64,000 nucleotides of DNA from Candidatus Tayloriibacteriota bacterium (GTDB lineage Bacteria; Patescibacteriota; Minisyncoccia; Phycocordibacterales; HO2-43-120), in NCBI GenBank assembly GCA_039934295.1, contig JBDTMN010000002.1, positions 26,725 through 90,724 of the forward strand, in the 5' to 3' direction. The translations under genes and the position numbers were made by a program. Position 1 is the stretch's first letter, and the number at the start of each line of letters is the position of its first letter. This document shows positions 1 through 64,000 of the stretch, one piece after another. Under the pieces are notes generated by a model. It was not told the origin of the DNA, made no database searches, and saw only the letters and a program-made list of their open reading frames with translations.

Positions 1-288
1 TGGTTCTACAATGGCCATCTTGCCCAGCCGTAGCCCTTCAAAATTGAAAATCGCCCCAAAGACGACCACAACGCCTATGAGGGTAAGGAAAATCAGACTG
101 CTCCCGTCGAGTGCTGAAATTTCATTTACGACAAATGGAAAGAGCGCGATTGTGCCTATGATGCCGATGAAAAAAAGAGCCTTGGAGGAGCTTAGAGTTC
201 GAACAGTTTTTTGAATAAAAAAATCTCCAAAACCCCAGCAAACAAGGGCGGTGAGCGCGAAAACGATTCCAGTTTGGTAGAAGGTCAT
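1..288 (-). CDS. Polytopic membrane transporter, 5' part only (runs off window start), DMT/EamA-like guess
   Basis: Minus-strand ATG at 286-288 opens a hydrophobic ORF (MTFYQTGIVFALTALVCWGFGDFFIQK...LRLGKMAIVEP) continuing beyond coordinate 1. Not in the ORF track because it is truncated. Family assignment is from general N-terminal architecture only. Confidence 0.4.
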   Translation of the reverse strand, partial: MTFYQTGIVFALTALVCWGFGDFFIQKTVRTLSSSKALFFIGIIGTIALFPFVVNEISALDGSSLIFLTLIGVVVVFGAIFNFEGLRLGKMAIVEP

Positions 289-575
289 GGAAAAAGTAAA
301 AAGTGTAAAGTAAAATTATATCACGAAAAATCCAAACGTTTTTTAGTTTGATTTTAAGTTATTGACTCTAGTTCCCTCGCTTTAATAATTAACACCCAGT
401 GTTAATTCATTAGTGACCATTTGGTGTTGAGTAATTCGAGACAATGTGATAGTTTGTGATTCAGATGTTCCTCCCAAAGCATCGCGACAAACGACAACAA
501 TTAAGCGGCCAGGAACCGTTTTCTTAGGCACGAAGCCTTTTTGTCAATTCCGATGGGAAAAAAGAAAAATACAGT

Positions 576-1262
576 ATGAACACGCTTACATTGGCGACCC
601 TTGCAAGAAAAAAAAAGCAAGATAGATCTATCCTCATCAAGATGGTGGGGAGATGGAACGAGAAAAACTTCCACTACGTCTTTGGAGATCCGATATTCTG
701 CGCACTCGAGCTGAGGCCGATTCTTCTCGCAACCTTTCTCATTCCTATATTTGGATGGATTGTGGGGGGGGTTTTTTTGTATCCATTTCCGATTGCAATT
801 ATCCTTGTGGGTTTCCTTTCCACAACTCTCGGTTTGCTACTCGCGCCTCTCACCGCTTGGCTAGATGGCCGCCATCATCCGTTTCAACATCACATTTGGA
901 TGTGGCAGAGGGTCCAAAAGTTTTGCAGGTCGATATCGCTATTGGAGCAAAAGGCAGGAACGTTTAATCTTGATTGGTCAACCGAGAAGATTGCCAATAC
1001 GGCCACGGCCATCCTAAAGGATAAGGCCAGAGAGGTGAAGACGGCTGAGCAAAAGCTTGCGGAATTCATTAAGACTCACGAAAATGATTTAACATGGGAA
1101 AGACCGTATTCTAAACCCAAGGAATCGGAATTGCGCGATGCTGAAAAAGCCAAGAGGGACGAATTCAAGCGCTTGTACCACAAATGGATGTTTCCTATTG
1201 CTGACATCTCTGAAAACCACGCGATGTTTTTTGAAGACATGCCTCAAGTTGTGCGAGCATAA
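576..1262 (+). CDS. Hypothetical membrane protein (2 TM helices, charged coiled C-terminus)
   Basis: 228-aa ORF with two hydrophobic segments (ILLATFLIPIFGWIVGGVF / IAIILVGFLSTTLGLLLAPL) then a K/E-rich tail. No recognisable motif. Confidence 0.4.
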   Translation: MNTLTLATLARKKKQDRSILIKMVGRWNEKNFHYVFGDPIFCALELRPILLATFLIPIFGWIVGGVFLYPFPIAIILVGFLSTTLGLLLAPLTAWLDGRHHPFQHHIWMWQRVQKFCRSISLLEQKAGTFNLDWSTEKIANTATAILKDKAREVKTAEQKLAEFIKTHENDLTWERPYSKPKESELRDAEKAKRDEFKRLYHKWMFPIADISENHAMFFEDMPQVVRA

Positions 1263-1743
1263 CTGCGATGGTCCGACGTCTGCATTTTCATCCCTGCGCA
1301 TTCCGCGGGGATTTTATTTTGACAATTATGAAAATGCCAATATGAAATGAAGTTGCGAATAGTATGTAGAAAGTAGGCATTAGAAATTTTAGTCATTTCA
1401 CGAAAAATCCGATGTTTTCCACAGATGCATTTTTTGTTTTTTGAAAAAAGATGGTAAGATTGTTCTCGGCATTCATTCTAATGTTTTGAATTGAGTGCAG
1501 ATTTATCAGCAGAATTTTTTGCACTCATGAGTAAAATTCTTTTTGTTATTCTCGCGCCCATCTATGCGCCTATGGCACTTTTTTTAGGACTTACTTTTGA
1601 TTGGTGGATGGAACTTTGGGATTAACGCAGTCTTATCAAGCGAACCTCTTTGTAGGGAATAAAATGTTTCTCGGCGTATTTCCAAGCCAAAAAAGCAGAT
1701 TAGGTTGTTCTAACCAGCTTTTTAAACAATAAAATGACTACGA

Positions 1744-1998
1744 CTAGGTGAGATGCTTGGAAACAAGCTTCGTCATTTCAAACATATTCACTACCGCCTT
1801 CCCTCCGAATACCTTTTTCAAAGCCTCGTCGGCAATGATGTTTCTCTTATTTTTCGGATCCTGAAGATTCTTGCTCTTGATGTAGACCCAGAGCTTCTTT
1901 ACCACCTCGCTTCGAGGCATCGGCCCAGCACCTACCACCACAGCTAAATCGGCGCTCACCGTCATCGGCTTCATAAATGCGGAATTCACTTTTGCCAT
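1744..1998 (-). CDS. SWIB/MDM2 domain protein
   Basis: 84 aa. The segment PMPRSEVVKKLWVYIKSKNLQDPKNKRNIIADEALKKVFG is a typical SWIB domain core. Confidence 0.75.
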   Translation of the reverse strand: MAKVNSAFMKPMTVSADLAVVVGAGPMPRSEVVKKLWVYIKSKNLQDPKNKRNIIADEALKKVFGGKAVVNMFEMTKLVSKHLT

Positions 1999-2244
1999 AT
2001 ATTATTTGCCCGTCAAAATTTTCTCAAAGAAAATGTTGACGAAAGTTATCTATTAATAAATCGTTACTTAAGTATAGCACTTATCTTAAAAAAGACACCA
2101 ATGTACAGTTGCCCTTATAAGGTGATAGTCTTCATGAATCGGGATGACAACGGGTAACTAAAAAGTTATCCACATTCTAAGTCTATTCAGGTAATCACAT
2201 CAATGATAAAATACTTTTATTAGTAGTAAGATAACGTACTATTT

Positions 2245-2688
2245 ATGGAATCAAACGTGCAAAATGTAAATTTCACGCCATCCACTAAAAAAAGGAGGAC
2301 TTGGCCTTTGATCGTAGGTATCTTAGGTGGCATTGTCCTTCTGATCGTTGTCATTATCGGGGGTGCTTTGTGGATGACAAACGCTTCTGCAAAGGTAGCC
2401 ACGGATTTTATGAATTCCATCATCAGTCATAACATCACTCATGCATATGAGCTCGTTTCTCCTGAACTCAAAGAGGGCAAGGACGAGGCATCGTTTGAAG
2501 AATTTGTGCAAGGTGACTCAGTATTTTCTAAAGCCAATCATTATGAAATAAGTGGACGAGAAGTGCAGAATAATGTAGCCCAAATTACCGGGATCGTTAG
2601 CACTTCTGACGCTCAAACTTACGATATTAGTATTGTACTAGAAAAATCTAGCGGTAACTGGCTTGTCTCTGGGTGGGATATTAGGTGA
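2245..2688 (+). CDS. Hypothetical membrane-anchored protein
   Basis: 147 aa with an N-terminal TM helix (WPLIVGILGGIVLLIVVIIGGALW) followed by a soluble domain. No motif recognised. Confidence 0.45.
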   Translation: MESNVQNVNFTPSTKKRRTWPLIVGILGGIVLLIVVIIGGALWMTNASAKVATDFMNSIISHNITHAYELVSPELKEGKDEASFEEFVQGDSVFSKANHYEISGREVQNNVAQITGIVSTSDAQTYDISIVLEKSSGNWLVSGWDIR

Positions 2689-2831
2689 GCCTAATAATTT
2701 TTCTTTTCACGATGTACGCACCATTGCCTCTTAATTTTAGTCCGAAGAAAAAGCGGGAGTTTGATAAAAAAACGATGAACTAAATAGTATAGCCTACTGC
2801 CCAAAGAATCATTCTGTATTGGGTAAAGATG

Positions 2832-4670
2832 TTAAGACTTTTCCCGAAATAGTCTGGCGGAGTTAATGAGTGGGAAAAAGTCGCTCACAAAGTTGTAAAA
2901 TGCCGCCAATGCAGGACCGAGAACCCCGGTGAACACCAGCGCAAAGCCGATTACATTCGACGCAAACCAAATAATCATATCCCACCTAATAACCGACATA
3001 ACTTTTCGGCTATAAGAAATCGTGTCCGGCAGGCGGGATAAATCATCGTTTAAAATCACCACGTCGGCGGCTTCTACCGACACGGCCGCTCCACCCGAAC
3101 CCATTGCAATCCCTACATCTGCCCTAGCAAGAGCGGCAGCATCGTTTATTCCGTCGCCCACCATCGCCACAGGTCCCCCGCCAATAAGTTTTTCAAGTTC
3201 CCGAAGTTTTTCCTCCGGCTTCATTTCCGCGAGAACCTTGTCGATGCCGATCGCCCGAGCAATAGCGCCTGCAACCAATTTGTTGTCCCCTGTAAACATC
3301 TGGATATTATCCACGCCTAAACTCTGCAAATCAGCAATGCTCTCCCGCGCTTCAGGTCGGGGCATGTCACCCATTGAAAGGTATCCCCAGATTTTGCCGT
3401 TTCGAAATACAATCGCCCACGTTTTATCGCTCCCCTCAATCTTTTTCTTAATGCGAGACTTTTCCTCTTCGCTAAGAGCGATAGCAAGGTCAGAAATAAT
3501 GCTGAAATCCCCAATCGCAATCGCCTCTCCCTTGACACGAGCCGTAACACCGCTTCCCTTATACACCTTGAATTCCTCGGGGTCGGGAAAATCGCTCCCA
3601 TGTTTTATCGCTTCCTTAAAAATCGTCCTGCCGATAGGGTGCTCGGAAAACTTCTCTGTTACTCCTACCGCGCGCCAAAAATCGTCTGTGGAAATGCCCG
3701 GTTCGATCTCTATATCTTTAAGCTCAAACGAGCCATAGGTCAAAGTCCCGGTTTTATCGATAACAAGCGTCTTCAGTTTGCTTAATGTCTCTATCCACTC
3801 CCCTCCTTTCACAACCACACCGCGCTTGGCGGACCTGCCGAGAGCCGCCGTAATTGCAAGCGGTATGGCGACAGCCATGTCGTCGGCGCACGCTACCAAA
3901 AAAAGCGCGGCAGTCATCTCAATATTTCGAGTTATGACATAAGTGCCAATTCCCAGCGCGAGAACGATGGGAAGAAAAATCGTCGCAAATCTATCCGCCA
4001 ATTGTTCCGAATGAGATTTCTTTTTCGCCGCATCGGCAACAAGCGCGGCCATGCGTTCAATCGTAGAATCTTTTCCGACCCGTGTCGCCCGAATTTTTAT
4101 TAACCCCGATTCGTTGACCGTGGCGCTCAATACTTGATCGCCCACAACTTTCTCTACCGGCATTGATTCTCCGGTCACTGATGACTCATTTACAAGAGCT
4201 TTGCCAAATATCGTAATACCGTCCACGGGCACTCGGGACCCTTCTTTTATAAGGAGCGTATCCCCCATCGAAATAGCGTCAGTCGGAATCTCCTCGGTAT
4301 CGGCTCCTTTTTCCCTTAGCGCAGTCTGCGGTTTTAATTTAAAGAGTTCCTCGAGGGTTCGCCGGGTGCGCGACTCCGTATAGGCATTCAACATTCGAGC
4401 AAAAGCAAGCATGAGAATAATAAACGTTGCGGAATTCACGTCGCCATAGGCGAATGCCGCGCAAATGGCAAAGATATTGAACGAATCGATGCTAATGCGC
4501 GCCTTAAGCGTCGACTGGACGGCACCAATGAGCGTAGGCAGAGCGCCTAAAACCACTACCGGCCACAAAAAGTAAATCGCGGGAGGAAATAGAATTTTCA
4601 CCAAAAAGGCGATGACTATTGCAATCACCAAGGCAAAATCCATTTTCGTATTTACGTGCGCGTGGTTCAT
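2832..4670 (-). CDS. Cation-transporting P-type ATPase (HAD superfamily), no N-terminal metal-binding domain
   Basis: Actuator TGES (VTGESMPV), phosphorylation motif DKTGTLT and hinge MVGDGINDAAAL are all present. Multiple TM helices. No clear CPC/CPx motif seen, so ion specificity is uncertain. Confidence 0.85.
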   Translation of the reverse strand: MNHAHVNTKMDFALVIAIVIAFLVKILFPPAIYFLWPVVVLGALPTLIGAVQSTLKARISIDSFNIFAICAAFAYGDVNSATFIILMLAFARMLNAYTESRTRRTLEELFKLKPQTALREKGADTEEIPTDAISMGDTLLIKEGSRVPVDGITIFGKALVNESSVTGESMPVEKVVGDQVLSATVNESGLIKIRATRVGKDSTIERMAALVADAAKKKSHSEQLADRFATIFLPIVLALGIGTYVITRNIEMTAALFLVACADDMAVAIPLAITAALGRSAKRGVVVKGGEWIETLSKLKTLVIDKTGTLTYGSFELKDIEIEPGISTDDFWRAVGVTEKFSEHPIGRTIFKEAIKHGSDFPDPEEFKVYKGSGVTARVKGEAIAIGDFSIISDLAIALSEEEKSRIKKKIEGSDKTWAIVFRNGKIWGYLSMGDMPRPEARESIADLQSLGVDNIQMFTGDNKLVAGAIARAIGIDKVLAEMKPEEKLRELEKLIGGGPVAMVGDGINDAAALARADVGIAMGSGGAAVSVEAADVVILNDDLSRLPDTISYSRKVMSVIRWDMIIWFASNVIGFALVFTGVLGPALAAFYNFVSDFFPLINSARLFREKS

Positions 4671-4778
4671 TGGGTGTTTCGCTCATTTGCATTATAGCAG
4701 AGGCAAAAAAGAAATCACACAAAATACAAAGGAGTCCCCCTTAAATAGCCCGACAGCAACCATGCAAAATAAAATAGT

Positions 4779-4960
4779 GCTCGTCCTATCCCCGTAGCAG
4801 AGCTAGCGGGGTATTCGGCGAGCGCATTTTATTTTGAAAACCCCTCGGTTTTCAACGCTCGCCGACTCGCTGCTTTCCGCCACGGGGAAACTCCCGTTTC
4901 CCCGACCCCCTTCCCAAACTCCGCATTCATCCCCGCAGCAGAGCTGTGGGGAATTCTGCG
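4779..4960 (-). repeat. GC-rich hairpin-rich intergenic repeat, diverged inverted copy (copy 3 of family at 12411 and 21496)
   Basis: The reverse complement shares the blocks ctgcKgcggggatgaatg and cgaataccccgc...cggggataggacgag with the other two copies. The central long hairpin is replaced by a different hairpin (cggggaaactcccgtttccccg). GC is far above the surrounding sequence. Confidence 0.55.
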
Positions 4961-4966
4961 GATTTA

Positions 4967-6511
4967 TTAAACGAATCCGGGAAAATAGTCAGTTTTGATT
5001 TTAGAGCGTTTGACACCGATGCCTCGGAGAATTGCTTTGTACGAAGTTACCATCGCCTGCGGTCCTGAAATATAAAACTTTCGCTCCAGAAAATCAGGGA
5101 CTTCTCGTTTAACGGTTTGAGCAAAAAGCGCGGACAGCGCTTCCGGAGACAAGTGAACGCCGTCGTCGCTATATGAATAGACTGTTTTAATCCCGAGCTC
5201 CTTCTTTGCCCTTTCAAAAATATCCGAATATACGGCATCATTCGGAGTTTTATTGAAATACAAAAGAGTGATAGGGCGCGCCTCGCGGTTGTGAAGAAGA
5301 TACTGAATCATACTCCGAAACGGAGTGACCCCTATTCCCCCAGCGATGAAGACAAGCTTTTTATTTTTATTCTTTGGCAAGGTAAAATCGCCCGCGATCT
5401 CGGAAGCCACGATAGACTTCCCTGTGCTCATCGCGAGCATGGCTTTTTTGAATGTGCTTCCCGGTTCATAGAATTTCACCCCGATGGAAAGTTCTCGCTC
5501 GGTCGGAGAGGACGCAAGAGTAAAAAAACGCCTCACGCTCCGGCTATCGGGATGCGAGTGCGCAAGTGTCCACTCCATGTACTGCCCCGGCCGAAACGAA
5601 ACCGGCCTGTCTGACGCAAAAGCAAATTCATACACGTCTCGGGAAAGCCGAACTACTCGTTTCAGTTTCAAATTGAGCTTATATTTCGGGCTGACGAGAT
5701 ACGAAAATACATTTCCCACCAGAAGCGCGAGCTCGGGCGTGAAGTAGAAAGAACCGATGTTCACGTTCGGCAAAAACAGCAGGCCGACGAGAGCTCCGTA
5801 GAGTACACGCAATAATTTCGAGGGCGGAGTAGTCATCGGTTCCGTGAGCATAACCGTTGCAAAGAAAAACGTGGGAGCATAGAGCAACGCCTGACTTAAA
5901 GAACGCACGACATCAAGCCCTCTTCCAAAATAATAAAAGGCAATCCCCACAGTAAACACCCCTATGAAAGCAAACCACAAATCAAATCGTCGTATTTTCC
6001 GAACAATGAGAAGCCCCCCAATGAGCACAAACGGGACCATAGGAAGCGTCCCTATCCACCAACTAGCTGACAAGCCTAAAACAACGCTAGTAGCCGCCAC
6101 ACCGAAAGCGACGGGATTGAAAACATGCTTCTTTCGAATGGCTAAAATATATTTTGAGGCTATGGCAACTGCGGACGCCCAAAATGCGAGCGGAAGATAT
6201 TGCATATCGATCCAAAGAGTAGGGGGACTTATAATCAAAGCAAGAATGAGCGCGGTTATCCACGTTGATTCAGGATTCGAAGGAACCTCGAACATCCGAG
6301 CAAAAATTTTGTTCACAATCCAAGAAACAGAAAAAATAAAAGCCACCGAGAAAACAAGAAAAATAGGGTTTACCGGAAACACGCCAAAAAATCCCATGAT
6401 GAAGGCGACGAGCAAAAGAAAAGCAAGCTCGTACACCACGAGTCGGTACATCGTTATCCTATTTAATATTTTGTCGATTGCTTTTATCATCATGTATTTA
6501 AAAACCGGCAA
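4967..6511 (-). CDS. Membrane oxidoreductase: polytopic N-terminal domain (RnfD/NqrB-like by inference) fused to FNR-like FAD/NAD(P)H-binding domain
   Basis: The C-terminal half has an FAD-binding motif (RRFFTLASSP), an NAD-binding GGIGVTPFRSM motif and a C-terminal YxSGP-like segment (FYISGPQAM), as in the ferredoxin-NADP reductase family. The N-terminal 290 aa has about 8 TM helices with an HVFNPVAFG segment reminiscent of the RnfD/NqrB FNPA region. It overlaps the apbE end by 14 nt, so the two are co-transcribed. Confidence 0.7.
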   Translation of the reverse strand: MPVFKYMMIKAIDKILNRITMYRLVVYELAFLLLVAFIMGFFGVFPVNPIFLVFSVAFIFSVSWIVNKIFARMFEVPSNPESTWITALILALIISPPTLWIDMQYLPLAFWASAVAIASKYILAIRKKHVFNPVAFGVAATSVVLGLSASWWIGTLPMVPFVLIGGLLIVRKIRRFDLWFAFIGVFTVGIAFYYFGRGLDVVRSLSQALLYAPTFFFATVMLTEPMTTPPSKLLRVLYGALVGLLFLPNVNIGSFYFTPELALLVGNVFSYLVSPKYKLNLKLKRVVRLSRDVYEFAFASDRPVSFRPGQYMEWTLAHSHPDSRSVRRFFTLASSPTERELSIGVKFYEPGSTFKKAMLAMSTGKSIVASEIAGDFTLPKNKNKKLVFIAGGIGVTPFRSMIQYLLHNREARPITLLYFNKTPNDAVYSDIFERAKKELGIKTVYSYSDDGVHLSPEALSALFAQTVKREVPDFLERKFYISGPQAMVTSYKAILRGIGVKRSKIKTDYFPGFV

Positions 6512-7250
6512 CGGTAAAATCCAAAAATCCGCTCGTCATAACAGCAATACCATTTTTGTCTATTGCATATCCTTCAAAGTCTGAAATACTTTCGATAAAT
6601 TCAATCCCTCGATTGCCCATGGCAAACGCCGCAGTCGCAAAACGGTCCGCCTCGTATACGTCGGGTCCAATAACCGTCAAACTCACCATGTCGGTTTCCA
6701 CCGATTTTCCAGAATGAGGATTATAGATATGCTTGCCTCGAATATACACTCCCGAAGTTGCCACGCCTCGGCCTTTAGGATACACCACTTTAACTATTTC
6801 ATCACGATTGAATGGACTGCGGATACCGACGCTCCATTCTTTGCCCTCCTCATCGATACCTCGCGATTCAATGTCCCCTCCTACATCTACGAAGAAATTT
6901 TTACAGCCCATTTTTTTCAAGAGTTGTGCCGCATTTTTTATTGCCCAGCCTTTGACAATCCCCGAAGGGTCGTATGAGCCATCCGGTTTTTGTATGTCGA
7001 AATATCCAAGCGTTTCTTTTTTTGTTTTTTCAGAGAGAGTGAAAATTTCTTTCATTTCCTTGCTCAATTTTTCAGACGAAATTTCCCCCCTGTTAATTCT
7101 AGAAATTTCGCTATCATATTTGTAGGTGCTGAATTTTTCATCAACATGCTCGAGATAGTCGAACACGCGGTCAAAATATTCCTGACTTCCCGGAATGTCT
7201 GCAATGTTAACGGTTACTGGCATTCCCATTATGTCTCGAGTTTGTTTCAT
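6498..7250 (-). CDS. apbE: FAD:protein FMN transferase (ApbE family)
   Basis: 250 aa. The N-terminus MGMPVTVNI...FDRVFDYLEHVDEKFSTYKYDSEISRINRG is the characteristic ApbE opening. It lies between an FMN-binding domain gene and a flavoprotein gene. Confidence 0.8.
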   Translation of the reverse strand: MKQTRDIMGMPVTVNIADIPGSQEYFDRVFDYLEHVDEKFSTYKYDSEISRINRGEISSEKLSKEMKEIFTLSEKTKKETLGYFDIQKPDGSYDPSGIVKGWAIKNAAQLLKKMGCKNFFVDVGGDIESRGIDEEGKEWSVGIRSPFNRDEIVKVVYPKGRGVATSGVYIRGKHIYNPHSGKSVETDMVSLTVIGPDVYEADRFATAAFAMGNRGIEFIESISDFEGYAIDKNGIAVMTSGFLDFTVAGF

Positions 7251-7256
7251 TATTTT

Positions 7257-7862
7257 TTAAATTTTTGCCTGTGCAAGAGCATATGCGAGAGATTGACGGA
7301 ATGCGGCACTTATGTCGGTTGCCCCCGAAACAGTGCTCACTTTTGCGCTTTGCGCCTGTATCGCTTCGCTTACCAATCGGGGCATCGCACGGCTACTTAT
7401 ACTCCTCGATGTACTGCGGTCATTCGGATATTGAAGAAAAGATATGTCAGTAATTTTTCCTCCGGCAATAGTAACTGCCACCTCGACGTTTCCATAATAC
7501 GCATCGGCAATACTGCCATTGTACGAACCATCAACATACTGGCCAGCTGGTTTTGGTTTTGGAATGATTATAGGAGTAGGTATTGGAGTCGGAATTGGGG
7601 TTGGAGTTGGAGAGAAAATAATTAAAGGTGTCGGCTTAGGTTTGGGTAATGGCTTTGGCGAAATGGAAGGAGAGACGGTGAGCGTGGGAATCGGTGTTGA
7701 AGGAGTAGTCGGCACAACTATGACTCCGTTGTCATTGACGCGAGAAAGCGGAATCGGGACGGTAACGACAAATGCAGGCGAGCTCGGATAAGCCAACGCC
7801 CGATACATTCCATATGCGGCAAAAGCTACAATAAATATTGCTGACGTAATGAATTTTCTCAT
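7257..7862 (-). CDS. FMN-binding domain protein (NqrC/RnfG-like), membrane-anchored with Pro/Thr/Lys-rich linker
   Basis: N-terminal TM helix, then the linker PKPLPKPKPTPLIIFSPTPTPIPTPIPTPIIIPKPKP. The FMN_bind core reads YVDGSYNGSIADAYYGNVEVAVTIAGGKITDISF...VSTVSGATDIS. The SGAT threonine motif is the ApbE flavinylation site. Confidence 0.8.
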   Translation of the reverse strand: MRKFITSAIFIVAFAAYGMYRALAYPSSPAFVVTVPIPLSRVNDNGVIVVPTTPSTPIPTLTVSPSISPKPLPKPKPTPLIIFSPTPTPIPTPIPTPIIIPKPKPAGQYVDGSYNGSIADAYYGNVEVAVTIAGGKITDISFLQYPNDRSTSRSISSRAMPRLVSEAIQAQSAKVSTVSGATDISAAFRQSLAYALAQAKI

Positions 7863-7952
7863 AGGTATTTTTGTTTCGGGCCTAAAGCTTATGCCCTAGC
7901 TTTATACCTACTTATACGCACCGCCCGCGTATTTCTTTCACCTTACGTCCTT

Positions 7953-8681
7953 CTATTCTGATTCTCCAGAAGAAAATCTTCGGACGCCACTTGCCTCTAT
8001 TTCGTCGTCATCTTCGCCAAAAGAAGGCCCGAAAACATATACCTTATCGCCGATTTTGAGAAGTGGAGAATCTGGAGGAAGAATAACCTTGCGCGTTCCG
8101 TCATCTTCATCATGGTCCTTGTCGTCATGAGAAATGACAATAGTGTTCCCTTCCTTAGAAACAACACTCCCCCGAAATATTCCTTTCTCAGCGTGCGACT
8201 CGCGAATACGTCCATACGCTCCTCCAATCAAAGGCAATACCCCTTCGTCTGCGCGGTTCAAAAGAATTCTATTGAGCGGAGTATAATTGGCAAGAACGCC
8301 CAAAATGGCACTCGACGCAAATATAAAAAGAAAGATCGGGAGGAGAGGAATCCGGTAGCCGAATTTGAATGCCTGCAAGAGCCATTCAAGCAGGAACAGG
8401 AGCGCAATACCTAGGAGAAAAAATGCCCACGGGAAAAGCGAGAGGAAAACAAGCGCGCCTTGCCCCCCAAAGCCGAGTAAGAAGTGCTGTCCGCTTTCCT
8501 GAATGCTGAAAAAGATGAAGCTCGCGAGAAAAATGGAGAGGAGGAGAACAAGCGCCGAAGTAAAAATAATGCCCGCTATGCGCACAGCAAAAAATGCTTT
8601 CGACTTCATATGCACTTTGCTCTTACGAACTTTATCGAGCACCATATTCTGAATATTCTGTTCTATATTTTTTTCACTCAT
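7953..8681 (-). CDS. Putative anti-sigma factor / membrane protein partner of the ECF sigma
   Basis: The ORF overlaps the stop of the ECF sigma gene. The likely start is the internal Met (MSEKNIEQ...) at about 8681. There are several TM helices and a C-terminal soluble domain. The call rests on context only. Confidence 0.4.
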   Translation of the reverse strand: MSEKNIEQNIQNMVLDKVRKSKVHMKSKAFFAVRIAGIIFTSALVLLLSIFLASFIFFSIQESGQHFLLGFGGQGALVFLSLFPWAFFLLGIALLFLLEWLLQAFKFGYRIPLLPIFLFIFASSAILGVLANYTPLNRILLNRADEGVLPLIGGAYGRIRESHAEKGIFRGSVVSKEGNTIVISHDDKDHDEDDGTRKVILPPDSPLLKIGDKVYVFGPSFGEDDDEIEASGVRRFSSGESE

Positions 8682-9234
8682 TTTCTTTTTTGGGTAACAG
8701 CTTTTTAAGCGCCTCACGCGCCCGGGAAAGACGGATACCAACTGTGCCAATCGGTATATGCAAAATGTCACCTATCTCTTTGTAGCTGAAATTTTCGAAA
8801 TAGTAGAGACCGATGATTTCTCGATAGGAAGACGAGAGCCCCAGCAGGCTCTTCTCTAGTAGTACGCGCATTTCCTCCGCTTCTTTCTCTTTTTCAAGCG
8901 GGTCCTCATATTCCGCATGGGACATCACTCGGTCAAGGTCGAAAAAGTATAATGGCTCTTTGGCTTTTTTTCGAATTACATCAACAAACGCATTGTGCGC
9001 AATGCGGTAAATCCAGGGCGAAAAACGACGTGTTGAATCGAAATCCTGTATATTTTGATACACCGTCACAAAAACATCCTGCACAACATCGCCCACATTA
9101 TTTTCCTTTGAGAGAACCCTGCTTCCATACCGAAGCAACTTTCCTGTATAGCGTTCCATGAGAATAGCGAACGCCCGTTCATCCCCTTTCTGCACTTGTC
9201 TTGCAAGTTCTTCGTCCGAAGCAACATTATCCAT
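8674..9234 (-). CDS. RNA polymerase sigma-70 factor, ECF subfamily
   Basis: 186 aa with region 2 (YRIAHNAFVDVIRKK) and region 4 HTH (FSYKEIGDILHIPIGTVGIRLSRAREALKK). Confidence 0.85.
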   Translation of the reverse strand: MDNVASDEELARQVQKGDERAFAILMERYTGKLLRYGSRVLSKENNVGDVVQDVFVTVYQNIQDFDSTRRFSPWIYRIAHNAFVDVIRKKAKEPLYFFDLDRVMSHAEYEDPLEKEKEAEEMRVLLEKSLLGLSSSYREIIGLYYFENFSYKEIGDILHIPIGTVGIRLSRAREALKKLLPKKENE

Positions 9235-9267
9235 ACTCGTATTCTAAACCGAAAAAAAACTCACTTA

Positions 9268-9579
9268 TTAATCGTTCTTTTCTTGCTTATTCAATCCCCA
9301 TTGCCACTTCGGCTTTTCGCCCGTAAGATAGCAGATTCCAATTAGCGCGAGAACGAGAATTGCGGTTTGGGGAACAAAACTTATGAGAAAATCGCTTATT
9401 GAATTTTGCGTAGAATCAGTGCGAAAGAAATTGAGCGTAATGAGAGCAAGAAAAACCGCCAGGACCAGCCAGCCCTGCCACGTGGCAGGCGTCCAACCCC
9501 AACCGTAGAGCTTGGCTTTGAACCAGTATCCCTTCGGATTATCTTTCAAATATGCGATGTATTCTTTGAGCATACTCAA
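9268..9579 (-). CDS. Small membrane protein
   Basis: 103 aa with two TM helices and a W-rich segment YGWGWTPATWQGW. Confidence 0.4.
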   Translation of the reverse strand: MSMLKEYIAYLKDNPKGYWFKAKLYGWGWTPATWQGWLVLAVFLALITLNFFRTDSTQNSISDFLISFVPQTAILVLALIGICYLTGEKPKWQWGLNKQEKND

Positions 9580-9584
9580 TTACA

Positions 9585-9803
9585 TTACTGCTCGGAAGAC
9601 CGGTCATCGAGACCTCGTTCTCTTAGAAGCCTGTCATTAAGTGCCTCAAGACCTGCCTTATCATTAGTCTCTATGTCCGTCTGAATCACCGGACCGAGAG
9701 ACCCGTCTTGGTATCGTTCTCTCCACGTGCGTCGACCATCTTGTGAAGAGAAATTTATACCAATTGAAGTTTTACCTTCAATTTTTTCATTTTCATTTGA
9801 CAT
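9585..9803 (-). CDS. Small hypothetical protein
   Basis: 72-aa ORF directly upstream of the previous one. No motif recognised. Confidence 0.3.
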   Translation of the reverse strand: MSNENEKIEGKTSIGINFSSQDGRRTWRERYQDGSLGPVIQTDIETNDKAGLEALNDRLLRERGLDDRSSEQ

Positions 9804-9868
9804 ATAATTTTTTGAAAGCTACTAATGGGTTAATTATATCAGGTAATTTGCTTCCCCACATCGTGGGA

Positions 9869-10357
9869 CTACGTGGCAGAAAGAAACAATTTCAGAGTCT
9901 TCATAAACCCTCCCGTATATTTTTTTGGATTTACCTTCATATCTTCTGCTATGTCTTTTGGATTCGCCCAAAAGACCCTTTTCACCTCATCCTCCTTGAG
10001 CTTTACGGGAGTTGCCTTGCAAACATACACTCTAAACATATGCAATCTTTTAAAAATTTCCCCCTCACCTTGAGACCCTGCTAAACCAATATCTTGAAGG
10101 TCGACACCAAGAACACCCAGCTCTTCCTCCAATTCCCTCTTTGCCGCCTCAAGATAACTTTCCCCGACATCCACATGCCCGGCAGAAGAGTGATCAAGGT
10201 AGCCATCCTTTGCTCGTTCATTTACCAAAATCTCGCCTCTATCGTTTACAAGGTAAATCGCCGCCACTCTATGGAGCAGTCCTTCTTTATGCGCTTTTTC
10301 TCGATCCACTTCCCCAAGCACGGCATCATTTTCATCTACCCAAATGACATTACTCAT
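9869..10357 (-). CDS. NUDIX hydrolase
   Basis: Nudix box GHVDVGESYLEAAKRELEEELGV. The start is probably the internal Met (MSNVIWVDEND) at about 10357, which avoids overlap with the DoxX gene. Confidence 0.75.
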   Translation of the reverse strand: MSNVIWVDENDAVLGEVDREKAHKEGLLHRVAAIYLVNDRGEILVNERAKDGYLDHSSAGHVDVGESYLEAAKRELEEELGVLGVDLQDIGLAGSQGEGEIFKRLHMFRVYVCKATPVKLKEDEVKRVFWANPKDIAEDMKVNPKKYTGGFMKTLKLFLSAT

Positions 10358-10367
10358 AGCGGAAGAT

Positions 10368-10844
10368 TTATCCAAGCCAGTTTCGTAATTTGGGGAATTT
10401 TTTGCAGATGGGAAGACTGGCGCACCAATTTTCAAGCCCCCAAAAACGTCCGGCGCGAAGGCTAGCGAGAAGTAAAAGAGCAGTTATATAGATAATGTGC
10501 TCATCAACTATAAATGCGTGCTCGTTCGGATAGGGGAAATCGAGAAGGGGAAGATAGTAGAGGAGCATCAAAAGCGCTCCGCACACGGAACTCAAGCGGA
10601 CAAAAACGCCGAGAATAAGCGCGACACCGAGAAGCGTCAATCCCCATTCGTTGACAAAATTAATTACGGGCAAAATCTGCGGACTCGTGAGCCATAGATA
10701 GAATCCGGCAAAAGTTTTCGCGCCCTTCAAATACCCTCCCGCCGAACAACTCGGGTCGACGAGCTTTGTTATCCCCGCGTAGAAAAACATCCAGCCCAAG
10801 GATATTCGGAGTAAAAAAAGAGGAATTTTTATTGATTTGGTCAT
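10368..10844 (-). CDS. DoxX family membrane protein
   Basis: LRISLGWMFFYAGITKL opening and four TM helices, typical of DoxX. Confidence 0.6.
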   Translation of the reverse strand: MTKSIKIPLFLLRISLGWMFFYAGITKLVDPSCSAGGYLKGAKTFAGFYLWLTSPQILPVINFVNEWGLTLLGVALILGVFVRLSSVCGALLMLLYYLPLLDFPYPNEHAFIVDEHIIYITALLLLASLRAGRFWGLENWCASLPICKKFPKLRNWLG

Positions 10845-10876
10845 AAAGATAGCTATTAGTTGATAGTTAATAATTT

Positions 10877-11446
10877 TTAGTAAGTAATTTTTCTAATTTT
10901 TGGGACAAGATATTTTACAGATAGATATGCCACCACGACACCGATTGCGAACCCGCCCAAAATATCGGATGGGTAATGCACGCCGGCCATCACCCGGGCA
11001 ATGGTCATCAATAGTGTAACAAAAAATAGTGAAATACCCCATTTTTTATTGTAAAAATATATTGCCGTTGAGAAGGCAAAAAAGAAAGTAGCGTGAAGCG
11101 AAGGAAATGAATTCGAGGTCTCCAAAAATAGCGGCTCCAACCCGTAGCTAATGAAAGGTCGAGGATGAAAGTAGAATGTATGGATAAGAGTTGCAATGAT
11201 AAAACTGGAAACAAGAGCTGAAAAGAAAGCAACGCAGGCAATGCGTGTTTTCTCCCTCCGAGAATACCCGGAACGAAAAAGCAACACGAGAAATACTATG
11301 GGCAGGATAAAAGGCAAATACACGGCCAAAAAGGTAATTAACAAATCCCCCCACCCCGCTATCCCCGCAAAATTGTGGAGTAGAAAAAAAGCACTTGTGT
11401 CGAGATTCGTAAAAAATTGCATAGGGATATCTAGAGCTCCGTCCAA
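10877..11446 (-). CDS. PAP2-family phosphatase (phosphatidic acid / undecaprenyl-PP phosphatase-like)
   Basis: PAP2 motifs PSLHA and ARVMAGVHYPSDILGG, in a polytopic membrane protein. Confidence 0.75.
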   Translation of the reverse strand: MDGALDIPMQFFTNLDTSAFFLLHNFAGIAGWGDLLITFLAVYLPFILPIVFLVLLFRSGYSRREKTRIACVAFFSALVSSFIIATLIHTFYFHPRPFISYGLEPLFLETSNSFPSLHATFFFAFSTAIYFYNKKWGISLFFVTLLMTIARVMAGVHYPSDILGGFAIGVVVAYLSVKYLVPKIRKITY

Positions 11447-11456
11447 GAGTAAAAAA

Positions 11457-12334
<878 letters not shown>

Positions 12335-12381
12335 TTTGTCGGTCGGTTTTTCAAAAGGGTCTTCGAAGCCTGTTGAGTATG

Positions 12382-12413
12382 AGCCCCGACTTGCGTTGCA
12401 CGGGGCTTTTTTA
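12382..12413 (+). terminator. Rho-independent terminator after glnB
   Basis: agccccg-acttgcgttgca-cggggct hairpin followed by tttttt. Confidence 0.7.
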
Positions 12414-12693
12414 TTGGAAGCGGACAGAATACCTCGCGTCCCTCCTGCGGCGGGGATGTCATGCCTGAGGCAGATCCGTCCTGAGGCGGAAATGGCCGCA
12501 GTTGAATGAGAGCGAGCGCCCGCCCGAACGTAACCCGCCTGTACCGAAACGTTACGTTCGGGCGGGCGTTTCGGTACGGGCGGGGAGCTCGCTCTTCTCC
12601 AACAAAGTTTGCCCCGATGCCTCGCCTAATACCCCGCCGAGGTTTTGCGAGGGGACGGCTTGCCGCGGGGATAGGACGAGGCCAAACTTTATT
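12411..12693 (+). ncRNA. GC-rich structured repeat element, copy 1 (candidate ncRNA family)
   Basis: Starts ttattggaagcggacagaatacctcgcgtccctcctgcg and ends ggccaaactttat. Contains a long central hairpin (gagagcgagcgcccgcccg ... cgggcggggagctcgctcttc). Near-identical to 21496-21711 except for two insertions of about 31 nt. GC far above local background. Confidence 0.5.
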
Positions 12694-12783
12694 TCTTAAA
12701 TTTCCTAAGCACAACACCCTTACAAACTCCAGTTTGTAAGGATGTTGTGCAAGAGTTGCAGAATGCAGAGGCCTTTTCGATAG

Positions 12784-13680
12784 CTATTTCAGATTCCTAT
12801 AATATTCAAAAAGTGCTTTCGCCCCGGCAAGATTCCTCTCCCATTCGACAGTGCCGTGAGTGGAGAGCTCTACCGTAATCGCTGGAATGTTTATGGACGC
12901 GAGCCAACCTTCGGCGTCTCCGGTAATGGAGTACGCATCAAATGATTTAACCGCAGGATAGCCGGACGCTTTGGAGTAGACGTTCATGATGTCGAGAGTC
13001 CTCGGCAAAATACCTGCATTGCACTCCGACGCGTACACGGCATTAGACTGGCTATGCCAAAAAACGACTCCAACCGGTTTATCTTTGAGAACAAAATCGC
13101 GGAGTGCTTTCGCTTCCGGCTCGGAGAAAGCCTGTGTCCCAGCGCTTACCGTTTTTTCTCGCCATGTGCTTGTGGGCTTCCAGTTGCAGTCAAAGTTGCG
13201 ATTGAGATCGATATCGTGCGCGTTAAATCTCCCTAATCCGGGCGTGGTTTGCGGAGTCGTGGTCGGCACATCCGCGAGGACAAAGCGACCAACTTTCCCG
13301 ATTACCTTGAACACTCCGTCGGGATTCGCGGAAGGAATTACCGAAACAGTGAGACTCGCGGGCAGTGCCCCCGGATTCTGCGAGAGATAGTCGATGAATT
13401 GATACGAAAGAAGCACGCTGTTCCATTCATACCCTCCATGGATACCGCCCACAAATACGAGGTGCGTCGCCCCGCTTCCAAACGTGAATGCCTCGATGGA
13501 GCGACCTTCGACTGATGTGCCGATTACCGCGTGTTTTGTCCCAGATTCTTTCGGCTGTAACACGACCACCGGAGTCGAGACTGTTTCCACTTTGCGCAGT
13601 TTAACAAATGCAAACACACCTACGCCAAGCAAGACGAGAACAATACAGACCGCAATGACCCGCTTCGAGAACGTTCCCAT
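12784..13680 (-). CDS. M14-family zinc carboxypeptidase-like protein, secreted/anchored (paralog A)
   Basis: N-terminal TM helix. Motifs GGIHGGYEW, NAHDIDLNRNFDC and VFWHSQSNAVYAS match the M14 metallocarboxypeptidase pattern (HxxE, NRN, HS-Y). Confidence 0.65.
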   Translation of the reverse strand: MGTFSKRVIAVCIVLVLLGVGVFAFVKLRKVETVSTPVVVLQPKESGTKHAVIGTSVEGRSIEAFTFGSGATHLVFVGGIHGGYEWNSVLLSYQFIDYLSQNPGALPASLTVSVIPSANPDGVFKVIGKVGRFVLADVPTTTPQTTPGLGRFNAHDIDLNRNFDCNWKPTSTWREKTVSAGTQAFSEPEAKALRDFVLKDKPVGVVFWHSQSNAVYASECNAGILPRTLDIMNVYSKASGYPAVKSFDAYSITGDAEGWLASINIPAITVELSTHGTVEWERNLAGAKALFEYYRNLK

Positions 13681-14636
13681 TATTTAGAATAACTTTTTAG
13701 CACCGCTAAGATACCCGCTTTGTTATCAATCCATTCTACATCTTCATGGTTCGTGAGAAGCACACTTATTGCTGGAATGTTTTTCTTTGCAAGCCAATTT
13801 ACCATATCGCCGGTAATTTCATAGAAATCAAAATTCTCGTGAGCAGGATAGCCGGAAGCTTTCGAGTACATATCGGTAAGAGCGCTCGTGTCGGACGAAA
13901 CACCGTTGTGACAGCTCGAAGCATATACACCGCCCGCGGCGCTGTACCAAACAACAACCGCATTCGGCTTGTATAATTCCACATAATCTCGGATTGCCTG
14001 GCTCTCCGGCTCGGAGAATGCTTCGCTTCCTCCGCTTACCGTTTTGTTTTGCCATTTTGCGCTCGCCTGCCAGTCGCAGTCGAAGTTGCGATTGAGGTCA
14101 ACGGTATGCGCGTTGAAGCGTCCGGAGACGAGAGTTGTTTGTGAGGTGGACACATCCGCTTTAGCGAAAGGGCTTGTGGTGGTGCCCACAACCTTGCTCA
14201 AACCGTCCGGATTCAAAACCGGAATAACTGTCACTTCCACATTTTGAGGTATGACGTCAGGATTTTCCTTGAGAAAATCCCTAAGCTCATATGCCACGAG
14301 CGCTGTGTTCCATTCGTATCCTCCATGTATACCACCTATAAAGAGAAGCTTCGTGTCGCCCGTGCCGAAGTGGTATGCGAGAATATCGCGACCTTCGACA
14401 GACTTGCCGATGACTGTCATGTCTTTGTTTGCGGGCACTGGTATCGCGACTGTCGGCGATGGAGTCGGAGTAACAGTTGACACATTCTCTTTCTGCATCA
14501 GTTTGGTGTTAGAACTCCATGTTATAAAATAAATTCCGGCACCGAGAAGAATAATAACGACGATTGCGATGATTGTTTTTTTCATATACTTTTTATTAAC
14601 GCGACTTGTAAGTGTCAGATACTCTATATTGTCCAA
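13680..14636 (-). CDS. M14-family zinc carboxypeptidase-like protein (paralog B, tandem)
   Basis: Same motifs (GGIHGGYEWN, NAHTVDLNRNFDCDW, VVWYSAAGGVYASS). Clear paralog of the downstream gene. Stop and start are adjacent. Confidence 0.65.
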   Translation of the reverse strand: MDNIEYLTLTSRVNKKYMKKTIIAIVVIILLGAGIYFITWSSNTKLMQKENVSTVTPTPSPTVAIPVPANKDMTVIGKSVEGRDILAYHFGTGDTKLLFIGGIHGGYEWNTALVAYELRDFLKENPDVIPQNVEVTVIPVLNPDGLSKVVGTTTSPFAKADVSTSQTTLVSGRFNAHTVDLNRNFDCDWQASAKWQNKTVSGGSEAFSEPESQAIRDYVELYKPNAVVVWYSAAGGVYASSCHNGVSSDTSALTDMYSKASGYPAHENFDFYEITGDMVNWLAKKNIPAISVLLTNHEDVEWIDNKAGILAVLKSYSK

Positions 14637-15301
14637 TTATTTTTTGCAATTCCCCGAAGCTTGTATTCACCATTTTGGAGGTCAAAGACCAAATAAAGGG
14701 TGGTCCAGTCCATCCCCCCAAATTTCGGGTCAAACCCCTTGAAATGATAAGCGACAACAGTGCGGTTGCCAGAATCTTGGAGGATTGTGTTTACACTGTT
14801 TGATCCCCCGTCCAATATTTTATTTACTCCAACTTCGGGAGCGCTCGCGTAATCATGGTTGTAAATCCAGATGCTTAAATATTCGGAAATTGTCAAATAA
14901 ATTGGGTCGCCCTTGCCATCGGTGTAGCCAAATAAATATTTTTGCGGGTTGTTCGGTATGTTTGATATCTCGCTTGTTAAAATGTCATTTTTTGTCAAAT
15001 CAAGATTCGGTACTTCATTCCACGATAACCCGTCGGAACTTGTGAGATTTTCAAGTTTTTGATAATCCTTATTTTTGAAAGCTACCAAGACTTCTTTTGC
15101 GCTATCCATTACATTCTTTTGCGCATCTTTTTTCACTTTGACGACGGGGACTGCAATCGGTTCAGAAATTGAAAGAGAGATGGATTCTTGAGCTTTTTGA
15201 TACTGAACACCAATGTAAAAAGTGAGCAAAGGAAATACTCCCAAGAAAAATAGTATCGCAGCCAATTTCGAATACCAAGTAACCTCGTTGAGTTTTATCA
15301 T
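14624..15301 (-). CDS. Hypothetical secreted/anchored protein
   Basis: 225 aa with an N-terminal TM helix and no recognisable motif. Overlaps the next gene by 13 nt. Confidence 0.45.
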   Translation of the reverse strand: MIKLNEVTWYSKLAAILFFLGVFPLLTFYIGVQYQKAQESISLSISEPIAVPVVKVKKDAQKNVMDSAKEVLVAFKNKDYQKLENLTSSDGLSWNEVPNLDLTKNDILTSEISNIPNNPQKYLFGYTDGKGDPIYLTISEYLSIWIYNHDYASAPEVGVNKILDGGSNSVNTILQDSGNRTVVAYHFKGFDPKFGGMDWTTLYLVFDLQNGEYKLRGIAKNNWTI

Positions 15302-15414
15302 TAACCCTATTATAGGTCACAGAGGTAAAATTGCAAATAACTTTCTTTTTGAGAGTCTAAAGCCCGAATTCGAAAAAAAGCTCATTTCGGCAAGGTTTAA
15401 CCTTGACAGAAATT

Positions 15415-15693
15415 TCAATTTTTCTTTGTCTTTATAGTGATACTGACTTTCGTATCTATTAAATCTAATTTCTTTTCTCTACGCCAGCCCTGTATTTCTA
15501 ATTCTCGTCTGCGAGCTTTCTTAAGCGTTAAGAACCGTTCCGAATAAAGCAACTTCACCGGTCTGCGAATTTTCGTGTAATGAGCTCCCCTTTTAGAATA
15601 ATTATGCTGTTTCAAACGCCTTTCCAGATTGTTTGTGCAACCGACATACAAAGACGTATCGGCACATTCCAGTATATATGCAAAATAACTCAT
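15415..15693 (-). CDS. GIY-YIG nuclease family protein (UPF0213-like)
   Basis: YFAYILECADTSLYVGCTNNLERRLKQHN carries the GIY-YIG motifs. 92 aa. Confidence 0.75.
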   Translation of the reverse strand: MSYFAYILECADTSLYVGCTNNLERRLKQHNYSKRGAHYTKIRRPVKLLYSERFLTLKKARRRELEIQGWRREKKLDLIDTKVSITIKTKKN

Positions 15694-15863
15694 AGAAATT
15701 CTAGATCCTTCGTCAAAGATTCTCTTCGAGCCTGAAGCTTAGAGCCGAATGGTCTCGGGGACTTCTTCTCTTTGAGCCGGACAAAGACACTGTCTTTCAA
15801 GACCCTGAGGATCTTTCAGACCCGAACGGGATGAACCTTCGGCCTCGCGGAGGTAAAGAAGTG

Positions 15864-15936
15864 CTGGGGAGCTAGGGGTCGAACCTAGAGTCTTCTGCTC
15901 CAAAGGCAGACGTGTTACCAATTACACCACTCCCCA
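15864..15936 (-). tRNA. tRNA-Gln (anticodon UUG)
   Basis: The reverse complement TGGGGAGTGGTGTAATTGGTAACACGTCTGCCTTTGGAGCAGAAGACTCTAGGTTCGACCCCTAGCTCCCCAG folds as a cloverleaf. Acceptor is 7 bp with a U1-A72 pair, D-stem GTGT/ACAC, anticodon loop CTTTGGA and T-loop TTCGACC. No encoded CCA. Confidence 0.85.
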
Positions 15937-16188
15937 AAGTATTTAATTGTTCGGAAATAGCTCTAATCCATCCTGAAATTCTTCGGAGTAGTGTCGAGCT
16001 TTTTCTGACATTAATCTTTAAACAGCCATAATATAAGGCACCTTTATTACGCCGATGAGTCTTTGTATTATGCCTTTTATAATAGACTTTATCAAATTTT
16101 CTTATAGGTAACCCCGCCAAGTTTCCCCAAAACTTTTACCACCCAATCAACTACCCCGTCACAAGCGAGCGAGGTAAGCTAAGAATCT

Positions 16189-16623
16189 ATTCGCTTATTC
16201 TCACGAATAGGAGAATAGACTCATCCTCACACTTTTACGCTAAAAAGATCCCAGGAGAGAAGAGTGAGAGGGGTGAGAGAAGAAAGCAATAATTAGAGAA
16301 TAGAAAGTATATGTTTTGATGCGAGTTTCTGTGTTTGAGAAAGCGAAAAATACATTTCCAATCCCCTTTGTTCTTTTTGGACAATCTCCGAGTACGATAA
16401 TACAGACAAATGTCGCGACGTAGACTTGAACGACAAGTTGATCCGTTCGGCCAATTCTCCAACCGTTAGTTCTTTATTGTCCCGAAGCAACTTGAGAATT
16501 GCGAGCCTCCTTCGGTTCGCTAATGCTTTTAATGTTTTTTCCAAGTCGTTCCTTTTAATCATTACATTTTGATCTCTTCATTCCTCTTTAATCTATTCTC
16601 CTATTCTCACGAATAAGCGAATT
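16189..16623. repeat. Pair of 31-bp inverted repeats bracketing an ArsR-family gene
   Basis: Left arm attcgcttattctcacgaataggagaatagac at 16189-16220. Right arm tctattctcctattctcacgaataagcgaat at 16593-16623. They are reverse-complementary apart from an internally palindromic core. Confidence 0.6.
16293..16562 (-). CDS. ArsR/SmtB-family HTH transcriptional regulator
   Basis: 89 aa. LANRRRLAILKLLRDNKELTVGELAERINLSFKSTSRHLSVL is a classic ArsR winged helix. Confidence 0.75.
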   Translation of the reverse strand: MIKRNDLEKTLKALANRRRLAILKLLRDNKELTVGELAERINLSFKSTSRHLSVLSYSEIVQKEQRGLEMYFSLSQTQKLASKHILSIL

Positions 16624-16737
16624 ATACCAGACTGTATCAAGAAGTAAAATCTGTATTCCAAAACAAAACCAAATCCGAAACCGAATCCAAAACCGACATC
16701 TGAAATCTGAAATCCATGTTATAAAATCCATCTGTAT

Positions 16738-19014
16738 CTATTCTTCTTTACCGCAAAGCTTGATAAGAGCGAGCTCGAGCGGGAGCTGGGGAAGGTACGA
16801 GAAGCCCACTTTGTCCAGAGCATTGAGAAGCACAATGACCGTTTTGGATGAAATTTTCAAGGTCGGGTTTGCGCTCATTTTTTTGAGAAAATTAAAATCG
16901 TTCTGCCCTGTCTCCTCCTTGATTTCCTCTTCCATCTCCTTGGCGTATTTCAAAAGCAGGATGAGACGGACTTTGAAAAGGACGAGCTTCACATAGGTTT
17001 TCATGTCGATATTTGCCTCAGCGGCATTTCGAACGGCGCTCAAGCCTCGCTCTATATTTTGCTCCTCTATGGCCTCGATACATTCGTTCACAAGCTCCGC
17101 GCGAGGCGCGCCGGTGACCATTTCCACCTCGTCATGAGTGATTTTTTTGTCCTTCGAGAAACTCAACACCTTCTGCAAAATCCCCTGCGTGTCCCGAAAT
17201 GACCCTTCGCCCAAAAGTGCGATGAGCTCGAGCGAAGGCGCCTCGAGCGAATAGCCTTCCTTTTTGGAGATGACGGACACCACGTCCCGTAAAACTTCGA
17301 GCGATGGCTTTTTGAAATTAAAAACCTGACAGCGAGAGATAATGGTCTCGGGCAATTTCTCCATTTCGGTTGTGGCTAGAATAAAAACAACATGCTCCGG
17401 TGGCTCTTCCAAAGTTTTTAAAAGAGCATTATTAGCTTCCTTTGTAAGCATATGGCAGTTAGAAGAACATATTCCATTTGCAATAAAAGTATGCGTATCT
17501 TCGACGGTAAAATCGTATACTCTTGCATTCTCCTCTAATCTTTCAATAGTAAGTATTTTTTCGTATCGAAATTGTAAATACGGATTAAATTCCGGTGCTT
17601 CAGCTACCTTTATAAATTCTTTCACGGTCTCACGCATAAGACCCTGAAATTGATCGAGGTATATACCATGTTGATTCAATATCATATGGCTAAGGCGTAA
17701 TTCTTTTCGTCTCGCAAGAAAAGGGACTTGGAGAGGAATACTATCTTGCTTCTCTGCATGGTCAAATTGATTTTTAAGTACATCTGCTTTTCTTTGAATA
17801 GACAACCCAATAGAATTTTGAAAAATTCTTAGATCATATCCCGTAATGTTCAAGCGATATACTGTCTGATGCTTTATATTTTTTCGCTTGATTTCCATTG
17901 CACCGCTTCCGATGCCGAATTTTTTTAACAGAAGTTGAAGTTTTTTGGAAAAAATAGGAGAGCAAGAGTTAAAACTTAATTTAAAAAGTCTTGTCGATTT
18001 TGTAAATGTTGCATCACCCTCGCAGCAAAAACATGTATCAATATAAGCTCTTATGCTTTCAAGAGGTGCTTGGAAAATCGCATCAGGAATATCGATAGAA
18101 TTACTTTTTTTTCCCGAAGGACAGAGTAATTTGATGAGTTCCTTTTTTAGTTGCGGTGAATACGACCTTAGCAATGTAGTACCCCGTTTCGTCTTCGTAA
18201 TAGTCACTTCCCCACCACAATTCCATGCTTTGCATCCATTTGTAAAAGAGGAAATGAAATATTGGACATCTTTTGAGATCTCAACTTGAATTGTGCAAGA
18301 ATCTTTCGAAATATGACCATCACATTGTATCAGTGCGAGAAAAGCAGCTTGATCTTTTGTCAATAGATTTTTCGCTTTATGAGGCAAACTTGCAGGACTT
18401 ATAAGAAAATCTGAAAAATTTATATCTTCTGCCTTAACAAGAGAAAATGCTCCCTTTCTCATCACCCATAATTTATGCGTTGGAGTACATTTTAATGTTG
18501 ATTGAGGTGTACGAATACTGATTAGTTCTTTGGTTTTGCGTGAAAACCAATTAGAGATTTTTTTAAATACAATCGTTCCCGAATTTAAATCGACTGAGGC
18601 GACTTCATCCCCATTTTTTATTTCAGCGATAGATTTAACTGCTCCGTCTGCAAGCTGGATTAAATGATCAGATGTTAGACATTCGTCCACTATGTATACT
18701 TTGTGCTTTGAATCAAAGGGCAGAGTGCTCACCCCTTCGCGAAGTTCGCGCACGTCGTCAATCCCGCGATTCGACGCGGCATCAATTTCATAGAGGTCGT
18801 TGTCGGAGGTGCCGATTTCTCGCGCAAAAATCCTCGCAATCGAAGTTTTTCCGGTCCCCCGAGAGCCCTCGAAAAGATAGGCATGAGAAATTTTGCCTGC
18901 TTCAATAGAGCCCTTCAACACCTTCACGATATGGTCCTGCCCCAAGACATCTCGGAATGATTGAGGGCGGTATTTGCGATAGAGGGCTAATTTGCCCTTT
19001 TTTTCCTCTCCCAT
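16738..19014 (-). CDS. dnaX: DNA polymerase III subunit gamma/tau, interrupted by an intein
   Basis: Walker A GSRGTGKTS. The box KVYIVDE is followed by about 408 aa starting CLTSDHLIQLADG and ending HTFIANGICSSN, then CHMLTKEANNALLKTLEEPPEHVVF resumes the DnaX sensor region. The exteins sum to about 350 aa, a normal DnaX size. Confidence 0.85.
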   Translation of the reverse strand: MGEEKKGKLALYRKYRPQSFRDVLGQDHIVKVLKGSIEAGKISHAYLFEGSRGTGKTSIARIFAREIGTSDNDLYEIDAASNRGIDDVRELREGVSTLPFDSKHKVYIVDECLTSDHLIQLADGAVKSIAEIKNGDEVASVDLNSGTIVFKKISNWFSRKTKELISIRTPQSTLKCTPTHKLWVMRKGAFSLVKAEDINFSDFLISPASLPHKAKNLLTKDQAAFLALIQCDGHISKDSCTIQVEISKDVQYFISSFTNGCKAWNCGGEVTITKTKRGTTLLRSYSPQLKKELIKLLCPSGKKSNSIDIPDAIFQAPLESIRAYIDTCFCCEGDATFTKSTRLFKLSFNSCSPIFSKKLQLLLKKFGIGSGAMEIKRKNIKHQTVYRLNITGYDLRIFQNSIGLSIQRKADVLKNQFDHAEKQDSIPLQVPFLARRKELRLSHMILNQHGIYLDQFQGLMRETVKEFIKVAEAPEFNPYLQFRYEKILTIERLEENARVYDFTVEDTHTFIANGICSSNCHMLTKEANNALLKTLEEPPEHVVFILATTEMEKLPETIISRCQVFNFKKPSLEVLRDVVSVISKKEGYSLEAPSLELIALLGEGSFRDTQGILQKVLSFSKDKKITHDEVEMVTGAPRAELVNECIEAIEEQNIERGLSAVRNAAEANIDMKTYVKLVLFKVRLILLLKYAKEMEEEIKEETGQNDFNFLKKMSANPTLKISSKTVIVLLNALDKVGFSYLPQLPLELALIKLCGKEE
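17457..18681 (-). mobile_element. Intein in dnaX (about 408 aa) with LAGLIDADG-like homing endonuclease segment
   Basis: Begins with Cys, ends ...SSN with Cys at +1. An internal LALIQCDGHIS block resembles a LAGLIDADG motif. The boundaries come from extein motif continuity. Confidence 0.7.
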
Positions 19015-19051
19015 GTAAAAAGTATAGCAGATTTTGGATGAATAGTTGAAA

Positions 19052-19082
19052 GGCGGATTCGTGAGACGAATCCGCCTTTTTT
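19052..19082. terminator. Palindromic hairpin with T-run between dus and dnaX
   Basis: ggcggattcg-tgaga-cgaatccgcc followed by tttttt on the + strand. Both flanking genes are minus-strand, so it may act bidirectionally or terminate antisense transcription. Confidence 0.5.
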
Positions 19083-19238
19083 GATTGGCTCATTCGGGCT
19101 CGTTTATCCGAACTTACGCCTGATCACCTCCCTTTGCGAATGACCGATTCGAAGTGGTTTGCATAATCAAGTTTGATTTCATTATTTTTTATGGACAATC
19201 ACCTCGAGTCAGTTTGGCCAAGAAACAACAGCCGAACA

Positions 19239-20297
19239 TTATTTTATCGTAAAAGCCTCTACAATTCTAGAGACCTCATCTGCGTCCTTTGCTTCCATCA
19301 AGCGTGCTCGGAGTTCGGCCGCGCCGTCGAAGCCTTGCACATATGCTTTGTAATGTTTCTTCATGATGGCGAAATTTTTCTTTCCATGAAAAAGCTTTTC
19401 AAAAAGCCTGGTGTGCTCAACAAGGGCGCGGAGCTTTTGGGAAAGTGAGATTTCGTTTAAGAAACTTTGTCCCTCGGATGCCTCGGGACGTTTCTGCCCT
19501 TCACCCTGTTCAGGACGTTCCTTTTCTCGAATCTGTTCCAGATTCGAGAAAAGGAACGGATTCCCGAAAATTGCTCGGCCGAGCATCACTCCATCTGCCC
19601 CGCTCTCTTCCGCCTTAGCGAAAGCATCGGCAATTGTCGCAACATCGCCATTGCCGAAAATGAGCGTTTTGGATTTAAGACGATTGCGGATGTCGACTGC
19701 TTCTCGAACGTCCTCCCACCGCGCGGGAACTTTGGACATCTCTTTCCGAGTGCGTGCGTGAAGAGTTATAACTGCGGGCTCTTCGGCGAGAAGCTCTGGA
19801 AGCCATGTCAGAAGCTCATTTTTGTTGTAGCCCAAGCGAGTCTTTATCGATATGGGAATTTTGCTACCTGCAGATTCGAGACCTTCTCTTGCCGCACGAA
19901 CAATGGCTCTCGCAAGCGACGGGTTTTTCATCAGGGCAGCTCCAGCACACTGTTTCTCGATGGCTCTGTCGGGACAGCCCATATTGATATCAAGCCCATC
20001 AAAGCCTAATGTCGCGACTAATTTTGAAGCTTCACGAATCGTGTCAGGGTTGCCCCCAAAAATCTGCGCGACAATCGGCCTCTCTGCTTCAGTGTACATA
20101 AAGTCGAGCAGGAGTTTTTCCCTACCTTCTTTTGGTGCCCGAATAAGCCCGTCAGCAGAGACGAACTCTGTCCACATTACATCCGGTTTCCCGTGCGTTG
20201 CAATAACCCTCCGAAACGCCGCATCGGTAACGTTAGCCATGGGTGCCAAAGCAATTACGGGCTTCTCTAGTTTTTCCCAGAATCCTAAATTTATCAT
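19239..20297 (-). CDS. tRNA-dihydrouridine synthase
   Basis: ALAPMANVTDAAFRRV, INMGCP and a TIM-barrel Dus layout with the C-terminal helical domain. Confidence 0.8.
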   Translation of the reverse strand: MINLGFWEKLEKPVIALAPMANVTDAAFRRVIATHGKPDVMWTEFVSADGLIRAPKEGREKLLLDFMYTEAERPIVAQIFGGNPDTIREASKLVATLGFDGLDINMGCPDRAIEKQCAGAALMKNPSLARAIVRAAREGLESAGSKIPISIKTRLGYNKNELLTWLPELLAEEPAVITLHARTRKEMSKVPARWEDVREAVDIRNRLKSKTLIFGNGDVATIADAFAKAEESGADGVMLGRAIFGNPFLFSNLEQIREKERPEQGEGQKRPEASEGQSFLNEISLSQKLRALVEHTRLFEKLFHGKKNFAIMKKHYKAYVQGFDGAAELRARLMEAKDADEVSRIVEAFTIK

Positions 20298-20359
20298 GAC
20301 TTAGAGAATAGCACGAAAAAACGCCTTGCGAGCATTGGAAAACTATGCTGAGCAAACCT

Positions 20360-21481
20360 TTAATAGATGTCCATTTCTCGGTCGGAAGTTGTCGGTGCAG
20401 GAATATCCGGAAAGGTAAAATTCTCCGCAAGATAATTTACAATGGCGGCAATGTCTGTGTTTCGATCCTCGCTTTTAAGCACTACCACCACCACATTTCT
20501 GTTCACCCCATTTTTTTGCGGAATGTTCCATAGAGATACCGCGGTTCTATCCGCCTCGTCGGTGTAACCATTCTTCCCCCCAAGATAGGAAGGCACTCTC
20601 AAGAAAAGCGCGGAATTTGTCCAGGTGTGAGTCTTAGTAGTGTAAGACGACAACTTCGTAATATCGAAAATAATTTTCTCTTTTTTATAGATAAACTCCG
20701 CGATTTTAAAAAGGTCGAGAGAGGTTGAAGTATTGCGAGGAGAGAGCCCGGACGCGTCGGAAAATGCAGTGTGGGTAGCACCCATCGCGAGCACGGCCTC
20801 ATTCATGGCATCAAGAAATGCCACTCGACCATGGATTCTTGCCAGAGTCTCTGCCGCATCATTTGATGATTCAAATAGAAGAGGGTATAGGAGATCGCCT
20901 ACTCGAATTTTCTCGCCTGACTTAAGCTCGCCTGTCTCGCCATACGTGTCAGTGGCGCTTTTTGGAATCGTTATGATTTCGTCCTGTTTAAGATTCTGGA
21001 GAGAAACATAAGCGGTAACGAGTTTTGTGACAGAAGCTATCGGGAGCACCTCGTCCTTGTTCTTCTCGAGAAAGATTTCCCCCGAATCCAAATCGGCCGC
21101 GACGTATGAGAAGGCGGTCGTTTTCAGTTCGATTTTCTTAGGCAGGCTCTCTTCAATTTTTTTGATAAGATTTTTCTCGTCCGCTCCCGCCACCGCCTCA
21201 TTAGTATCAAAAGTGTCCTGAAGCTCGATGGCGGAAGATTCTGCTCTGTCGGATTCTTTGTTCTCATTTCCTTTCTCCGCGAGAGAAGTAACAGCGGAAG
21301 CTATTCCAGTAACCGCTTCCCTGTCTTCTCCCGAGTTCATCACGTAAGTCCGCCCATGTTCAAAAAAATTCTCATACGCAATTTTTGCTCCCGTAACTGC
21401 CCCCCACGCCAAAGCCCCCCCAAAAAGGAGAGGCGAAAATATCCAAAAAATATAATAAAAAATTGAGCGCTTGGAATACAT
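20360..21481 (-). CDS. D-alanyl-D-alanine carboxypeptidase (serine peptidase S11, PBP5/6-like)
   Basis: SxxK (IASVTK), SxN (FESSNDAAE) and KTG-like (GGKNGYT) motifs. N-terminal TM or signal sequence. Confidence 0.8.
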   Translation of the reverse strand: MYSKRSIFYYIFWIFSPLLFGGALAWGAVTGAKIAYENFFEHGRTYVMNSGEDREAVTGIASAVTSLAEKGNENKESDRAESSAIELQDTFDTNEAVAGADEKNLIKKIEESLPKKIELKTTAFSYVAADLDSGEIFLEKNKDEVLPIASVTKLVTAYVSLQNLKQDEIITIPKSATDTYGETGELKSGEKIRVGDLLYPLLFESSNDAAETLARIHGRVAFLDAMNEAVLAMGATHTAFSDASGLSPRNTSTSLDLFKIAEFIYKKEKIIFDITKLSSYTTKTHTWTNSALFLRVPSYLGGKNGYTDEADRTAVSLWNIPQKNGVNRNVVVVVLKSEDRNTDIAAIVNYLAENFTFPDIPAPTTSDREMDIY

Positions 21482-21495
21482 TTTTAGCGAATATG

Positions 21496-21711
21496 TTTAT
21501 TGGAAGCGGACAGAATACCTCGCGTCCCTCCTGCGACGAGGATGAATGGCCGCAGTGGAATGAGAGCGAGCGCCCGCCCGAACGTAACGTTTCGGTACGG
21601 GCGGGGAGCTCGCTCTTCTTGAACTATGTTTCCCTGATGCCTCGCCTAATACCCTGCCGAGGTACTCCGAGGGGACAGCTTGCTGCGGGGGTAGGACGAG
21701 GCCAAACTTTA
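21496..21711 (+). ncRNA. GC-rich structured repeat element, copy 2
   Basis: Same 5' (ttattggaagcggacag...) and 3' (...taggacgaggccaaactttat) ends and the same central hairpin as copy 1 at 12411. It lies between the ftsQ stop and the DD-carboxypeptidase start. Confidence 0.5.
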
Positions 21712-21746
21712 TTATACTTTAAAAAAGCATTTCCCATACTTACCTT

Positions 21747-22589
21747 TTATTTGAATTTGTAGAAGACCCTGTTGCCAAAGCGCAAATCAATGTAGTCTAT
21801 ATTCGTGGGAGAATTTTTTACATCTTTTTTAAACGAGTCCGACTCGAGAAGTGTCTTGAGGTGCTCGACAGTTTTTGCAAATGCTTCTCTTTCATTTACT
21901 AACACGCGGTTGTTATCCGAAAGAACAACTTCGTACTCCCCTCCACCTTTGGAAAGAAGCCGTGTGGCTGAAATTCTATTGTTTTCAAGTTCCTTAATGA
22001 AGCCGGACACCTTTTGAAAATCAGCTAGAGGAAGATACTGCGACCCGATTGGGTCAGACTCCGCAATAGCTCCGAAGAAACGAAAATAGACATTTTCGGA
22101 AAAAAGAGGAGCTTTCGAAAACACATACCCGGTGTCATCCATGAAAAAGCAATCCGAAACTTTGACCTCCGCAGACATTTTTTCACCGCACCAGAGAAAC
22201 ATCGCCTTTTTTTCAGTCACGGAAATGGCGAGCGCCGAGAGACCGACTCTCTCAATTTTCACCGAATCGATCCGTTTCCACGTATCCTTCATCTTCTCTT
22301 CAATGAGCCTTTTGGGATAGATAAAAATATTTCTTTTGGAAAAAATTTCATAGTAGCTTCCGTCAAGTTCGCCCTCCACGAGAGAAAGAATGTCATCCTC
22401 GGTTACCGCAGAATTGCCCTCAACCGTGATATCCGAAATGGCAACTTGTTGAAGTTTCGAAAGGTATGAAAGCGAGTAAATCAAAAGGGCGCACAGGATA
22501 ATCAGAAATATTATTTTAATCCAAAAAAATTTCCTCTTTTTTTTAGCGTATTTTTTTGACCTTAGTCTGGATCGTTTGAAGATAGACAT
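21747..22589 (-). CDS. ftsQ: Cell division protein FtsQ/DivIB-like (POTRA domain)
   Basis: Basic N-terminus, single TM helix, then VAISDITVEGNSAVTEDDILSL, which is POTRA-like. Confidence 0.65.
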   Translation of the reverse strand: MSIFKRSRLRSKKYAKKKRKFFWIKIIFLIILCALLIYSLSYLSKLQQVAISDITVEGNSAVTEDDILSLVEGELDGSYYEIFSKRNIFIYPKRLIEEKMKDTWKRIDSVKIERVGLSALAISVTEKKAMFLWCGEKMSAEVKVSDCFFMDDTGYVFSKAPLFSENVYFRFFGAIAESDPIGSQYLPLADFQKVSGFIKELENNRISATRLLSKGGGEYEVVLSDNNRVLVNEREAFAKTVEHLKTLLESDSFKKDVKNSPTNIDYIDLRFGNRVFYKFK

Positions 22590-22697
22590 ACAAATGACTT
22601 ATAACTTATCACTGAATAACAAATAGCTGAATGACTCGAAGCAAAAATTCATTTTTGGTTATTCAGTCATAGAGTTTAGAGTCATGAGTTATCTGTA

Positions 22698-23993
22698 TTA
22701 TTTCTGTATCAGCTTTTTGCCGTTCATATAGGGCGTGAGTGCCTCGGGAATTTTAATTGAGCCGTCTTCCTGCTGATAGTTTTCAATAATTACTGCGAGC
22801 ATCCTCCCCATAGCAACAAGCGTTGCATCATTCATGTGTAAGGGTTCGCTCTTGCCGTCCTTTCGCTTCACTTTGGCATTCAATCTTCGAGACTGAAAAC
22901 TTGCCGTCAAATCAGCAGAATGTGTTTCGCGATAGTTGTTTTCCCCCGGCATCCACGTCTCGATATCAATCTGGCGATAGTCGGGAAAAGCCATGTCGCC
23001 AGTGCAGACAGCAACAACACGGTACGGCAGTTTGAGAGAACGCAAAATATATTCCTGGATAGCGACGAGAAAATCCTGTTCAGCGAGAGAATGTTCCGGC
23101 AGGCAAAACGTTTCCATTTCGAGTTTGTCGAACTGGTGCTGGCGCAAGATGCCCTTTGTGTCCTTGCCTGCAGCTCCCGCTTCTCTCCGAAATGCCGATG
23201 AATAGCCCGCGAGGCGTATGGGCAAATCCTGCTCATTCACTGTTGCGTCCATGTACATTGGTCCCAAAGTGTGCTCTGCGCTCCCCACCAGCATCAGGTC
23301 ATCATTCGGAAAAAGGTAATGTTCCTCGGGCGTCAAAAAGCGCGCCATTCTGTTTTGGACCGCAGGCTTCACAAAAACGGGCGGAAGAACCGGAGTGAAT
23401 GCCGTGACGACAACCGAAAGTTTGGCATCTTTGGCAATCTCCTCTAACTTCGCTTTATCGGTGAGCACCCCGAGACAAAACTGCAAAAGTCCGAACTGGA
23501 GTAGAACCGCGTCACCTTTTAGGTATGCAAAACGAGAACCGGATACAGTGCCCGCGGTTTCCGTATCAATTATCCCTAAGGCGACGCCAAGCTCGTGATG
23601 GTCCTTCGGAGTAAAAGCGAATTGTGGTTTCTCTCCCCATTGCCTCACGACTTTGTTTTGGCTTGCATCAGCGCCTACTGGAGTATCCACCGAGGGAATA
23701 TTCGGAATTTTGAGCATTAATGCAAGATATTTTTTGTCCACATCGGCAAACTCCGCCTCAACGGATTCCACTTCCCTTTTGAGCGCAAGACCCTTTTCGA
23801 TATCGCGAAAACGCGCGGCCTCGTTACGCTTTTGGTTTATTTCATCAATCTTCTGCCTTTTAGCTTTCCGGTCTGCATACAATTGCAGCAATTGGTCAAG
23901 ATCCACTTCACGATTCTTGTTTTTGATCGCGGAAGCGACAATATCTTTGTTTTCTTGGATGAATTTAATGTCTAACATAATAGTGCGATACAA
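22698..23993 (-). CDS. serS: Serine--tRNA ligase
   Basis: N-terminal coiled-coil arm (MLDIKFIQENKD...) and class II core motifs. 431 aa. Confidence 0.9.
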   Translation of the reverse strand: MYRTIMLDIKFIQENKDIVASAIKNKNREVDLDQLLQLYADRKAKRQKIDEINQKRNEAARFRDIEKGLALKREVESVEAEFADVDKKYLALMLKIPNIPSVDTPVGADASQNKVVRQWGEKPQFAFTPKDHHELGVALGIIDTETAGTVSGSRFAYLKGDAVLLQFGLLQFCLGVLTDKAKLEEIAKDAKLSVVVTAFTPVLPPVFVKPAVQNRMARFLTPEEHYLFPNDDLMLVGSAEHTLGPMYMDATVNEQDLPIRLAGYSSAFRREAGAAGKDTKGILRQHQFDKLEMETFCLPEHSLAEQDFLVAIQEYILRSLKLPYRVVAVCTGDMAFPDYRQIDIETWMPGENNYRETHSADLTASFQSRRLNAKVKRKDGKSEPLHMNDATLVAMGRMLAVIIENYQQEDGSIKIPEALTPYMNGKKLIQK

Positions 23994-24039
23994 ATCATCG
24001 AATGCACGCGAATCTACGAATAAAAATCTTTATTCGTTT

Positions 24040-24074
24040 CATTCGCTGACTTATTCGTATATTCGCATCGTGCT
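24040..24074 (+). promoter_or_regulatory. 35-nt conserved intergenic element with iterated ATTCG motifs (copy 1 of 3)
   Basis: cattcgctgacttattcgtatattcgcatcgtgct recurs at 41712-41746 (same orientation) and 25777-25812 (inverted). This copy sits in the divergent serS/dprA promoter region. Confidence 0.45.
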
Positions 24075-24107
24075 TGATTTTCTAAATCATAACAGAATTG
24101 CTACAAT

Positions 24108-24983
24108 TTGGGAATGGAACACCCAATATTCGAACTTGCTCCCGATCATTTTCCGCCACTTTTGAAAGAAATTCCCGACCCTCCAAAAAAACTTTATGTG
24201 AGAGGGGCGCTTCCCGATTGGAATTCGCTCAAATTTCTCACCGTTGTGGGCTCACGAAAGTTCACAAACTACGGCCGAGAAGCCTGCGAAAAGCTCATTT
24301 GGGGACTCCGAGGATACCCCGTTGCAATAGTCTCCGGACTGGCCCTCGGCATGGACGCGATCGCCCACCAGACTGCGCTCGAAGCGGGACTCACCACTCT
24401 TGCTTTCCCCGGTTCCGGCCTTGACCCGAAAGTTTTGTACCCCGCGACGAATTCCAGGCTCGCCCAGGACATTTTAGAATCGGGCGGAGCATTGCTATCA
24501 GAATTTGAGCCCAATTTCAAAGCGACCCCCTACAGTTTTCCCCGCCGAAACAGGCTCATGGCAGGAATGTCAAACGCAGTTCTCATCGTCGAAGCGGAAA
24601 TAAAATCCGGCACATTAATCACCTCAAAGTTCGCCACGGAATACAACCGCGACGTGTTCACTATTCCCGGATCTATTTTTTCCAAAAATTCAGAAGGCCC
24701 CCACATGCTACTTCGCCTCGGCGCCACTCCCATTACAAAGGAAGCCGACCTCCTTGAAGCGCTCGGATTTTCAGATGAAAACAAAGAGCAATCTTTGGAA
24801 TTAAAATACAAGGACTGCTCGAGTGATGAGCTTAAAGTTATCGAAATTTTGCGAGAGCCCCTGAGCCGGGAAGACCTGCTCGCAACTCTTGCGATGCCGA
24901 TTCACAAGGCAAACACCCTTCTCTCTGTGATGGAAATCAAGGAGATGATTAAGGAGACGATGGGAGAGATGAGACTCATGTAA
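24108..24983 (+). CDS. dprA: DNA processing protein DprA
   Basis: VVGSRKFTNYGREA...VSGLALGMDAIAHQ...GSGLDPKVLYP...RNRLMAGMS are the DprA Rossmann-domain signatures. Confidence 0.9.
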   Translation: MGMEHPIFELAPDHFPPLLKEIPDPPKKLYVRGALPDWNSLKFLTVVGSRKFTNYGREACEKLIWGLRGYPVAIVSGLALGMDAIAHQTALEAGLTTLAFPGSGLDPKVLYPATNSRLAQDILESGGALLSEFEPNFKATPYSFPRRNRLMAGMSNAVLIVEAEIKSGTLITSKFATEYNRDVFTIPGSIFSKNSEGPHMLLRLGATPITKEADLLEALGFSDENKEQSLELKYKDCSSDELKVIEILREPLSREDLLATLAMPIHKANTLLSVMEIKEMIKETMGEMRLM

Positions 24984-25082
24984 TACGTAACTTATAACCC
25001 ATAACTGAATGACAGAATAACCAGAACAAAATTTAGATTTTTGTTATGAGTTATTCAGTTATTAGTTATTCAGTCATCAGTC

Positions 25083-25775
25083 CTACCACCCCTTCTTCTT
25101 CAACCCATTCTCGGCCGCTTTTTGTTCCGCTTCCTGTTTTGACTTTCCATCGCCACTTGCAATCAGAGCGTCGCGCAAGTAAACGCCGACTGTAAAAAAC
25201 TTGTCGTGGTCTGGACCGAGCTCTTTCGATACTTTGTACATGGGTGTGATTCCCTCAATCTCCTGGGATTTTTCCTGAAAAAGACTCTTCGCGTCAATCC
25301 ATGTTCCCTTGACCACGATATCATCGATATGGGGGGTAATATATTTGTTGATAAAATTTTCCGCCTCCTTATATCCCTGATCCAAAAATATCGCGCCGAT
25401 CAAGGCCTCCATCGTATTCGCTAAGATAATCTGTCTTGCTTTGCCCTTATCTTTGCTCTCGCCTTTCGAAAGAAGGAGAAAGTCGTCCATGTTGAGCTCT
25501 ACTGCGATGGAAGAAAGAATAATGGCGTTTACCAAAGCCGAGCGGTAGGAGGTAAGGTCGCCTTCGTTTTTGTTTGGGTATTTCTTATACAAATAAACCG
25601 TAGAAACAAGCTCCAGAACTGCGTCTCCCAGAAATTCCAGCCGTTCATTATGCTCCAGAGTCATCCTCTTGTTTTCATTGATGAAAGAGCGATGAGTAAA
25701 AGCCTGCTTCAAAAGGCCCTTGTTTTTAAAAGAGACTCCTATTTTTTTTTCAAATTGTTCGAAATCCATATACAC
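25083..25775 (-). CDS. rnc: Ribonuclease III
   Basis: RNase III signature ERLEFLGDAVLELV plus a C-terminal dsRBD. Confidence 0.9.
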   Translation of the reverse strand: MYMDFEQFEKKIGVSFKNKGLLKQAFTHRSFINENKRMTLEHNERLEFLGDAVLELVSTVYLYKKYPNKNEGDLTSYRSALVNAIILSSIAVELNMDDFLLLSKGESKDKGKARQIILANTMEALIGAIFLDQGYKEAENFINKYITPHIDDIVVKGTWIDAKSLFQEKSQEIEGITPMYKVSKELGPDHDKFFTVGVYLRDALIASGDGKSKQEAEQKAAENGLKKKGW

Positions 25776-25776
25776 G

Positions 25777-25812
25777 ATGCGAATTTACGAATAAATCAGC
25801 GAATGCTACGAA
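25777..25812 (-). promoter_or_regulatory. 35-nt ATTCG-iterated element, inverted copy, abutting the rnc start
   Basis: cacgatgcgaatttacgaataaatcagcgaatg is the reverse complement of the 24040 element with 3 mismatches. Confidence 0.4.
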
Positions 25813-25869
25813 TAAATGATTCAACTTCTTCCATTTGTTGATTCGCATGCATTTGTAGATTGGCATCGC

Positions 25870-26766
25870 TTATTTTTTTAGTAAAATACTGACTGCCTTC
25901 GTCACAATCGGCAAAATGTCGTTATATAGGTTAAGCTCGATGATCTCGTCAATTTTAAACCATCGGGCGTCGTTGAGACCCCCCGACTCCCCAAGAGTAA
26001 TCGGCGTATACTTCGATTCTCCCAGAAAATAGTGGACCTCTTTTCTGATTTTGCCTTTCTCGGGGTCCGATGCGATATATTCATTCTTGCCCAAATCTTC
26101 TTTTATCTCAATGTCGAGGCTGAGCTCTTCTTTAATCTCTCGTATTGTCCCCAATTTTACGTCTTCATCCCCTTCGAGCTTGCCTTTGGAAAGGGTCCAA
26201 TGTCCGAAAATATCGTGGACAAAAGCAAGATAGATGGTTTTTTTGCTTTTAGCGAAAACAACAGCCCCGCCCAATTTGATTATCGTCATGTCCTCGTAAG
26301 CGATTTCGGGACGAATTTTCTTCTTTGAAACCTCATCTTTCCCCGGCTCCCCCATTTCCTTATACACAGAGCCGAGCACGCCGTTTACAAATTTGCCACT
26401 ATTTTCTCCGCCAAATTTTTTTGCGAGCTCAATTGCCTCATTAATTGCAACTTTGGCAGGCACTTCAGCTCGGTCCGAAAACAGTAGCTCAAAAAGCCCG
26501 ATGCGAAGGACATTGCGATCCACGTATGAAATTTTGGCGATCGGCCATTCGGGAGCGGCTTTTTCGATTACCTGATCCAAATCTGCTCTCTTTTTTAATA
26601 TATCTTTTGCAAGCGAGACCACGAAAGACAAATCACCGATGCCTGGAGCGAATTCCTTGGCATTTCTCGCTAATATCTCATCAATATCGCTCTCTTTTCT
26701 TTGGGCAAAATCCCACTCGAAGAGCGATTGGAGAACTATTGATCTTGAAAGGTGCCTGTTGGCCAT
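25870..26766 (-). CDS. nusB: NusB transcription antitermination factor fused to a C-terminal NUDIX hydrolase domain
   Basis: The N-terminal 140 aa has a NusB fold pattern (RSIVLQSLFEWDF...NEAIELAKKFGGE). The C-terminal 150 aa carries the Nudix box GKLEGDEDVKLGTIREIKEELSLDI. Confidence 0.75.
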   Translation of the reverse strand: MANRHLSRSIVLQSLFEWDFAQRKESDIDEILARNAKEFAPGIGDLSFVVSLAKDILKKRADLDQVIEKAAPEWPIAKISYVDRNVLRIGLFELLFSDRAEVPAKVAINEAIELAKKFGGENSGKFVNGVLGSVYKEMGEPGKDEVSKKKIRPEIAYEDMTIIKLGGAVVFAKSKKTIYLAFVHDIFGHWTLSKGKLEGDEDVKLGTIREIKEELSLDIEIKEDLGKNEYIASDPEKGKIRKEVHYFLGESKYTPITLGESGGLNDARWFKIDEIIELNLYNDILPIVTKAVSILLKK

Positions 26767-26784
26767 TTTACATAGAACATGTAA

Positions 26785-26850
26785 CGCGTAACATATAACA
26801 TTTAAGATCGTATCCTCTTGTGTTACAAGTTGCGTGTTGCGTGTTGTGTG
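26785..26850. repeat. Heptanucleotide GTAAC-core tandem arrays in inverted pair (downstream of rpmF, upstream of nusB)
   Basis: gtaacgc gtaacat ataacat ... then gttacaa gttgcgt gttgcgt gttgtgt. The two arms can form an imperfect long hairpin. Confidence 0.55.
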
Positions 26851-26852
26851 TT

Positions 26853-27101
26853 CTACTTCTTGGGTTCTACCCCCAATGCTTTATTCTTGTCTTTCATCCT
26901 TTGTTCTTTTCTTGCGGTTTTTGCTTCCATATCGATGATCTGCACGCCTCGGTATTTTCCACAGTTCGCGCAAACACGGTGGCGAAGATGCAATTGTCCG
27001 CAATCCTTACACGTCGAAAGACGCGGCTCCCCGAGCGCGTGGTGGCTACGGCGATTTGCCGTGTGAGATCGCGTGTGCCTCATTCGAACTACCATGGGCA
27101 A
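26853..27101 (-). CDS. rpmF: 50S ribosomal protein L32
   Basis: RMRHTRSHTANRRSHHAL...C..C...LRHRVCANCGKYRG matches the bL32 zinc-ribbon pattern. Confidence 0.8.
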   Translation of the reverse strand: MPMVVRMRHTRSHTANRRSHHALGEPRLSTCKDCGQLHLRHRVCANCGKYRGVQIIDMEAKTARKEQRMKDKNKALGVEPKK

Positions 27102-27127
27102 TAGTATACCTAAGTAGGAAGAAAAGG

Positions 27128-27225
27128 CAAGAATGTGTAACGCAAAACGTGTAACGTATAACGCCTGAAAAAATATCCCTTTTTCTTCCGTTACACGTTA
27201 TACGCTACACGCTACACATTTTTCA
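27128..27225. repeat. Inverted pair of heptamer (GTAACR-like) arrays upstream of rpmF forming a long imperfect hairpin
   Basis: Left arm tgtgtaacgcaaaacgtgtaacgtataacg, right arm cgttacacgttatacgctacacgctacaca, separated by a 25-nt loop. Confidence 0.55.
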
Positions 27226-27844
27226 GAAAGCTCCTCCTATGTATCTTAGAGAGACCCCATTTTCGCAGGAGCTTATAGTGCTCTTTCGTGCCATATCCTT
27301 TATGACTCTCAAAAGCGTAGTTCTCATATTTCTTCGACAAACGAACCATAATCCTGTCTCGGGACACTTTTGCCACAATCGAAGCGAGACCGATTATTTT
27401 GATTTTTTCGTCTCCCCTTACAATCGTCTTCTGATTTGTAAATTCTTTTGGCGCCTTGAGTCCGCCGTCAAGGAGAACTTCGCACTCGCAGGGATTTACT
27501 TCGAGCTTGTCGAGACATCTTTTGACCGCAACCTTGATGGCTTTCGAAAGCCCTATCGTATCCAAAACATTCGGAGCAATATGCGATATCGAAAAATCAA
27601 GCGCCCCATTTTTTCTCTCCCGCATTATTTTCTTAAACCATTCCTCGCGCCTCAAGGGAGAAAGTTTTTTTGAATCTTTTGAACCTCGAAATTGAAAAAA
27701 CTTCTCTGATGCCGGCGCTTTAAGAGCGCAGAACGTCAAAGGTCCAGCGATAGGACCACGCCCTACTTCATCGATGCCTATTATATACTTCGAGACCATT
27801 GAAAATGCGTGGCAAGCACTAGACAAAAAAGAAGAAAATCGCAA
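27212..27844 (-). CDS. rnhB: Ribonuclease HII
   Basis: IIGIDEVGRGPIAGPL catalytic motif. The true start is probably the internal Met near 27799. Confidence 0.85.
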   Translation of the reverse strand: MRFSSFLSSACHAFSMVSKYIIGIDEVGRGPIAGPLTFCALKAPASEKFFQFRGSKDSKKLSPLRREEWFKKIMRERKNGALDFSISHIAPNVLDTIGLSKAIKVAVKRCLDKLEVNPCECEVLLDGGLKAPKEFTNQKTIVRGDEKIKIIGLASIVAKVSRDRIMVRLSKKYENYAFESHKGYGTKEHYKLLRKWGLSKIHRRSFLKNV

Positions 27845-28053
27845 TCGCCAAAATAAAGTTCACAACCACAACTGTGAGCAAGATGCCTTTAGCCTGACTT
27901 TCTTCTTTGATGATTCCTTTTTTAAGAAGCCACGCAGTCATAGGAGGCACCTGGTTTGAGGGGTAAGACTGCGCTCCATTATTTTCATCGAATTCTACGT
28001 TTGACATAAAAAATGTAAATAGCGATTAATAATCTATTTTACCACTCTGGTTC

Positions 28054-29703
28054 TTATTCCGCAACGATATGGTCTTTGAAATAGCGGAGGGTACTACCGA
28101 CTTTCTTGCCTGGGTTCAGAATGTTTTGCGGGTCAAAAATGTTTTTTACCTCCTTGAAAAGCGCCATGATTTCTTCTCCATACATCTTTGGAAGATAGGG
28201 TGTCCGCACAATGCCGTCTCCATGCTCGGCCGTGATCGAGCCCTTGTATTCTAAGACCAACTTATAGACTTCGCTTGAGACGTTCATAATAATCCCCTTT
28301 TCACGCGGGTCGCGCATGTCCATAAGGGGAATAATATGGAAGTTGCCGTTGCCTACATGCCCCGCAATGGTATAGACGAGTTTGTATCTGTCCAAAATTT
28401 CCGTTAGCTTCGGCATGAATTCGGGCAGGTGTTCGGGTCGAACAATAATGTCGTCGATGAAGGGCGCCGTTCTGCGATTCTTCACATGTTTGCGAAGGAG
28501 ATTGAAACTCTCACGGCGGATCGTCCAATACTTTTTTGATTCTTCCTCCGACGCAGTCACGCGAGTTTTTAAATGAAATGGCGCAAGATGTGCGTCAAGT
28601 TTCTGCATCTTGTCGTTCACGGCAGACTCGGAATCGTCCGCAAATTCGACGAGCACCACGAGCTTGGGCATCCCGCCTGTCACCATCATCCACGCTTCAG
28701 GAAGAAAACTCCACATAAGCTTCAAGAAACTGGTTTTCATCGTGCGCACCATGTCCGGCATAAATTTGATAGCTAGCATTAGAGTGTGGTCATCGTATGA
28801 TTCGAAACTCTCCGGCTTAAAGGGTAAAATTTCATTCACAAGCTTCGCGACAGGGTCGAGGCTTTTTAGGAAGATGACGTATAGTTTTGAATATTTCTTC
28901 ACCGGCACGAGCTTGAAAGTAATTTCGGTCGTAATCGCCAAAGTCCCCTGCGAGCCGACCAAAAGCTTATTCAAATCAAACGTCACTCCATCCCAGACAT
29001 TCCAAAGAAAGTATCCGGCGGAATTCTTGGAAACTTTGGGCTTCGCGCTCGCAAGCAAGTCTTTGTTTTTTTCGACGAGTTCAAAAACGCGTTTGTAGAT
29101 ACTACCTTCAAAATCGTTCTGCGACATTTTGATGTCGAGTTCGGGTTTTGCAAGTGGTTTAACAACATACTCGTTGCCGTCAGAAAAAATCACTTTGAGC
29201 TTATTAATGTAATCTTCCGTTTTTCCATAAGCGAGCGTTTTTTCCCCTCCCGAATTATTGCCTACCATTCCTCCTACGGCGCACAATTCTTTCGAGGCGG
29301 TATAGGAAGGCAGAAACACGCCTTTCTCCAACGTCTTCTTTTCAAAATCCCTATAGAATGTTCCGGGGAGAACAACAGCTTCTTCGTGGCCGGCTTCGGC
29401 AGAAACAGAAAGAGTCCCCTGCATGTATTTGTTGACATCGAGAATAATTGAGTCATTCAAAGGTCCTCCCGACATGCACGTGCCAGCCGCCCTCGGCGTT
29501 ATCGAGAGCGTCGGATTTTCTTTTTTGCGGTCTCGAACAAATCTGACAAGATTTTTTATATCCTCGACATCTTTTGGAAAGACGACTAGCTCCGGCGTCA
29601 CTTCAAGGAGACTCGCGTCGTGGCTGTATTTTTTGAGCGATTCCTCATCGTCCGCCACATCGCCTTTCACAAATTGTTTTATTTCTTCTTTCATGATATT
29701 CAA
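28054..29703 (-). CDS. FAD-linked oxidase (GlcD / D-lactate dehydrogenase-like, PCMH-type FAD-binding domain)
   Basis: 549 aa with an N-terminal FAD-binding segment (RAAGTCMSGG) and the typical C-terminal FAD-oxidase tail IFDPQNILNPGKKV. Confidence 0.7.
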   Translation of the reverse strand: MNIMKEEIKQFVKGDVADDEESLKKYSHDASLLEVTPELVVFPKDVEDIKNLVRFVRDRKKENPTLSITPRAAGTCMSGGPLNDSIILDVNKYMQGTLSVSAEAGHEEAVVLPGTFYRDFEKKTLEKGVFLPSYTASKELCAVGGMVGNNSGGEKTLAYGKTEDYINKLKVIFSDGNEYVVKPLAKPELDIKMSQNDFEGSIYKRVFELVEKNKDLLASAKPKVSKNSAGYFLWNVWDGVTFDLNKLLVGSQGTLAITTEITFKLVPVKKYSKLYVIFLKSLDPVAKLVNEILPFKPESFESYDDHTLMLAIKFMPDMVRTMKTSFLKLMWSFLPEAWMMVTGGMPKLVVLVEFADDSESAVNDKMQKLDAHLAPFHLKTRVTASEEESKKYWTIRRESFNLLRKHVKNRRTAPFIDDIIVRPEHLPEFMPKLTEILDRYKLVYTIAGHVGNGNFHIIPLMDMRDPREKGIIMNVSSEVYKLVLEYKGSITAEHGDGIVRTPYLPKMYGEEIMALFKEVKNIFDPQNILNPGKKVGSTLRYFKDHIVAE

Positions 29704-29804
29704 TGGAAATGTATGAGCTTGACTTTTTTCTTTGATTAGCTATTATAGTAATACAAATGCCTTCGGGCTCGCCCTCTCACGAGGGAGAAAAATAAGAAAG
29801 ACCG

Positions 29805-30266
29805 TCAGAGTATATCTTTGACGGTTTTTCTTATTCCTTCCCTCCCCTCCTCAGTTGAGGAGGGGTTAGGGGTGGTGCTGCCCAAAACTTCTTGCATCTT
29901 TATCAAAACTCCGTTTAGGTTTGTATTTACTTCATTATTCCAGAACCTTAGAACGTCACATCCTATGCTATTAAAAAACTTTGTCCTCCTAAAATCATAT
30001 TCTTTATTGTTATCGTCATCATGCTGACTACCGTCGATTTCAATGACAAGTTTCTTTTGTGAACAATAAAAATCCACGATGTATTGACCGACACTGTGTT
30101 GTCTTCTGAATTTATATCCGAGTTGTCCATTTTTCAACCTTGACCAGAGAATAATTTCTTGAGGTGTCGCGCTACTTCGCAAAGATTTTCGCATATCTTT
30201 AAGGATATTAAGATTATGAACAGTTCGCATATAAAAATTTTCACACCACCCCGCCGCGGACGGCAC
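29805..30266 (-). CDS. DUF559 (Vsr-like) endonuclease domain protein
   Basis: ATPQEIILWSRLKNGQLGYKFRRQHSVGQYIVDFYC....LVIEIDGSQHD matches the DUF559 pattern. The N- and C-terminal extensions are translated from flanking GGGAGG hairpins. Confidence 0.7.
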   Translation of the reverse strand: MPSAAGWCENFYMRTVHNLNILKDMRKSLRSSATPQEIILWSRLKNGQLGYKFRRQHSVGQYIVDFYCSQKKLVIEIDGSQHDDDNNKEYDFRRTKFFNSIGCDVLRFWNNEVNTNLNGVLIKMQEVLGSTTPNPSSTEEGREGIRKTVKDIL

Positions 30267-30293
30267 CCCTCCTCATCCGAGGATGGGAGGAGG
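29845..30293. mobile_element. DUF559 gene unit bounded by C/G-rich hairpins and short terminal inverted repeats (ggggtggtg / caccaccc), putatively mobile
   Basis: Left hairpin cccctcctc-agttg-aggagggg (29845-29868) plus ggggtggtg (29870-29878). Right caccaccc (30245-30252) plus hairpin cccctcctcatcc-gagg-atgggaggagg (30265-30293). A solo remnant of the same hairpin/TIR lies at 41571-41664. Confidence 0.35.
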
Positions 30294-30306
30294 AAAATAA
30301 ACTAAT

Positions 30307-31173
30307 TTACATCTTATTAAACAACTTCAGCCGAGCCTCCGCCACCCTCTCCACTTCCTCCATGGGTAATTTCATATATTTATACGGCGCGACCTCTTCG
30401 GGATTTTCCGCCAGGGACTTTTTGATTCCGTTTACGAATGCGACCCGAAGCTCGGTGGAAATGTGCGTGATTGAAATCCCGGCGTCAATTGCAGAAACTA
30501 AATCTTCGTCCACCGTTCCCGAGCCTCCATGAAGAACGAGGGGGATGCCCGACGCAACTCTAATATCTTTGATTCTCTTTATGTCGAGGCGGGGGTCATG
30601 TCCCACTCGCATCATGCCGTGGACGTTCCCCACCGCCGGAGCCAGAAGATCGATTCCCGTCATTTCAACAAATTTTTTCGCAACGTCCGGATGGGTAAGG
30701 TCATCACCCGTAACTTTTACGCCCTCGGGAAGCGCGTCCAATACTTTGGACGACTGACCGATGTATCCAAGCTCCCCCTCAATTAAAATATCGGGGCGGA
30801 CACTTTTTGCATATTCAACGCACTTCTTTGTCATCGCCACATTTTCATCGAAAGAAAGCTTCGCCCCGTCAATGATTGCAAGATCAAACCCTGCATCTAT
30901 CGCTTCCTTCACCCGCTCAAAACTATACGTGTGGTCAGCATTCAAAAAGACCGGGAAATTCGCTTCTTCCCGAAGACTTCGAACAACCGCCACAATTTGC
31001 TTTACTCCAAAAAAAGCGCGTTCACCTTCCGATGCTCCAATAATGACGGGAACACCGAGCTTCTTAGCCGCTGTGAACACCGCTTGAACCATCTCGATGT
31101 TTGAAATATTAAAATGTCCGATTGCGACCTTATTTTTTTCCGCCTCGGCAATGTATTCAAGAAGCGTTTTCAT
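30307..31173 (-). CDS. fba: Class II fructose/tagatose-bisphosphate aldolase
   Basis: MKTLLEYIAEAEKNKVAIGHFN... and LVLHGGSG match class II FBA. Confidence 0.85.
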   Translation of the reverse strand: MKTLLEYIAEAEKNKVAIGHFNISNIEMVQAVFTAAKKLGVPVIIGASEGERAFFGVKQIVAVVRSLREEANFPVFLNADHTYSFERVKEAIDAGFDLAIIDGAKLSFDENVAMTKKCVEYAKSVRPDILIEGELGYIGQSSKVLDALPEGVKVTGDDLTHPDVAKKFVEMTGIDLLAPAVGNVHGMMRVGHDPRLDIKRIKDIRVASGIPLVLHGGSGTVDEDLVSAIDAGISITHISTELRVAFVNGIKKSLAENPEEVAPYKYMKLPMEEVERVAEARLKLFNKM

Positions 31174-31356
31174 GGGGATATTGTATCACAATCCATCGGT
31201 ATGGAAAATTCGAAATTCGAAGAGCGAAATTCGAAAAAATTCAGAATAATTAACTGAAAGATCAGTTGCTTGAATTTAGAATTTTTTCACATTTTTTCGA
31301 ATTTCGAATTTCGGATTTCGTGCTTATATTTTTGCTTTTTGCTATACTATTCGAAT

Positions 31357-32346
31357 ATGAGAAACATGGACTTCCTCGCCATCGGTGACGTTACCACCGA
31401 CGCGTTCATCCGAATCAAGGACGCGAGCGTAACCTGCGACCTGGACCGCCGTAATTGCAAGCTCTCTTTGAATTTCGCCGACAAAGTGCCCTACGAATCG
31501 GTGACAGAACTTCCAGGAGTCGGAAACAGCCCTAACGCCGCCGTCTGCGCCGCCCGACTCGGACTCTCTTCGGCAATTGTTACGAATGTGGGCGATGATG
31601 AAAACGGGAAAGCTTGTGAAAAAGCTTTGAAGCAAAACGGGGTTAAGGCCAACTACCTCACCCGAGAAAAAGGCAGAAAAACAAATTACCACTACGCCCT
31701 TTGGTATGAAGACGAACGAACGATTTTAGTAAAACATGAGGAATTCAACTATTCCCTTCCAAAAATACAGACTCCTTCCTGGGCATATGTGAGCTCTCTC
31801 GGGTCAAACTCATTCAACTACCATTTGGAAATTATTGAGTTTCTAAAGAAAAATCCGGAGGTGAAACTTGTTTTTCAGCCCGGAACATTCCAAATGAAGC
31901 TCGGTCGGGAGAAACTAAAAGATATTTACGCGCGGTCAGAAATTTTTATCTGTAATGTTGAAGAAGCGCAGAGAATACTTGACATGCCAAACGGAGAAAT
32001 AAAAGCACTGCTGGCAAAGATGCACACGCTTGGACCGAAAATTGTTTCAATAACCGACGGTCCGAAAGGCGCCTACGCTTCCGACGGAAAAGCGCAGTGG
32101 TTCATGCCGATCTACCCCGACCCAAAACCCCCTCTTGAGAGAACAGGTTGCGGAGACTCCTTTGCCGCTACCCTTACGGTGGCAATTTCTCTAGGCAAAA
32201 GCTTAGAAGAAGCTCTCCTGTGGGCGCCGATTAACCCCATGTCTGTGGTACAATATGTGGGGGCGCAGGAAGGGCTTTTGAGCCGAAAAGCGCTAGAGGA
32301 TCTCTTAGCGAGGGCACCTGCCGATTATAAACCTAGAAAAATATGA
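31357..32346 (+). CDS. PfkB-family carbohydrate kinase (ribokinase-like)
   Basis: DFLAIGDVTTD at the N-terminus and the PfkB signature TGCGDSFAATLT. The start is taken at the internal ATG 31357 (MRNMDFLAIGD). Confidence 0.8.
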   Translation: MRNMDFLAIGDVTTDAFIRIKDASVTCDLDRRNCKLSLNFADKVPYESVTELPGVGNSPNAAVCAARLGLSSAIVTNVGDDENGKACEKALKQNGVKANYLTREKGRKTNYHYALWYEDERTILVKHEEFNYSLPKIQTPSWAYVSSLGSNSFNYHLEIIEFLKKNPEVKLVFQPGTFQMKLGREKLKDIYARSEIFICNVEEAQRILDMPNGEIKALLAKMHTLGPKIVSITDGPKGAYASDGKAQWFMPIYPDPKPPLERTGCGDSFAATLTVAISLGKSLEEALLWAPINPMSVVQYVGAQEGLLSRKALEDLLARAPADYKPRKI

Positions 32347-32678
32347 ATGAAGCCGAAAAAACGGAATTTCTTGAGGACGTGGCGGCTGAAAAAATAGCTT
32401 TCGCGTCAGAAGACCAAGAAAAAGTGGCGCACGAGCTCAAAATCCTTCAGACAAAATTGCGCAAACGTTTCAGTATGAACGATCGAGCTTTGATTGCGGG
32501 AGCGGAAGAAATGACGATGAATAGCGGGCAGAAGGAAGAAGCTTGGAAAGAATTGCGAACGATTCAGAGTGACATTTCTAAAATGCTCGCCGATAGATCC
32601 AGCGGACGAGAAGAGCTTAAAAGAATTGAGAAACGTATTCAATCGCTTGAGTCCATTCTTTCTCCAGAGAATCAATGA
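32343..32678 (+). CDS. Hypothetical coiled-coil protein, translationally coupled to the kinase gene
   Basis: 111 aa, charged and helical, with 4-nt overlap on the upstream stop. Confidence 0.4.
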   Translation: MNEAEKTEFLEDVAAEKIAFASEDQEKVAHELKILQTKLRKRFSMNDRALIAGAEEMTMNSGQKEEAWKELRTIQSDISKMLADRSSGREELKRIEKRIQSLESILSPENQ

Positions 32679-32755
32679 GTCGGTCTCGGAAATGACTTTT
32701 TTCACATCTCCAAACGCGTGTTGGAGATTTTTTCTACACTTTCAAATCGCCATTC

Positions 32756-33145
32756 TTATTCTTCCTTAAAAATGTCAAGTTTCGACAATAATTCTGTTTT
32801 GATTTCTTCAGGAGTGTTCACTAGATATTTATCTCTGACGTATGCTTGACGTTTGAGCAGGGCTTGTAAGTTTGCATTCGCTTGTTTGTATTGTTCTTCA
32901 AATTCCTTCGGAAATAATCCTTCTAATATTTGAAAGTATGCGAAAATTACGGAGAGAGTACTGCCGTAACAAGCGATCCACGGGTTACGACTTCCACCTT
33001 TCAATTCATTATCAATGTTAGCGGGCGCTTGACTGATTGCTTTCTTGATAATTTTTATTATCCCTTCCTCGGTATTCTCATCATTTTCGTTTGAGTTATC
33101 ACCTCCTTCAGTATTTAGTACACCTTTTTCAAGTAGATTTGTCAT
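32756..33145 (-). CDS. Hypothetical protein
   Basis: 129-aa ORF with an acidic N-terminus and no motif. Confidence 0.35.
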   Translation of the reverse strand: MTNLLEKGVLNTEGGDNSNENDENTEEGIIKIIKKAISQAPANIDNELKGGSRNPWIACYGSTLSVIFAYFQILEGLFPKEFEEQYKQANANLQALLKRQAYVRDKYLVNTPEEIKTELLSKLDIFKEE

Positions 33146-33155
33146 TTTTTTGATG

Positions 33156-34151
33156 CTATTTTCTTTTTAAAACTTTATTGACCGCATCTCTAATATCTTT
33201 TTCGCCCATTCCATAATGCTCGAGAAGTTCCTCTGGCTTTCCTGATTGACCGAATTCATCTTTCACTCCTACAAACTCTTGTGGAACGGGATAATTTTTG
33301 GCCAAGAATTCTGCAACAGCGGAGCCCATTCCGCCAGCTATTTGATGCTCCTCTACAGTGACAATTCTTCCCGTCTCTTTAGCAAGACGCAGTATGGCAT
33401 GTTCGTCCAAGGGCTTAATGGTTGAGAGATTAAGAACTTTCACTCCTATCTTCTCTTTCTCCAATTCCTTGGCGACTTTGAGCGCTTTGTGAAGAAGCGC
33501 GCCTGTCGCGATAATACCCACTTCTGCCTTTCCTACAATTGGTTCGAAGAAAACGTGCGCTTTTCCTACCTCAAATGGAGTATCCTCCGTAGTTATAACA
33601 GGAGTTTTATCGCGTGCGAGCCGAAGATAAACCGGCTTCCCCATCTTCGCCACAGCTTGGGTTGCCTTCTTGGCTTCTATTGCATCGCATGGCGAAATTA
33701 CAACCATGTTGGGAATAACCCGAGTGATGGCAATGTCTTCAATCGCCTGATGCGTCCCCCCATCGGGACCCACAGAAATTCCAGCGTGTGAGCCCGCTAT
33801 AATTACCGCTCTGTCGTTGTAACAAATCGTTGTGCGAATCTGCTCCCAGTTTCTGCCCGGAGAAAACATGGCGTAAGAGGAAATGAACGGGATTTTCCCC
33901 ATTGCTGACATCCCCGAAGCCACGCTAGCCAAATTCTGCTCGGCCACCCCCATTTCGATAAACCTCTCTGGAAATTTATTTTTGAAAAGATGCATCTTGG
34001 TGCTCTCTGTTAGGTCAGCGCAAAGGCCCACGACCCTTTTGTCCGCTTCTCCCGCGAGCACCAAACCTTCCCCGAACCCTTTACGGATTTCGGCCAATTC
34101 GACATCATTGTCAAAGAGTTTGGAATTGAGTTTTTGAGATTGGCTTAACAT
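33156..34151 (-). CDS. Transketolase, C-terminal (pyrimidine-binding) subunit
   Basis: FIEMGVAEQNLASVASGMSAMGKIPF pyrimidine-binding domain. 331 aa. Confidence 0.85.
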   Translation of the reverse strand: MLSQSQKLNSKLFDNDVELAEIRKGFGEGLVLAGEADKRVVGLCADLTESTKMHLFKNKFPERFIEMGVAEQNLASVASGMSAMGKIPFISSYAMFSPGRNWEQIRTTICYNDRAVIIAGSHAGISVGPDGGTHQAIEDIAITRVIPNMVVISPCDAIEAKKATQAVAKMGKPVYLRLARDKTPVITTEDTPFEVGKAHVFFEPIVGKAEVGIIATGALLHKALKVAKELEKEKIGVKVLNLSTIKPLDEHAILRLAKETGRIVTVEEHQIAGGMGSAVAEFLAKNYPVPQEFVGVKDEFGQSGKPEELLEHYGMGEKDIRDAVNKVLKRK

Positions 34152-34414
34152 TATAGCAGTCCTTTTATTTTAAGAATCCCGAAGCTAATCGAAGATATAA
34201 CTAAAATTATTCCTTCAATCCTTCTTAGTGAATAGTCTCGCAAGGTCTGCGGGTAGTCGTAACTGGCTTTTTTATTGAAAAGGAGCGTAATACCCAGAAG
34301 AAAGCTCACAGCTATGAATAGATAAATCCAGGTCGGCTGAAGCAACTTGCTGAACCAGAGCGTAATAGCCAAGAGAAGAAAAACTATTTTTAATATTATT
34401 TCTATATACCTCAT
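34151..34414 (-). CDS. Small membrane protein inserted between the transketolase halves
   Basis: 87 aa starting at the internal Met (MRYIEIILKIVFLLLAITLWF...), with 2-3 TM helices. Confidence 0.35.
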   Translation of the reverse strand: MRYIEIILKIVFLLLAITLWFSKLLQPTWIYLFIAVSFLLGITLLFNKKASYDYPQTLRDYSLRRIEGIILVISSISFGILKIKGLL

Positions 34415-34457
34415 CGTTGTTATTTTTAAAGCTAAAACCTGACAGCTAATAGCTTCC

Positions 34458-35324
34458 CTACTCATGTTCACTCCTAATCTTTCCTCCCAGCGTTCGGAGC
34501 GCGTGAAGAGCAATCTTTTTCTCCTCCGGAGTGGTCGGAGGCTTGCCATGCCATTCGAATTTTCCTTCAAATTCTGGAATGCCCTTTGATGGAATCGTGT
34601 GAGCTATAATTACCGATGGCTTCTCGCTCACCGCCCGTGCTTGCCCAACCGCCTCGTCAATTGCCCGAAAGTTATGCCCATCCACCTCCTGCACATGCCA
34701 GTTGAATGACCTCCATTTGTCCACAATGGGCTCTAAAGGCATGATGTCCTCGGTGAAGCCGTCTATCTGAATGTTGTTGCGGTCCACTATCGCCGTCAGG
34801 TTTTGCAATTTTTCTTTCCCGGCAAGAAGTATCGCCTCCCACGTTTGGCCTTCATCATGCTCGCCATCGGACATAAGGCAATAAAATTGCTTTCCGCTTG
34901 AGCGCCCGTTGTCCATGCGGTCTGCAAGCGCCATACCTACAGCTTGTGAGAGACCTGCGCCGAGTGGTCCCGACGAGGTTTCAAGCGAGGGAAGCCATTC
35001 TCGGTGTGGATGCCCCTGAAGACGTGTGCCGAATTTGCGAAGCGTCTTCAATTCCGAGACGGGAAAATATCCGGCGTGGGCCATCGTAGCGTAGAGAACC
35101 GGACAAATGTGGCCGTTTGAAAGCACAAGTCGGTCTCGCTCCGACCAGTCCGGCTTTTTTGGGTCATGCTTCAACGCGTAAAAATAGAGGTATGTAAAAA
35201 TATCGGTCATGCCAAGTGGCCCCGCCGTGTGTCCCGAGCCAGCCTCGATGAGCATCTCAATAATCGAGGTGCGGATTTGGTTGGCTGTGAGTTCAAGTTC
35301 GTGAATTTTTTTGTCATCCAACAT
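34458..35324 (-). CDS. Transketolase, N-terminal (TPP-binding) subunit
   Basis: GSGHTAGPLGMTDIFTYLYF and SNGHICPVLYA are transketolase N-terminal motifs. Confidence 0.85.
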   Translation of the reverse strand: MLDDKKIHELELTANQIRTSIIEMLIEAGSGHTAGPLGMTDIFTYLYFYALKHDPKKPDWSERDRLVLSNGHICPVLYATMAHAGYFPVSELKTLRKFGTRLQGHPHREWLPSLETSSGPLGAGLSQAVGMALADRMDNGRSSGKQFYCLMSDGEHDEGQTWEAILLAGKEKLQNLTAIVDRNNIQIDGFTEDIMPLEPIVDKWRSFNWHVQEVDGHNFRAIDEAVGQARAVSEKPSVIIAHTIPSKGIPEFEGKFEWHGKPPTTPEEKKIALHALRTLGGKIRSEHE

Positions 35325-35403
35325 GGTAGTTTAGTATGATAGTAAGTTAGTATATTAGTATGCCAGAAACTAGAATTCTTCTAAAATACCAACTTACTAT
35401 CTA

Positions 35404-36078
35404 CTAGCTTACTTTCTTAAACTCCTCAACCGTTTCCACAAGATTTTCGCTCTCGAATATCGCCGAGCCCACCACGAGCCGGTCTGCGCCTTCTTCTTTT
35501 AAAAGCTTCGCATTCTCCAAATTTACCCCTCCATCAACTGACACCAAAATCTCCGGATGATTGTTCTTGAATTCCCTGATTTTACCATAGACTCTCTCGT
35601 CAAGCTCTTCTCCCTGGAAGCCAATCTTCGCAATTCCCATAAATTGCACGAATTGAATGTTCTCGAGATAAGGCAAAATGGCATCATTCGGCGTATCGGG
35701 ATTAAGAGCAATCCCCAGTTCAACCACATCTTGAGTTGCAGAAAATATCGAACTTATCTCATTTTTTAGCGCTTCAACATGAATAATAATGCGCGATGCC
35801 CCTGCGCTTATCCAATCGGAAACAACCGCCTCGGGATTCAGGACCATCAAATCAACTTCAAAATCAAGCTCTTTCCAATAGGGCATTCCTTCGTCCTCTT
35901 TCAAAATCTTCTCGAAATCGACGCTGTATTTTCCCTTTACATATGGCCAGCTCTCCCTCGGCACAAATTTCCCGTCACAGACGTCAATCTGCACTAAAGG
36001 AACGAGACCTTTCACTTGCGAGAGATGCTCCTCTAAATCTTCGAAATTTTTGGGGATGATGGCGGGGATTATGGTCAT
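35404..36078 (-). CDS. rpe: Ribulose-phosphate 3-epimerase
   Basis: IIPAIIPKNFEDLEE...LVQIDVCDGKFVP and the RPE barrel pattern. Confidence 0.85.
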   Translation of the reverse strand: MTIIPAIIPKNFEDLEEHLSQVKGLVPLVQIDVCDGKFVPRESWPYVKGKYSVDFEKILKEDEGMPYWKELDFEVDLMVLNPEAVVSDWISAGASRIIIHVEALKNEISSIFSATQDVVELGIALNPDTPNDAILPYLENIQFVQFMGIAKIGFQGEELDERVYGKIREFKNNHPEILVSVDGGVNLENAKLLKEEGADRLVVGSAIFESENLVETVEEFKKVS

Positions 36079-36150
36079 GAAAAAAGCTTTTAGCTTCTAG
36101 CTGTTAGCTACTAGCTTTAAAATTAAAAGCTGACAGCTAATAGCTCTAAG

Positions 36151-36612
36151 TTAGCTAATGTTGTCTAACATCGCATTCCTCTTCATATGCCTCTCGTCGG
36201 CTGAAAACGGTGTCGCGAGCCACATATCAACTGCCTGTTTCGCTTCGGAAAAAGGCACAAAGTCCGCGCCTAACGCAAGGACATTAGCATCATTGTGTTC
36301 TCTTCCGAGACGGACAACTTCCAAATTCCCGCCATCATACACAATCGCTCGCACCCCGGGAAACCGATTGCACACTATGGCTTCGCCTTGCCCCGATTTG
36401 CCTATTACAATTCCCCTATTCTTCTCCGGATTTTGAGCTATCGTAAACGCAAGTGGAGTCAAAATTTCCGGGTAATCATCTCCCTCCACATATTTTTTCG
36501 CTCCAAAATCTTCCACGTCGAAATCCTTGCCGAGAAGATATTTCTTAAGCTCCTCTTTCAATGCAAATCCCGCGTGATCGGACCCGATAAAAATTTTAGA
36601 TGATTTCTGCAT
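36151..36612 (-). CDS. rpiB: Ribose-5-phosphate isomerase B
   Basis: KIFIGSDHAGFALKEELKKYL is the RpiB/LacAB signature. Confidence 0.85.
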   Translation of the reverse strand: MQKSSKIFIGSDHAGFALKEELKKYLLGKDFDVEDFGAKKYVEGDDYPEILTPLAFTIAQNPEKNRGIVIGKSGQGEAIVCNRFPGVRAIVYDGGNLEVVRLGREHNDANVLALGADFVPFSEAKQAVDMWLATPFSADERHMKRNAMLDNIS

Positions 36613-36676
36613 GGAACTAGTATATCACTAAGTCTCGGGTTTTGATAAGAATCCTGCCTCGTCTTTTAAAATGTCT

Positions 36677-36702
36677 TAAAAAAAGCTGTCATTTCTGACA
36701 GC
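36677..36702 (-). terminator. Rho-independent terminator downstream of the sigma-70 gene
   Basis: gctgtca-tttc-tgacagc hairpin preceded on the + strand by aaaaaaa, which is the U-run on the minus strand. Confidence 0.7.
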
Positions 36703-36723
36703 CATGACGTCCTCCCTACATTC

Positions 36724-37626
36724 TCAGTCCAATACCGAGGGCTCTACACCCAAACGTTTGAGTTTGAGGCGAAGACTTCGAAGAGCTTTGTTTTGGATTT
36801 GACGAATCCTTTCCCTAGTGACTCTTAGCAGTGGAGCGATTTCTTCCAGCGTTTTCTCATCTTGGCCATCAAGTCCAAAACGCGCAGTTAAGATTGTCGC
36901 CTCTCTTTTAGACAGTGTGCTCACCAAGCGTCGAAGCACGGCGTACTCGACCTTCACTTCCACTTCTACATCTGGAGGTAAAACACTACTGTCGGGAATC
37001 ATTTGCTCGAGGATAAAAGAATCTTCGTCAGTTTCCATCGGCACTTGGAGCGAGGTCGTTCCGGTTACAGCAAGACGAAGTTTCCTAACACGGAGAGCTG
37101 TGATGCCGAGTTCTCCAGCAATTTCTTCATCGGTTGGTTCTCGGCCAAGTTGGCGGTGAAGCTCTTCATCGACTCGACCCAACTTGGAGAACGTTTCGAA
37201 CACGTGCGGAGGCAATCTAATGGTTCTTCCCTGGCTTGATAAAGCGCGCATGATTGCTTGCCTAATCCACCAACGGGCATAATTCGATAGCTTACCCCCT
37301 TTTCCGAGTTCAAACTTATCGACCGCTTTCATGAGACCAATATTACCCTCATTAATAAGATCAAGTAATGGCATTCCAAGATCTTCGAAATCGCGAGCAA
37401 TTTTTATGACCAACCGAAGATTGGCCTTAATCATATGTTCTCGAGCCCGTGGACGATCTTTCTCCGGACCATGTATGATTTGATTAAAAAGCTCCAATTC
37501 TTCAGCCGGGGTGAGCACTTGAACCAGCCCGACTTCTTTCATATACAAACGGAGTGCGGAACTATCCTTCGCACCCCCGCCCATTTCTGTGGACACGGAT
37601 GCAATCGGTAATTCAACATCGTTCAT
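36724..37626 (-). CDS. RNA polymerase sigma-70 family factor (primary-like, lacks region 1.1)
   Basis: Region 2 LRLVIKIARDFEDLGMPLLDLINEGNIGLMKAVDKFELGKGGKLSNYARWWIRQAI. Region 4 LTARFGLDGQDEKTLEEIAPLLRVTRERIRQIQNKAL. Confidence 0.85.
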   Translation of the reverse strand: MNDVELPIASVSTEMGGGAKDSSALRLYMKEVGLVQVLTPAEELELFNQIIHGPEKDRPRAREHMIKANLRLVIKIARDFEDLGMPLLDLINEGNIGLMKAVDKFELGKGGKLSNYARWWIRQAIMRALSSQGRTIRLPPHVFETFSKLGRVDEELHRQLGREPTDEEIAGELGITALRVRKLRLAVTGTTSLQVPMETDEDSFILEQMIPDSSVLPPDVEVEVKVEYAVLRRLVSTLSKREATILTARFGLDGQDEKTLEEIAPLLRVTRERIRQIQNKALRSLRLKLKRLGVEPSVLD

Positions 37627-37852
37627 AGAAGTTTCCTGTCTCTGTTTTCTGATTCACGTTGTTCTGTCTGGCTAAAATAGTATTCCAAGAACAATAGTTG
37701 TCAATCTTTCGATATTTCATTTTTTACTATGTAAAATTGTCTGTAAAATTATCCCACTCGTCTTAATTACTTTTTTTGAAAAATCAGCCAAAAAACTCGC
37801 CGAAGCCCCGCCTTGCTAGACCTTGATATCGGGGAAACGGACCCAATCCCAA

Positions 37853-37878
37853 TGTCAAGGTTTAACCTTGCCGAAGAC
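37853..37878. promoter_or_regulatory. Perfect palindrome tgtcaaggtttaaccttgccgaa upstream of the sigma-70 gene (a second copy at 15385-15410)
   Basis: 15-nt perfect palindrome caaggtttaaccttg with conserved flanks. The identical 23-mer occurs in inverted orientation at 15385-15410. Confidence 0.45.
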
Positions 37879-38017
37879 CCTTTAAATAACTTGACTATTA
37901 CATAGCATGTATGTTATAGTAGCGAAAGAAGATCGATTCATCTAGATTAGCTATTCAATTGCTACCCCTTGCCACAATCAGTGGACTCATAAATGCGTAC
38001 CGATAGTACGGAGTTAA

Positions 38018-38488
38018 ATGAATTGGTTGTCTGAACCTATGAAAATCAAGTTATGTTTCGATGTCAGATTCCTCTTTAAAGAGAAGGATCACGAGAAAGC
38101 GGATCGGGAGGGATATTACGAGCGCGCTTTCGTAGGTGACCTCTACTACTCCTTCTCAAGGACAATATCGCTACCTTGTTTGCCTTTAAAAGGTCAAACC
38201 TACCAGCTAAGATACGACCCAGTGACCGACAGCCCGAACGCTGTCGGAGACAATATGCACTATCGTGTTCGAGATTCTGGATTCATTGAGCAAGACGAGA
38301 AGGAGAATATATTTCCGTATTTCGTTATTTCAGACGACAAGTCGTTCAGTGAATGGCTGGATGAAAATCCTACCCAAAAAAATGTAGGAGCGACCAATCA
38401 GTACGCAGAGTGGGAAAGTGAAGTAGAGCGAGGAATGGTCGAACTGACCAAAACATTCAAGCAACATGGCTGGGAACAAGAGCTATAA
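38018..38488 (+). CDS. Hypothetical protein
   Basis: 156-aa ORF with no motif. Part of a low-density hypothetical islet. Confidence 0.4.
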   Translation: MNWLSEPMKIKLCFDVRFLFKEKDHEKADREGYYERAFVGDLYYSFSRTISLPCLPLKGQTYQLRYDPVTDSPNAVGDNMHYRVRDSGFIEQDEKENIFPYFVISDDKSFSEWLDENPTQKNVGATNQYAEWESEVERGMVELTKTFKQHGWEQEL

Positions 38489-38611
38489 ATTGATCCACCG
38501 GCTTGATAAACAGAAGGAGTGCCCATCCGGGACGCTCTTTTTTTATTCACATGCTCAACCACGTATATCTTAGCTCGTTGTCGTACCAAGTCATCGACTC
38601 ACTTATATTCT

Positions 38612-38797
38612 CTATCCATTCCCTATAACATTTAATCCTACCAAAAGTAAGAAAATTGCTAATAAGACCGAAACTATAAGCAAGTATATCTCAGTAAAAT
38701 CAAAAACGTAGTTATTTATTAATCCTAAGACTATTAACAACCCTAGACCTATCATGCCTATCCAGCTCAGGTGTTTTCTATTTTTAGAGATAAACAT
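38612..38797 (-). CDS. Small membrane protein
   Basis: 61 aa with two TM helices. Confidence 0.3.
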   Translation of the reverse strand: MFISKNRKHLSWIGMIGLGLLIVLGLINNYVFDFTEIYLLIVSVLLAIFLLLVGLNVIGNG

Positions 38798-38893
38798 TTT
38801 GTTCTTATGTTAATTTACCAGCTTCAATCACATGCCTTACTAACGTATGAGTATACCCTAGTTCATTACTGTACCGTGTTAGCTTCGTCCAAC

Positions 38894-39241
38894 TTATTCA
38901 TCAAGTTGAAATGACTTTACGTCGGAGATGGTATAGCCGGATGAACGTAGGCTGTCTAAAATACGTAACGGTCTCGCGGCAAAGAAGATTAGTAGTTTTG
39001 GCAGGTTTGGATTTGAATGGTGGATTCTAATCGCAAACCAGGTCGGGTAATTTTTGATATTTATCTGCGACTTTAGTAATTCGACTTGACTATTTCTATT
39101 AATAACCAATTTATTATCCGAAACCGTTATGGAATGAACTCCTGTATATCTGAGAATCAATCGCAACGTAGATATAAGGGTTAACATCCACCAATTAGAA
39201 GCGAATATTCCTTTGAATTCTTTTTCCATAAATGAATACAC
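38894..39241 (-). CDS. Hypothetical protein downstream of Fic
   Basis: 115-aa ORF with a 10-nt gap to the Fic stop. Confidence 0.35.
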   Translation of the reverse strand: MYSFMEKEFKGIFASNWWMLTLISTLRLILRYTGVHSITVSDNKLVINRNSQVELLKSQINIKNYPTWFAIRIHHSNPNLPKLLIFFAARPLRILDSLRSSGYTISDVKSFQLDE

Positions 39242-39250
39242 TATTTATAA

Positions 39251-39790
39251 TCAATCCACTTCTTCATAATAATACGACTGCTCCACACCCTTCATGAAAA
39301 CTTCGCGGTCATCGATCCTATCGGTCAATGCGGAGCGCAAAAGTTCACGAATCTCAAGATCCTTCACCGGGCTGCGCTCCATAGCGTTCAAATAATCGGA
39401 TTTATCTATCTTGACCCAATCAATACATTGTTTGAGATTTTTTTTCAGAATCAAATCGAGCCAGACCCTCATACTCCGTCCGTTGCCTTCCATAAACGGA
39501 TGAGCGATATTCATTTCCACATATTTGGCAACGATGTTCTCAAAAGTACTTTCCTGCATTTCATCGATCTTTTTTAAACTTTCTTCCAGATATAAACAAG
39601 AAGCAAATCGGAAGCCACCTTTGCTTATATCTTTCACACGAATCTGGCCAGCAAAATCGTAAAGCCCTCCAAATAAATATTCATGAATTTGTTGCAAGCC
39701 TCTAGTCGTGCCAACCTCAAAACTCTCAATTTCCCGACTACCAAAAAGTTCCTTGGCCCGTTCTTTGCTCGTTTGATCAACATTTTTCAT
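39251..39790 (-). CDS. Fic-family protein (AMPylase/Doc-like toxin fold)
   Basis: Complete Fic motif [12 protein letters not shown] (HxFx[DE]GNGRxxR). 179 aa, similar in layout to small bacterial Fic proteins. Confidence 0.8.
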
Positions 39791-39935
39791 TGTTTTATTA
39801 TACCATTTTTACAGATATTTTTCCACAACAGTACCCCCCATAAAAATCAAATTTATCCCCCCACCCTTATAACATGCTCACCAAGAGTGCGACATAATAT
39901 TTATCTAGGAAATTCTTTGCTACGCCATATTCATT

Positions 39936-40445
39936 TTACTGAGGTGAGATAGTGAAATAATTATCACTTTCATCACATTTTGTGACTCCCGTATCTACTT
40001 CATCACAGACCTTGATTTTGTAATTCTTGTTGGTCTGAATTTTCGCATCACCAACAAACGATGATGCAAACACTCCATTACCCAAGGGATTTACCTTAAT
40101 AAAATCACTTCTAACTACTGCATTATTTGCATCTATCAAGTAAGCTGCGAATTTTCGAGTAGGTGTATAATTTGCACCCTGTGATTTCCAAGTAAATCCA
40201 AGATCTCCTGCTATCACAATATTTCCATATGGAATCTTCTCTCCACCATTTGGAGAAACAACCACTAGTCCGGGATATTTACCGCCTGACATATTTGGGT
40301 TAGTTGTAACTTCTGGCACTGAGGTCGTTTGTCGATAAATAGTTGTCGGCTTTTTTTTGAATGCAAAGTATCCAAAAGTAGTCACAAGAATAATGATTAT
40401 TACAATTAACCAAATATTTACTGGACCTTTTTGAAAATTTCTCAT
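39936..40445 (-). CDS. Hypothetical secreted/anchored protein
   Basis: 169 aa with an N-terminal TM helix (IWLIVIIIILVTTFGYF). Confidence 0.4.
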   Translation of the reverse strand: MRNFQKGPVNIWLIVIIIILVTTFGYFAFKKKPTTIYRQTTSVPEVTTNPNMSGGKYPGLVVVSPNGGEKIPYGNIVIAGDLGFTWKSQGANYTPTRKFAAYLIDANNAVVRSDFIKVNPLGNGVFASSFVGDAKIQTNKNYKIKVCDEVDTGVTKCDESDNYFTISPQ

Positions 40446-40471
40446 GTTTGAAATCTAAATTATTTTTAAAG

Positions 40472-41497
40472 TTATACAAGCCTACCAGCCTTTATCACAT
40501 GCTCCACCAACGTATACGTATACCCCATTTCGTTGTCATACCACGCGAGGACTTTAACAAGATTGCCGTCGACGACACGGGTAAATTTGAGGTCTGCGAT
40601 AGAGGCGTGGGAGTCGCCCAAAATATCGGAGGAGACGAGGTCTTCTTCGGTGACGGCGAAGGTGTCTTTCCAACGCTCCAAGGTAGCGGCAGCACGCAAA
40701 ATCTCATTCACCTCTTCTACTGACGTCGTCTTCTTTGAAATAAACGTAATGTCGGCAATAGAGCCGGCAACGACTGGCACGCGTAAGGAAATTCCGTCAA
40801 ATTTTCCCGCAAGATCGGTGATTGCCATCGTAGTCGCGATTGCGGCACCTGTCGAAGAAGGGACGATATTTTGCGCTGCCGCTCTTCCCTCTCGAAAATC
40901 TTTCTTATTCGGCCCGTCGACAAGTCCTTGGCTCGCCGTGTATCCATGCACTGTGCTCAAAATCGCCTTTTCTACCCCCAGTTTCTCATGCAAAATCGCC
41001 AAAAGAGGAGAAGCCGCGTTTGTGGTACACGAAGCGTTTGATGTTATTGGGCATTTGCCAAATTTTTCTTCGTTTACACCGAGAAGTATTGTGTCCGCAG
41101 ACTGCGCCGCTCCCTTTTCATCTTTTGCCGGAGCGGAAATCACGACAAGCCTTGCTCCCGCATCAAGATGAAATTTGGCTTTCTCGAAGCTGGTAAAGAG
41201 GCCCGTAGACTCGACAACAACATCAATCTCAAGCTCTTTCCAAGGCAATTTCGTGCCATCTTTTTCAGAAAGATAGGTTACTTCTTTCCCCTCAATTATT
41301 AATTTTGACCCCTGAATTTTGACTTCTAAACCGCTTCTTCCGTACACGGTATCGTATTTCAAAAGATACGCCATATTGTGTATGTCGCCCAAATCGTTCA
41401 CCGCCACAACTTCAATTTCTTTCCTGTCTTTTGCAATTTTATAAAAAGCTCTGCCAATTCTACCAAAACCATTTATCGCAACTCGAATTTTTTTCAT
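40472..41497 (-). CDS. gap: Glyceraldehyde-3-phosphate dehydrogenase
   Basis: INGFGRIGR NAD-binding motif and the active site SNASCTTNAASP. Confidence 0.9.
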   Translation of the reverse strand: MKKIRVAINGFGRIGRAFYKIAKDRKEIEVVAVNDLGDIHNMAYLLKYDTVYGRSGLEVKIQGSKLIIEGKEVTYLSEKDGTKLPWKELEIDVVVESTGLFTSFEKAKFHLDAGARLVVISAPAKDEKGAAQSADTILLGVNEEKFGKCPITSNASCTTNAASPLLAILHEKLGVEKAILSTVHGYTASQGLVDGPNKKDFREGRAAAQNIVPSSTGAAIATTMAITDLAGKFDGISLRVPVVAGSIADITFISKKTTSVEEVNEILRAAATLERWKDTFAVTEEDLVSSDILGDSHASIADLKFTRVVDGNLVKVLAWYDNEMGYTYTLVEHVIKAGRLV

Positions 41498-41711
41498 AGA
41501 GATGTATATTAATTAGTGTTCAAATTATATCATAAACGCAATGCCAATCCACGAATAAAAATAAACCCCTCTCCTCGAAGACTCGTTTCTCCCCTTGGAA
41601 ATGGGAGAAGGATCCCTCCCCTCCTTGCTAAGGAGGGGAGTCGAGTCTGCGAGACGGGGTGGTAATTATTATTCGCATGCTCTACTCGTAAGGGTTCCTA
41701 ACCATTCGTAT

Positions 41712-41746
41712 CATTCGCCGACTTATTCGTATATTCGCATCGTGCT
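41712..41746 (+). promoter_or_regulatory. 35-nt ATTCG-iterated element (copy 3), abutting the gatB stop, upstream of gap
   Basis: cattcgccgacttattcgtatattcgcatcgtgct differs by 1 nt from the 24040 copy. Confidence 0.45.
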
Positions 41747-41747
41747 A

Positions 41748-43172
41748 CTATTTTAATTGCGATTTGAACAACTCCTGCAAAGTCTTAGGATTGGCGGAGC
41801 CTTTCGTCTCTTTCATCGCCTGGCCGATAAGAAACTGCAAGCTCGCCTCTTTGCCTGCCTTGTAATCCGCGACTACCTTGGGATTGCCTGCAATTATCCC
41901 CTCAATAATTTTCTTCAAGGCTTCAGGGTCATTTTTTTGAAGCAGTCCTCGTTCCTCGGCAATTTTTTCCGCGCTTCCGCCTCCATTAAACATTATGGCA
42001 AGAATATCTTTTGCTGCCCGAGACGAGAGCTTTCCTTCATGAATCATTGAAATGAGAGACGCAAAATCATCCGCCGGAATCGGATTTGTCTTCCATGCGT
42101 TCGGCTCTTTTTTTATTAGCCCAAGCAAGTCCGAACTCAAGTAGTTTGCCGAAAGCTGAACAAGCTTTTTATCGCCTTTAAATCCCTCAATCGTCTTTTC
42201 AAAATAATCCGCCCACGCGACGTCATTTACAAAAATATCAATGTCCCCTGCTTTGAGCTCAAACTTTGTCTTATATCTCTCTCGTCTCTCCCAGGGAAGC
42301 TCCGGCAATTCTGCTTTGAGCTTTGCATGAGAAAATTCAGGAATTTCGCTCAACATTAATTTGGGCAAATCTGGGTCGGGAAAATATCGATAGTCATGTG
42401 AGTCCTCTTTCGCCCTCTGCGAGAAGGTGGCTTCTTTGTTTTCGTCCCAACCACGAGTTTCTTGAATTACTTTCTCTCCTTTTTCCAAAAGCTCAATATG
42501 TCGGGCCACCTCGTACTCGATAGCTTTCTCCACAGTTTTAAACGAGTTTAAGTTTTTAACTTCAACCTTGATTCCAAAATCTTTTGTATCTGAAACTGAA
42601 ATATTCGCTTCGACACGCATCTCCCCCTTCTCCATATTCGCCTCGCCTGCGCCAAGATACTGAAGAAGAAGCTGTAATTCTCTTGCAAAGTCACCCGCCT
42701 CTTTTGCGCTATGTATCACAGGCTCCGTGACAAGCTCCATCAAAGGAAGTCCTGAACGGTTAAAATCTACTAAACTACAATCATTTGATTCATGCGATGA
42801 TCGTGCCGTGTCTTCTTCGAGATGAATTCGAGTAAGAGCCACACCACTCAATTTTCCTCCTTTAATGAGAGGAAACTGGTACTGTGAAAGCTGATAGCCC
42901 TTCGGAATATCAGGATAGAAATAATTTTTGCGGTCAAATTCGGTAAAATCGGCAATCTCGCCCCCGACAGCAACTCCCATGGACAGCACATGCTTTACCG
43001 CCTGCTTGTTGATGACGGGAAGCGTGCCAGGGTAACCCATGCAGACAGGACAAATATTCACGTTCGGCTTTTTCTCATCCGGGTCATTTTTGGAATTGCA
43101 AAACATCTTCGTCACGGTTTTTAGCTCGGCGTGAATTTCAAGTCCAATAGTTGTTTTGTATTTTTCACTCAT
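41748..43172 (-). CDS. gatB: Asp-tRNA(Asn)/Glu-tRNA(Gln) amidotransferase subunit B
   Basis: YKTTIGLEIHAELKTVTKMFC N-terminal signature. 474 aa with a GatB/YqeY tail. Confidence 0.9.
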   Translation of the reverse strand: MSEKYKTTIGLEIHAELKTVTKMFCNSKNDPDEKKPNVNICPVCMGYPGTLPVINKQAVKHVLSMGVAVGGEIADFTEFDRKNYFYPDIPKGYQLSQYQFPLIKGGKLSGVALTRIHLEEDTARSSHESNDCSLVDFNRSGLPLMELVTEPVIHSAKEAGDFARELQLLLQYLGAGEANMEKGEMRVEANISVSDTKDFGIKVEVKNLNSFKTVEKAIEYEVARHIELLEKGEKVIQETRGWDENKEATFSQRAKEDSHDYRYFPDPDLPKLMLSEIPEFSHAKLKAELPELPWERRERYKTKFELKAGDIDIFVNDVAWADYFEKTIEGFKGDKKLVQLSANYLSSDLLGLIKKEPNAWKTNPIPADDFASLISMIHEGKLSSRAAKDILAIMFNGGGSAEKIAEERGLLQKNDPEALKKIIEGIIAGNPKVVADYKAGKEASLQFLIGQAMKETKGSANPKTLQELFKSQLK

Positions 43173-43203
43173 TGTCTTACGTCTTAAACTAACAGTAAAA
43201 AAC

Positions 43204-43884
43204 TCACTTCGAAGGTCGTTTTAAAATGAGCTCCTCTGGATTCTCTTTTTCTAAATTAGTTACAAGACGTTCTGATACGACACCTGCATCTAAAAAGTCC
43301 CCGAAATTTTCTGGTTTCTGCTCATCAAAAAGATGAGTCTGCATCCCACCCGGGTAAACTCCTATTACCTTTATTGACCCGCCCTTCACCTCCTCTCTTA
43401 AGGAGTCCGTAAATCCTTTTGCCGCATATTTACTGGCCGCATAACCTGACGCAGATGGTCGGCCAGAAAGCGCGCTCGTGGAAATAATATTCATAATGAT
43501 TCCGAAATTTTGTTTTTTCATTTGGATGAGCGCCGCTTTCGATCCGTACATTGTTCCCAGCACATTTACCTCAAAAAGATCGCGCACACGATCAATATCA
43601 AGATCTTCTACTTTGGCAGGAGGTTGCCAAATTCCAGCATTATTTACCCAGATATCTACGCGACCAAAATGCGCAATTGTTTCTTGGAGTAATTTTTTTA
43701 TTTCTTTTTCCTTTGTCACATCAGCAGAGATAGCAAGGCCATTGATCTCCTTGGCTATTTCCTCAATCTCTTTTTGAGTTCGGGCTGAAACTACAACTTT
43801 CGCCCCCCGCCTTGAAAAAGCGACAGCGAGCGCTTTCCCGAGACCTCGGCTTGCGCCAGTAATTACTACAACTTTATCTTTCAT
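43204..43884 (-). CDS. SDR-family short-chain dehydrogenase/reductase
   Basis: TGASRGLGKA cofactor motif and the catalytic YAASKYAAKG. Confidence 0.8.
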   Translation of the reverse strand: MKDKVVVITGASRGLGKALAVAFSRRGAKVVVSARTQKEIEEIAKEINGLAISADVTKEKEIKKLLQETIAHFGRVDIWVNNAGIWQPPAKVEDLDIDRVRDLFEVNVLGTMYGSKAALIQMKKQNFGIIMNIISTSALSGRPSASGYAASKYAAKGFTDSLREEVKGGSIKVIGVYPGGMQTHLFDEQKPENFGDFLDAGVVSERLVTNLEKENPEELILKRPSK

Positions 43885-43894
43885 ACGGTCAATA

Positions 43895-44866
43895 TTACAC
43901 GCTCCTAAATATTTTTACCAACTCGTCTCCAAATTTTTTAATTGAAACATCGTCGTAAACAGAGACAGACAGAACAAGAGGGTTGAGTTTCTTCATCTCT
44001 TTTATAGTCTTCCCCAAATGTTTTGCGTCCACGACATCCGTTTTTGTGAGAATAATAATTTCTTTCTTCTCGGCCAAATCTTTGTCATAGTCTTCAAGCT
44101 CTTTGCGGATTATTTTGTACGCTCCCTGCAAATCCTCATTTTCAAGCGAAATGCAATGAAGGAGAATTTTTGTTCTTTTTATGTGCCGTAGAAATTTATC
44201 TCCCAAACCCTTTCCCTTTGAAGCTCCCTCAATGAGCCCGGGAATGTCGGCTAGAATGAATCCGAAAAAATCTCCGAGATTTGGCTCTAACGTAGTGAAT
44301 GCATAGGACCCGACCTTGGCGTCCGCATTGGTAAGAACATTCAAAAGACTCGATTTTCCGGCATTCGGGAGTCCAATAATCCCCGCATCAACAAGCAATC
44401 GAAGTTCCACAAAAAAGTCCGCCGCTTCGCCTATTTTCCCCTCCGTGAACTGCCGCGGACTTCTGTTGGTGGACGCTTTGAAATGTTCGTTTCCTAACCC
44501 GCCTCGCCCGCCCTTCAAAATAAGGGTAGTCTCTCCGTCTTGCAACAGCTCGTGAACCGTGCCATCGCTCAAGTTGGTAATAAGTGACCCAAGAGGAAAA
44601 TCAATGACAAGATCGGGCGCGTTTTTTCCATACATATTTTTTTCCATTCCGTCCTGTCCATCTTCTGCCTTAAACTCTCTTTTATTGCGATATTTTGCCA
44701 AAACGCCCAAATCGCGAATAGCCCGAGCATAAATGCCTCCGCCATTCCCGCCGTTCCCTCCCGCAGGTCCCATCCTGTCCTTGCCTTTCTCCTGAAGCCA
44801 GCGCACCACGCCGTCTCCCCCGTCACCCGCCTTCATATGTATTTTTAGTTCGTCGATGAAAGCCAT
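43895..44866 (-). CDS. obg: GTPase Obg (no C-terminal TGS/OCT domain)
   Basis: MAFIDELKIHMKAGDGGDG, the Gly-rich GGNGGNGGG, and G1 GLPNAGKSSL. Confidence 0.85.
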   Translation of the reverse strand: MAFIDELKIHMKAGDGGDGVVRWLQEKGKDRMGPAGGNGGNGGGIYARAIRDLGVLAKYRNKREFKAEDGQDGMEKNMYGKNAPDLVIDFPLGSLITNLSDGTVHELLQDGETTLILKGGRGGLGNEHFKASTNRSPRQFTEGKIGEAADFFVELRLLVDAGIIGLPNAGKSSLLNVLTNADAKVGSYAFTTLEPNLGDFFGFILADIPGLIEGASKGKGLGDKFLRHIKRTKILLHCISLENEDLQGAYKIIRKELEDYDKDLAEKKEIIILTKTDVVDAKHLGKTIKEMKKLNPLVLSVSVYDDVSIKKFGDELVKIFRSV

Positions 44867-44914
44867 AAATAGTTATAAAGTAGAAAGTTATAAGGTTATA
44901 AAGTAAAGACTCGA

Positions 44915-45259
44915 TTAAATTTTCTTTATGAATGCGGACAATAATCTGGAAACTTCAAGTGCCATATCACGCAAGGTACGGAAATCTGATTCATGCAGAT
45001 ACTTTAATTCAAAAGCGAGATAAAGCAAAGAACGAACTTCGCCAGATGACCCTTTTGCTATATAAAGAAAATTTCTTAATTCAGCATTTGTGTGTCGCTC
45101 AAAACCCTCAGCAATATTGTTCATAATTGAAACTGAAGCACGTTGTATCTGATCCTTAAAAGCATAATCTCTATTGTTGGCAAAAAGTTTATACAAAAGT
45201 AAAGTTAACGTTTTTGACTTCTGCCAAGCAATAATTTCCTCAAAAGATGTAATCCTCAT
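44915..45259 (-). CDS. Four-helix-bundle protein (23S rRNA IVS-protein-like family)
   Basis: FEEIIAWQKSKTLTLLLYKL...IMNNIAEGFERHTNAELRNFLYIAKGSSGEVRS is the typical pattern. Confidence 0.65.
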   Translation of the reverse strand: MRITSFEEIIAWQKSKTLTLLLYKLFANNRDYAFKDQIQRASVSIMNNIAEGFERHTNAELRNFLYIAKGSSGEVRSLLYLAFELKYLHESDFRTLRDMALEVSRLLSAFIKKI

Positions 45260-45292
45260 TTCTTAACTTTAAAACTTTATAACCTTATAACT

Positions 45293-46213
45293 TTACAAAC
45301 TTAAGATTGCTCGCTTTGCGAGCTCGATTGCTCCTTCTTTCGACTTCGCCACAACCAAAAAGCGGTTGTTGTGGCAAAAGATGGCGTCGGCCACTCCGGT
45401 CGCTTTTGCGAGCTCCTCGTTTCTTTTTCCCGCCCAAGCCTCTGGCATGTCTTTTCGGCTTACAAACTGCGCCAAAGAATCCCTGACCGCTTTTACGCCG
45501 TATGTACCATCGGCGCGGTGATACACCACAAAAAGAGGTTCGGGCAATTTCGATAAAACCTCCTGCCAAAAATATTCCTTCTCAAGAACCACAATTCTTT
45601 TGTCCTCTGATTTCCTATAATCTTCAAGGACTCTCTTTTCCCCTTCCATTTCGTCTTGCAAAAACTTGACAGCTCGCGAGAGAATCTTTTTGCAGAGGCG
45701 CACAGTTTCCTCAAATTTCGCAAAAGCCGTGTCGCTTTCTTCTTTCCAGGTGGGGTTCGACATCAAGACAAACTGATGCAAGGAATAGGAGTTGATATCG
45801 GGGAAAATTGGCTTTGAAAGAGCCACTCCGTTGTCATGGGCATCGAAAGGAGCCACGAGCTCAAGGTCGATTCTTTGAGCGACCTCAATTGAGCCTCCGC
45901 AGATTTCCCTTCCAAACTTCTTCCACACCAACCCGAATGCGGCAAAGGGAATTTCGTTTTCTCTTCTTCCCGCCCCGCCTTTCTGATGGTGGTCAAAACG
46001 ATTCTTTTTTTCATCGTAGACATCCCCTACGTCAACGACATATTCTCCCCTTTCCCAGTCCTTCGGGTTTCGACTTCTTACTATCTCGACTTCTTGAGCT
46101 TCTTTTTTCAAGTGAAGAAGAAGAGTGGCCACGGCAAAACAGTCATCCGTATGGAATGTTCCTGTGTGAGTCACAATGACGGGCTTGTTAGTTTTAGAAT
46201 TTTTCTCTTCCAT
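45293..46213 (-). CDS. MYG1/UPF0160 family metal-dependent hydrolase
   Basis: VTHTGTFHTDDCFAVATLLL...DVGDVYDEKKNRFDHHQ is the UPF0160 signature. Confidence 0.7.
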   Translation of the reverse strand: MEEKNSKTNKPVIVTHTGTFHTDDCFAVATLLLHLKKEAQEVEIVRSRNPKDWERGEYVVDVGDVYDEKKNRFDHHQKGGAGRRENEIPFAAFGLVWKKFGREICGGSIEVAQRIDLELVAPFDAHDNGVALSKPIFPDINSYSLHQFVLMSNPTWKEESDTAFAKFEETVRLCKKILSRAVKFLQDEMEGEKRVLEDYRKSEDKRIVVLEKEYFWQEVLSKLPEPLFVVYHRADGTYGVKAVRDSLAQFVSRKDMPEAWAGKRNEELAKATGVADAIFCHNNRFLVVAKSKEGAIELAKRAILSL

Positions 46214-46742
46214 AATTGAGGGTTTTTACGTGCCAGACCAGATCATCAATAAATTTCTCAACGCGCTCGTCATATTTTTTATCCAGAATATTTCCTTTCT
46301 TATCAAAAAGTTCCTCAACATTGCCGAAATAAAGAGTGTTGAGCGATACCACCAACCCAAGTTTTCGAAACACGTGTATCAACAACTCCACCATTCTTGC
46401 TCCTCCAAAAATCCCGTTTGAGACCGCAGCCACGGCAACCGGCTTTCGTTTGTACTCTCCGTATGCCGAATCCAAGATAATTTTGAGTTCCCCGGGAAAT
46501 CCGTGATTGTACTCGGGAGAAACAATAATAAATCCCTCCGCTCTCTTTGCAATTTCTCTCCATCGCGTTACTTTTGGATCATCTTCCCACGAAGGAATGG
46601 TCCGACCAAAAAGGTGGTCCCGAACATCAATAAGTTCCGTTTCAATATCTTTTCTTTTTTGGATGCGGGGTAGGATATAATGGGCTACTTTCTCCGAGAA
46701 TCTTCCCTTCCTCGCTGTACCTAACAATATGGGTATATACAT
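46194..46742 (-). CDS. NADPH-dependent FMN reductase (flavodoxin-like fold)
   Basis: IPILLGTARKGRFSEKV...FIIVSPEYNHGFPGELK matches the NADPH-dependent FMN reductase family. Confidence 0.7.
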   Translation of the reverse strand: MYIPILLGTARKGRFSEKVAHYILPRIQKRKDIETELIDVRDHLFGRTIPSWEDDPKVTRWREIAKRAEGFIIVSPEYNHGFPGELKIILDSAYGEYKRKPVAVAAVSNGIFGGARMVELLIHVFRKLGLVVSLNTLYFGNVEELFDKKGNILDKKYDERVEKFIDDLVWHVKTLNYGREKF

Positions 46743-46913
46743 AACAGTTTAGTACTTACGTTTTTTTCTCTTACACCGCTTGCTAGCGGTGTCCTCATTT
46801 TTACAGCTACTCTAGGACTCGCAGGTAAAAATGGGAACTGCACTCAAACGCGCAAGCTCTTGATAAACAAGGATAAATTGATTATTACATGAAAAAGCTT
46901 GAGAGCATAGGGC

Positions 46914-46956
46914 AAAGAAAGTCGCCGAGCACCTCCGGTGCTCGGCGACTTTCTTT
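46914..46956 (-). terminator. Bidirectional-type terminator hairpin immediately after the rplU stop
   Basis: aaagaaagtcgccgagcacc-tccg-gtgctcggcgactttcttt is a perfect 20-bp stem whose A-run and U-run arms pair. Confidence 0.6.
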
Positions 46957-47273
46957 TAGCTCAGCGACTGAATAGAAACTTTAAAGTAGGGCTGACGGTG
47001 GCCGTATTTTTTGAAATATCGGCTCTTCTGCTTGTATTTGATAACATCCACCGTTTTGTGGCGCAATGCTTCTTCAAAAATGCCGGTTACCTTTGCTCCA
47101 GGAATATAGGGCATGCCAATAGTGGTTTCCTCGCCTTTATCAACCAAAAGCACCCTATCGAATATAATTTTGTCTCCTTTTTTAAATTCGCCCTGAAGTT
47201 TCTCAATGGAAATAACGTCTCCCTTCGAGACCTGATACTGCTTACCTCCTGTTAATATAATTGCAAATTCCAT
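46956..47273 (-). CDS. rplU: 50S ribosomal protein L21
   Basis: MEFAIILTGGKQYQVSKGDVISIEKL... matches bL21. Start taken at the internal Met (ORF track starts 47309). Confidence 0.85.
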   Translation of the reverse strand: MEFAIILTGGKQYQVSKGDVISIEKLQGEFKKGDKIIFDRVLLVDKGEETTIGMPYIPGAKVTGIFEEALRHKTVDVIKYKQKSRYFKKYGHRQPYFKVSIQSLS

Positions 47274-47339
47274 AGTGGACAAGTATACACGAACATATTT
47301 TTTTCGCAAGAAATATCTATTTAATGCGACTCAACCTAG

Positions 47340-48512
47340 TTATTCGTCCTCGCCCACATCTGGCTTCTCGAGCGCTAAAGGCTCAAAGTCGCTCGCTTTG
47401 CCGGTGATGCGAACGACATCTTTGTTTATCTTGCCAAACTCTTTGTCCGATGTATTGAAATGGCTAACCACAGTTGCAAGCGAGTTGCCGAGCTTGCCAT
47501 GATACTCTTGATAGGAGCGGAGATGCTTCTGGAGAGCCTCCACATTTTTGCGAATATCTTTTGCCGATTCTTCTATCTGGAGTGCCTTCAAGCCTTGTAA
47601 CACAGTCTGGAGAAATGCCAGGAATGAAGTCGGAGACACAATCAGCACATGCTTGTCCTTAAAGGCATATTCAATGAGGTCGCGGGTATTGATTTTCATC
47701 CCACCCACTTCTGCGACCAAAAGGTCATAATAAATTGCTTCGTGCGGAATAAACATGAACGCAAAATCCATCGTGCCTTGCGAAGGCTGAACGTATTTTG
47801 CCGTTTCATCAATGCGATTTTTGAGATCGCCTTTAAACGCCTTCTCGAGACGCTCGCGCTCCGCCGGGTCTTTCTCCGCAACAAGACGATTGTAATTTTC
47901 AAGCGAAAACTTCGAGTCAATCGGAATAATTTTGTCTTTCACGTGCACGACCGCATCCACAATCGTGCCATCCTTGAATGGATACTGCATTTCGAAGCTC
48001 CCCGGAGGCAGAACATTTTTGAGCAATGTCTCAAGATAGTATTCGCCAAGTATTCCTCTCTGTTTTGGATTTTTCAAAATGTCCTGCAGGTTTTGTAACT
48101 GGTCGGCAAAGGATACCACCTGCTTGTTGGTCTCGTCGAGCTTGGTCAAGCCCTGTGTCACGTCGCGGATAAGCTTTGCCGACTCGCTAAACTGGGTACG
48201 GACAGAATCGCTCATCTGCTTTGACCCTTCGGTCATTTTGGCGTCCACGGTTTTTCCCAAATCACTCATTTTTGAGTCCACCGTCCTCCCAAGCTCATTT
48301 AGCTGATTCAATAGCAATGTGAGCCCTTGACCGTCTTCCTTCGGCTTATCCCTTTTTCTCAAAAAAAAGAAAAGTAAAGCGCCATTTCCCACGAGGAAAA
48401 TAACCAAAATCAGGACAAGAACGTAGATATTAATTTGCATGGGGGTATTATACCAGAGAACGTGTAACATATAACATGTAACATTTAACGGGTAACGGGT
48501 AACGGGTAACAT
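47340..48512 (-). CDS. rmuC: DNA recombination protein RmuC
   Basis: N-terminal TM helix, coiled coil, then the RmuC core ILGEYYLETLLKNVLPPGSFEMQYPFKDGTIVDAVVHVKDKIIPIDSKF. The true start may be Met-25 (about 48440), because the first 18 codons of the ORF are encoded by a heptamer repeat array. Confidence 0.75.
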   Translation of the reverse strand: MLPVTRYPLNVTCYMLHVLWYNTPMQINIYVLVLILVIFLVGNGALLFFFLRKRDKPKEDGQGLTLLLNQLNELGRTVDSKMSDLGKTVDAKMTEGSKQMSDSVRTQFSESAKLIRDVTQGLTKLDETNKQVVSFADQLQNLQDILKNPKQRGILGEYYLETLLKNVLPPGSFEMQYPFKDGTIVDAVVHVKDKIIPIDSKFSLENYNRLVAEKDPAERERLEKAFKGDLKNRIDETAKYVQPSQGTMDFAFMFIPHEAIYYDLLVAEVGGMKINTRDLIEYAFKDKHVLIVSPTSFLAFLQTVLQGLKALQIEESAKDIRKNVEALQKHLRSYQEYHGKLGNSLATVVSHFNTSDKEFGKINKDVVRITGKASDFEPLALEKPDVGEDE

Positions 48513-48513
48513 C
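48465..48513. repeat. Seven tandem heptamers: gtaacat ataacat gtaacat ttaacgg gtaacgg gtaacgg gtaacat
   Basis: Directly readable at 48465-48513. It abuts or overlaps the annotated rmuC start and precedes a TGgTATAAT extended -10-like element on the minus strand. Confidence 0.6.
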
Positions 48514-48536
48514 TGATAGGAAACTTAAATTTTTTC

Positions 48537-48580
48537 TGACATACGTTATAATCTTGCTATAGCTAGATTATAACGTATGT
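48537..48580. promoter_or_regulatory. Perfect 17-bp inverted repeat with 10-nt spacer in the divergent rmuC / 48582 promoter region
   Basis: gacatacgttataatct-tgctatagct-agattataacgtatgtc. Confidence 0.5.
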
Positions 48581-48581
48581 C

Positions 48582-48971
48582 TTGAATCTAAGAGAGGTTG
48601 GAAGAGTATTTGAGATGACGCATTACAATTTATTCATTTCGAGTTATAATAGCTATATGAAAAAAAGATATTGGTTGAAGGGAGGAGTTATAGGATTTTT
48701 GACTCCCATAATTTTTATACCCTTAGGATATAGTCCCGTTGGTTTTGTAACTGGCCTTCTATTGACTCCTGTTGTCTTTATAACCAAAATGATTTTTGGG
48801 AGTTCAATCCTGGAAGAAAATACTGTGGATGGGACCGTAGTTTCAAATAGTATAGCTTCCGTGTTTCGCTTAGCTGCTGTGTTTTCCCCAATTTTTTGGT
48901 TTTTCATTGGTGCAATTTTAGGTTGGTTTTATGGCAAAATTAAAAACCGAAACTCTAAATCTATAAGCTAA
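48582..48971 (+). CDS. Hypothetical membrane protein
   Basis: 129 aa with 3-4 TM helices. Confidence 0.4.
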   Translation: MNLREVGRVFEMTHYNLFISSYNSYMKKRYWLKGGVIGFLTPIIFIPLGYSPVGFVTGLLLTPVVFITKMIFGSSILEENTVDGTVVSNSIASVFRLAAVFSPIFWFFIGAILGWFYGKIKNRNSKSIS

Positions 48972-48996
48972 CAGCTAATAGCTAACAGCTACTCTT

Positions 48997-49452
48997 ATGT
49001 CCCTCCAATCCCAAATAAAAAACGAAATTAAAGAAGCGATGCTTGCAAAAGATGCCGACAGGCTCGGGGTTGTTCGGGGTCTGACTGCCGCGTTTGTAAA
49101 CGAGCTAGTGGCAAAGGGCAGAAAACCGCAAGAGGAACTTTCCGACGAAGATGCCCTCGCTGTCATCCGGCGAGCGGTCAAACAAAGGAAAGATTCAATC
49201 GAACAGTTCAAAGCGGGGGGAAGAAACGACCTTGTCAAATCCGAAACAAAAGAACTCGTAATTTTAGAAACATATCTGCCCCAGATGATGAGCAAGAGCG
49301 ACATCCTCAAAATTGCAAAAGAAAAAAAATCGACAATGGGCATCACTGAAAAATCAAAAATGGGACAGTTCATGGGAGTACTGATGAAGGAGCTCAAAGG
49401 TAAAGCTGACGGTGGAGATGTGAAGGAAGTAGTAGAAAAATTATTTAGTTAA
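48997..49452 (+). CDS. GatB/YqeY domain protein
   Basis: LQSQIKNEIKEAMLAKDADRLGVVRGL...LETYLP matches the YqeY family. Confidence 0.7.
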   Translation: MSLQSQIKNEIKEAMLAKDADRLGVVRGLTAAFVNELVAKGRKPQEELSDEDALAVIRRAVKQRKDSIEQFKAGGRNDLVKSETKELVILETYLPQMMSKSDILKIAKEKKSTMGITEKSKMGQFMGVLMKELKGKADGGDVKEVVEKLFS

Positions 49453-49459
49453 AAAAAAG

Positions 49460-49678
49460 ATGAACCCTGAGAAGCCAGATTCCGGCAAACGATTTCAATC
49501 CATGCGCGACGTTGTAGCTGGTAAAATCTCCCAAGAAGAGGTGGAAAAAGCCGAAATGGACGCTCGTATTTTAGAAGCAGGACAAAAAAAGGGAAAGAAA
49601 AAACTGAGAAAAGTCGGGGTAAATCCTCAAATTAATTTGAACCTTTCCTCTCCTGAAGAGAAAAAAGAAAGCGAATAG
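49460..49678 (+). CDS. Small hypothetical protein
   Basis: 72-aa ORF 8 nt after the yqeY stop. Lys/Glu-rich. Confidence 0.3.
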   Translation: MNPEKPDSGKRFQSMRDVVAGKISQEEVEKAEMDARILEAGQKKGKKKLRKVGVNPQINLNLSSPEEKKESE

Positions 49679-50015
49679 ATCTAACTATTTAATTTTTTCT
49701 CGTAAATTTCGCTTCATCCCCGCACCTATCGAATAGATGCGGTGATGTATTTTTTCCCTTATGTAAGGTATAATTTTCCTTGGCTGCACAAAACGTGTAG
49801 TTAAAACAAAACATACTCCTATGGCAAAAACACTTAGCAGTGGTGGCGAAATCAGTTCGAAGACAGGTTTCGGCTGGAATGTTGAAAATAGTCTGGTTGC
49901 GGAGCCAGATGATGAAAAAACCTCCGCAGGAAGAAGACCCAACACTGGGTCGAAAAAAGATTTGAAACCCCCGCTCATCAAAAAGCGCCATGGTGGGACA
50001 TTCCCACGCCGTGAA

Positions 50016-50627
50016 TCAATGATTTTGTCGCAACGATAATTCGCGTCTCAACTCACTTCGCGCCCGAGCTCGCTCGGGCTTTTTTCTACCCATGTCAAGG
50101 GGAGTCCTGTCAACGAGCGCAAATCTCCAAAGTTTTTTTGACCACACGGGACCTGCATAGTCCACTCCTATTCGAGGAGTTTTTTTAATATTTTTTTTCA
50201 CCACTTTCACTCCCCTGTCCTCGAACCACAGTCCCGATTTTCTAGCCGCGCTTTTTCCGTTCAAACTTTTGTCGATTTGCAAGAATTTTGTAATTCTTCC
50301 AGGCCCATTTTTCCCTTCAACCCCCCGAATCAAAACTGCTGACGGATAACCCTTGTCACCCGTCACGACGTTCAACATGTAGTGCATTCCGTAGGTAAAA
50401 TACACATAAAAGACCCCGCCTTTCTCGTACATGACTTCTGTCCGAGAAGTTTTTCCCCTCGAAGCATGGCAAGCCAAATCACCTTCTCCATCATACATTT
50501 CGGTTTCCGTGATTTTGTAGGCAACCTCCTTTCCTTCGATTCTACGGACAAGATATTTGCCCAAGAGTTCCGGAGCAACCTTCGCCACCAGCCTCGTGAA
50601 GAATGATTGGGGTAACACCTTTTTCAT
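50016..50627 (-). CDS. DNA-3-methyladenine glycosylase (AAG/Mpg family)
   Basis: FFTRLVAKVAPELLGKYLV...ITETEMYDGEGDLACHASRGKTSRTEVMYEKGGVFYVYFTYGMHYMLNVVT is the Mpg family signature. Confidence 0.8.
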   Translation of the reverse strand: MKKVLPQSFFTRLVAKVAPELLGKYLVRRIEGKEVAYKITETEMYDGEGDLACHASRGKTSRTEVMYEKGGVFYVYFTYGMHYMLNVVTGDKGYPSAVLIRGVEGKNGPGRITKFLQIDKSLNGKSAARKSGLWFEDRGVKVVKKNIKKTPRIGVDYAGPVWSKKLWRFALVDRTPLDMGRKKPERARARSELRRELSLRQNH

Positions 50628-50755
50628 TCTTCAATTGTACCCGTTTTTTCGGCAATACAATAAGAGTTTAAAAATTTGCTGCAAAGCTTGTTTTCTGTTA
50701 CTTTAATTCCAGTTTGAAAACCTCATACACCGAAATCACCTGACCCCTAACTAAT

Positions 50756-51667
50756 ATGACTGACTACTGCTCGTCTCTGGAGAAGATCCAGGGAGTCCTC
50801 CCCCGCTCAACCCTCACGTTCATTCACAACTGCCCGCCCCAAAATTCAATCACCTGCTCCTGCCCCTTGCTCTTTATTCCTGGAATGGGCGGAAGCGCGG
50901 AACAGTTCGAACTATCGACAAATATCGCGCTTCGGTTCGGACTGGAAACATACGCACTCAATTTGAGAGACCACGGTCCGGGAGAAACTCCGCAAGCTTC
51001 TTCGATTCACGATTATGCTAACGATATAGTCTGCATGCTCCTGCATATTGGACGCCCGACGATTATCGTCGGACACTCGATTGCGGGACTCGCCGCGCAA
51101 ATGGTGGCAGAAAAATTCAGCACGAGCATGGATGACTCAAGTGAAGCCCTCGTAAAAGGTCTCGTCCTTTTATCATCGAGTCCGCCCGCAGGCATCCCGT
51201 TCTTCATTCGTCGGATGCTCTACCTGCCATATCTTTGGGCATGGCTCATACCTCCATACAGCACTTTCCGGATGAAGGAGAAACACGTCCTCAAGTTGTT
51301 CATGAATCAAACCCCCAACGCCAACAAATACGCTCAAAATTTGAAACTCGCTTCAGGTCTGGCAGTTTGGGAACTTGCCATGGGGAAAATCAGCGTGGAC
51401 GAGAAAAAAGTTTGCTGTCCTAGCCTTGTCATCGCTCCGACAGAAGACAGGGCGGTTTCCCTGAAAATTCAAAGAGCGGTTGCGGTAAAATACCGTCCCA
51501 ATTCTGCGTACTGCGAAGTACCAGGCGACCACATGGCTTTCATGTGGTCGAACGGGCCGATAGACGAGGTCATTCGGTGGGTGCAATTGCAAAAGTGGTT
51601 CTATCCCGGCGTGGACGTGTTTCCGCGAGTAGAGCCCGCCCGGGAACCGCAGGTTACGCGTAAATAA
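50756..51667 (+). CDS. Alpha/beta-hydrolase fold protein
   Basis: Nucleophile elbow GHSIAGL. 303 aa. Confidence 0.6.
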   Translation: MTDYCSSLEKIQGVLPRSTLTFIHNCPPQNSITCSCPLLFIPGMGGSAEQFELSTNIALRFGLETYALNLRDHGPGETPQASSIHDYANDIVCMLLHIGRPTIIVGHSIAGLAAQMVAEKFSTSMDDSSEALVKGLVLLSSSPPAGIPFFIRRMLYLPYLWAWLIPPYSTFRMKEKHVLKLFMNQTPNANKYAQNLKLASGLAVWELAMGKISVDEKKVCCPSLVIAPTEDRAVSLKIQRAVAVKYRPNSAYCEVPGDHMAFMWSNGPIDEVIRWVQLQKWFYPGVDVFPRVEPAREPQVTRK

Positions 51668-51809
51668 CCGTAATCATTCGTTCTTCTCATCACAACAGAG
51701 CCCCAAGGTTTCGGCCTCGGGGTTTTTCTTTTTTTGTCATTTATCCAAAAAATGCTATATTTCTTAGATTGGAAATTAGATATTAGTAATTAGAAATTTC
51801 TGCATGTTT

Positions 51810-51881
51810 GGCCCTATCGTCTATCGGCTAGGACGGAGCCTTCTCAAGGCTCAAAGCAGGGTTCGACTCCCTGTAGGGTCA
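51810..51881 (+). tRNA. tRNA-Glu (anticodon CUC)
   Basis: GGCCCTATCGTCTATCGGCTAGGACGGAGCCTTCTCAAGGCTCAAAGCAGGGTTCGACTCCCTGTAGGGTCA. Acceptor is 7 bp including one G-U. D-loop has GG. Anticodon loop TTCTCAA. T-loop TTCGACT. Discriminator A. Manual fold. Confidence 0.7.
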
Positions 51882-52424
51882 CAGATTTTTGCGTAGCATA
51901 AAAAGCTGTGACACTAAGCAGAGCTGGGGGCTCTGCGTCAGGGAGTCGAAGCCCGATTGAGCATTTTTTTTGAGTTTGCTTCAAACGAGGAAAAAATCCA
52001 ATCGGGGTACTGAACATGTAATGTTCGACTCCCTGTAGGGTCACAAAAATAATGAGGACAATGCGGAGCATTGGCTGAGTATAATTTTGTAGATTCTACA
52101 GGGAGTCGAAAGACGGAGCGGGCACCCGTTCACCAGAACGGGTCGCGAGTCGGGGTCGCGGCTTTTGTGAGACGGCGGTCGAACAAAAAGCTGTGACCGA
52201 CTCCCTGTAGGGTCACAAATTTTTTTAAAGCGAGCAAACTGCTTTGCTCGTGAAAAATTTGTGAAGGCACAGGCCTAGTTCGCGAGTACGCGAACAGCCG
52301 AGCCGGGGTCGGCAAGTACTTACATTTTTTGTGATTTTAAGAAACAAAAAATTTAGTAACTTGTGACCACATAAACTTTGAGTGCGTAGCACACAATTAT
52401 GACCGACTCCCTGTAGGGTCACAG
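51861..52424 (+). repeat. Array of four direct copies (plus two inverted partial copies) of the tRNA-Glu 3' end (T-loop plus acceptor 3' strand)
   Basis: Direct copies (g/a)(t/c)cgactccctgtagggtcaca at 51861-51883 (in the tRNA), 52023-52045, 52197-52219 and 52401-52423. Inverted partial copies agggagtcgaa at 51941-51951 and 52101-52111. Spacings 162, 174 and 204 nt. Confidence 0.7.
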
Positions 52425-52432
52425 ATTTTCGC

Positions 52433-55400
52433 TCACAATAAGTTCTGTAACATCTCGATTATCCATCGCAAAATTTTATACAACGTGTTCCAAAACTCTT
52501 GCAAAATGCCCATGAAAGATGCGCTGAGTGCCTTCAAGACCCCTGCAGTAACATTGACGGGAGAAACCGAGTCGGTATTTGTTTTGATACTTACGCTTAC
52601 GCCCGGAGCTTCCTGGCCAGGATGATTGAAGCGGTAGCCGGCGGGAATATTGTCAGCGGTTTGAGCAGCGTTTGTTGGAGAATATGGCGGCCAGGAGAGT
52701 GAGCCGAACCATGCGGGTTTGGAGGAAAGGTAGAGAGAATTTGGCAGAGTCTGTCCTCCCGTCAAGGCTTCATTTGCAGGAATGCCTTTGCCGAAAATAT
52801 AGTTCTGTTTCCTGATGAACGTGAGTCCGACATCCATATCAAGTTCCTGGAATCCTTCTGATCTCGGCCAAAGACCTATGGCAGTTCCCTGTGCCGGAAG
52901 TGGGTCTAGGTATCCTCCGGTAAGAGAAACAGCATTGCCGGAAAAAGCAGTCGTATGCATGCCTATTCGAGCGCCATTGCTCCATTGCGTTGTAATCGCC
53001 GGACAATTTCCTCCAAAAGCCTGGCAGTATCCTAGCAGTCGCGAAGTTCCGGCGCTCAAGGTTACGACACCGCTTGAACCATCAGATGCGCGACTAGTGA
53101 GGGTACCTTTGATGCCGAGCCCGGCGACAGGGCTCCAGTCTAGCCAATATATGCCTTGGCTCGGTAGGGCAAATCCCGTGGAGGCTCCATTGCCGATGTT
53201 CGGCTGGCCGAGACTATATGCACCTACGACATTACCGATGGCACTAAAATTCCTGGAAAAACGCTTGAAGGCAAGAAAGCCCGATGTCCAGTTCCTAAAG
53301 AACATTTCTTCCGAATCGCTTCCAAAATAGCCGTCTGATTTGAATTCGCCTCCCTGCAAATAATTTCCTTCATATAGATTGTAGCTATTATGAGAACCAT
53401 GGTTGACGTTCACACTGCCGTCAGGCATATAATTGTAGGCGAAAACATTACCTACGGAACTAAAGTTTATTTCAAGAAGCGGGAATGATTTGTAAACGAT
53501 GTTATCTTCAAACAGACATCCGGTATTTCCTCCGCTCAAAAATCCAGAGCCATTTGTACCGCCATGGTTGAGCTCGTCGAGGAAGGAATGTCTGACCTCG
53601 CACCCCAAGCTATCATTAAAACTTATCGAGTAATTACTCATGTGTCTGACTTTGACATTCTTGACCCATGAAGCGTATGTGCCTCCAGCGCTTATTCCAA
53701 ATTGAGTGGTGGCATTTGACCCGTCAATGGTCAGGTCTTCAATACCGACATACCTTGAGGTTGCATAATTCGGCGCAGTGATGCTTGGCTGTCTCCCTGA
53801 AAAATCAACGATAAGAGGCGGGGAGAAGCTAAGGGCGCTACCTGACTTCCCAGTCAGAACCACAATCTGGGATTGGATATTTTCGTAGCCCGAGACTGAT
53901 ATAGTCGGTAGAGATGTTTTATTTTTTCCGCTTATTTTGACTATATTTCCAACTGTATATGGTGATGAGTCAGAAACGCTGACTTGAGTGCTTCCCTTCG
54001 AAGCGCCTGAAAGGACCGGCACGGCAGAAACATTGTAAAATTCAGATCCGCGTATATTCACACAGACGCTTGGAACATAACAATCAAGAATAGTACTCGC
54101 TCCTGCTCCGCGAAGCGTTATATTACTCTTAAAAGATGCGACGATCTGGGTCAAGATCTTATAGGTTCCCGCGGGCAAATAAACAATATCATTTGCCACC
54201 GCGGCGGTGATGGCACTATTTATGGCTGGAGCGGCATCGGTAGCTCCAGTTTTATCCGCATTGTAGGGCGCTTGGGTGACATCAATGAGATGAGTGCGAT
54301 TTGTCGGAATCCCTCCAGTAACGCCTGCGGTAACTCCAGGAATCCAGTTGGCCAAACGGTTTGAAGGTATCAAAGCAGATGATCCGCCTGGAGTGGTTGC
54401 TGCAACACCTGCCGACGGAGGCGAGACATTTCCGCCGTTATCTGTAGCCGTCACTGTGTATGTATACGTCGTACCTGGGGAGACGGTGAAGTCCTGGTAG
54501 TACTGCTGTTCCGTATCATGATACGGAGCTTGGTACGGTATGTGCGCAATAGTCCCTATCTGGGTTCCATTCCTATATATAGTATACGAAGTAATGGTTC
54601 CGGTTGTTGGCGTTGAGCGCAACCAGATAAGGCTGATTTGGTCTGGCGCCACGCCGGCAGCCGATACATAGGTCGGCGCGGGCACGCCACTTACTGAAGA
54701 TAAGTTGAATGTTGCTGTAACTGTCGTATTTGAAGCTACAGTGACTACACATGTCCCCGTTCCACTACATCCTCCTCCAGACCAACCGGTGAAGGTAGAG
54801 CCCGAAGTAGCTACAGCGGTAAGAGTTGAAACTGTGCCAGAGGTGAGGCCTGAAGCCGAACAGGTACTGCCACAACTCACAGATCCTCCTGTGGAAGTCA
54901 CCGTACCTCCTCCCGTGCCTGCCTTGGTGATCGTAAGAGTAAATGTTGTTGGCGTCGCTACTCCACTAGTAGTAACCGATAAAGCGGCTGACGGAACGGA
55001 GTTATTGGGAGCTCCCGCGTTGTCATAGGATGATATAGTGTATGAATATGTGGTGCTTGCCACAAGACCAGAGTTGGCGAAAGAGGTACCGGATGTTACC
55101 GTGCCCACTTGAGCCCCTCCTCTCCATACTTTGTATCCCGCCACGTTTCCTCCCCCAGTATCAGTCGAAGCTGTCCATGAAATAGTTGCTCCTGTTTGGG
55201 TTACGTTTGATGACGAAAGATTTGTAGGTACGGACGGAGCTTGTGTGTCTGAAGGAGAGCCGGAACCACTACCATCTGTAGCGGTAACACTTCTAAATCC
55301 GTAGTCAGTATCCGCGCCTCCATATGCCCTGAGCCAGCCTATGCCGGGTGCACCACTGGCAAAGGTGCTGTCAGTAGTCGTAAGTATGGAAACATTGTTG

Positions 55401-57745
55401 ACGTAAAGGGTGATGGTATTGCCGATCATCGTGCCTTTGATGGTACTGTTGTCAGTAAGAAATGGGGCTCCCTGTGCGGCACTCAAATTGGCCAATACCG
55501 TGAAGTTACCTAACGCACCATTCCAGCGAACGATAGAATAATATTGAGTACCAGTTGGACTGAGACCGTAGGTCAACTCATAGCCAGTATTGGAATGGGC
55601 TGAGATACTGCTACGTAGACGAATCTCGAGTTCCTCAACAGCACTTCCTGTAGGATTCACCGTATGCACAACAGCAGTGACTGTTTGATCTGGACCCCAA
55701 GTGCCGGAGAGTATAGCGGTAGAATCATCATAGCCACCTGAGGGCGGCTGTGTGCCATATACCAATCCATTTGCCATACGCATATCAGTCCAGTCTAGAC
55801 CTGTCGCCTTGCCGTTGATCCAGTTGCCGGATTCTGATAGAGGATTTTCTGCGCCACCGGAGAAAGTTGTGACATAGGTACGGGGATTGCCTGCTGAAAC
55901 CGCCTGCGTGGTTGCGCTCGCGGAAGATGATTGGGCCGATGGATTCCCTGCCGCGTCTTGCGCTAAGACTGTATATGAATATGAGGTGTTTGCGGTAAGA
56001 CCAGTACTCGAATACGAATTGGTGCTTGGTGTAGCTACTTGTGTGCCGTTTCTAAATACTTTGTATCCTGTAACCCCTACATTGTCTGTTGAAGCAGTCC
56101 AGGATAGGTTTATCTGGCTCGAAGATACCGCGGAAGCCGAAAGGTTCGTAGGGGTCGAAGGTGCGGTGGTGTCTGGGACAACAGAGATAGTCTCAGAGCA
56201 GGAGGCAGTGGTTCCTCCGTTTGATCCGGTACAACTCCAGAGACGCGCAGTCGAGGTGTCAGTAACATCTGCGAATGTGCCCGATGTGCACTGGTTGAGA
56301 GTGGTTGAACACAGACCGTTGACCGCTGTCCCCCCTCCTCCCCCCACTGCATTCAATAGCTCGGTGATTTCTTGAGCAGAGAGTGCTCGGCTGTAGATGC
56401 GGACTTCGTCAATAGAGCCGTTAAAGACCCAGTTCGGACCGAAGATGTTGTTTATAATGACAGATTTACTATTTGCATCAGTGGTCCCACTAGCGGCGGC
56501 TTCAGATTTTTTGACACCGTCCACCCAGATGCTGACTTTTGAACCGTCATACATACCGACAAGATGGTGCCAATTTGAATCAGTTATGGTTGGAGCCGCT
56601 CCGGATGAGTACTTCACCCCTCCGCTTGTGATTTGAAATTGTGGATTGAACGCATAGTTGTCAGAATACAAGCTCCATTCTATAGTTGCATAAGGACTTC
56701 CTTTTGTGACCAGATATTTCAATTGACCCACTTCATTATTACTCACTTGCTTAATCCATACTGAAACAGTCATGGCGTTTAACCCATCGAGTGCGTTAAT
56801 GTCTTTCGCATCGACATAATCATCCACCCCGTCAAACTTCAATCCCTGCCCGATCTTTCCCGTGGTAAATGTCGGTCCGTTTATGAGTGTGCCGGTATTT
56901 GATCCCACGGAGTCGTTAGCGTTACCGTCGAAGGCCCAGTAGCTTATGAGTTTGCCAACGGAGGTCGGTGGGGGCGGAGTAGGAGTGACTCCTCCACCTG
57001 TGGAGTTGTATATGTCGGTGATTTCTTGAGCAGAGAGTGCTCGGCTGTAGATGCGGACTTCGTCAATAGAGCCGTTAAAGACCCAGTTCGGACCGAAGAT
57101 GTTGTTTATAATGACAGATTTACTATTTGCATCAGTGGTCCCACTAGCGGCGGCTTCAGATTTTTTGACACCGTCCACCCAGATGCTGACTTTTGAACCG
57201 TCATACATACCGACAAGATGGTGCCAATTTGAATCAGTTATGGTTGGAGCCGCTCCGGATGAGTACTTCACCCCTCCGCTTGTGATTTGAAATTGTGGAT
57301 TGAACGCATAGTTGTCAGAATACAAGCTCCATTCTATAGTTGCATAAGGACTTCCTTTTGTGACCAGATATTTCAATTGACCCACTTCATTATTACTCAC
57401 TTGCTTAATCCATACTGAAACAGTCATGGCGTTTAACCCATCGAGTGCGTTAATGTCTTTCGCATCGACATAATCATCCACCCCGTCAAACTTCAATCCC
57501 TGCCCGATCTTTCCCGTGGTAAATGTCGGTCCGTTTATGAGTGTGCCGGTATTTGATCCCACGGAGTCGTTAGCGTTACCGTCGAAGGCCCAGTAGCTTA
57601 TGAGGTTACTTGAGGGAATAGCTTGAGCGCGCTGGGAAGAAGTGTAGACGTTATTAATTTGCTTGTTGAGTGTGGAAAAACTTAAAACTGCTACTAATAA
57701 AAGAAACGCTGTGGCAATAATGCCAAGAATGTGTTTTTTATACAT
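52433..57745 (-). CDS. Giant secreted/anchored surface protein (1770 aa): two identical LamG/ConA-like lectin domains, fibronectin-III-like domains, Thr/Ser/Gly-rich linkers, C-terminal right-handed beta-helix-like region
   Basis: N-terminal signal anchor. Duplicated about 196-aa segment LISYWAFDGNANDSVGSNTGTLINGPTFTTGKIGQGLKFDGVDDYVDAKD... (LamG-like). FN3-like PSTPTNLSASAVSSSQINLSWTASTDNVGVTGYKVFRNG. A later region with NxxG / parallel beta-helix-like repeats. Confidence 0.7.
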   Translation of the reverse strand: MYKKHILGIIATAFLLLVAVLSFSTLNKQINNVYTSSQRAQAIPSSNLISYWAFDGNANDSVGSNTGTLINGPTFTTGKIGQGLKFDGVDDYVDAKDINALDGLNAMTVSVWIKQVSNNEVGQLKYLVTKGSPYATIEWSLYSDNYAFNPQFQITSGGVKYSSGAAPTITDSNWHHLVGMYDGSKVSIWVDGVKKSEAAASGTTDANSKSVIINNIFGPNWVFNGSIDEVRIYSRALSAQEITDIYNSTGGGVTPTPPPPTSVGKLISYWAFDGNANDSVGSNTGTLINGPTFTTGKIGQGLKFDGVDDYVDAKDINALDGLNAMTVSVWIKQVSNNEVGQLKYLVTKGSPYATIEWSLYSDNYAFNPQFQITSGGVKYSSGAAPTITDSNWHHLVGMYDGSKVSIWVDGVKKSEAAASGTTDANSKSVIINNIFGPNWVFNGSIDEVRIYSRALSAQEITELLNAVGGGGGTAVNGLCSTTLNQCTSGTFADVTDTSTARLWSCTGSNGGTTASCSETISVVPDTTAPSTPTNLSASAVSSSQINLSWTASTDNVGVTGYKVFRNGTQVATPSTNSYSSTGLTANTSYSYTVLAQDAAGNPSAQSSSASATTQAVSAGNPRTYVTTFSGGAENPLSESGNWINGKATGLDWTDMRMANGLVYGTQPPSGGYDDSTAILSGTWGPDQTVTAVVHTVNPTGSAVEELEIRLRSSISAHSNTGYELTYGLSPTGTQYYSIVRWNGALGNFTVLANLSAAQGAPFLTDNSTIKGTMIGNTITLYVNNVSILTTTDSTFASGAPGIGWLRAYGGADTDYGFRSVTATDGSGSGSPSDTQAPSVPTNLSSSNVTQTGATISWTASTDTGGGNVAGYKVWRGGAQVGTVTSGTSFANSGLVASTTYSYTISSYDNAGAPNNSVPSAALSVTTSGVATPTTFTLTITKAGTGGGTVTSTGGSVSCGSTCSASGLTSGTVSTLTAVATSGSTFTGWSGGGCSGTGTCVVTVASNTTVTATFNLSSVSGVPAPTYVSAAGVAPDQISLIWLRSTPTTGTITSYTIYRNGTQIGTIAHIPYQAPYHDTEQQYYQDFTVSPGTTYTYTVTATDNGGNVSPPSAGVAATTPGGSSALIPSNRLANWIPGVTAGVTGGIPTNRTHLIDVTQAPYNADKTGATDAAPAINSAITAAVANDIVYLPAGTYKILTQIVASFKSNITLRGAGASTILDCYVPSVCVNIRGSEFYNVSAVPVLSGASKGSTQVSVSDSSPYTVGNIVKISGKNKTSLPTISVSGYENIQSQIVVLTGKSGSALSFSPPLIVDFSGRQPSITAPNYATSRYVGIEDLTIDGSNATTQFGISAGGTYASWVKNVKVRHMSNYSISFNDSLGCEVRHSFLDELNHGGTNGSGFLSGGNTGCLFEDNIVYKSFPLLEINFSSVGNVFAYNYMPDGSVNVNHGSHNSYNLYEGNYLQGGEFKSDGYFGSDSEEMFFRNWTSGFLAFKRFSRNFSAIGNVVGAYSLGQPNIGNGASTGFALPSQGIYWLDWSPVAGLGIKGTLTSRASDGSSGVVTLSAGTSRLLGYCQAFGGNCPAITTQWSNGARIGMHTTAFSGNAVSLTGGYLDPLPAQGTAIGLWPRSEGFQELDMDVGLTFIRKQNYIFGKGIPANEALTGGQTLPNSLYLSSKPAWFGSLSWPPYSPTNAAQTADNIPAGYRFNHPGQEAPGVSVSIKTNTDSVSPVNVTAGVLKALSASFMGILQEFWNTLYKILRWIIEMLQNLL
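56361..57604. repeat. Apparently perfect 590-bp tandem duplication (56361-56950 and 57015-57604) with a 64-nt linker, inside the giant gene
   Basis: The ORF track shows two identical 79-aa + strand ORFs 654 nt apart. My read of the nucleotides shows identity from tcggtgatttcttgagcagag to cccagtagcttatgag in both blocks. Confidence 0.8.
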
Positions 57746-57916
57746 GCGATAATAATACAGAAAAAATTTTTCTTAGACTACAAAGATATCCACAGATACA
57801 TTATACGCAATAGATTACGCATGTTTGTCAAAAGTAATTCGCCGGATGAAATTTCATTCTATCTAAAAAAAATTCCGGAACTTTCCTAAATTAAAGCAGA
57901 GAAAGATGCTTTTTCA

Positions 57917-60793
57917 CTACCGAATAATCCCTACATATTTAAGCCAACCGAGGAAAGCACCCGCAACGCCTGCCCAATAGGAAGTCGACTGGGTTGTCGG
58001 TGCCGCGGTTATGGTAATCTCACCAACTTTGTATCGGCTGTTCCCTGCATCAGACACCCCAGATCCGGGAGTGAAGACGAGGCGTTCAGAACCGACGTAC
58101 ATACCAACGAGAACGTCGTATGATCCAACTGGGATATCATCGATGGATTTGGATGATGGAGTAGACATGGTTCCTGCTGACCACTGATCGGTCGGAGGAT
58201 TTGGGAAGAAGCCGAAGCTAACTACTTTGCTCCGATCAACTTTGTTGTTCAGGAATACGAATACCGACCAGCTTTGCTTTCCTAGAGAAAGTCTGTACGG
58301 TCCTCCAGACCAGTTCAGAGTGTAATTGAGGGTTTGGCCGACTTGGATGCTCGAAGGAGCATTCCAAGGAAGAACGGTGGGTTGAGTTTGAACCTGTTGA
58401 ATAGCTGGAACTGAAACTGCCAAATCTCTAGAGACTGAAGCGCCTGCACTGTTTCTGCACGTGAGCGTATAGTTGGCATTTGAAGTCAACACTCCTGTAT
58501 TGATAGCCTCGCTAGCTCTGTATGAAGCGTTGCTGAAGTTTGGACCATTCAGAGTACAGCCCGTTGCATTTGTCGCCGACCATACCAATGTCGTAGATCG
58601 GACATCGTTGGTGATAGGTTGTGAAGTTCTAAAATCAGTTATCGAAGGAGCAGGTGCATTAGTAGTGTTTGGAGCCGCCGTAACCGTAATCTCCCCGACC
58701 TTGTATCGACTGCTACCTGCATCAGATACTCCGGACCCTGGAGCAAAGACCAGACGTTCCGAGCCGACGTACATACCAACAAGGACGTCATATGAACCGG
58801 GAGGAATGTCAGAAGTAGACTTGGATGATGGAGTAGACATGGTTCCTGCAGGCCACTGCGCCGTTGGTGGATTTGGGAAGAAGCCAAAGTTAACTTCTTT
58901 GCTCCGATCAGCTTTGTTGCGCAAGAATACGAATACCGACCAGTTTTGCTTTGCTAGAGAAAGTCTGTACGGTCCTCCAGACCAATTCAAAGTATAGTTC
59001 AGAGTCTGACCAGCTTGGATAGTAGAAGGCGCATTCCAAGGGAGGACGGTGGGGGTTCCGGCTGCTGGGTTGGTAGTAACGGGAGGAAGTGTCGTAGTTG
59101 GAGGAGGATTGGTTGTTGCGGGGGGATTGGCGGGAACAGGTGTTACCGGAGGGTTTGAAGGGGTTACTGGTGTAACCGTTGTTGGCACATACCTAAAGAC
59201 TACCTTTGATACTTGGCCAGCAGTTATATTCACTGGCACCGAACAAAAACCAAGAGAGCAGGTAACATTGGTTTTTGAATATGATGATTGACTGCCGATG
59301 AGACACTCTGTCCCCTGATTGTTGAGGCCTCCGCCTGCAAATGTGCACGAAGCCGAGTATTCATCATATCCAAAAAGATCGGTGGCGTATGCGGTGTGTT
59401 GACCTACTGACGGATTAAATTGCCCTGCTCCTGTGCCGGAGCCTAGAGAAACTGTATACGGGTTTGCTGCTCCTACGGAAGAAATACTGTCCACGGTCGC
59501 CTGTGTTCCGGAAATAGGATTGAGATCGGCATCTACTCGCTTGATGATGAGGTTGGGAGAAAATGTGGACACGGTCCCAGCCCCAGAACCGGTACTTATA
59601 AAACTTGCCCTACTTGCACCTACAAATGGCGCAGTTGAAGGAGAAACTCCGCTCTGCTGACCATTGTAGACTATCACGTCAGTCGAACCGCTGAACCTAA
59701 CCCCGTCGGAAGAAATCTTGACTTGGTATTTTGTGCCGTTCGTAGAACCAACCATGTCGTTTGGTAGATCTATAGAAAGAAACCATTGGGCCGACGTAGA
59801 TTGGTTGTCGATGGTAAGAGTCTTTGTGTAGTTTTTACCGGTAATATTGACATAATATCTAGCGATGGAAGGGTCTATGATAATAGCGTCTCGCGGCCAC
59901 ACATTATACGGTGCAGTTGGGGAGAAATTTTGTATGTAGACCTTAGATAGAGTACACGAAGATGTATTGGTCTCTGACGGACACGTACGCACAGCATACT
60001 GATAATCCCTCACTACCTTGTGGGATGTCTGATACAGTCTCATCGATGAGAGGTTCGGACTAACTATCTTCAAGGTAGATGGCGGGCTCCAAGTCTTTTC
60101 CCCATCTATGGAATAACTCACTTGAATAGACGAGCCGACGACGGCATTGGCGGAAACAGTAAATGGAGTGGCGGGAACCGAAGTGAAATCCACTTGTCCA
60201 TTGCCTATAGATCCACCTATAGTTCCAGAAAATATTCTGGTAGTGCTTAGATTGCTCAATGTCACCGTATTGGTCGGATAGACAACGCGGACTGAAGAAG
60301 TTTTCACTGTAGAAAGAGCTCCCAGTAAAATATACATCTGTTCACCGCGATAGGCGGTTTTGGTCGATGCTGCAAAAGCTTCAAGCACGATGAACTCTGG
60401 AGCTTTCGGTGTGACCTGTGTAGCTGTTTGTCCGCCTTGTACACCACCAGTGGCTGTAGAGGTGACTTTGTCCAAATATCGCTCTTCAACCCAACCCGTG
60501 CCTGCATAATCAAAGTCAACCGCCCATGACCAAGTACCGAGACTATTGGACAGTGCTGGAACATTCGGTCGTATTGTACCGACAAAGTCTTTTTTGGCAG
60601 TGTTTCCATTTGTTAGTTCAACAGAAACGTTGGAATTGATCTTAACGCGATCACCTGTCTTAAACTTGGTTGAAATCTGAGAAGCTGTCGGTGTAACCCC
60701 TTGAGCATGAATCGGGTTAGCTACTATAAAGGTGAAGGCCAGTACAATCGCCGACAAAGCTAAGAAACGTGCATATGTTTTCATAAAAATCAA
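57917..60793 (-). CDS. Giant secreted surface protein (958 aa) with internal 130-aa repeats and a Pro/Thr-rich linker
   Basis: Signal peptide MIFMKTYARFLALSAIVLAFTFIVANPIHA, linker PVTPSNPPVTPVPANPPATTNPPPTTTLPPVTTNP, two diverged copies of TVLPWNAPS(T/S)IQ(A/V)GQTLNYTLNWSGGPYRLSL... and a hydrophobic C-terminus. Confidence 0.65.
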   Translation of the reverse strand: MIFMKTYARFLALSAIVLAFTFIVANPIHAQGVTPTASQISTKFKTGDRVKINSNVSVELTNGNTAKKDFVGTIRPNVPALSNSLGTWSWAVDFDYAGTGWVEERYLDKVTSTATGGVQGGQTATQVTPKAPEFIVLEAFAASTKTAYRGEQMYILLGALSTVKTSSVRVVYPTNTVTLSNLSTTRIFSGTIGGSIGNGQVDFTSVPATPFTVSANAVVGSSIQVSYSIDGEKTWSPPSTLKIVSPNLSSMRLYQTSHKVVRDYQYAVRTCPSETNTSSCTLSKVYIQNFSPTAPYNVWPRDAIIIDPSIARYYVNITGKNYTKTLTIDNQSTSAQWFLSIDLPNDMVGSTNGTKYQVKISSDGVRFSGSTDVIVYNGQQSGVSPSTAPFVGASRASFISTGSGAGTVSTFSPNLIIKRVDADLNPISGTQATVDSISSVGAANPYTVSLGSGTGAGQFNPSVGQHTAYATDLFGYDEYSASCTFAGGGLNNQGTECLIGSQSSYSKTNVTCSLGFCSVPVNITAGQVSKVVFRYVPTTVTPVTPSNPPVTPVPANPPATTNPPPTTTLPPVTTNPAAGTPTVLPWNAPSTIQAGQTLNYTLNWSGGPYRLSLAKQNWSVFVFLRNKADRSKEVNFGFFPNPPTAQWPAGTMSTPSSKSTSDIPPGSYDVLVGMYVGSERLVFAPGSGVSDAGSSRYKVGEITVTAAPNTTNAPAPSITDFRTSQPITNDVRSTTLVWSATNATGCTLNGPNFSNASYRASEAINTGVLTSNANYTLTCRNSAGASVSRDLAVSVPAIQQVQTQPTVLPWNAPSSIQVGQTLNYTLNWSGGPYRLSLGKQSWSVFVFLNNKVDRSKVVSFGFFPNPPTDQWSAGTMSTPSSKSIDDIPVGSYDVLVGMYVGSERLVFTPGSGVSDAGNSRYKVGEITITAAPTTQSTSYWAGVAGAFLGWLKYVGIIR

Positions 60794-61052
60794 AATTAAT
60801 TACAGCTTCTAAATGATACAGAAAGTATACAGTATTGACTTCCGCATACCAAGATAGTTATACACAAGCATATTGCTAAAAGTTGAACGGTCGGAGACAT
60901 TTTCTATCACAGCGATGCATCATCGAAGCGCGTTTGTATAGCAAATGAAGTAAATTTCATCCCACAAGGGCAACTTTCTGAACTCTCCCAAAGAAAAAAG
61001 GATGTCCACTTGGAACATCCTCGATGTAACTGACTGAAACTTTGACGACCGT

Positions 61053-61418
61053 CTACCAGGTCCAGGACGGACGATGACCCGCAAAATTGCGGCGGACCCA
61101 GGAGGCAAACTCGCCAAACGTGAAGTGGCAGTAGATAGACTGCGCTTCCTGCGCAATCCTTCGCCATTTTTTTTCGCCGAGGCGAAGCCACGCCAGCGTT
61201 AACCGCTGGAGATTCGCCTTTTCCTCGCTAATCAAGCCGAGGCCGTATTTGAACGCTATCAGACACGCCTTTGCAAGTGAAATCCGGTTTACAAAAACCT
61301 TCATCACCACCCCCTTCCTCATTGTCTTGGAGAGCATGTCTCCTCGTGCGAATGCCGACGTTGCATCGGCTTTTGAGTGGATGGTTGATGTGGATTCCGT
61401 CTTGCCTGTTTTTTTCAT
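61053..61418 (-). CDS. Hypothetical ORF in a GC-elevated patch (uncertain)
   Basis: 121-aa ORF in a 0.8-kb region of locally high GC with no other convincing gene. Could be a gene remnant or an RNA. Confidence 0.2.
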   Translation of the reverse strand: MKKTGKTESTSTIHSKADATSAFARGDMLSKTMRKGVVMKVFVNRISLAKACLIAFKYGLGLISEEKANLQRLTLAWLRLGEKKWRRIAQEAQSIYCHFTFGEFASWVRRNFAGHRPSWTW

Positions 61419-61597
61419 GGAGTTCTACCTTTACCGTTGTACTGCTGTTTGTTTTTGTTGGTCGGAGAGGAATAGGCCAACATACAAGAACACGACTCCC
61501 ATTTCCTGTAGGAGAACAGCTCCAAGAAGGAATCTACCATAAAGAAAATTAAATAGCAACCCCCCGCCCCCGCCATATGGGGAAAAACCTCATTTCT

Positions 61598-62023
61598 TTA
61601 AAACTGCGCTATTTCATTCGAAGAAACGATACTCCAAATGCCTCCGGTTTCTTTTGCCAGCGTCTCCACATTGGAATAGGTATTTTGGAATCGAGAACGG
61701 GTCCGAATGAGCAAATCCACTCCCTGGGGCATTATTGAAAAAATCGTGCATTTGTGCTCGGTCTCCGTTTCCGAAAGTGAAATCTCATCTCCTCCAGATG
61801 ACGGCGAATATGCGCTATTTGTTGATAATTTTAAAAGCGCGATGTCTCTGCAACTTTTCGCAAATGACGAGCTCATCTCCTTAAATTCAGAATCTAAAAC
61901 ATTGAACCTCGCCGAGAATCCCCCGAGATTCAGCGTGAAAACAATGGTCGTCATAATAAGAGAGATGAGAATGACCGAAATCAGCGCGATGAACCCTTTT
62001 TCTTTTTTAGATGAACACGTCAT
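61598..62023 (-). CDS. Prepilin-like / pseudopilin protein
   Basis: N-terminus KKEKG|FIALISVILISLIM has a prepilin-type cleavage site G-F and a hydrophobic helix, but no Glu5. 4-nt overlap with the upstream gene. Confidence 0.55.
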   Translation of the reverse strand: MTCSSKKEKGFIALISVILISLIMTTIVFTLNLGGFSARFNVLDSEFKEMSSSFAKSCRDIALLKLSTNSAYSPSSGGDEISLSETETEHKCTIFSIMPQGVDLLIRTRSRFQNTYSNVETLAKETGGIWSIVSSNEIAQF

Positions 62024-62538
62024 TGAATCAATTTGATTAACTCATATACTTCTCCTTTAATCGTAAGGAAAACTTTCACGAATTCTTTTCCGTTCGCGCT
62101 CTCGTGTTCAAATGATAGAGCGTCAATGGAAACAAAATCGCTATTCAATTTATTTTCGGGTGATGCTCCTCTTCTTAGCATGATACTTTTTCCCGCTGGG
62201 TCAAAACTCAACGTTAAAGAAATTCCGGACCCGCGCAGAGAGAGCGTTGACCCAGAACTACCCAATGCGGGCACTGATACAGACGTAACTCCGGCAAACA
62301 AGGAATCAATCTTTTTGAGCAAGAAATTTGTCTCTTCAATGAGCAGGACTTTTTCGCTCATGGCATTTTCGTTTGCAATAACCTGATATGCAGTCTGAAG
62401 AAAACTTCCCATGATAAGAGCAAGAAGGGCAATGTAAATGAGAGACTCGATGAGGGTGAAGCCGCGGGAATATGTAACATGTAACTTGTAACATGAAACA
62501 TGGAAAAATCTTTTTTGCATTTTTGATTTCATGGTCAA
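62020..62538 (-). CDS. Type IV pilin-like protein with long leader
   Basis: SRG|FTLIESLIYIALLALIMG is the canonical prepilin N-methylation/cleavage motif with Glu5. The leader is 20-26 aa depending on which Met is used. Confidence 0.7.
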   Translation of the reverse strand: MTMKSKMQKRFFHVSCYKLHVTYSRGFTLIESLIYIALLALIMGSFLQTAYQVIANENAMSEKVLLIEETNFLLKKIDSLFAGVTSVSVPALGSSGSTLSLRGSGISLTLSFDPAGKSIMLRRGASPENKLNSDFVSIDALSFEHESANGKEFVKVFLTIKGEVYELIKLIQ

Positions 62539-62560
62539 ATGTTAAATGTTACATGCTACA
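62471..62560. repeat. Inverted pair of heptamer GTAACA-type arrays. One arm is inside the pilin leader-coding region, the other in its 5' UTR
   Basis: atgtaacatgtaacttgtaacatgaaacat (62471-62500) and aatgttaaatgttacatgctacatgc (62537-62562) are mutually reverse-complementary heptamer runs flanking the start codon region. Confidence 0.5.
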
Positions 62561-62575
62561 TGCTTCCTGTCATTC

Positions 62576-63937
62576 CTAGTTTCCTTTTACAAATATTATT
62601 TTGTTTGGAGTTGCAACATACATTGTATTCCCCTCGCAGTCGAGGCTTATGCCGTCTCCATTCAAGTTGATGTCTCCAATTTTTACAATGTTGCTCGGGT
62701 CTTTCACATTCCATATTTGAAATTCTTCCGCCCCAACTAGTGTTGCAAGAAATGCCTTGTCGCTTCGAACAAAAATGTCATTCACACTCTTCCCTATTTT
62801 TTCCGACCCAACCGAGCTCTCAGATTTTGTATCAATAATGTGCAATTCATGATTAGACGCGATCGTTCCTCCATAAGTTCTTCCGAGATAAACCGTATCC
62901 CCCAATGGATAAAGACTCTTCCCGCTCTGGGTTAGAAATTGAGTCAATGTAATACTTCCGATTTCCTTGATATCACTGGGATCATTCACATCCAAAATTC
63001 TCATTTGTTTACTGCTGGCGGTAGCTAGATACGCCTTCGCTCCGACAACATAGATGTCGTTTACTACATTCCCTATCTCAAAGCTTCCGAGCAATGAGGG
63101 ACTAAGAGGGTCAGAGACATCTATAACGGAGAATTCAGGGTAGCTCGGTGAATTATTTGTTCCGAGAAACACTTTTTTATTCGAATAGAAAATGCTACTC
63201 GAAGTTCTATTGTCATTTATTCCTACAATGGAAGGCAACTTCAATTCTTTTTTAAGCAATGGATTAGAAGAATCAGACACATCAATAATCTGAAGTTGCG
63301 CGTTTATGCTTCCATTTGCAACATACGCGTAATCTCCTGCTACATGCAGAGCGTTGAGACCTGGGCCCGTGGTTATACTCGATACTATTTGAATATCTGA
63401 ATGATTAGAAATATCCACAATGTGAAAATCGGGTTGAAGCGGAGTGCTTGAATTCGTCGTCACATATATTTTATTATTGAGAACATCAATTTGGGTGATG
63501 TCAGTGAGACTTGAAATAGACGCAATTTCGCTTGGATTACTCCAATCATCGGTTAGAAACATGTCGCAGGTATCCGTTCCGAGAGCGTTTTCTGAATTCG
63601 TCGCAATTCTTGATAGTACCACTTGGTGTTTTCCACCATCCCAACTGACAGCGCTTTCTACAGATTTCGCAAAATTCGTTATCGGTTCAACAGTAATTGT
63701 TTTTTCAAAAATCCCGTCGGCAACCAAAGTGTTTTGCAGAGAATAGAAATCTTCGAGTAGAAAGATTTCGAGTCCTGATTTTGCTTTTGCGAGAGCGATT
63801 AGCGACAGTTCCGCCTGCAAAATCATGCTCCTGCTCCCGAAAGAAACCAAAATCACGGCAGTTATAACCAAAATACCCACTGAAAAAGCAACAAGTATTT
63901 CAAGCGTGCTCATGCCTTGTGAAGATTGTTCGTTCAT
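62576..63937 (-). CDS. Pilin-like N-terminus fused to an LVIVD-repeat beta-propeller (putative minor pilin / adhesin)
   Basis: QG|MSTLEILVAFSVGILVI is a prepilin motif with Glu5. At least four LVIVD-type repeats follow (YAYVANGSINAQLQIIDVSDSSNP, KVFLGTNNSPSYPEFSVIDVSDPLSP, KAYLATASSKQMRILDVNDPSDI, KAFLATLVGAEEFQIWNVKDPSNI). Confidence 0.65.
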   Translation of the reverse strand: MNEQSSQGMSTLEILVAFSVGILVITAVILVSFGSRSMILQAELSLIALAKAKSGLEIFLLEDFYSLQNTLVADGIFEKTITVEPITNFAKSVESAVSWDGGKHQVVLSRIATNSENALGTDTCDMFLTDDWSNPSEIASISSLTDITQIDVLNNKIYVTTNSSTPLQPDFHIVDISNHSDIQIVSSITTGPGLNALHVAGDYAYVANGSINAQLQIIDVSDSSNPLLKKELKLPSIVGINDNRTSSSIFYSNKKVFLGTNNSPSYPEFSVIDVSDPLSPSLLGSFEIGNVVNDIYVVGAKAYLATASSKQMRILDVNDPSDIKEIGSITLTQFLTQSGKSLYPLGDTVYLGRTYGGTIASNHELHIIDTKSESSVGSEKIGKSVNDIFVRSDKAFLATLVGAEEFQIWNVKDPSNIVKIGDINLNGDGISLDCEGNTMYVATPNKIIFVKGN

Positions 63938-64000
63938 TTGATTTCACCAGTTGATCGTTCCTTCATCTCCAATTGAAATTGACTTTGTTTGACCGTCCTC

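Follow-up and report, generated by a model that had tools for sequence, protein, structure and literature searches.

The window, by which we mean the whole stretch of 64,000 nucleotides that was analysed, carries on its minus strand three intact open reading frames encoding an FMN_bind protein, an ApbE-family protein and a fusion of an RnfD/NqrB-like membrane domain to an FNR-type module (Table 1). The first-pass annotation described the genes as co-directional and overlapping. The common direction is clear, while the overlap depends on the start codon chosen for the fusion, and the FMN_bind and apbE genes are in any case 6 nt apart. Only if the TTG at 6511 is used does the fusion gene overlap apbE. 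The ATG at 6493 matches the start of most fusion homologues (approximately 505 to 508 aa, or approximately 494 aa from a later Met) and is, by this sequence comparison, likely to be the true start; the fusion gene then begins after a 4-nt gap past the apbE stop codon and there is no overlap. The FMN_bind and apbE genes are in frame within the window (TAA AAA ATA ATG), and a fusion of the two proteins by stop-codon readthrough, which would take ApbE to the outside, was considered and rejected because the common frame is found in 10 of 49 related loci, which is below chance.

Table 1 Features of the flavin gene trio and its surroundings in the window.
Feature	Position (nt)	Strand	Residues	Basis or remark
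FMN_bind subunit, NqrC/RnfG-like	7257-7862	-	201 aa	Pfam FMN_bind
Signal anchor of FMN_bind subunit	7791-7862	-	1-24	
Pro/Thr-rich linker of FMN_bind subunit	7539-7790	-	25-108	Composition
FMN_bind domain	7269-7520	-	~115-198	Pfam and structure match
Thr182 codon, predicted ApbE flavinylation site	7317-7319	-	182	V-S-G-A-T motif; 19 residues before C-terminus
ApbE-family FAD:protein FMN transferase	6498-7250	-	250 aa	Pfam ApbE
Fusion protein, RnfD/NqrB membrane domain and FNR-type module	4967-6511	-	508-514 aa	
RnfD/NqrB-fold membrane domain	5678-6511	-	1-278	Pfam PF03116, AF2, Foldseek
Short outward loop GLSASWWIGT, in place of the ~94-residue flavinylated RnfD loop	6047-6076	-	146-155	Alignment to RsxD
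Cytoplasmic ferredoxin-NADP-reductase-type (FNR-type) FAD/NAD(P)H domain	4967-5677	-	279-514	Pfam, NCBIfam, Foldseek
ECF sigma factor	8674-9234	-		Pfam and NCBIfam
Multi-pass membrane protein, three hydrophobic stretches	7953-8771 (probable start 8681)	-		No family match
Heavy-metal P1B-type ATPase without HMA domain	2832-4670	-		TIGR01525, 496 bits
Sigma-70-like promoter match	4855-4826	-		296-nt spacer upstream of P1B-type ATPase
TATAAT box	~4690	-		296-nt spacer upstream of P1B-type ATPase

The FMN_bind subunit matches its Pfam family over residues 122-196 (E=9.4e-7), and its nearest solved structure is the FMN-binding domain 8p2a (E=2.2e-13). The SGAT motif at residues 179-182, containing the predicted flavinylation target Thr182, aligns with the SGAT of 8p2a, and the pattern [IV]-[STA]-G-A-[ST] is kept in every FMN_bind homologue listed. 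The signal anchor was called from an analysis of hydrophobicity and charge and is followed by a linker with 30% Pro and 13% Thr. In 42 of 43 FMN_bind homologues the net positive charge is higher on the N-terminal side of the anchor than on its C-terminal side, which predicts an N-in/C-out orientation. These results bear out the earlier description of a membrane-anchored FMN_bind protein with an SGAT motif and a linker, and agree with its predicted placement outside the membrane. Export of a pre-folded flavoprotein by the Tat pathway was rejected, since just 2 of the 43 homologues have an RR pair in the N-flank and the Tat consensus is absent.

The identification of the second protein as the flavin transferase ApbE stands (Pfam ApbE, E=4.6e-43), and the solved ApbE structures 4xgw and 2o18 match it at E about 1e-24. 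The active-site motifs FSTYK, ATSG, HIYNP and EADRFAT are kept across the ApbE proteins of 49 clusters, and FSTYK aligns with the LSTYK of the E. coli enzyme (Y60 region). The FAD-stacking Tyr, the catalytic His, the metal-binding D/T motif and the ApbE fold are all recognizable. The alignment to 4xgw and 2o18 begins at about residue 35 of these signal-less constructs, and the first core strand, MKQTRDIMGMPVTV, forms the very start of the window protein, which is short and lacks a leader peptide. No upstream extension of the reading frame is possible, and no signal peptide, lipobox or hydrophobic segment was found in the cluster ApbE at approximately 66 of 66 loci from five phyla. The window enzyme thus lacks the secretion signal or lipobox typical of extracytosolic ApbE proteins, and to judge from its sequence the leaderless cluster ApbE is presumably cytoplasmic.

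The C-terminal half of the fusion had been read as an FNR-like FAD/NAD(P)H module, in agreement with its Pfam matches (NAD_binding_1, PF00175, at 6.6e-10; FAD_binding_6, weak) and with the motifs RRFFT, GGIGVTP and YISGP and an aromatic C-terminal tail. Matches in NCBIfam were to flavohaemoprotein, PaaE and NqrF reductase domains, the nqrF model TIGR01941 scoring 38 bits against a cutoff of 295. With Foldseek the domain matched FNR-family structures at E about 1e-16, among them NqrF and the SpNOX dehydrogenase domain.

For the N-terminal half, the NQR2_RnfD_RnfE model (PF03116) matched residues 139-273 at 29.5 bits, above its gathering score of 27.7 bits, and Ferric_reduct (PF01794) gave no match. 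The AF2 model of this domain (pLDDT 88.7, pTM 0.86) has about 10 membrane helices and retrieved RnfD or NqrB chains at all of ranks 1-15 in Foldseek, with TM-scores of 0.67-0.70 to RnfD and 0.52-0.70 across NqrB/RnfD. A profile of the membrane domain found 8ahx_D in the PDB at E=5.6e-4, and hhalign against E. coli RsxD gave a probability of 90.8%. We conclude that the domain, as modelled, adopts the full RnfD/NqrB fold. The first-pass annotation proposed an 8-TM domain with an RnfD/NqrB-like HVFNPVAFG segment; the segment (residues 129-137) and the fold are there, and the helix count has to be raised. The AF2 model and the positive-inside rule predict an N-in/C-in topology with the FNR domain inside and a vestigial loop outside. 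RnfD surfaced only with the membrane-domain profile and a fold search of that domain alone; a sequence-only search of the whole fusion against the PDB returned FNR domains only, and the FNR domain likewise dominates a fold search with the full-length model.

The vestigial loop marks the site of a deletion. In the alignment with E. coli RsxD, FNP131-133 of the fusion corresponds to FNP121-123 and A149 to A218, so that 15 residues replace RsxD 124-217, the site of S184-Q-A-T187. The fusion has about 79 residues fewer here than RsxD, the flavinylated loop among them, and W151 and W152 of the remaining outward loop are invariant in 39 sequences. A conserved flavinylation site of the [ST]GA[ST] type was not found in the membrane domain, the cytoplasmic loops or the FNR domain, and a substitute site in a cytoplasmic loop or the FNR domain was rejected because the invariant Ser and Thr residues there belong to standard FNR or RnfD motifs. 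The flavinylated Thr or Ser that the first-pass annotation had suggested looking for in the membrane domain is therefore absent, and loss of the RnfD/NqrB flavinylation threonine in the two-subunit complex is already published (Huang et al. 2024, PMC11334425 / PMC10979944).

The arrangement as a whole has also been described before. An “NQR/RNF-like system”, found mainly in Actinobacteria and CPR, was defined by an N-terminal PF03116 and a C-terminal PF00175 domain in one protein, with ApbE and/or FMN_bind within five genes and one or more predicted signal peptides (Meheust et al. 2021, eLife 10:e66878). An AlphaFold-multimer model of the two-subunit complex followed (Huang et al. 2024, mSystems 9:e00375-24, PMC11334425 / PMC10979944). 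In that model the NqrC/RnfG-like protein sits against the membrane subunit, with its FMN brought close to the site of the non-covalent flavin. The window fusion carries both domains in one chain at the scores given above, has lost the NqrB/RnfD flavinylation Thr as in the description of Huang et al., and is directly preceded by apbE and by an FMN_bind gene whose product has a signal anchor. The window trio and the published system have in common the NqrB/RnfD-like fusion to PF00175, the NqrC/RnfG-like FMN_bind protein and apbE in one cluster, the lost Thr and a home in CPR, and they differ in nothing substantive. The trio is an ordinary Paceibacteria-like member of the known NQR/RNF-like family, its architecture having been described in 2021 and 2024. 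The novelty claimed in the first-pass annotation, which was to be given up if the trio was already a described family in this lineage, accordingly falls.

A search of other genomes for the fused architecture found relatives in at least 471 species representatives, with cultivable carriers in Ktedonobacteria, Mesorhizobium and Agreia, and gave 365 clusters at 50% identity (E<=1e-30), mostly fusions of about 500 aa. The window member shares 50-56% identity with the top loci among the species representatives and 53-70% with the closest database proteins, and a protein in a public read-set assembly matches it at 100%. The gene order FMN_bind, apbE, fusion is kept in at least 56 of 80 loci, spanning Patescibacteria, Chloroflexota, Alphaproteobacteria, Spirochaetota and Actinobacteria. 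Our literature search found no experimental characterisation of any member of the NQR/RNF-like family. The window confirms the published module in this CPR genome, where it would be one of few ways for reduced and mainly fermentative cells to get rid of NAD(P)H electrons outside the cell.

Compared with Na+-NQR (NqrABCDEF) and RNF (RnfABCDGE), the trio has the membrane fold of NqrB/RnfD, an FMN_bind subunit corresponding to NqrC/RnfG, an FNR domain resembling the FAD/NADH part of NqrF, and ApbE as maturation factor. As the first-pass annotation had noted, the window shows no NqrA/D/E and no RnfA/B/C/E, here in about 60 ORFs of at least 110 aa scanned with Pfam. These ORFs thus encode neither the complete NqrA-F set, with NqrD/E and the NqrF 2Fe-2S domain, nor the RnfA, B, C, D, G, E set with its flavinylated RnfD. 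The trio has no Fe-S centres, has the covalent-FMN loop of NqrB/RnfD deleted, joins B-like and F-like parts in one chain, and presumably passes electrons one way outward, whereas the path in NQR and RNF is semicircular. NOX/ferric-reductase (FRD) proteins such as the NOX of Streptococcus pneumoniae likewise join a membrane domain to a C-terminal FAD/NAD(P)H dehydrogenase and send electrons outward, and the S. pneumoniae dehydrogenase domain superposes with that of the window fusion, but theirs is a six-helix bis-haem domain and ours is RnfD-fold and flavin-based. A haem-based membrane domain was rejected for the fusion, which has no PF01794 match, the RnfD fold and a single invariant His in that domain. 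The suggested tie to the Listeria-type extracellular electron transfer system (Ndh2, EetA/B, PplA, FmnA/B) is an analogy only. The Listeria system likewise relies on an enzyme of the ApbE family, FmnB, and has as its outer electron carrier a flavinylated FMN_bind protein outside the cytoplasm, PplA, but FmnB is a lipoprotein and the window ApbE is leaderless, and no Ndh2, quinone step, EetA/B or FAD-exporting ECF transporter was found among the window genes.

On this basis the two subunits and their dedicated flavin transferase are probably an NQR/RNF-like transmembrane system that moves electrons outward from NAD(P)H to an extracytoplasmic FMN. The FAD of the cytoplasmic FNR-type domain would be reduced by NAD(P)H, and the RnfD/NqrB-fold domain, which has lost the covalent-FMN loop, kept the fold and presumably kept the non-covalent flavin site, would carry the electrons across the membrane, as proposed after Huang et al. 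2024. They would then pass to an FMN that ApbE is predicted to put on Thr182 of the tethered FMN_bind domain. Its Pro/Thr linker of about 80 residues may let this FMN move back and forth, from the FMN pocket left empty in the membrane domain to an extracytoplasmic acceptor. Fe(III) and other metals, oxidants and a partner reductase are candidates for that acceptor, and flow would be one-way and outward as against the semicircular path in NQR and RNF. Export to an extracytoplasmic flavin, as the first-pass annotation put it, is in line with domains, fold and synteny and matches the published proposal of a simple unidirectional transfer (Meheust 2021; Huang 2024), which leaves the idea plausible and not new. 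Two observations speak against this reading, namely that the cluster ApbE lacks a signal peptide although the domain it would modify is predicted to lie outside, and that no conserved terminal acceptor gene lies nearby.

It is doubtful that the carrier of this family receives its flavin in the cytoplasm, ahead of Sec translocation, or is not extracytosolic at all, or, separately, that within the NQR/RNF lineage the two-subunit complex is the smallest redox-driven ion pump. A minimal pump, in which the RnfD/NqrB-like domain couples transfer from NAD(P)H to an acceptor to export of Na+ or H+, would give a respiration-poor CPR cell a means to build membrane potential, and the window encodes sugar-phosphate metabolism only and no respiratory complex. 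The membrane domain shares its fold with the NQR and RNF subunit and has ten invariant polar or charged residues in or near its helices (N67, N79, E81, K120, H129, N132, K172, E224, E260, N267), but these could equally bind flavin. We regard the pump as unlikely, given that the window lacks NqrD/E (RnfA/E), subunits with a part in the coupled steps of NQR and RNF, and that the published proposal is one of simple unidirectional transfer. That the trio is instead the functionless residue of a decaying RNF or NQR operon might be suspected from the two of six subunit types left and the lost flavinylation loop. Such decay is highly improbable and effectively refuted by conservation: the three ORFs are intact, more than 100 full-length homologues share 53-70% identity and dozens of invariant residues, and the order of the trio is conserved across phyla.

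The leaderless ApbE bears on where flavinylation takes place. Since it stands beside an outward-facing substrate in every Nqr/Rnf-like cluster examined, the carrier may be flavinylated before Sec translocation, or the flavinylated domain might work in the cytoplasm altogether. Besides the missing signal peptide, lipobox and hydrophobic segment, the distance from the FMN_bind stop to the ApbE start, -4 to +16 nt in most related loci, suggests coupled synthesis; the target Thr lies close to the C-terminus; and cytoplasmic ApbE enzymes have a precedent in the one serving Klebsiella fumarate reductase (review PMC12052999). The published descriptions of the system (Meheust 2021, Huang 2024) do not mention the leaderless cluster ApbE. 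If true, pre-export flavinylation would make an FAD exporter unnecessary and would suit minimal CPR genomes. We nevertheless consider a cytoplasmic site quite improbable, because the MKK and hydrophobic helix form an anchor with an N-in/C-out bias and no twin-arginine motif, the Pro/Thr linker is typical of exported tethers, the pocket of the deleted loop is modelled to face outward, the subunit was modelled on the outer face (Huang et al. 2024), and a second, secreted ApbE may be encoded elsewhere in the genomes.

Finally, the neighbours of the trio were analyzed. Upstream lies what had been called an ECF sigma/anti-sigma pair. The sigma factor is well identified, but the adjacent membrane protein matches no family and its role as anti-sigma is a plausible guess, making the two a possible regulator pair. 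The pair does not accompany the module in a conserved way, since an ECF sigma factor lies within about 9 kb of the trio in only 5 of 80 related loci, and L051 is the sole locus in which the membrane protein turns up again. P-type ATPases such as the one on the other side of the trio are not conserved neighbours either (6 of 80 loci). An FMN riboswitch or other RNA element was rejected, Rfam giving two tRNAs only in the window. Unbiased clustering of the neighbours in the 80 loci revealed no conserved terminal-acceptor or regulator gene near the trio; sporadic neighbours were an FtsX-type permease (21 loci), a histidine kinase (20), a response regulator (17), VIT1 (4) and MsrA (3).

The candidate electron-transfer unit consists of three minus-strand ORFs encoding an FMN_bind protein, ApbE and a fusion of an RnfD/NqrB-like membrane domain to an FNR-type reductase. 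ORF calling in the window confirmed that the three genes are tightly packed across 4967-7862, but the first-pass annotation's overlap holds for the ApbE and fusion genes only if translation of the fusion begins at its TTG, because the ATG at 6493 is 4 nt past the ApbE stop. Most close homologues start at the position of this ATG (about 505-508 aa), and some are called from a later Met (about 494 aa).

Features of the flavin module, its flanks and the rest of the window
Feature	Position	Strand	Evidence or remark
FMN_bind protein, 201 aa	7257-7862	-	Pfam FMN_bind E=9.4e-7
ApbE, 250 aa	6498-7250	-	Pfam ApbE E=4.6e-43
Fusion protein, 514 aa counted from TTG	4967-6511	-	Pfam NQR2_RnfD_RnfE, NAD_binding_1, FAD_binding_6
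Multi-pass membrane protein	7953-8771	-	three hydrophobic stretches, no family match
17-nt direct repeat AGCTCTGCTRCGGGGAT	4788-4804, 4929-4945	-	between fusion and P-type ATPase genes
Sigma-70-like promoter match	4855-4826		
TATAAT box	near 4690		
Heavy-metal P1B-type ATPase	2832-4670	-	TIGR01525, 496 bits
DnaX (DNA polymerase III gamma/tau)	16738-19014	-	intein: Intein_splicing 8.6e-20, LAGLIDADG_3 3.1e-7
NusB-NUDIX hydrolase fusion, one ORF	25870-26766	-	NusB 2.3e-33, NUDIX 2.8e-10
FAD-linked oxidase	28054-29703		resembles D-2-hydroxyglutarate or glycolate dehydrogenase
Split transketolase	33156-34151, 34458-35324	-	
FMN_red family reductase	46194-46742		
Very large protein, 1770 aa	52433-57745	-	LamG and fn3 repeats (surface-type domains)
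Very large protein, 958 aa	57917-60793	-	no Pfam match

Against the fusion protein, NQR2_RnfD_RnfE scored 29.5 bits (gathering score 27.7), with residues 139-273 covering profile positions 157-286 of 296. NAD_binding_1 matched with E=6.6e-10 and FAD_binding_6 weakly, and in NCBIfam the C-terminal half matched FNR-type reductase domains (flavohaemoprotein, PaaE, Fre and NqrF). The sequence likeness of the membrane domain to RnfD/NqrB is weak: a 20-sequence profile matched only A. vinelandii RnfD (8ahx_D, E=5.6e-4), and hhalign against E. coli RsxD gave a probability of 90.8%. It is nevertheless clear from the AF2 model of residues 1-278 (pLDDT 88.7, pTM 0.86) that the predicted structure has the RnfD/NqrB fold, in agreement with the resemblance noted earlier. 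Every one of the 15 top PDB matches was an RnfD or NqrB chain, with TM-scores of 0.67-0.70 to RnfD and 0.52-0.58 to NqrB, and the following matches were urea transporters with E about 1. About 10 helices cross the membrane in the model, not the eight counted before. Since the basic clusters K9/K14/R18, R126-K128, R171-R175, K232/R235 and K276/K278 share the FNR domain's side of the membrane, judged by the model and by sequence inspection, the predicted topology is N-in/C-in with loop 146-155 facing outward.

A check of this domain for a Thr/Ser flavinylation site had been proposed, and the alignments indicate that the loop that would carry it has been lost. FNP131-133 pairs with RsxD FNP121-123 and, in hhalign, A149 pairs with RsxD A218; these anchors bracket a deletion, so that 15 residues stand in place of RsxD 124-217, the loop in which Thr187 (S-Q-A-T) is flavinylated. 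In the fusion protein the covalent-FMN site of RnfD/NqrB is thus deleted, and the outward loop that remains has two invariant tryptophans.

The FMN_bind protein starts with MRK and a hydrophobic helix, followed by a linker (residues 25-108; 30% Pro, 13% Thr) and a compact FMN_bind domain, in which the flavinylation motif claimed earlier was located as V-S-G-A-T182, 19 residues from the C-terminus. Its closest solved structure is 8p2a, an ApbE-substrate FMN-binding domain (E=2.2e-13). Among 43 homologues no Tat motif was found in the N-termini, and the net charge was +3.2 in the N-flank versus 0.0 in the C-flank (N above C in 42 of 43). This strong N-in/C-out bias predicts an outward-facing domain, in line with the anchored, external placement first proposed.

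The 120 best database matches of the fusion protein have 53-70% identity and about 494-529 aa, the few named sources among them being Paceibacteria, Kaiserbacteria, Parcubacteria and Patescibacteria group bacteria. One match is 100% identical, and its locus is also present in a public read-set assembly. Relatives are encoded in at least 471 species-representative genomes, including many classes of Patescibacteria, Spirochaetota, Chloroflexota (Dictyobacter, Ktedonospora), Alphaproteobacteria (Mesorhizobium, Kaistia) and Actinobacteria (Agreia, Pseudolysinimonas). As the membrane domain alone retrieved 365 clusters (50% identity, E<=1e-30) of mostly about 500 aa, fusion to an FNR domain is the standard architecture. 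The gene order FMN_bind, ApbE, fusion is kept in at least 56 of 80 related loci; in a divergent subgroup the ApbE is more distant and the FMN_bind protein has an SGSS-type motif.

The module is real, intact and well conserved, as the first-pass annotation had read it, but it is not new. Meheust et al. 2021 (PMC8238504) defined "NQR/RNF-like systems" by the presence of a membrane domain of PF03116 and a PF00175 domain within a flavinylation cluster, which the trio fits. Huang et al. 2024 (PMC10979944 / PMC11334425) presented an AlphaFold-multimer model of the Ktedonobacter racemifer complex, found the NqrB/RnfD flavinylation site not conserved, and proposed that the FMN of the NqrC-like subunit samples the membrane subunit's site for non-covalent flavin. 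The interpretation and most of the proposed checks are thus in print, and the claim of novelty falls by the annotation's own condition for refutation, prior description. The trio is an ordinary member of a described family. Full-text literature searches found no experimental study of this family.

Beyond the domains, fold, topology, motif and synteny reported here, our best estimate of the mechanism, in which we infer every redox step, is that FAD in the cytoplasmic FNR domain would take electrons from NAD(P)H and pass them to a flavin site within the RnfD-fold domain, from there to covalent FMN at Thr182 of the tethered FMN_bind subunit, and finally to an external acceptor. What the module still offers is its biochemistry and the puzzle of a leaderless ApbE.

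The ApbE of the window starts at the first core β-strand, its alignment beginning at about residue 35 of signal-less E. coli constructs; it contains no hydrophobic segment, and upstream extension of the ORF is impossible. About 49 close and 17 divergent cluster ApbEs, including those of Agreia and of the diderm Mesorhizobium, are likewise leaderless and keep the active-site motifs. Taken together, the ApbEs encoded upstream of the anchor gene in the related loci (L001-L079) have neither signal peptide nor lipobox in about 66 of 66 cases, which come from five phyla. Yet the FMN_bind substrate is predicted to face outward. Neither Meheust 2021 nor Huang 2024 discusses this; Meheust 2021 retained a cluster when any single target gene had a signal peptide.

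Three explanations remain: the FMN_bind protein may be flavinylated in the cytoplasm ahead of Sec export, a second, secreted ApbE may be encoded elsewhere in the cluster-carrying genomes, or the topology may be an unexpected one. Readthrough fusion of FMN_bind with ApbE was excluded as a general solution in the related loci.

Unbiased neighbour clustering of the 80 loci revealed no conserved acceptor or regulator gene near the trio; the counts were 21 for an FtsX-type permease, 20 for a histidine kinase, 17 for a response regulator, 4 for VIT1 and 3 for MsrA. ECF sigma genes and P-type ATPase genes were counted in about 5-6 loci apiece, so the window's own ECF sigma pair and P1B ATPase, which flank the trio, are local context. 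The histidine kinase and the response regulator (OmpR-type) often lie directly downstream, about 1.5-2 kb past the fusion gene, a hint that other lineages regulate the module in response to envelope or redox state.

In the window, the stop of the ECF sigma gene overlaps the start codon of the multi-pass membrane protein gene that follows, and a homologue of this protein adjoins an ECF sigma in one related locus (L051); this suggests that the protein is an anti-sigma of a type not yet described. Between the fusion and ATPase genes, upstream of the latter, a 296-nt spacer holds the promoter match, the TATAAT box and both copies of the direct repeat (0.01 expected by chance). The ATPase has no N-terminal HMA metal-binding domain, and its membrane segment reads ...VACADD..., where P1B ATPases usually have a CPC-type motif.

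Elsewhere the window carries genes for sugar-phosphate metabolism, housekeeping functions and large surface proteins, and, as stated earlier, no other Rnf or Nqr subunits. A pentose-phosphate and glycolysis gene set is present, and the metabolic genes fit a CPR genome that is reduced and fermentative. The intein interrupting DnaX carries a LAGLIDADG homing-endonuclease domain, and pilin-like (N_methyl) and LVIVD-repeat genes adjoin those of the two very large predicted proteins.

Follow-up and report, generated by a model that had tools for sequence, protein, structure and literature searches.

Do the G+C-rich, hairpin-rich repeats that lie between the genes of a bacterial genome encode a structured RNA, or are they a form of mobile DNA? 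The Patescibacteria (CPR) have small genomes in which mobile DNA is usually described as scarce. The 64-kb stretch analyzed here (hereafter the window) belongs to a Candidatus Taylorbacteria MAG, and an earlier note made from its sequence had reported three copies of such a repeat, proposing that they represent either a structured noncoding RNA or a miniature mobile element.

A repeat family of Patescibacteria genomes

All three copies are present where the note had placed them. Searches of the entire window with nhmmer and a covariance model return exactly three matches, at 12408-12696 on the plus strand for copy 1 (154.5 bits), 21494-21716 on the plus strand for copy 2 (158.9 bits) and 4765-4973 on the minus strand for copy 3 (57.3 bits with the type A covariance model). 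Boundaries were refined by family comparison (Table 1). The sequence blocks that the copies have in common recur far beyond chance, with two occurrences of the 25-mer CAGAATACCTCGCGTCCCTCCTGCG in the window (0.00 expected) and five of CTCGCCTAATACCCCGC when up to three mismatches are allowed (0.08 expected). Together the repeats account for about 1% of the window, and all three are intergenic with respect to its ORFs, as had been claimed. The note was also correct that they are G+C-rich (54-61%, against about 44% for the window), but the background is only moderately AT-rich.

Table 1. Positions of the repeat copies, their end modules and the adjoining host targets in the window
Feature	Positions	Strand	Basis or context
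Host target TTTAT, copy 1	12410..12414	+	sequence; adjoins copy 1 left end
Copy 1, type A, 278 nt	12415..12692	+	alignment, nhmmer, covariance model
Copy 1 left-end module: guide AATA (12428-12431), hairpin CCTCG...CGGGG (12432-12455), then ATG	12428..12455	+	sequence
32-nt insertion, copy 1 only, 3' side of left module	12459..12490	+	alignment with copy 2
Inverted duplication of central hairpin, copy 1 only, arrangement L-R'-L'-R	12534..12568	+	repeat search, alignment gap
Copy 1 right-end module: guide AATA (12628-12631), hairpin CCCCG...CGGGG (12632-12670), ATAGGACGAGGCCAAACT, terminal TTAT (12689-12692)	12628..12692	+	sequence
Host target TTTAT, copy 2	21496..21500	+	adjoins copy 2 left end
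Copy 2, type A, 212 nt	21501..21712	+	alignment, covariance model
Copy 2 left end: guide AATA (21514-21517), hairpin (21518-21541)	21514..21541	+	
Copy 2 right end: guide AATA (21648-21651), hairpin (21652-21690), terminal TTAT (21709-21712)	21648..21712	+	
Host target TTTAA, copy 3	4967..4971	-	adjoins copy 3 left end
Copy 3, type B, 198 nt	4769..4966	-	type B HMM (E 8e-65); type B alignment

The repeats are real copies of a widespread, previously unannotated Patescibacteria repeat family. About 60 relatives are found in Patescibacteria MAGs and in groundwater and sediment metagenomes, many of them at contig ends, and the covariance model yields 62 matches in Patescibacteria loci, some 15 of which are cut by a contig end. 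The MAGs that carry the repeat are labelled Taylorbacteria, Paceibacterota, Parcubacteria, Saccharibacteria or unclassified Patescibacteria, and across such distantly labelled lineages identity is 80-90% over parts of the element. Where the same organism was assembled independently, the contigs break off at copies 1 and 3; one Logan contig ends 42 nt inside copy 3. Matching the 15-mer CGGGGRTAGGACGAG against genome contigs gave 120 loci, most of which are chance matches because this sequence is too short, and blastn then picked nine true Patescibacteria loci. The phage and plasmid collections IMG/VR, INPHARED and PLSDB (72,556 plasmids, blastn) contain no match. Searching the literature for three conserved 14-mers of the repeat gave no occurrence, and an 11-mer appeared only in unrelated papers.

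Element types and a conserved fold

Three element types, A, B and C, have their two ends in common and differ in their interiors. Type A (about 185 nt) includes copies 1 and 2, and type B (about 200 nt), which has another centre, includes copy 3. Type C is a single hairpin of about 75 nt, a deletion derivative that keeps only the two termini and recurs in several genomes. Decayed, partial and truncated copies are also part of the family. Copy 3 had been put forward as a case in which structure is kept while sequence changes; instead it belongs to a separate subfamily, whose central module, with GNRA-type loops in copy 3, is itself conserved in other genomes according to the type B alignment.

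Relative to copy 2, copy 1 has two insertions, both of which had been noted as being about 31 nt long. The one inside the left module holds two copies of the direct repeat CCTGAGGC and is absent from all other family members. The other had been described as duplicating a hairpin arm. However, its 35 nt are 97% complementary to the central hairpin of copy 2 (21571-21605), and it is therefore an inverted duplication rather than a simple duplication of one arm, by which an imperfect hairpin is converted into two perfect palindromes.

Sequence variation in the family preserves a fold. In the alignment 93.6% of cells pair, compared with 85% in shuffles and 38-47% with partners slid, and compensatory change is seen in 18 pairs; with 62 sequences aligned, 40 of 49 pairs show it. 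Among about 60 homologues these changes sit in helices P1, P2, P4, P5 and P6 as well as in the end hairpins, around each of which lies an additional covarying helix. The structure-preserving variation that had been proposed thus holds for these helices, but not for the centre of copy 3. One strand folds, as G.U pairs outnumber A.C combinations by 84 to 36, and the RNA folding z-score for the plus strand is -3.8. The loops include GNRA-type sequences (GGGA, GAGA) and G-CUUG-C tetraloops. Internal loops have been "perfected" into helices in two loci, L074a and L173.

No Rfam family matches this fold, in agreement with the view that it represents no known RNA. At the gathering threshold the window contains two tRNAs only, and E-value scans of all three element types return either nothing or chance-level matches, for example to eukaryotic miRNA and snoRNA families, that fall far below gathering scores. 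RNase P, tmRNA, riboswitches, ribozymes, omega-RNA and every other Rfam family are ruled out on this basis, and a self-cleaving ribozyme also on the absence of its motif. When the internal loops were inspected by eye, their consensus fitted neither a kink-turn nor a sarcin-ricin motif nor an 11-nt receptor.

Element ends and insertion sites

At each end the element carries a 4-nt motif, AATA or AATT, followed by a CCCCG...CGGGG hairpin with a bulged base and then AT. The end hairpins, AATA-CCCCG(N)NNN-loop-NNNCGGGG-AT, are alike at both ends and lie on the same (top) strand, and compensatory changes support their pairs. With slashes marking the element boundaries, the family layout reads TTTAT/-13 nt-AATA-CCCCG(N)NNN-CUUG-NNNCGGGG-ATG ... 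AATA-CCCCG..CGGGG-ATAGGACGAGGCCAAACT-TTAT/. Intact left ends abut TTTAT or TTTAA and right ends finish in TTTAT. Upstream of the target pentamer the flanks of different copies are unrelated, and to the right of the terminal TTTAT family conservation ends at once. The ends are not terminal inverted repeats: when the left 27 nt are compared with the reverse complement of the right 28 nt, nothing but the CCCCG hairpin foot is common to both.

This arrangement resembles that of IS608 from Helicobacter pylori, the paradigm of the IS200/IS605 family, whose ends read TTAC/-19 nt-AAAG-CCCCTAGCTTTTAGCTATGGGG-ATAC ... GAAT-CCCCTAGCTTTAGCTATGGGG-AGTATG-TCAA/. Both lack terminal inverted repeats and target duplications, and both have strand-specific, imperfect subterminal hairpins that are alike at the two ends, with a CCCC...GGGG foot and an extrahelical base. 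In each case a 4-nt guide lies 5' of the hairpin foot and AT just 3' of the hairpin, the left end adjoins a T-rich target motif outside the element, and the right cleavage motif lies inside it, 3' of the right hairpin. In copy 1 the left module is laid out like the IS608 left end, with covariation support for pairs P3 and P3b. The differences are in spacing and elaboration. In the Patescibacteria repeats the target and guide are 13 or 11 nt apart, whereas in IS608 19 nt separate TTAC from the hairpin foot; the distance from right hairpin to cleavage motif is 18 nt, against 10 nt in IS608; and the bulged base is in the 5' arm instead of the 3' arm. Moreover, unlike IS608, the repeats have the additional covarying helix around each end hairpin and an interior with a conserved multi-helix fold, their hosts are Patescibacteria, and neither tnpA nor tnpB was found with them in the loci searched.

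The guides and targets are complementary under the rule that applies to IS608 (g1:c-3, g2:c-4, g3:c-2, g4:c-1), which we derived from two IS608 guide/cleavage pairs and two published base pairs. Under this rule guide AATA should go with TTAT and guide AATT with TTAA, and both combinations are seen. Among 25 left ends with guide AATA, 23 adjoin TTAT, one TTAA and one another sequence, while six of the eight with guide AATT adjoin TTAA and two TTAT (Fisher test, about 2e-4, for cases that are phylogenetically non-independent). At nearly all right ends guide AATA occurs with TTAT. Copy 3 combines a left guide AATT with a right guide AATA and a right end in ...TTTTAT, and its ends folded as single-stranded DNA give z of about -3.6. 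Guide and target are mismatched in L169, L078 and L139, and the guide is CATA in L094 and L074. Antiparallel Watson-Crick pairing between guide and flank was also considered; it fails for type B, while the published IS608 register works.

Target-site duplications, which the earlier note had suggested as a sign of mobility, are not found in copy-specific form: the longest string shared by the two flanks averages 6.2 nt for true pairs and 5.9 nt for mismatched ones. Six type B or C copies have TTTAA at the left flank and TTTAT at the right end, and this difference means that the pentamer is not a duplicated target. Taken together, the absence of copy-specific duplication and the TTTAA/TTTAT difference fit an insertion of the IS200/IS605 type. 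The exceptions are L157 and L126, in which flanking direct repeats of 15 bp and 10 bp are not predicted by that model. A classical MITE derived from a DDE transposon is ruled out by the lack of both inverted termini and copy-specific duplication.

The ends of the repeats are built like those of IS200/IS605 (IS608-type) elements, which makes a gene-less mobile element, and not a new RNA gene, their most likely identity. Gene-less multi-copy derivatives of the IS200/IS605 family, termed palindrome-associated transposable elements (PATEs), are known, and the repeats are probably of this kind, moved in trans by a putative Y1 HUH transposase. By analogy with IS608, such an enzyme (TnpA or RAYT-like), encoded elsewhere in the genome, would bind both hairpins of the top strand in its single-stranded form, and the guide beside each hairpin would pair with its cleavage motif (AATA with TTAT, AATT with TTAA). 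The top strand would then be cut on the left behind the host TTTAT or TTTAA, and on the right behind the TTTAT that belongs to the element itself. The element would leave as a single-strand circle, with an expected junction of the right end ...AAACTTTAT to the left end TGTAAC... or TGGAAG..., and would re-insert 3' of another TTTAT or TTTAA. Such target sites would often be a terminator T-tract or a stop codon. The target of copy 1 forms the end of the T-tract in the terminator of the P-II gene (12385-12409), and that of copy 3 includes the stop codon TAA (4969-4967) with which the upstream ORF at 4967-6511 ends.

Alternative readings and implications

The surroundings of the copies bear on several explanations. 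The neighbours are unrelated housekeeping genes, and clustering of 252 neighbouring ORFs reveals no recurring gene family. Elements sit tightly between genes, often 0-100 nt away; copy 1 lies between a convergent P-II gene and an M14 peptidase gene, and copy 2 is antisense to both of its neighbours, a D-Ala-D-Ala carboxypeptidase gene and an FtsQ-like gene, which are on the minus strand. All four orientation classes relative to the neighbours occur (15, 10, 9 and 6 cases), and six copies are antisense to both. The GC-skew minimum, near 50 kb, contains RmuC and YqeY and neither dnaA nor dnaN, and so gives no replication strand to which the orientation of the elements could be referred. In the part of the host genome searched for transposases (about 74 kb), a Pfam scan of 30 window ORFs, about half of the total, detected no Y1 transposase, TnpB or other recombinase. 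Likewise, tblastn with approximate IS608 and IS200 TnpA queries gave no match in about 420 kb of Patescibacteria DNA (the window and 177 loci), and none of the loci examined holds an autonomous element with these ends. A search via a flanking protein, whose nearest homologue is 52% identical, showed the host to be without a close relative and recovered no empty site or presence/absence polymorphism.

Besides the lack of a transposase, an autonomous copy or an empty site in these searches, the flanking repeats of L157 and L126 and the mismatched guides, further findings count against the PATE reading: covariation extends to inner helices P1, P2, P4, P5 and P6, the GNRA- and CUUG-like loops are such as occur in functional RNAs, and the identity between lineages would also fit purifying selection on a functional RNA. 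The repeats could accordingly be paralogous members of a multi-copy ncRNA gene family of Patescibacteria whose fold is its function, as a protein-binding or regulatory sRNA. This would accommodate the strong, full-length covariation, the strand-specific fold with its z-score, the loop types and the conservation across lineages, and the lack of an Rfam match would simply make the family new. Nevertheless, we regard it as very improbable. The stretches preceding copies 1 and 2 contain no predicted sigma-70-like promoter, although Patescibacteria promoters are poorly known, and the left flanks, unrelated up to TTTAT, show no conserved one. Copies lie antisense to both neighbours or directly after another gene's terminator, their density is very high, assemblies break at them, decayed and truncated copies exist, two-termini derivatives recur in several genomes, and internal loops have been perfected into helices in L074a and L173. 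The evidence thus favors the mobile element of the two possibilities originally raised, and an independent RNA gene is unsupported. There is a similarly slight chance that the repeats are cis elements recruited by the host, whatever their origin, and kept as terminators, insulators or mRNA stabilizers. In the 3' domain a long G+C-rich helix precedes UUUAUU, placement between genes is tight, and copy 3 carries an outward promoter-like sequence (TTGAAA-18-TAAAAT) facing an ATPase gene. Yet copy 1 and several others are already preceded by a complete terminator, both orientations relative to the upstream gene are used (24 same, 16 opposite), a terminator scan reports nothing at the element ends, and the 4-nt motifs and TTTAT/TTTAA boundaries would be left unexplained.

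Comparison with other intergenic repeats is also informative. The group A Bacillus cereus repeat bcr1, of about 155 bp, is flanked by 5-bp TTTAT direct repeats and forms two independent stem-loops kept by compensatory changes; it is transcribed and intergenic, has many partial copies and no known transposase, and has been reported on B. cereus group plasmids. Type A, at about 185 nt, is likewise bounded by TTTAT and built of two stem-loop domains, a likeness drawn from published descriptions of bcr1, and no transposase was found for it in the ORFs and DNA searched. It is conceivable, if improbable, that the Patescibacteria repeats spread in the same way, by an unknown and possibly site-specific-recombination-like route that duplicates TTTAT and is unrelated to HUH transposases. 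However, a duplication does not account for the six copies with TTTAA on the left and TTTAT on the right, nor would it predict that the left flank changes with the 4-nt motif beside the hairpin. The hosts belong to another phylum, and no sequence similarity to bcr1 was detected in the blastn comparison of the repeats with the plasmid collection. REP elements, which are associated with the RAYT transposase (TnpA-REP), provide a second comparison. According to PMC3733652 they carry a GTAG or CGTC tag, and type C resembles them: it consists of one G+C-rich hairpin, has a conserved tetranucleotide on the 5' side of the hairpin foot, and occurs between genes in many copies. It differs in that its left and right arms, each about 27 nt, stay distinct, and the loci examined contain neither BIME-like pairs nor a RAYT gene flanked by inverted copies.

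For the PATE reading, the extra conserved inner helices lie outside the proposed transposition mechanism. They may serve the folding of the single-stranded intermediate or act at the RNA level, and an additional RNA role for the element is possible. Meers et al. reported that gene-less IS200/IS605 derivatives often still encode a guide-RNA scaffold ending at the right transposon boundary, and in the Patescibacteria repeats the covarying fold takes up the entire element and stops at that boundary. The elements might thus encode an omega-RNA-like, trans-acting scaffold, in which the 185-200-nt fold and about 16 nt of flank would be transcribed and loaded into a nuclease of the TnpB or IscB type whose gene lies elsewhere in the genome, with TTTAT/TTTAA as the transposon-adjacent motif and types A and B as two scaffold classes served by one transposase. 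This would explain why helices dispensable for TnpA covary, as well as the presence of the GNRA and CUUG loops. Still, we consider this version unlikely; unlike known omega-RNA-bearing PATEs, the repeats are without an Rfam match, and the ORFs scanned include neither TnpB nor IscB.

Recognition of the family has practical consequences: it prevents false calls of novel structured RNAs in genomes of this kind, it accounts for contig breaks and for some of the chimeric joins found in MAGs, and its covariance model can be used for masking. The bcr1 parallel suggests that the TTTAT-bounded repeats of Bacillus deserve the same guide/cleavage analysis. For the Patescibacteria themselves, the PATE reading predicts an active single-strand (HUH Y1) transposition system that targets TTTAT or TTTAA. 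If the interior is truly a guide-RNA scaffold, the repeats would also point to compact RNA-guided nucleases in CPR bacteria.

Copies of the repeat in the window

Profile HMMs and a covariance model recover exactly three copies of the GC-rich hairpin repeat in the window, as described in the earlier note, and these copies can be aligned with one another through common blocks far beyond chance expectation. Their G+C content is 54-61%, against about 44% for the window. All are intergenic, as had been claimed, with unrelated housekeeping genes as neighbours. Copy 2 runs antisense to the genes on either side, and copy 1 follows a complete P-II gene terminator. The two insertions reported for copy 1 relative to copy 2 are present, and the one that involves the hairpin, being the central hairpin in reverse complement, is an inverted duplication; two perfect palindromes thereby replace an imperfect hairpin. 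Copy 3 contains a promoter-like sequence (TTGAAA-18-TAAAAT, 10/12 matches) that faces the downstream P-type ATPase gene, and its -10 is not kept in the consensus of this form of the element (type B).

Repeat copies and other features of the window and, where a locus is named, of other loci carrying the family
Feature	Position (strand)	Description
Copy 1	12408-12696 (+)	between P-II and M14 peptidase genes
Copy 1, extra segment	12459-12490	32-nt insertion
Copy 1, extra segment	about 12534-12568	reverse complement of central hairpin
Copy 2	21494-21716 (+)	between D-Ala-D-Ala carboxypeptidase and FtsQ-like genes
Copy 3	4765-4973 (-)	between RnfD/NQR-like and P-type ATPase genes
Promoter-like sequence	4826-4855 (-)	within copy 3
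DnaX-like ORF	16738-19014 (-)	split by intein
tRNA-Glu region	51810-52430 (+)	tRNA-Glu 51810-51882; 3′-end copies at 52015, 52187, 52393
ATTCG-rich repeat	24029-24074, 25773-25816, 41704-41746	one inverted; all between genes
GTAAC arrays	26762-26806, 48452-48510, 62469-62499	
Perfect 22-nt palindrome	48538-48581	adjoins largest GTAAC array
AGCT-rich repeat	17310, 34425, 36116, 38186, 48954	
Giant ORFs	52433-57745, 57917-60793	
Tandem duplications in giant ORFs	56335-57288, 57999-58970	654 nt (96% identical), 672 nt (82% identical)
L074a	3806-3993	left internal loop replaced
L173	7892-8122	left internal loop replaced
L146	2320-2505	compared with L163
L163	862-1047	compared with L146
L157	940-1210	type B element between direct repeats

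Several other features were observed in the window. A DNA polymerase III gamma/tau (DnaX-like) ORF is split by an intein that matches Pfam Intein_splicing, Hint and LAGLIDADG_3, the last of these a homing-endonuclease domain. Just upstream of a 1770-aa ORF, a tRNA-Glu is followed by three more copies of its 3′ end (GTTCGACTCCCTGTAGGGTCACA), spaced 160-206 nt, an arrangement that resembles scars left by successive integrations at a tRNA attachment site. Two giant ORFs contain internal tandem duplications. A second small repeat family consists of a 43-44-nt ATTCG-rich sequence (TTTATTCGTTTCATTCGCTGACTTATTCGTATATTCGCATCGTG; three copies, 90-95% identity), and a short AGCT-rich intergenic repeat (TTTAAAGCTAAAACCTGACAGCTAATAGCT) of about 30 nt occurs in 4-5 copies in both orientations. 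Arrays of 7-nt units ending in GTAAC (AACATGTAAC / GGGTAAC) also occur, and the largest coincides with a strand switch near 48.5 kb where GC skew reaches its minimum. It may represent an origin of replication or an array bound by protein, but no dnaA lies near this minimum.

Architecture, pairing and distribution of the family

The family comprises three architectures with common ends. Type A (about 185 nt; copies 1 and 2) begins after TTTAT with TGTAAYTGCGG-AG-AATA-CCCCG(N)NNN-CUUG-NNN-CGGGG-ATGAAT-CCGCA, continues with a GC-rich central hairpin and then reads CAACAAAGTTTGCCCCGATGCCTCGCC-T-AATA-CCCCG...CGGGG-ATAGGA-CGAGGCCAAAC-TTTAT, where it ends. Copies 1 and 2 start with TGGAAGCGGAC- in place of TGTAAYTGCGG-, a variant shared by loci L014, L021, L074 and L094. 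In type B (about 200 nt; copy 3), both end modules of type A enclose a different centre that is itself conserved (...GGGAAGGGGGTCGGGGAAAC-GGGA-GTTTCCCCG...GTTGAGAACC-GAGA-GGTTCTCAAAATAAAAG...), whereas type C (about 75 nt), present in several genomes, is reduced to a left arm, one hairpin and a right arm. None of the three forms matches an Rfam family, in line with the earlier note, which saw no match to RNase P, tmRNA, SRP or 6S consensus features.

Base pairing of the fold (helices P1-P6) is well supported. Paired cells amount to 93.6% in an 18-sequence MAFFT alignment, compared with 85% in column shuffles and 38-47% when partners are slid, and 18 pairs have changes on both sides; in a model-guided 62-sequence alignment, which is fitted to the structure and thereby biased towards it, 40 of 49 pairs do. 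The structure-preserving variation proposed in the earlier note is thus real, but it lies in the end hairpins and the further helices rather than in copy 3, which belongs to a different subfamily (type B). G.U pairs exceed A.C (84 versus 36), and therefore the element + strand is the one that folds, either as RNA or as single-stranded DNA. Compensatory changes extend beyond the two transposase-type hairpins to P1, P2, P4, P5 and P6. P1 (UUGNN/NNCAA) pairs the first bases of the element with the segment preceding CAAAGUUU, while P2 and P6 surround the end hairpins and leave the guides (the 4-nt motifs 5′ of these hairpins) in internal loops. Loops are GNRA-like in type B and G-CUUG-C in the end hairpins. 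In two independent copies, L074a and L173, ATTCAT stands in place of AGAATA/AGAATT in the left internal loop; as the exact complement of the opposite-strand ATGAAT, it makes the loop a perfect helix and removes the guide. This replacement is probably a hairpin template-switch mutation, and together with the inverted duplication in copy 1 it looks like the outcome of template switching at DNA hairpins.

The family is a high-copy dispersed repeat. True homologues were found by blastn in nine loci (MAG labels Taylorbacteria, Paceibacterota, Parcubacteria, Saccharibacteria and unclassified Patescibacteria), a specific gapped pattern matched 56 metagenome loci, and, counting the window, the covariance model recovered 62 instances in metagenome or MAG loci, of which about 15 are truncated where a contig stops. 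Repeat fragments lie at both ends of one 2.6-kb contig, two contigs carry two copies apiece, and independent Logan assemblies of the window's organism end 42 nt into copy 3 and just before copy 1. A protein encoded beside a copy is 100% identical to one encoded on a 99-kb contig from a Candidatus Taylorbacteria MAG, with the next homologue at 52%. The family has no match in IMG/VR, phage collections or plasmid collections, and its sequence strings were not found in the literature by string search. In two pairs of metagenome contigs (L146 and L163, L155 and L170), identical elements and right flanks adjoin unrelated left flanks, which indicates either recombination at repeats or chimeric assembly across them.

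Element ends and the guide rule

TnpA, the IS608 transposase, binds imperfect hairpins near the element ends, and only those of the top strand. Cleavage on the left is at TTAC, a host sequence 19 nt 5′ of the foot of the left hairpin, and TCAA, the site cleaved on the right, belongs to the element and is 10 nt 3′ of the second hairpin. Both are read by base pairing with a 4-nt guide directly 5′ of each foot (AAAG left, GAAT right), and two bases 3′ of the foot (AT) make triples with the guide. Insertion occurs 3′ of TTAC, and DNA is neither gained nor lost. In the published oligonucleotide table the hairpins read AAAG-CCCCTAGCTTTTAGCTATGGGG-ATAC and GAAT-CCCCTAGCTTTAGCTATGGGG-AGTATG-TCAA.

The Patescibacteria elements are arranged in this order at each end. 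The conserved motif AATA (AATT in type B left ends) adjoins the foot of a CCCC(G)...(C)GGGG hairpin with one bulged base, and AT follows directly. TTTAT or TTTAA stands 5′ of the left guide, 13 nt away in type A and 11 nt in type B, and similarity between copies ends there. On the right, TTTAT closes the element 18 nt 3′ of the second hairpin, and the next base is T, G, A or C. Both ends fold as single-stranded DNA much like those of IS608, whose hairpin sequence some members also resemble (copy 3 right, CCCCGCTAGCTCTGCTACGGGG; L135, CCCCGATAGCTTAGCTCTCGGGG).

Two IS608 guide/site pairs and the published contacts A+16:T-3 and A+17:T-4 give the register g1:c-3, g2:c-4, g3:c-2, g4:c-1, by which guide AATA predicts TTAT and AATT predicts TTAA. 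Left ends with AATA adjoin TTAT (n=23), TTAA (n=1) or another sequence (n=1), and those with AATT adjoin TTAA (n=6) or TTAT (n=2). This association (Fisher test, about 2e-4) represents few independent events because it tracks the type A/type B split; the shift of the left flank with the guide is the change that the mechanism predicts. Right ends, with guide AATA, almost always terminate in TTAT, and a single-hairpin element with guide AATT (L137) has TTAA on both sides.

The left TTTAA of type B differs from the right TTTAT and thus is not a duplicated target; in copy 3 it includes the stop codon (TAA) that closes the upstream gene and is therefore host sequence. The search for target-site duplications suggested in the earlier note revealed none specific to a copy, the longest common flank string being 6.2 nt versus 5.9 nt in mismatched controls. 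At L157, a type B element lies between perfect 15-bp direct repeats (CCTTTATCTTTAATC), and the 8 nt 5′ of the left repeat (TTTTTAAT) are similar to those at the right end of the element itself (GTTTTATT); L126 has a weaker flanking direct repeat of 10 bp. The L157 repeat is not predicted by an IS608-type model.

Alternative readings and probable mode of movement

A classical MITE would have inverted-repeat termini and copy-specific target duplications, and these elements have neither. Nor is the family tied to any gene, as no recurrent family appears among 252 neighbouring ORFs and copies fall into all four classes of orientation to the adjacent genes (15/10/9/6). A novel structured ncRNA, as initially suggested, is unsupported as such, and we see no sign of an independent RNA gene: promoter prediction gives nothing of the sigma-70 type upstream of copy 1 or copy 2, left flanks are unrelated up to TTTAT, and decayed, truncated and end-only copies occur. 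Covariation in the inner helices, the GNRA-like and CUUG loops, and the L157 and L126 repeats are left unexplained by an IS608-type reading. PATEs, gene-less IS200/IS605 derivatives, often retain the TnpB/IscB omega-RNA scaffold, which ends at the right boundary (Meers et al.). Retention of such a scaffold by the present elements is the most novel of the readings considered, and we hold it to be unlikely. In its observable features, the family comes closest to bcr1, a transcribed repeat of the Bacillus cereus group that measures about 155 bp, lacks a known transposase, is bounded by TTTAT on each side and folds into two stem-loops in which compensatory changes occur. No sequence similarity emerged from blastn against 72,556 plasmids, and bcr1 copies are reported on plasmids of the B. 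cereus group; the TTTAA/TTTAT asymmetry argues against duplication as proposed for bcr1.

In mechanism, the closest systems are IS608/IS200/IS605 ends and PATEs, with REP sequences and their RAYT nearest to type C. Neither a Pfam scan of 30 window ORFs nor tblastn against about 420 kb of related DNA, a limited sample of the genomes in question, revealed tnpA, tnpB or any other recombinase. The miniature mobile element first suggested is supported and can be narrowed: we favour, with reasonable though far from complete confidence, gene-less elements of the IS200/IS605 type (PATEs), among which type C is REP-like; a Y1 HUH transposase acting in trans would move them. To our knowledge, such elements have not been described previously in this phylum. 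The data establish the cis architecture, boundaries, absence of duplication, strand specificity, copy number and modular subfamilies, whereas the enzyme and the movement itself are inferred. An enzyme of this class, supplied in trans, would excise and insert the elements as single-stranded top-strand DNA, 3′ of TTTAT or TTTAA, and sites of this kind are provided by terminator T-tracts (copy 1, L028, L148, L177 and L014) and by a stop codon (copy 3).

Follow-up and report, generated by a model that had tools for sequence, protein, structure and literature searches.

What are the tandem heptamers with a GTAAC core that lie around rpmF, at rmuC and at a pilin gene in Candidatus Taylorbacteria? 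Bacterial heptamer repeats have been on record since 1990, and to our knowledge their origin and function have so far been without explanation. The original prediction for this locus proposed a binding array for a regulator or an RNA-level translational control structure. Our analysis of the whole 64-kb stretch of DNA (the window) favors a broader answer, to which we give a probability of roughly 60%. The GTAAC runs would be four local cases of widespread intergenic heptameric simple-sequence repeats, a class defined by its period, with arrays that turn over by slippage and stems that persist.

All four sites reported earlier (4/4) contain period-7 arrays, and head-to-tail repeats in the window are also listed by Tandem Repeats Finder. 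Strict period-7 runs number 7 in the window, compared with 0.05 in dinucleotide shuffles, and strict period-8 runs number 2, compared with 0; the same scan of the window returned zero strict arrays at periods 4–6 and 9–11. At three of the four GTAAC sites the arrays form inverted pairs, which fold as stems of 17–26 bp with z-scores of −5 to −7, in line with the long, G-U-containing hairpins expected at rpmF and the pilin gene. Beyond these sites, at least 10 spacers contain 7–8-nt arrays built from other units, mostly as inverted pairs, and heptamer arrays occupy at least 14 non-coding spacers in the 64 kb, again mostly as inverted pairs. The other units include ATAACTG, TAGCTNN, AAATTCG, TTAGTATG and AGTTATAA; at least six unrelated unit families are present, and the unit changes from spacer to spacer. 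All window arrays lie in spacers or overlap stop codons only, with the exception of the array at 62467–62507, which may form part of a prepilin leader. They are found after stop codons, between convergent genes and before start codons, and their neighbors have no common function (rpmF, nusB, rmuC, the pilin gene, and the sugar-phosphate and glycolytic genes rpiB, rpe, transketolase and fba). At the gathering threshold, Rfam recovered two tRNAs only in the window and matched no array or hairpin.

The segment rnhB-rpmF-nusB-rnc contains two GTAAC-type hairpins. In the rnhB-rpmF spacer, bounded by the rnhB stop at 27212 and the rpmF promoter and start at 27101, the GTAAC-type arm at 27128–27165 (+ strand; GTAACGC AAAACGT GTAACGT ATAACGC) faces a complementary arm at 27188–27218 (+ strand; CCGTTAC ACGTTAT ACGCTAC ACGCTAC) that overlaps the rnhB stop codon (27212–27214). 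This hairpin folds on the sense strand at −43.1 kcal/mol (z −6.5) with 7 G-U pairs. The promoter-like site of rpmF at 27103–27130 (− strand), TTGCCT-16-TATACT, lies 7 nt ahead of the start codon (ATG, 27101), as in leaderless genes, and is conserved in relatives. The second hairpin lies in the rpmF-nusB spacer, which extends from the rpmF stop at 26853 to the nusB-NUDIX start at 26766. Its GTAAC-type arm at 26770–26805 (+ strand; AGAACAT GTAACGC GTAACAT ATAACAT) reads ATGTTAT ATGTTAC GCGTTAC ATGTTCT on the sense (−) strand, where it joins the nusB ATG (26766) in register. The complementary arm at 26822–26856 (+ strand; GTTACAA GTTGCGT GTTGCGT GTTGTGT) overlaps the rpmF stop codon and pairs with the arm at 26770–26805 via 4–6 G-U pairs on the + strand only. 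The G-U-rich version of this stem is on the antisense strand: the + strand folds at −36.5 kcal/mol (z −6.9), whereas the sense (−) strand is weaker, at −19.8 kcal/mol (z −2.1). One hairpin lies upstream and the other downstream of rpmF, so that they are not both in its 5′ region, as had been proposed. The rnc gene for RNase III lies nearby as noted (25083–25769, − strand), and its product would be expected to cleave stems of such length if they are transcribed.

The other two GTAAC sites differ in form. The rmuC array at 48459–48516 (+ strand) is a direct run of seven units (GTAACAT ATAACAT GTAACAT TTAACGG GTAACGG GTAACGG GTAACAT), with neither an inverted partner nor a fold. The extended −10 element reported here is present as TGGTATAAT at 48455–48447 on the − strand, 6 nt before the ATG (48440), with the array just upstream. 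At the pilin gene, one arm at 62467–62507 (+ strand) is a GTAAC-type array whose sense strand reads in a prepilin-leader frame (...FFHVSCYKLHVTYSRG/FTLIE), and the complementary arm at 62533–62569 (+ strand) lies between the stop of an LVIVD-repeat gene and the pilin gene. Folding energies of this hairpin are −30 and −36 kcal/mol (z −4.9 and −5.5), and its loop and 3′ arm are probably inside the prepilin leader coding sequence.

Arrays of other units take a similar form elsewhere in the window. An inverted pair of ACTTATA and ATAACTGAATGAC-type units occupies a serS-ftsQ-like spacer at 22590–22697 and shares its unit family with the pair of ATAACTG.../...CAGTTAT units between the convergent genes dprA and rnc (24985–25082). 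A long hairpin at 25776–25869, its arms internally repeated with a period of about 18–21, fills the nusB-rnc spacer. In a divergent promoter region, the inverted pair (AAATTCG)n/(TTTCGAA)n at 31206–31325 places each array just upstream of a leaderless-type promoter. An inverted pair of 8-nt units, TTAGTATG and CTTACTAT, fills the spacer between ribulose-phosphate 3-epimerase and the transketolase N-terminal subunit (35331–35419). A pair of arrays of TAGCTNN units lies in the rpiB-rpe spacer (36085–36160), and a related AGCTAAC array is found at 48958–48993.

Comparison with other genomes indicates what unites these arrays. A scan for four-unit GTAACNN stretches returned at least 120, from Bacteroidota, Cyanobacteriota, Chloroflexota, Planctomycetota, Patescibacteria and others. 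The surroundings of 120 GTAAC arrays in other genomes, 836 kb in all, contained 99 non-GTAAC arrays of period 7, with 8 of period 6, 22 of period 8 and 7 of period 9, and 56 further inverted heptamer pairs were found in other phyla. In viral contigs, GTAAC gave 80 stretches, and the control cores CATGA and TACGA gave 49 and 104. The GTAAC core is not special; the 7-nt period, here 7–8 nt, defines the class. The idea of a GTAAC-specific regulator gives way on the same observations: other units in the window, many other heptamers in the genomes that carry GTAAC arrays, and control cores of similar frequency. Nor is the 7-nt period unusual, as had been supposed, since among the long simple-sequence repeats of bacteria none is commoner than the heptamers (Mrazek 2007, cited in PMC4679880 and PMC4692102). 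Against a period-defined class, viral contigs show no period-7 excess, with 80 stretches at period 7 compared with at least 120 at period 6 and 99 at period 8. However, this collection includes many giant-virus contigs, and arrays of period 6 may there be coding repeats that keep the frame, so it is a poor proxy for bacterial spacers.

Under the heptameric-repeat reading, slipped-strand mispairing of 7-nt units would account for the growth and turnover of the arrays. Variant units are grouped in blocks within arrays, and the block-wise variants in the rmuC array are typical of slippage. The only second assembly of the contig compared (L001) is identical over 12.7 kb, with no polymorphism in unit number. 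Slippage alone accounts neither for the preference for 7 nt nor for the inverted pairs. The notion that each unit consists of a 6-bp palindrome with one extra base (ACATGT+A, TTCGAA+A) fits some window units and fails in the wider sample. Because most loci in the window are two inverted arrays 20–40 nt apart, a transcript crossing them, or an exposed single DNA strand, can fold into a stem of 17–30 bp. The inverted-pair form may be kept because it is tolerated, or because it is useful as an RNA stem within polycistronic transcripts; candidate roles would be RNase III processing or service as an insulating or 3′-end hairpin. By analogy with the hmw 5′-UTR of Haemophilus influenzae, an RNA-level role as an RNase III substrate is plausible.

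The folding of individual strands gives such a role no direct backing. When both strands of 10 window hairpins were folded, the stronger was the sense strand in about half, and the split was close to 50:50 among the 56 pairs from other genomes; the G-U-rich strand is sense at some sites and antisense at others. The lower-energy strand is thus independent of the direction of the flanking genes, and the folds give no positive sign that the sense RNA is under selection. This counts against the part of the preferred reading in which stems persist as useful RNA, as does the weak sense-strand fold of the rpmF-nusB stem. The strand preference of G-U pairing was accordingly set aside as an indicator of an RNA role, being uninformative either way.

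Relatives reveal how labile these spacers are. In the nearest relatives in the collections, at about 74% protein identity, the rnhB-rpmF spacer measures 16 nt, the rpmF-nusB spacer 50–60 nt and the nusB-rnc spacer 9–12 nt. None of them carries an array at the orthologous junctions, the nearest NusB homologues being about 74% identical. The original prediction made conservation of position a point against which it could be judged; at this distance none is kept, which tells against it in part. The window has hairpins of 70–95 nt where relatives have spacers of 9–16 nt. Since the hairpins are absent from these much shorter spacers, they are recent insertions or expansions, and they look more like a ready-made element that was inserted than like growth in place. 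In four relatives, the place that the heptamer hairpin takes in the window, immediately ahead of the conserved rpmF promoter, is occupied by a GC-stem and T-run terminator; the rnhB-rpmF hairpin would thus stand in place of their ordinary terminator. Whole hairpins of this size speak against array growth in place. The recurrence of one unit family at several loci, together with a near-identical RTAACRY pair in a 5′-UTR of another Patescibacteria genome (L031), likewise runs counter to what purely independent local origin predicts.

The insertion-like behavior of the hairpins lends weight to the most probable alternative, which we regard as a tentative possibility. In this view the hairpins belong to an inserted family of repeat-armed stem-loops, with a PF05635 gene in the complete form, and the family is the mRNA-spacer counterpart of 23S rRNA intervening sequences. 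Hairpins without an ORF, at rpmF and elsewhere, would then be decayed or non-autonomous copies, and the pentameric PF05635 protein may recognize the arm core. The window contains one candidate for the complete form, a cassette at 44867–45302 inserted between MYG1 (45293–46213) and obg (43895–44866) and flanked by inverted 8-nt arrays. Its gene (44915–45259, − strand; PF05635/TIGR02436, Pfam E = 4e-32) encodes a 114-aa four-helix-bundle "23S rRNA intervening sequence protein". The 5′ arm at 45260–45302 (− strand) reads AAGTTTGT AAAGTTAT AAGGTTAT AAAGTTTT AAAGTTAAG in the sense direction, and the 3′ arm at 44867–44914 (− strand; sense (ACTTTATA / ACCTTATA)n) separates the PF05635 stop from the obg start. 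The arms share a 21-bp perfect inverted match, and their duplex reaches −29.1 kcal/mol, compared with −11.4 ± 2.8 for shuffled arms. That the cassette is an insertion is supported by two relatives (L656 and L657) in which MYG1 and obg are adjacent and the cassette is absent. A third (L655) carries a variant in which the AAGTT core is kept and the order and number of units differ from the window.

The association extends well beyond this locus. All PF05635 ORFs in heptamer-seeded loci (8/8) are flanked by inverted arrays, and in at least four the GTAAC seed is itself one of the arms. Among metagenomic PF05635 homologues, 32 of 73 have an exact inverted flank match of at least 12 nt, a match that none of the 119 control ORFs shows (p = 1e-11). 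The arms are oriented, with AAGT upstream of the gene 211 times on the sense strand compared with 27 on the antisense strand and the mirrored arrangement downstream, and successive core copies are spaced by 7, 8 or 9 nt. Arrays elsewhere on the same contig share 7-mers with their own cassette arms more often than with the arms of other loci (0.32 versus 0.08). In Xanthomonas, a GGGAATC array adjoins the start of the PF05635 gene XCC0516 (PDB 2GSC, 5 chains). The association between PF05635 and arrays is thus statistically strong and spans several phyla, including Xanthomonas campestris. The literature searched, with most subscription journals outside the search, yielded no link between PF05635 and tandem repeats and no account of heptamer repeats in Patescibacteria, and we found in it no description of tandem 7–9-nt arms with an oriented AAGT-type core.

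The step from cassette to hairpin is less secure. The ORF-less hairpins and the repeat-armed cassette may be elements of one kind, and the hairpins behave as insertions relative to the related genomes, as the cassette does. However, the link consists of shared architecture only. ORF-less arrays far outnumber PF05635 genes, about 95% of GTAAC seeds have none nearby, and the ORF-less window hairpins mostly use units unlike the cassette arms. No target-site duplications were seen, and we know of no catalytic or mobility function of the PF05635 protein. Rfam found no rRNA in the window or in 20 further cassettes, all of which are thus outside rRNA genes. An insertion of this element in a 23S or 16S rRNA gene was therefore rejected, the cassette lying between protein genes in the window and in the 20 others. 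Also rejected was a match between five units per arm and the pentameric protein, since chains run from 2 to 5 units without a peak at 5. In its widest form, the proposal would make the bacterial excess of intergenic heptamers partly the footprint of one selfish stem-loop family. Such a family would have oriented 7–9-nt arms and PF05635 in its complete form, insert in operon spacers and rRNA genes, and be tolerated because RNase III excises the stem. The pentameric protein would recognize the arm core, and its non-autonomous members would include the hairpins without an ORF at rpmF, nusB, rnc and the pilin gene. We consider this wider version doubtful.

That the arrays are binding sites of a sequence-specific regulator of the adjoining genes, on DNA or RNA, is unlikely. 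Within the GTAAC arrays, variation is lowest at the AAC positions and highest at the 2–3 positions beside them, a pattern that resembles the sites of ring-shaped RNA-binding proteins. The near-identical RTAACRY pair in L031, lying in a 5′-UTR, would also suit a shared regulator, and reporter data from Nostoc suggest that heptamer repeats affect expression (10.1101/2022.06.06.494920). These points are outweighed by the six or more unrelated unit families in one 64-kb window, by adjoining genes that share no function and by array positions that are not kept in relatives. Moreover, GTAAC is no commoner than control cores, and arrays are also found after stop codons and between convergent genes.

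Improbable to a similar degree is the view that the hairpins are intrinsic or bidirectional transcription terminators. It draws on the position of the rnhB-rpmF hairpin at the site of a canonical terminator in four relatives, on the hairpin at 24985–25082 between convergent genes and on a heptamer-pair hairpin followed by a T run in another genome (L008). Nevertheless, the stems are long (17–30 bp), AT-rich and without a U tract, and several lie within presumed operons directly before start codons. Ordinary GC-stem and T-run terminators are found near 32700, 46940 and 51700, and a terminator scan of the window picked up none of the heptamer hairpins. As a general explanation, intrinsic termination was rejected because U tracts are absent and ordinary terminators serve elsewhere in the genome.

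Least probable of all are phase-variation switches, in which gain or loss of 7 nt alters the frame or promoter spacing, mainly of the pilin gene: pilins are classic phase-variable genes, and the array at 62467–62507 lies in an open prepilin-leader frame, so that a change of one unit would shift it, but the pilin start codon is uncertain, similar arrays flank housekeeping genes where switching makes no sense, and the sole second assembly is identical.

Whichever way the arrays arise, their setting carries meaning. Hairpins added to spacers of 9–16 nt in a streamlined Patescibacteria genome argue for active generation or insertion over leftover sequence. The PF05635 association offers a concrete candidate protein for heptamer repeats, including in the cultivable Xanthomonas campestris, where the structure of XCC0516 has been solved. 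It turns an old descriptive puzzle into an experimentally approachable question.

Several known systems share individual features with the window. REP and REPIN sequences are likewise short palindromic intergenic elements with inverted doublets and hairpins. Unlike them, the window copies are not near-identical and their arms are internally tandem-repeated. No RAYT (Y1 transposase) gene was found by tblastn in the 64-kb window. A REPIN/RAYT reading was ruled out because the window lacks a RAYT gene, the copies are not near-identical and units vary by locus; one relative (L656) carries a true REP/RAYT pair, which is quite different in look.

The 23S rRNA intervening sequences of the Leptospira and Coxiella type and the CPR rRNA insertions also contain PF05635 ORFs (PMC11270868). 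The cassette resembles them in having its ORF enclosed by inverted flanks that may form a long stem of the kind cut by RNase III. In contrast, it lies between protein-coding genes, and its arms are tandem 7–9-nt repeats with an oriented AAGT-type core.

In the hmw 5′-UTR of H. influenzae, (ATCTTTC)n heptamers make up one arm of a G-U-rich hairpin, RNase III cuts this hairpin, and the repeats are phase-variable (PMC12721329), which also speaks for the switching proposal. The window shares with hmw the use of a heptamer repeat as an arm of a long predicted hairpin with G-U pairs. However, the other hmw arm is a G-rich region, whereas both arms of the window pairs are repeats. Furthermore, hmw is a single phase-variable virulence locus, for which experiments demonstrated both transcription and cleavage.

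TAACTGA repeats adjoin start codons in marine Beggiatoaceae, Cyanobacteria and Bacteroidetes (MacGregor 2015, PMC4679880). These and the cyanobacterial STRR heptamers, intergenic arrays of 2–6 units with a patchy spread across phyla, resemble the window arrays in these respects. In many cases TAACTGA arrays stop a few nucleotides short of a start codon without a Shine-Dalgarno sequence, a likeness shared with the window; TAAC is common to TAACTGA and GTAAC units, and TAACTGA itself is present in the pair at 24985–25082. Unlike the window arrays, TAACTGA arrays are nearly all direct (1 inverted pair among 170 sets), with one dominant unit per genome.

The GGGAATC repeats of X. campestris and X. 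axonopodis are a further counterpart, comprising about 70 inverted pairs of 4-unit arrays in operon spacers such as gltB-gltD, groES-groEL and atpA-atpG (Rehm et al. 2015, PMC4692102). Most are transcribed, and 83% keep the same gene context in two species with changed lengths. The likeness to the window lies in several features: about four units of 7 nt, inverted pairs and operon spacers, with Xanthomonas arms 21–67 nt apart and array lengths that differ between species (PMC4692102). One Xanthomonas array abuts the PF05635 gene XCC0516, and the window likewise has an array-flanked PF05635 gene. The systems differ in that Xanthomonas has one dominant G-rich unit genome-wide with G-quadruplex potential, whereas the window has several AT-rich families that are not G-rich, and belongs to a member of the Patescibacteria with a small genome. 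Since the architecture matches that of the Xanthomonas GGGAATC pairs and of other published heptamers, the GTAAC runs belong to a known class.

The heptamer runs reported at rpmF (both sides), rmuC and the pilin gene were recovered by sequence reading and as period-7 arrays in Tandem Repeats Finder at each of the four sites. In a strict self-match scan of the window, period 7 yielded 7 arrays, compared with 0.05 in dinucleotide-preserving shuffles, and period 8 yielded 2; periods 4-6 and 9-11 yielded none. The inverted pairing described for these arrays holds at three sites: from the rpmF stop to the nusB start (26770-26805 / 26822-26856), from the rnhB stop to the rpmF promoter (27128-27165 / 27188-27218), and from an LVIVD-repeat gene to the type IV pilin-like gene (62467-62507 / 62533-62569). 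The stems so formed have 17-26 unbroken base pairs (z -4.9 to -6.9 for one or both strands), and the presence of both arrays and hairpins in the window is firmly established. The seven-unit rmuC array (48459-48516) is a direct repeat, for which no fold was obtained. Its variant units are grouped in blocks (CAT CAT CAT CGG CGG CGG CAT), as slippage would give, and we infer that the arrays turn over in this way.

The original prediction singled out the GTAAC core, a distinction that does not survive comparison with other units. The window also contains ATAACTG/CAGTTAT arrays (22590-22697 and 24985-25082), AAATTCG/TTTCGAA arrays (31206-31325), an array of TTAGTATG (35331-35419), TAGCTNN arrays (36085-36160 and 48958-48993), arrays of AGTTATAA (44867-44914 and 45260-45302), an ATTAGAA array (51768-51798) and a hairpin of period 18-21 (25776-25869); the non-GTAAC arrays are mostly inverted pairs filling spacers between co-directional genes. 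With each species represented by a single genome, a search for runs of four GTAACNN units returned at least 120 stretches, compared with about 1 by chance on our own estimate, and the matches listed came from Bacteroidota, Cyanobacteriota, Chloroflexota, Planctomycetota, Acidobacteriota, about 10 Patescibacteria and others. Within 836 kb around these listed matches, arrays of unrelated units numbered 99 at period 7, against 8 at period 6, 22 at period 8, 7 at period 9 and no more than 6 at any longer period, and 56 inverted pairs in the same loci fold as hairpins. Viral contigs held 80 GTAAC stretches versus 49 and 104 for control cores of equal base composition. The 7-nt period is a general feature; nothing sets the GTAAC core apart.

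PF05635 genes typically sit between inverted repeat arms. In the window, a 114-aa PF05635 gene has 8-nt arrays on either side (44867-44914 and 45260-45302); these arms match perfectly in inverted orientation over 21 bp, and their duplex is predicted at -29.1 kcal/mol, versus -11.4 ± 2.8 for shuffled arms. In two retrieved loci with Obg 69% identical (L656 and L657), MYG1 and obg overlap or lie 15 nt apart, without the PF05635 gene, while a third (L655; Obg 85%, PF05635 81% identical) carries the cassette, with the same AAGTT/AGGTT core in its arms and a different order and number of units. The window cassette is an insertion between MYG1 and obg. An HMM search found 8 PF05635 ORFs among the 120 GTAACNN loci listed, from Chloroflexota, Planctomycetota, Bacteroidota and Patescibacteria; inverted arrays surround all eight, and the GTAAC array by which the locus was picked is itself an arm in at least four. 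PF05635 genes inside inverted 7-9-nt arrays with an oriented AAGT-type core occur at 44867-45302 in the window and in retrieved loci L655, L009, L089, L024, L025, L042, L083, L088, L104 and L575-L654.

For 73 metagenomic PF05635 homologues and, as controls, 119 other ORFs from their contigs, we took the two 130-nt flanks and measured their longest exact inverted match. Its median was 10 nt for PF05635, and it reached at least 12 nt in 32/73, against a median of 7 nt and 0/119 for the controls (Mann-Whitney p = 1e-11). The arms consist of tandem 7-9-nt units, with spacings of 7, 8 and 9 nt seen 52, 40 and 58 times and 6 or 10 nt rare. Upstream of these genes AAGT occurs 211 times in sense versus 27 in antisense, a bias mirrored downstream, so that arm orientation is fixed. 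Array density is about 3.3 per kb within 200 nt of the genes and 0.28 per kb on the remainder of these contigs, where the arrays have more 7-mers in common with the arms of their own cassette (0.32) than with those of other loci (0.08). The hairpins without an ORF may be kin to these cassettes. The family bears the name 23S rRNA intervening sequence protein; none of 20 cassettes tested lay in an rRNA gene. The closest solved structure to the window protein is 2GSC (five chains in the entry), which is XCC0516 of Xanthomonas campestris. A published table of Xanthomonas arrays (PMC4692102) places GGGAATC array number 15 at a distance of 6 nt from accB (XCC0517), overlapping XCC0516 at its annotated start. 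XCC0516 is an independent PF05635-array case in a cultured species. We found no paper linking PF05635 to tandem-repeat arms, and this association is the part of the finding most worth following.

Positional conservation of the arrays in related genomes was not observed: they are absent from the rnhB..rpmF-nusB-rnc junctions in four relatives sharing this synteny. Two further relatives have spacers of 16 nt (rnhB-rpmF), 50-60 nt (rpmF-nusB) and 9-12 nt (nusB-rnc), compared with 110, 86 and about 94 nt in the window, which makes the hairpins lineage-specific additions of ~30-95 nt. A recent origin of these elements in the window's lineage is firmly established. NusB here carries a fused NUDIX hydrolase domain (25870-26766, - strand), a fusion kept across thousands of Patescibacteria homologues; its nearest other homologues are ~74% identical.

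Where the window has a heptamer hairpin 5' of the conserved rpmF promoter, relatives carry an ordinary terminator with a GC stem and a T run. Ordinary terminators occur elsewhere in the window, and a U tract is absent at every heptamer hairpin in it. The rpmF arrangement TTGCNT-N16/17-TATACT-N6/7-ATG is common to three relatives (L002, L004 and L005). At several genes (27101-27130(-), 31173-31207(-), 31330-31359(+) and 48438-48455(-)), a -10 box, often extended TGn, lies 6-8 nt 5' of the ATG with no Shine-Dalgarno sequence, which suggests leaderless mRNAs. The extended -10 noted at rmuC is confirmed; the array lies directly 5' of TGGTATAAT-ACCCCC-ATG, a leaderless-type promoter.

Were the stems selected as sense RNA, one would expect their mismatches to take the form of G-U pairs on that strand. 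The sense strand is the stronger at rnhB-rpmF (-46.4 vs -34.7), and the antisense strand at rpmF-nusB (-36.5 vs -19.8) and nusB-rnc (-30.0 vs -19.1). In other genomes, pairs between co-directional genes divide about evenly, with few independent events per hairpin because variant units spread by duplication. Stems of at least 20 bp, if transcribed, are expected RNase III substrates; rnc is indeed present in the window, and processing of the heptamer stems is plausible. Pairing across rpmF is also possible between the outer arms (27188-27218 with 26770-26805; -32.6 kcal/mol) and, more weakly, the inner arms (-15.7). Such a long-range stem could enclose rpmF (26767-27225), as the PF05635 ORF is enclosed.

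The pilin frame reads MKSKMQKRFFHVSCYKLHVTYSRG/FTLIESL, and Pfam confirms its N-terminal methylation motif. With either upstream ATG as the start, the loop and 3' arm would be coding, and a one-unit change would shift the frame; phase variation would fit the pilin gene alone, given such a start. A perfect 17-bp inverted repeat, GACATACGTTATAATCT...AGATTATAACGTATGTC (48538-48581), reads TATAAT in both directions directly 5' of the gene starting at 48582, and could serve as an operator or as two divergent promoters. Intergenic stretches that are rich in GC and fold strongly (52072-52224, 21482-21746, 4671-4966 and 46743-46955; down to -0.51 kcal/mol per nt) gave no Rfam match at the gathering threshold and may be unannotated structured RNAs.

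Among known repeat systems, REP/RAYT elements are clearly unlike the heptamer hairpins; their classic arrangement is seen in the relative L656 (6440-7365), where a Y1 transposase gene (PF01797, RAYT-like) lies between GAGGAGGYTSAGCCTCCTC palindromes. Our literature search found no reports of heptamer arrays in Patescibacteria. Another Patescibacteria genome (L031) has a near-identical RTAACRY inverted pair at 3820-3940, between a TGGTAAAAT -10 box and the start codon and thus in the 5'-UTR, and a second, partial pair 3' of the same gene (5020-5095). Among long simple-sequence repeats, heptamers are described as the most abundant kind in many bacterial genomes, with polymerase slippage as their proposed origin (Mrazek 2007, as cited in PMC4679880 and PMC4692102). 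TAACTGA arrays in Beggiatoaceae, cyanobacteria and Bacteroidetes end a few nucleotides 5' of Shine-Dalgarno-less start codons (PMC4679880). In the Haemophilus influenzae hmw 5'-UTR, RNase III cuts a long G-U-rich hairpin in which a heptamer repeat makes up one arm, and changes in repeat number require both hairpin and RNase III (PMC12721329). X. campestris has 186 GGGAATC arrays, including ~70 inverted pairs (four units, separated by 21-67 nt); these occupy spacers within operons, among them gltB-gltD, groES-groEL and atpA-atpG, and are mostly transcribed (PMC4692102). The window hairpins share the architecture of these Xanthomonas-type pairs, and the arrays belong firmly to this known class of heptameric repeats.
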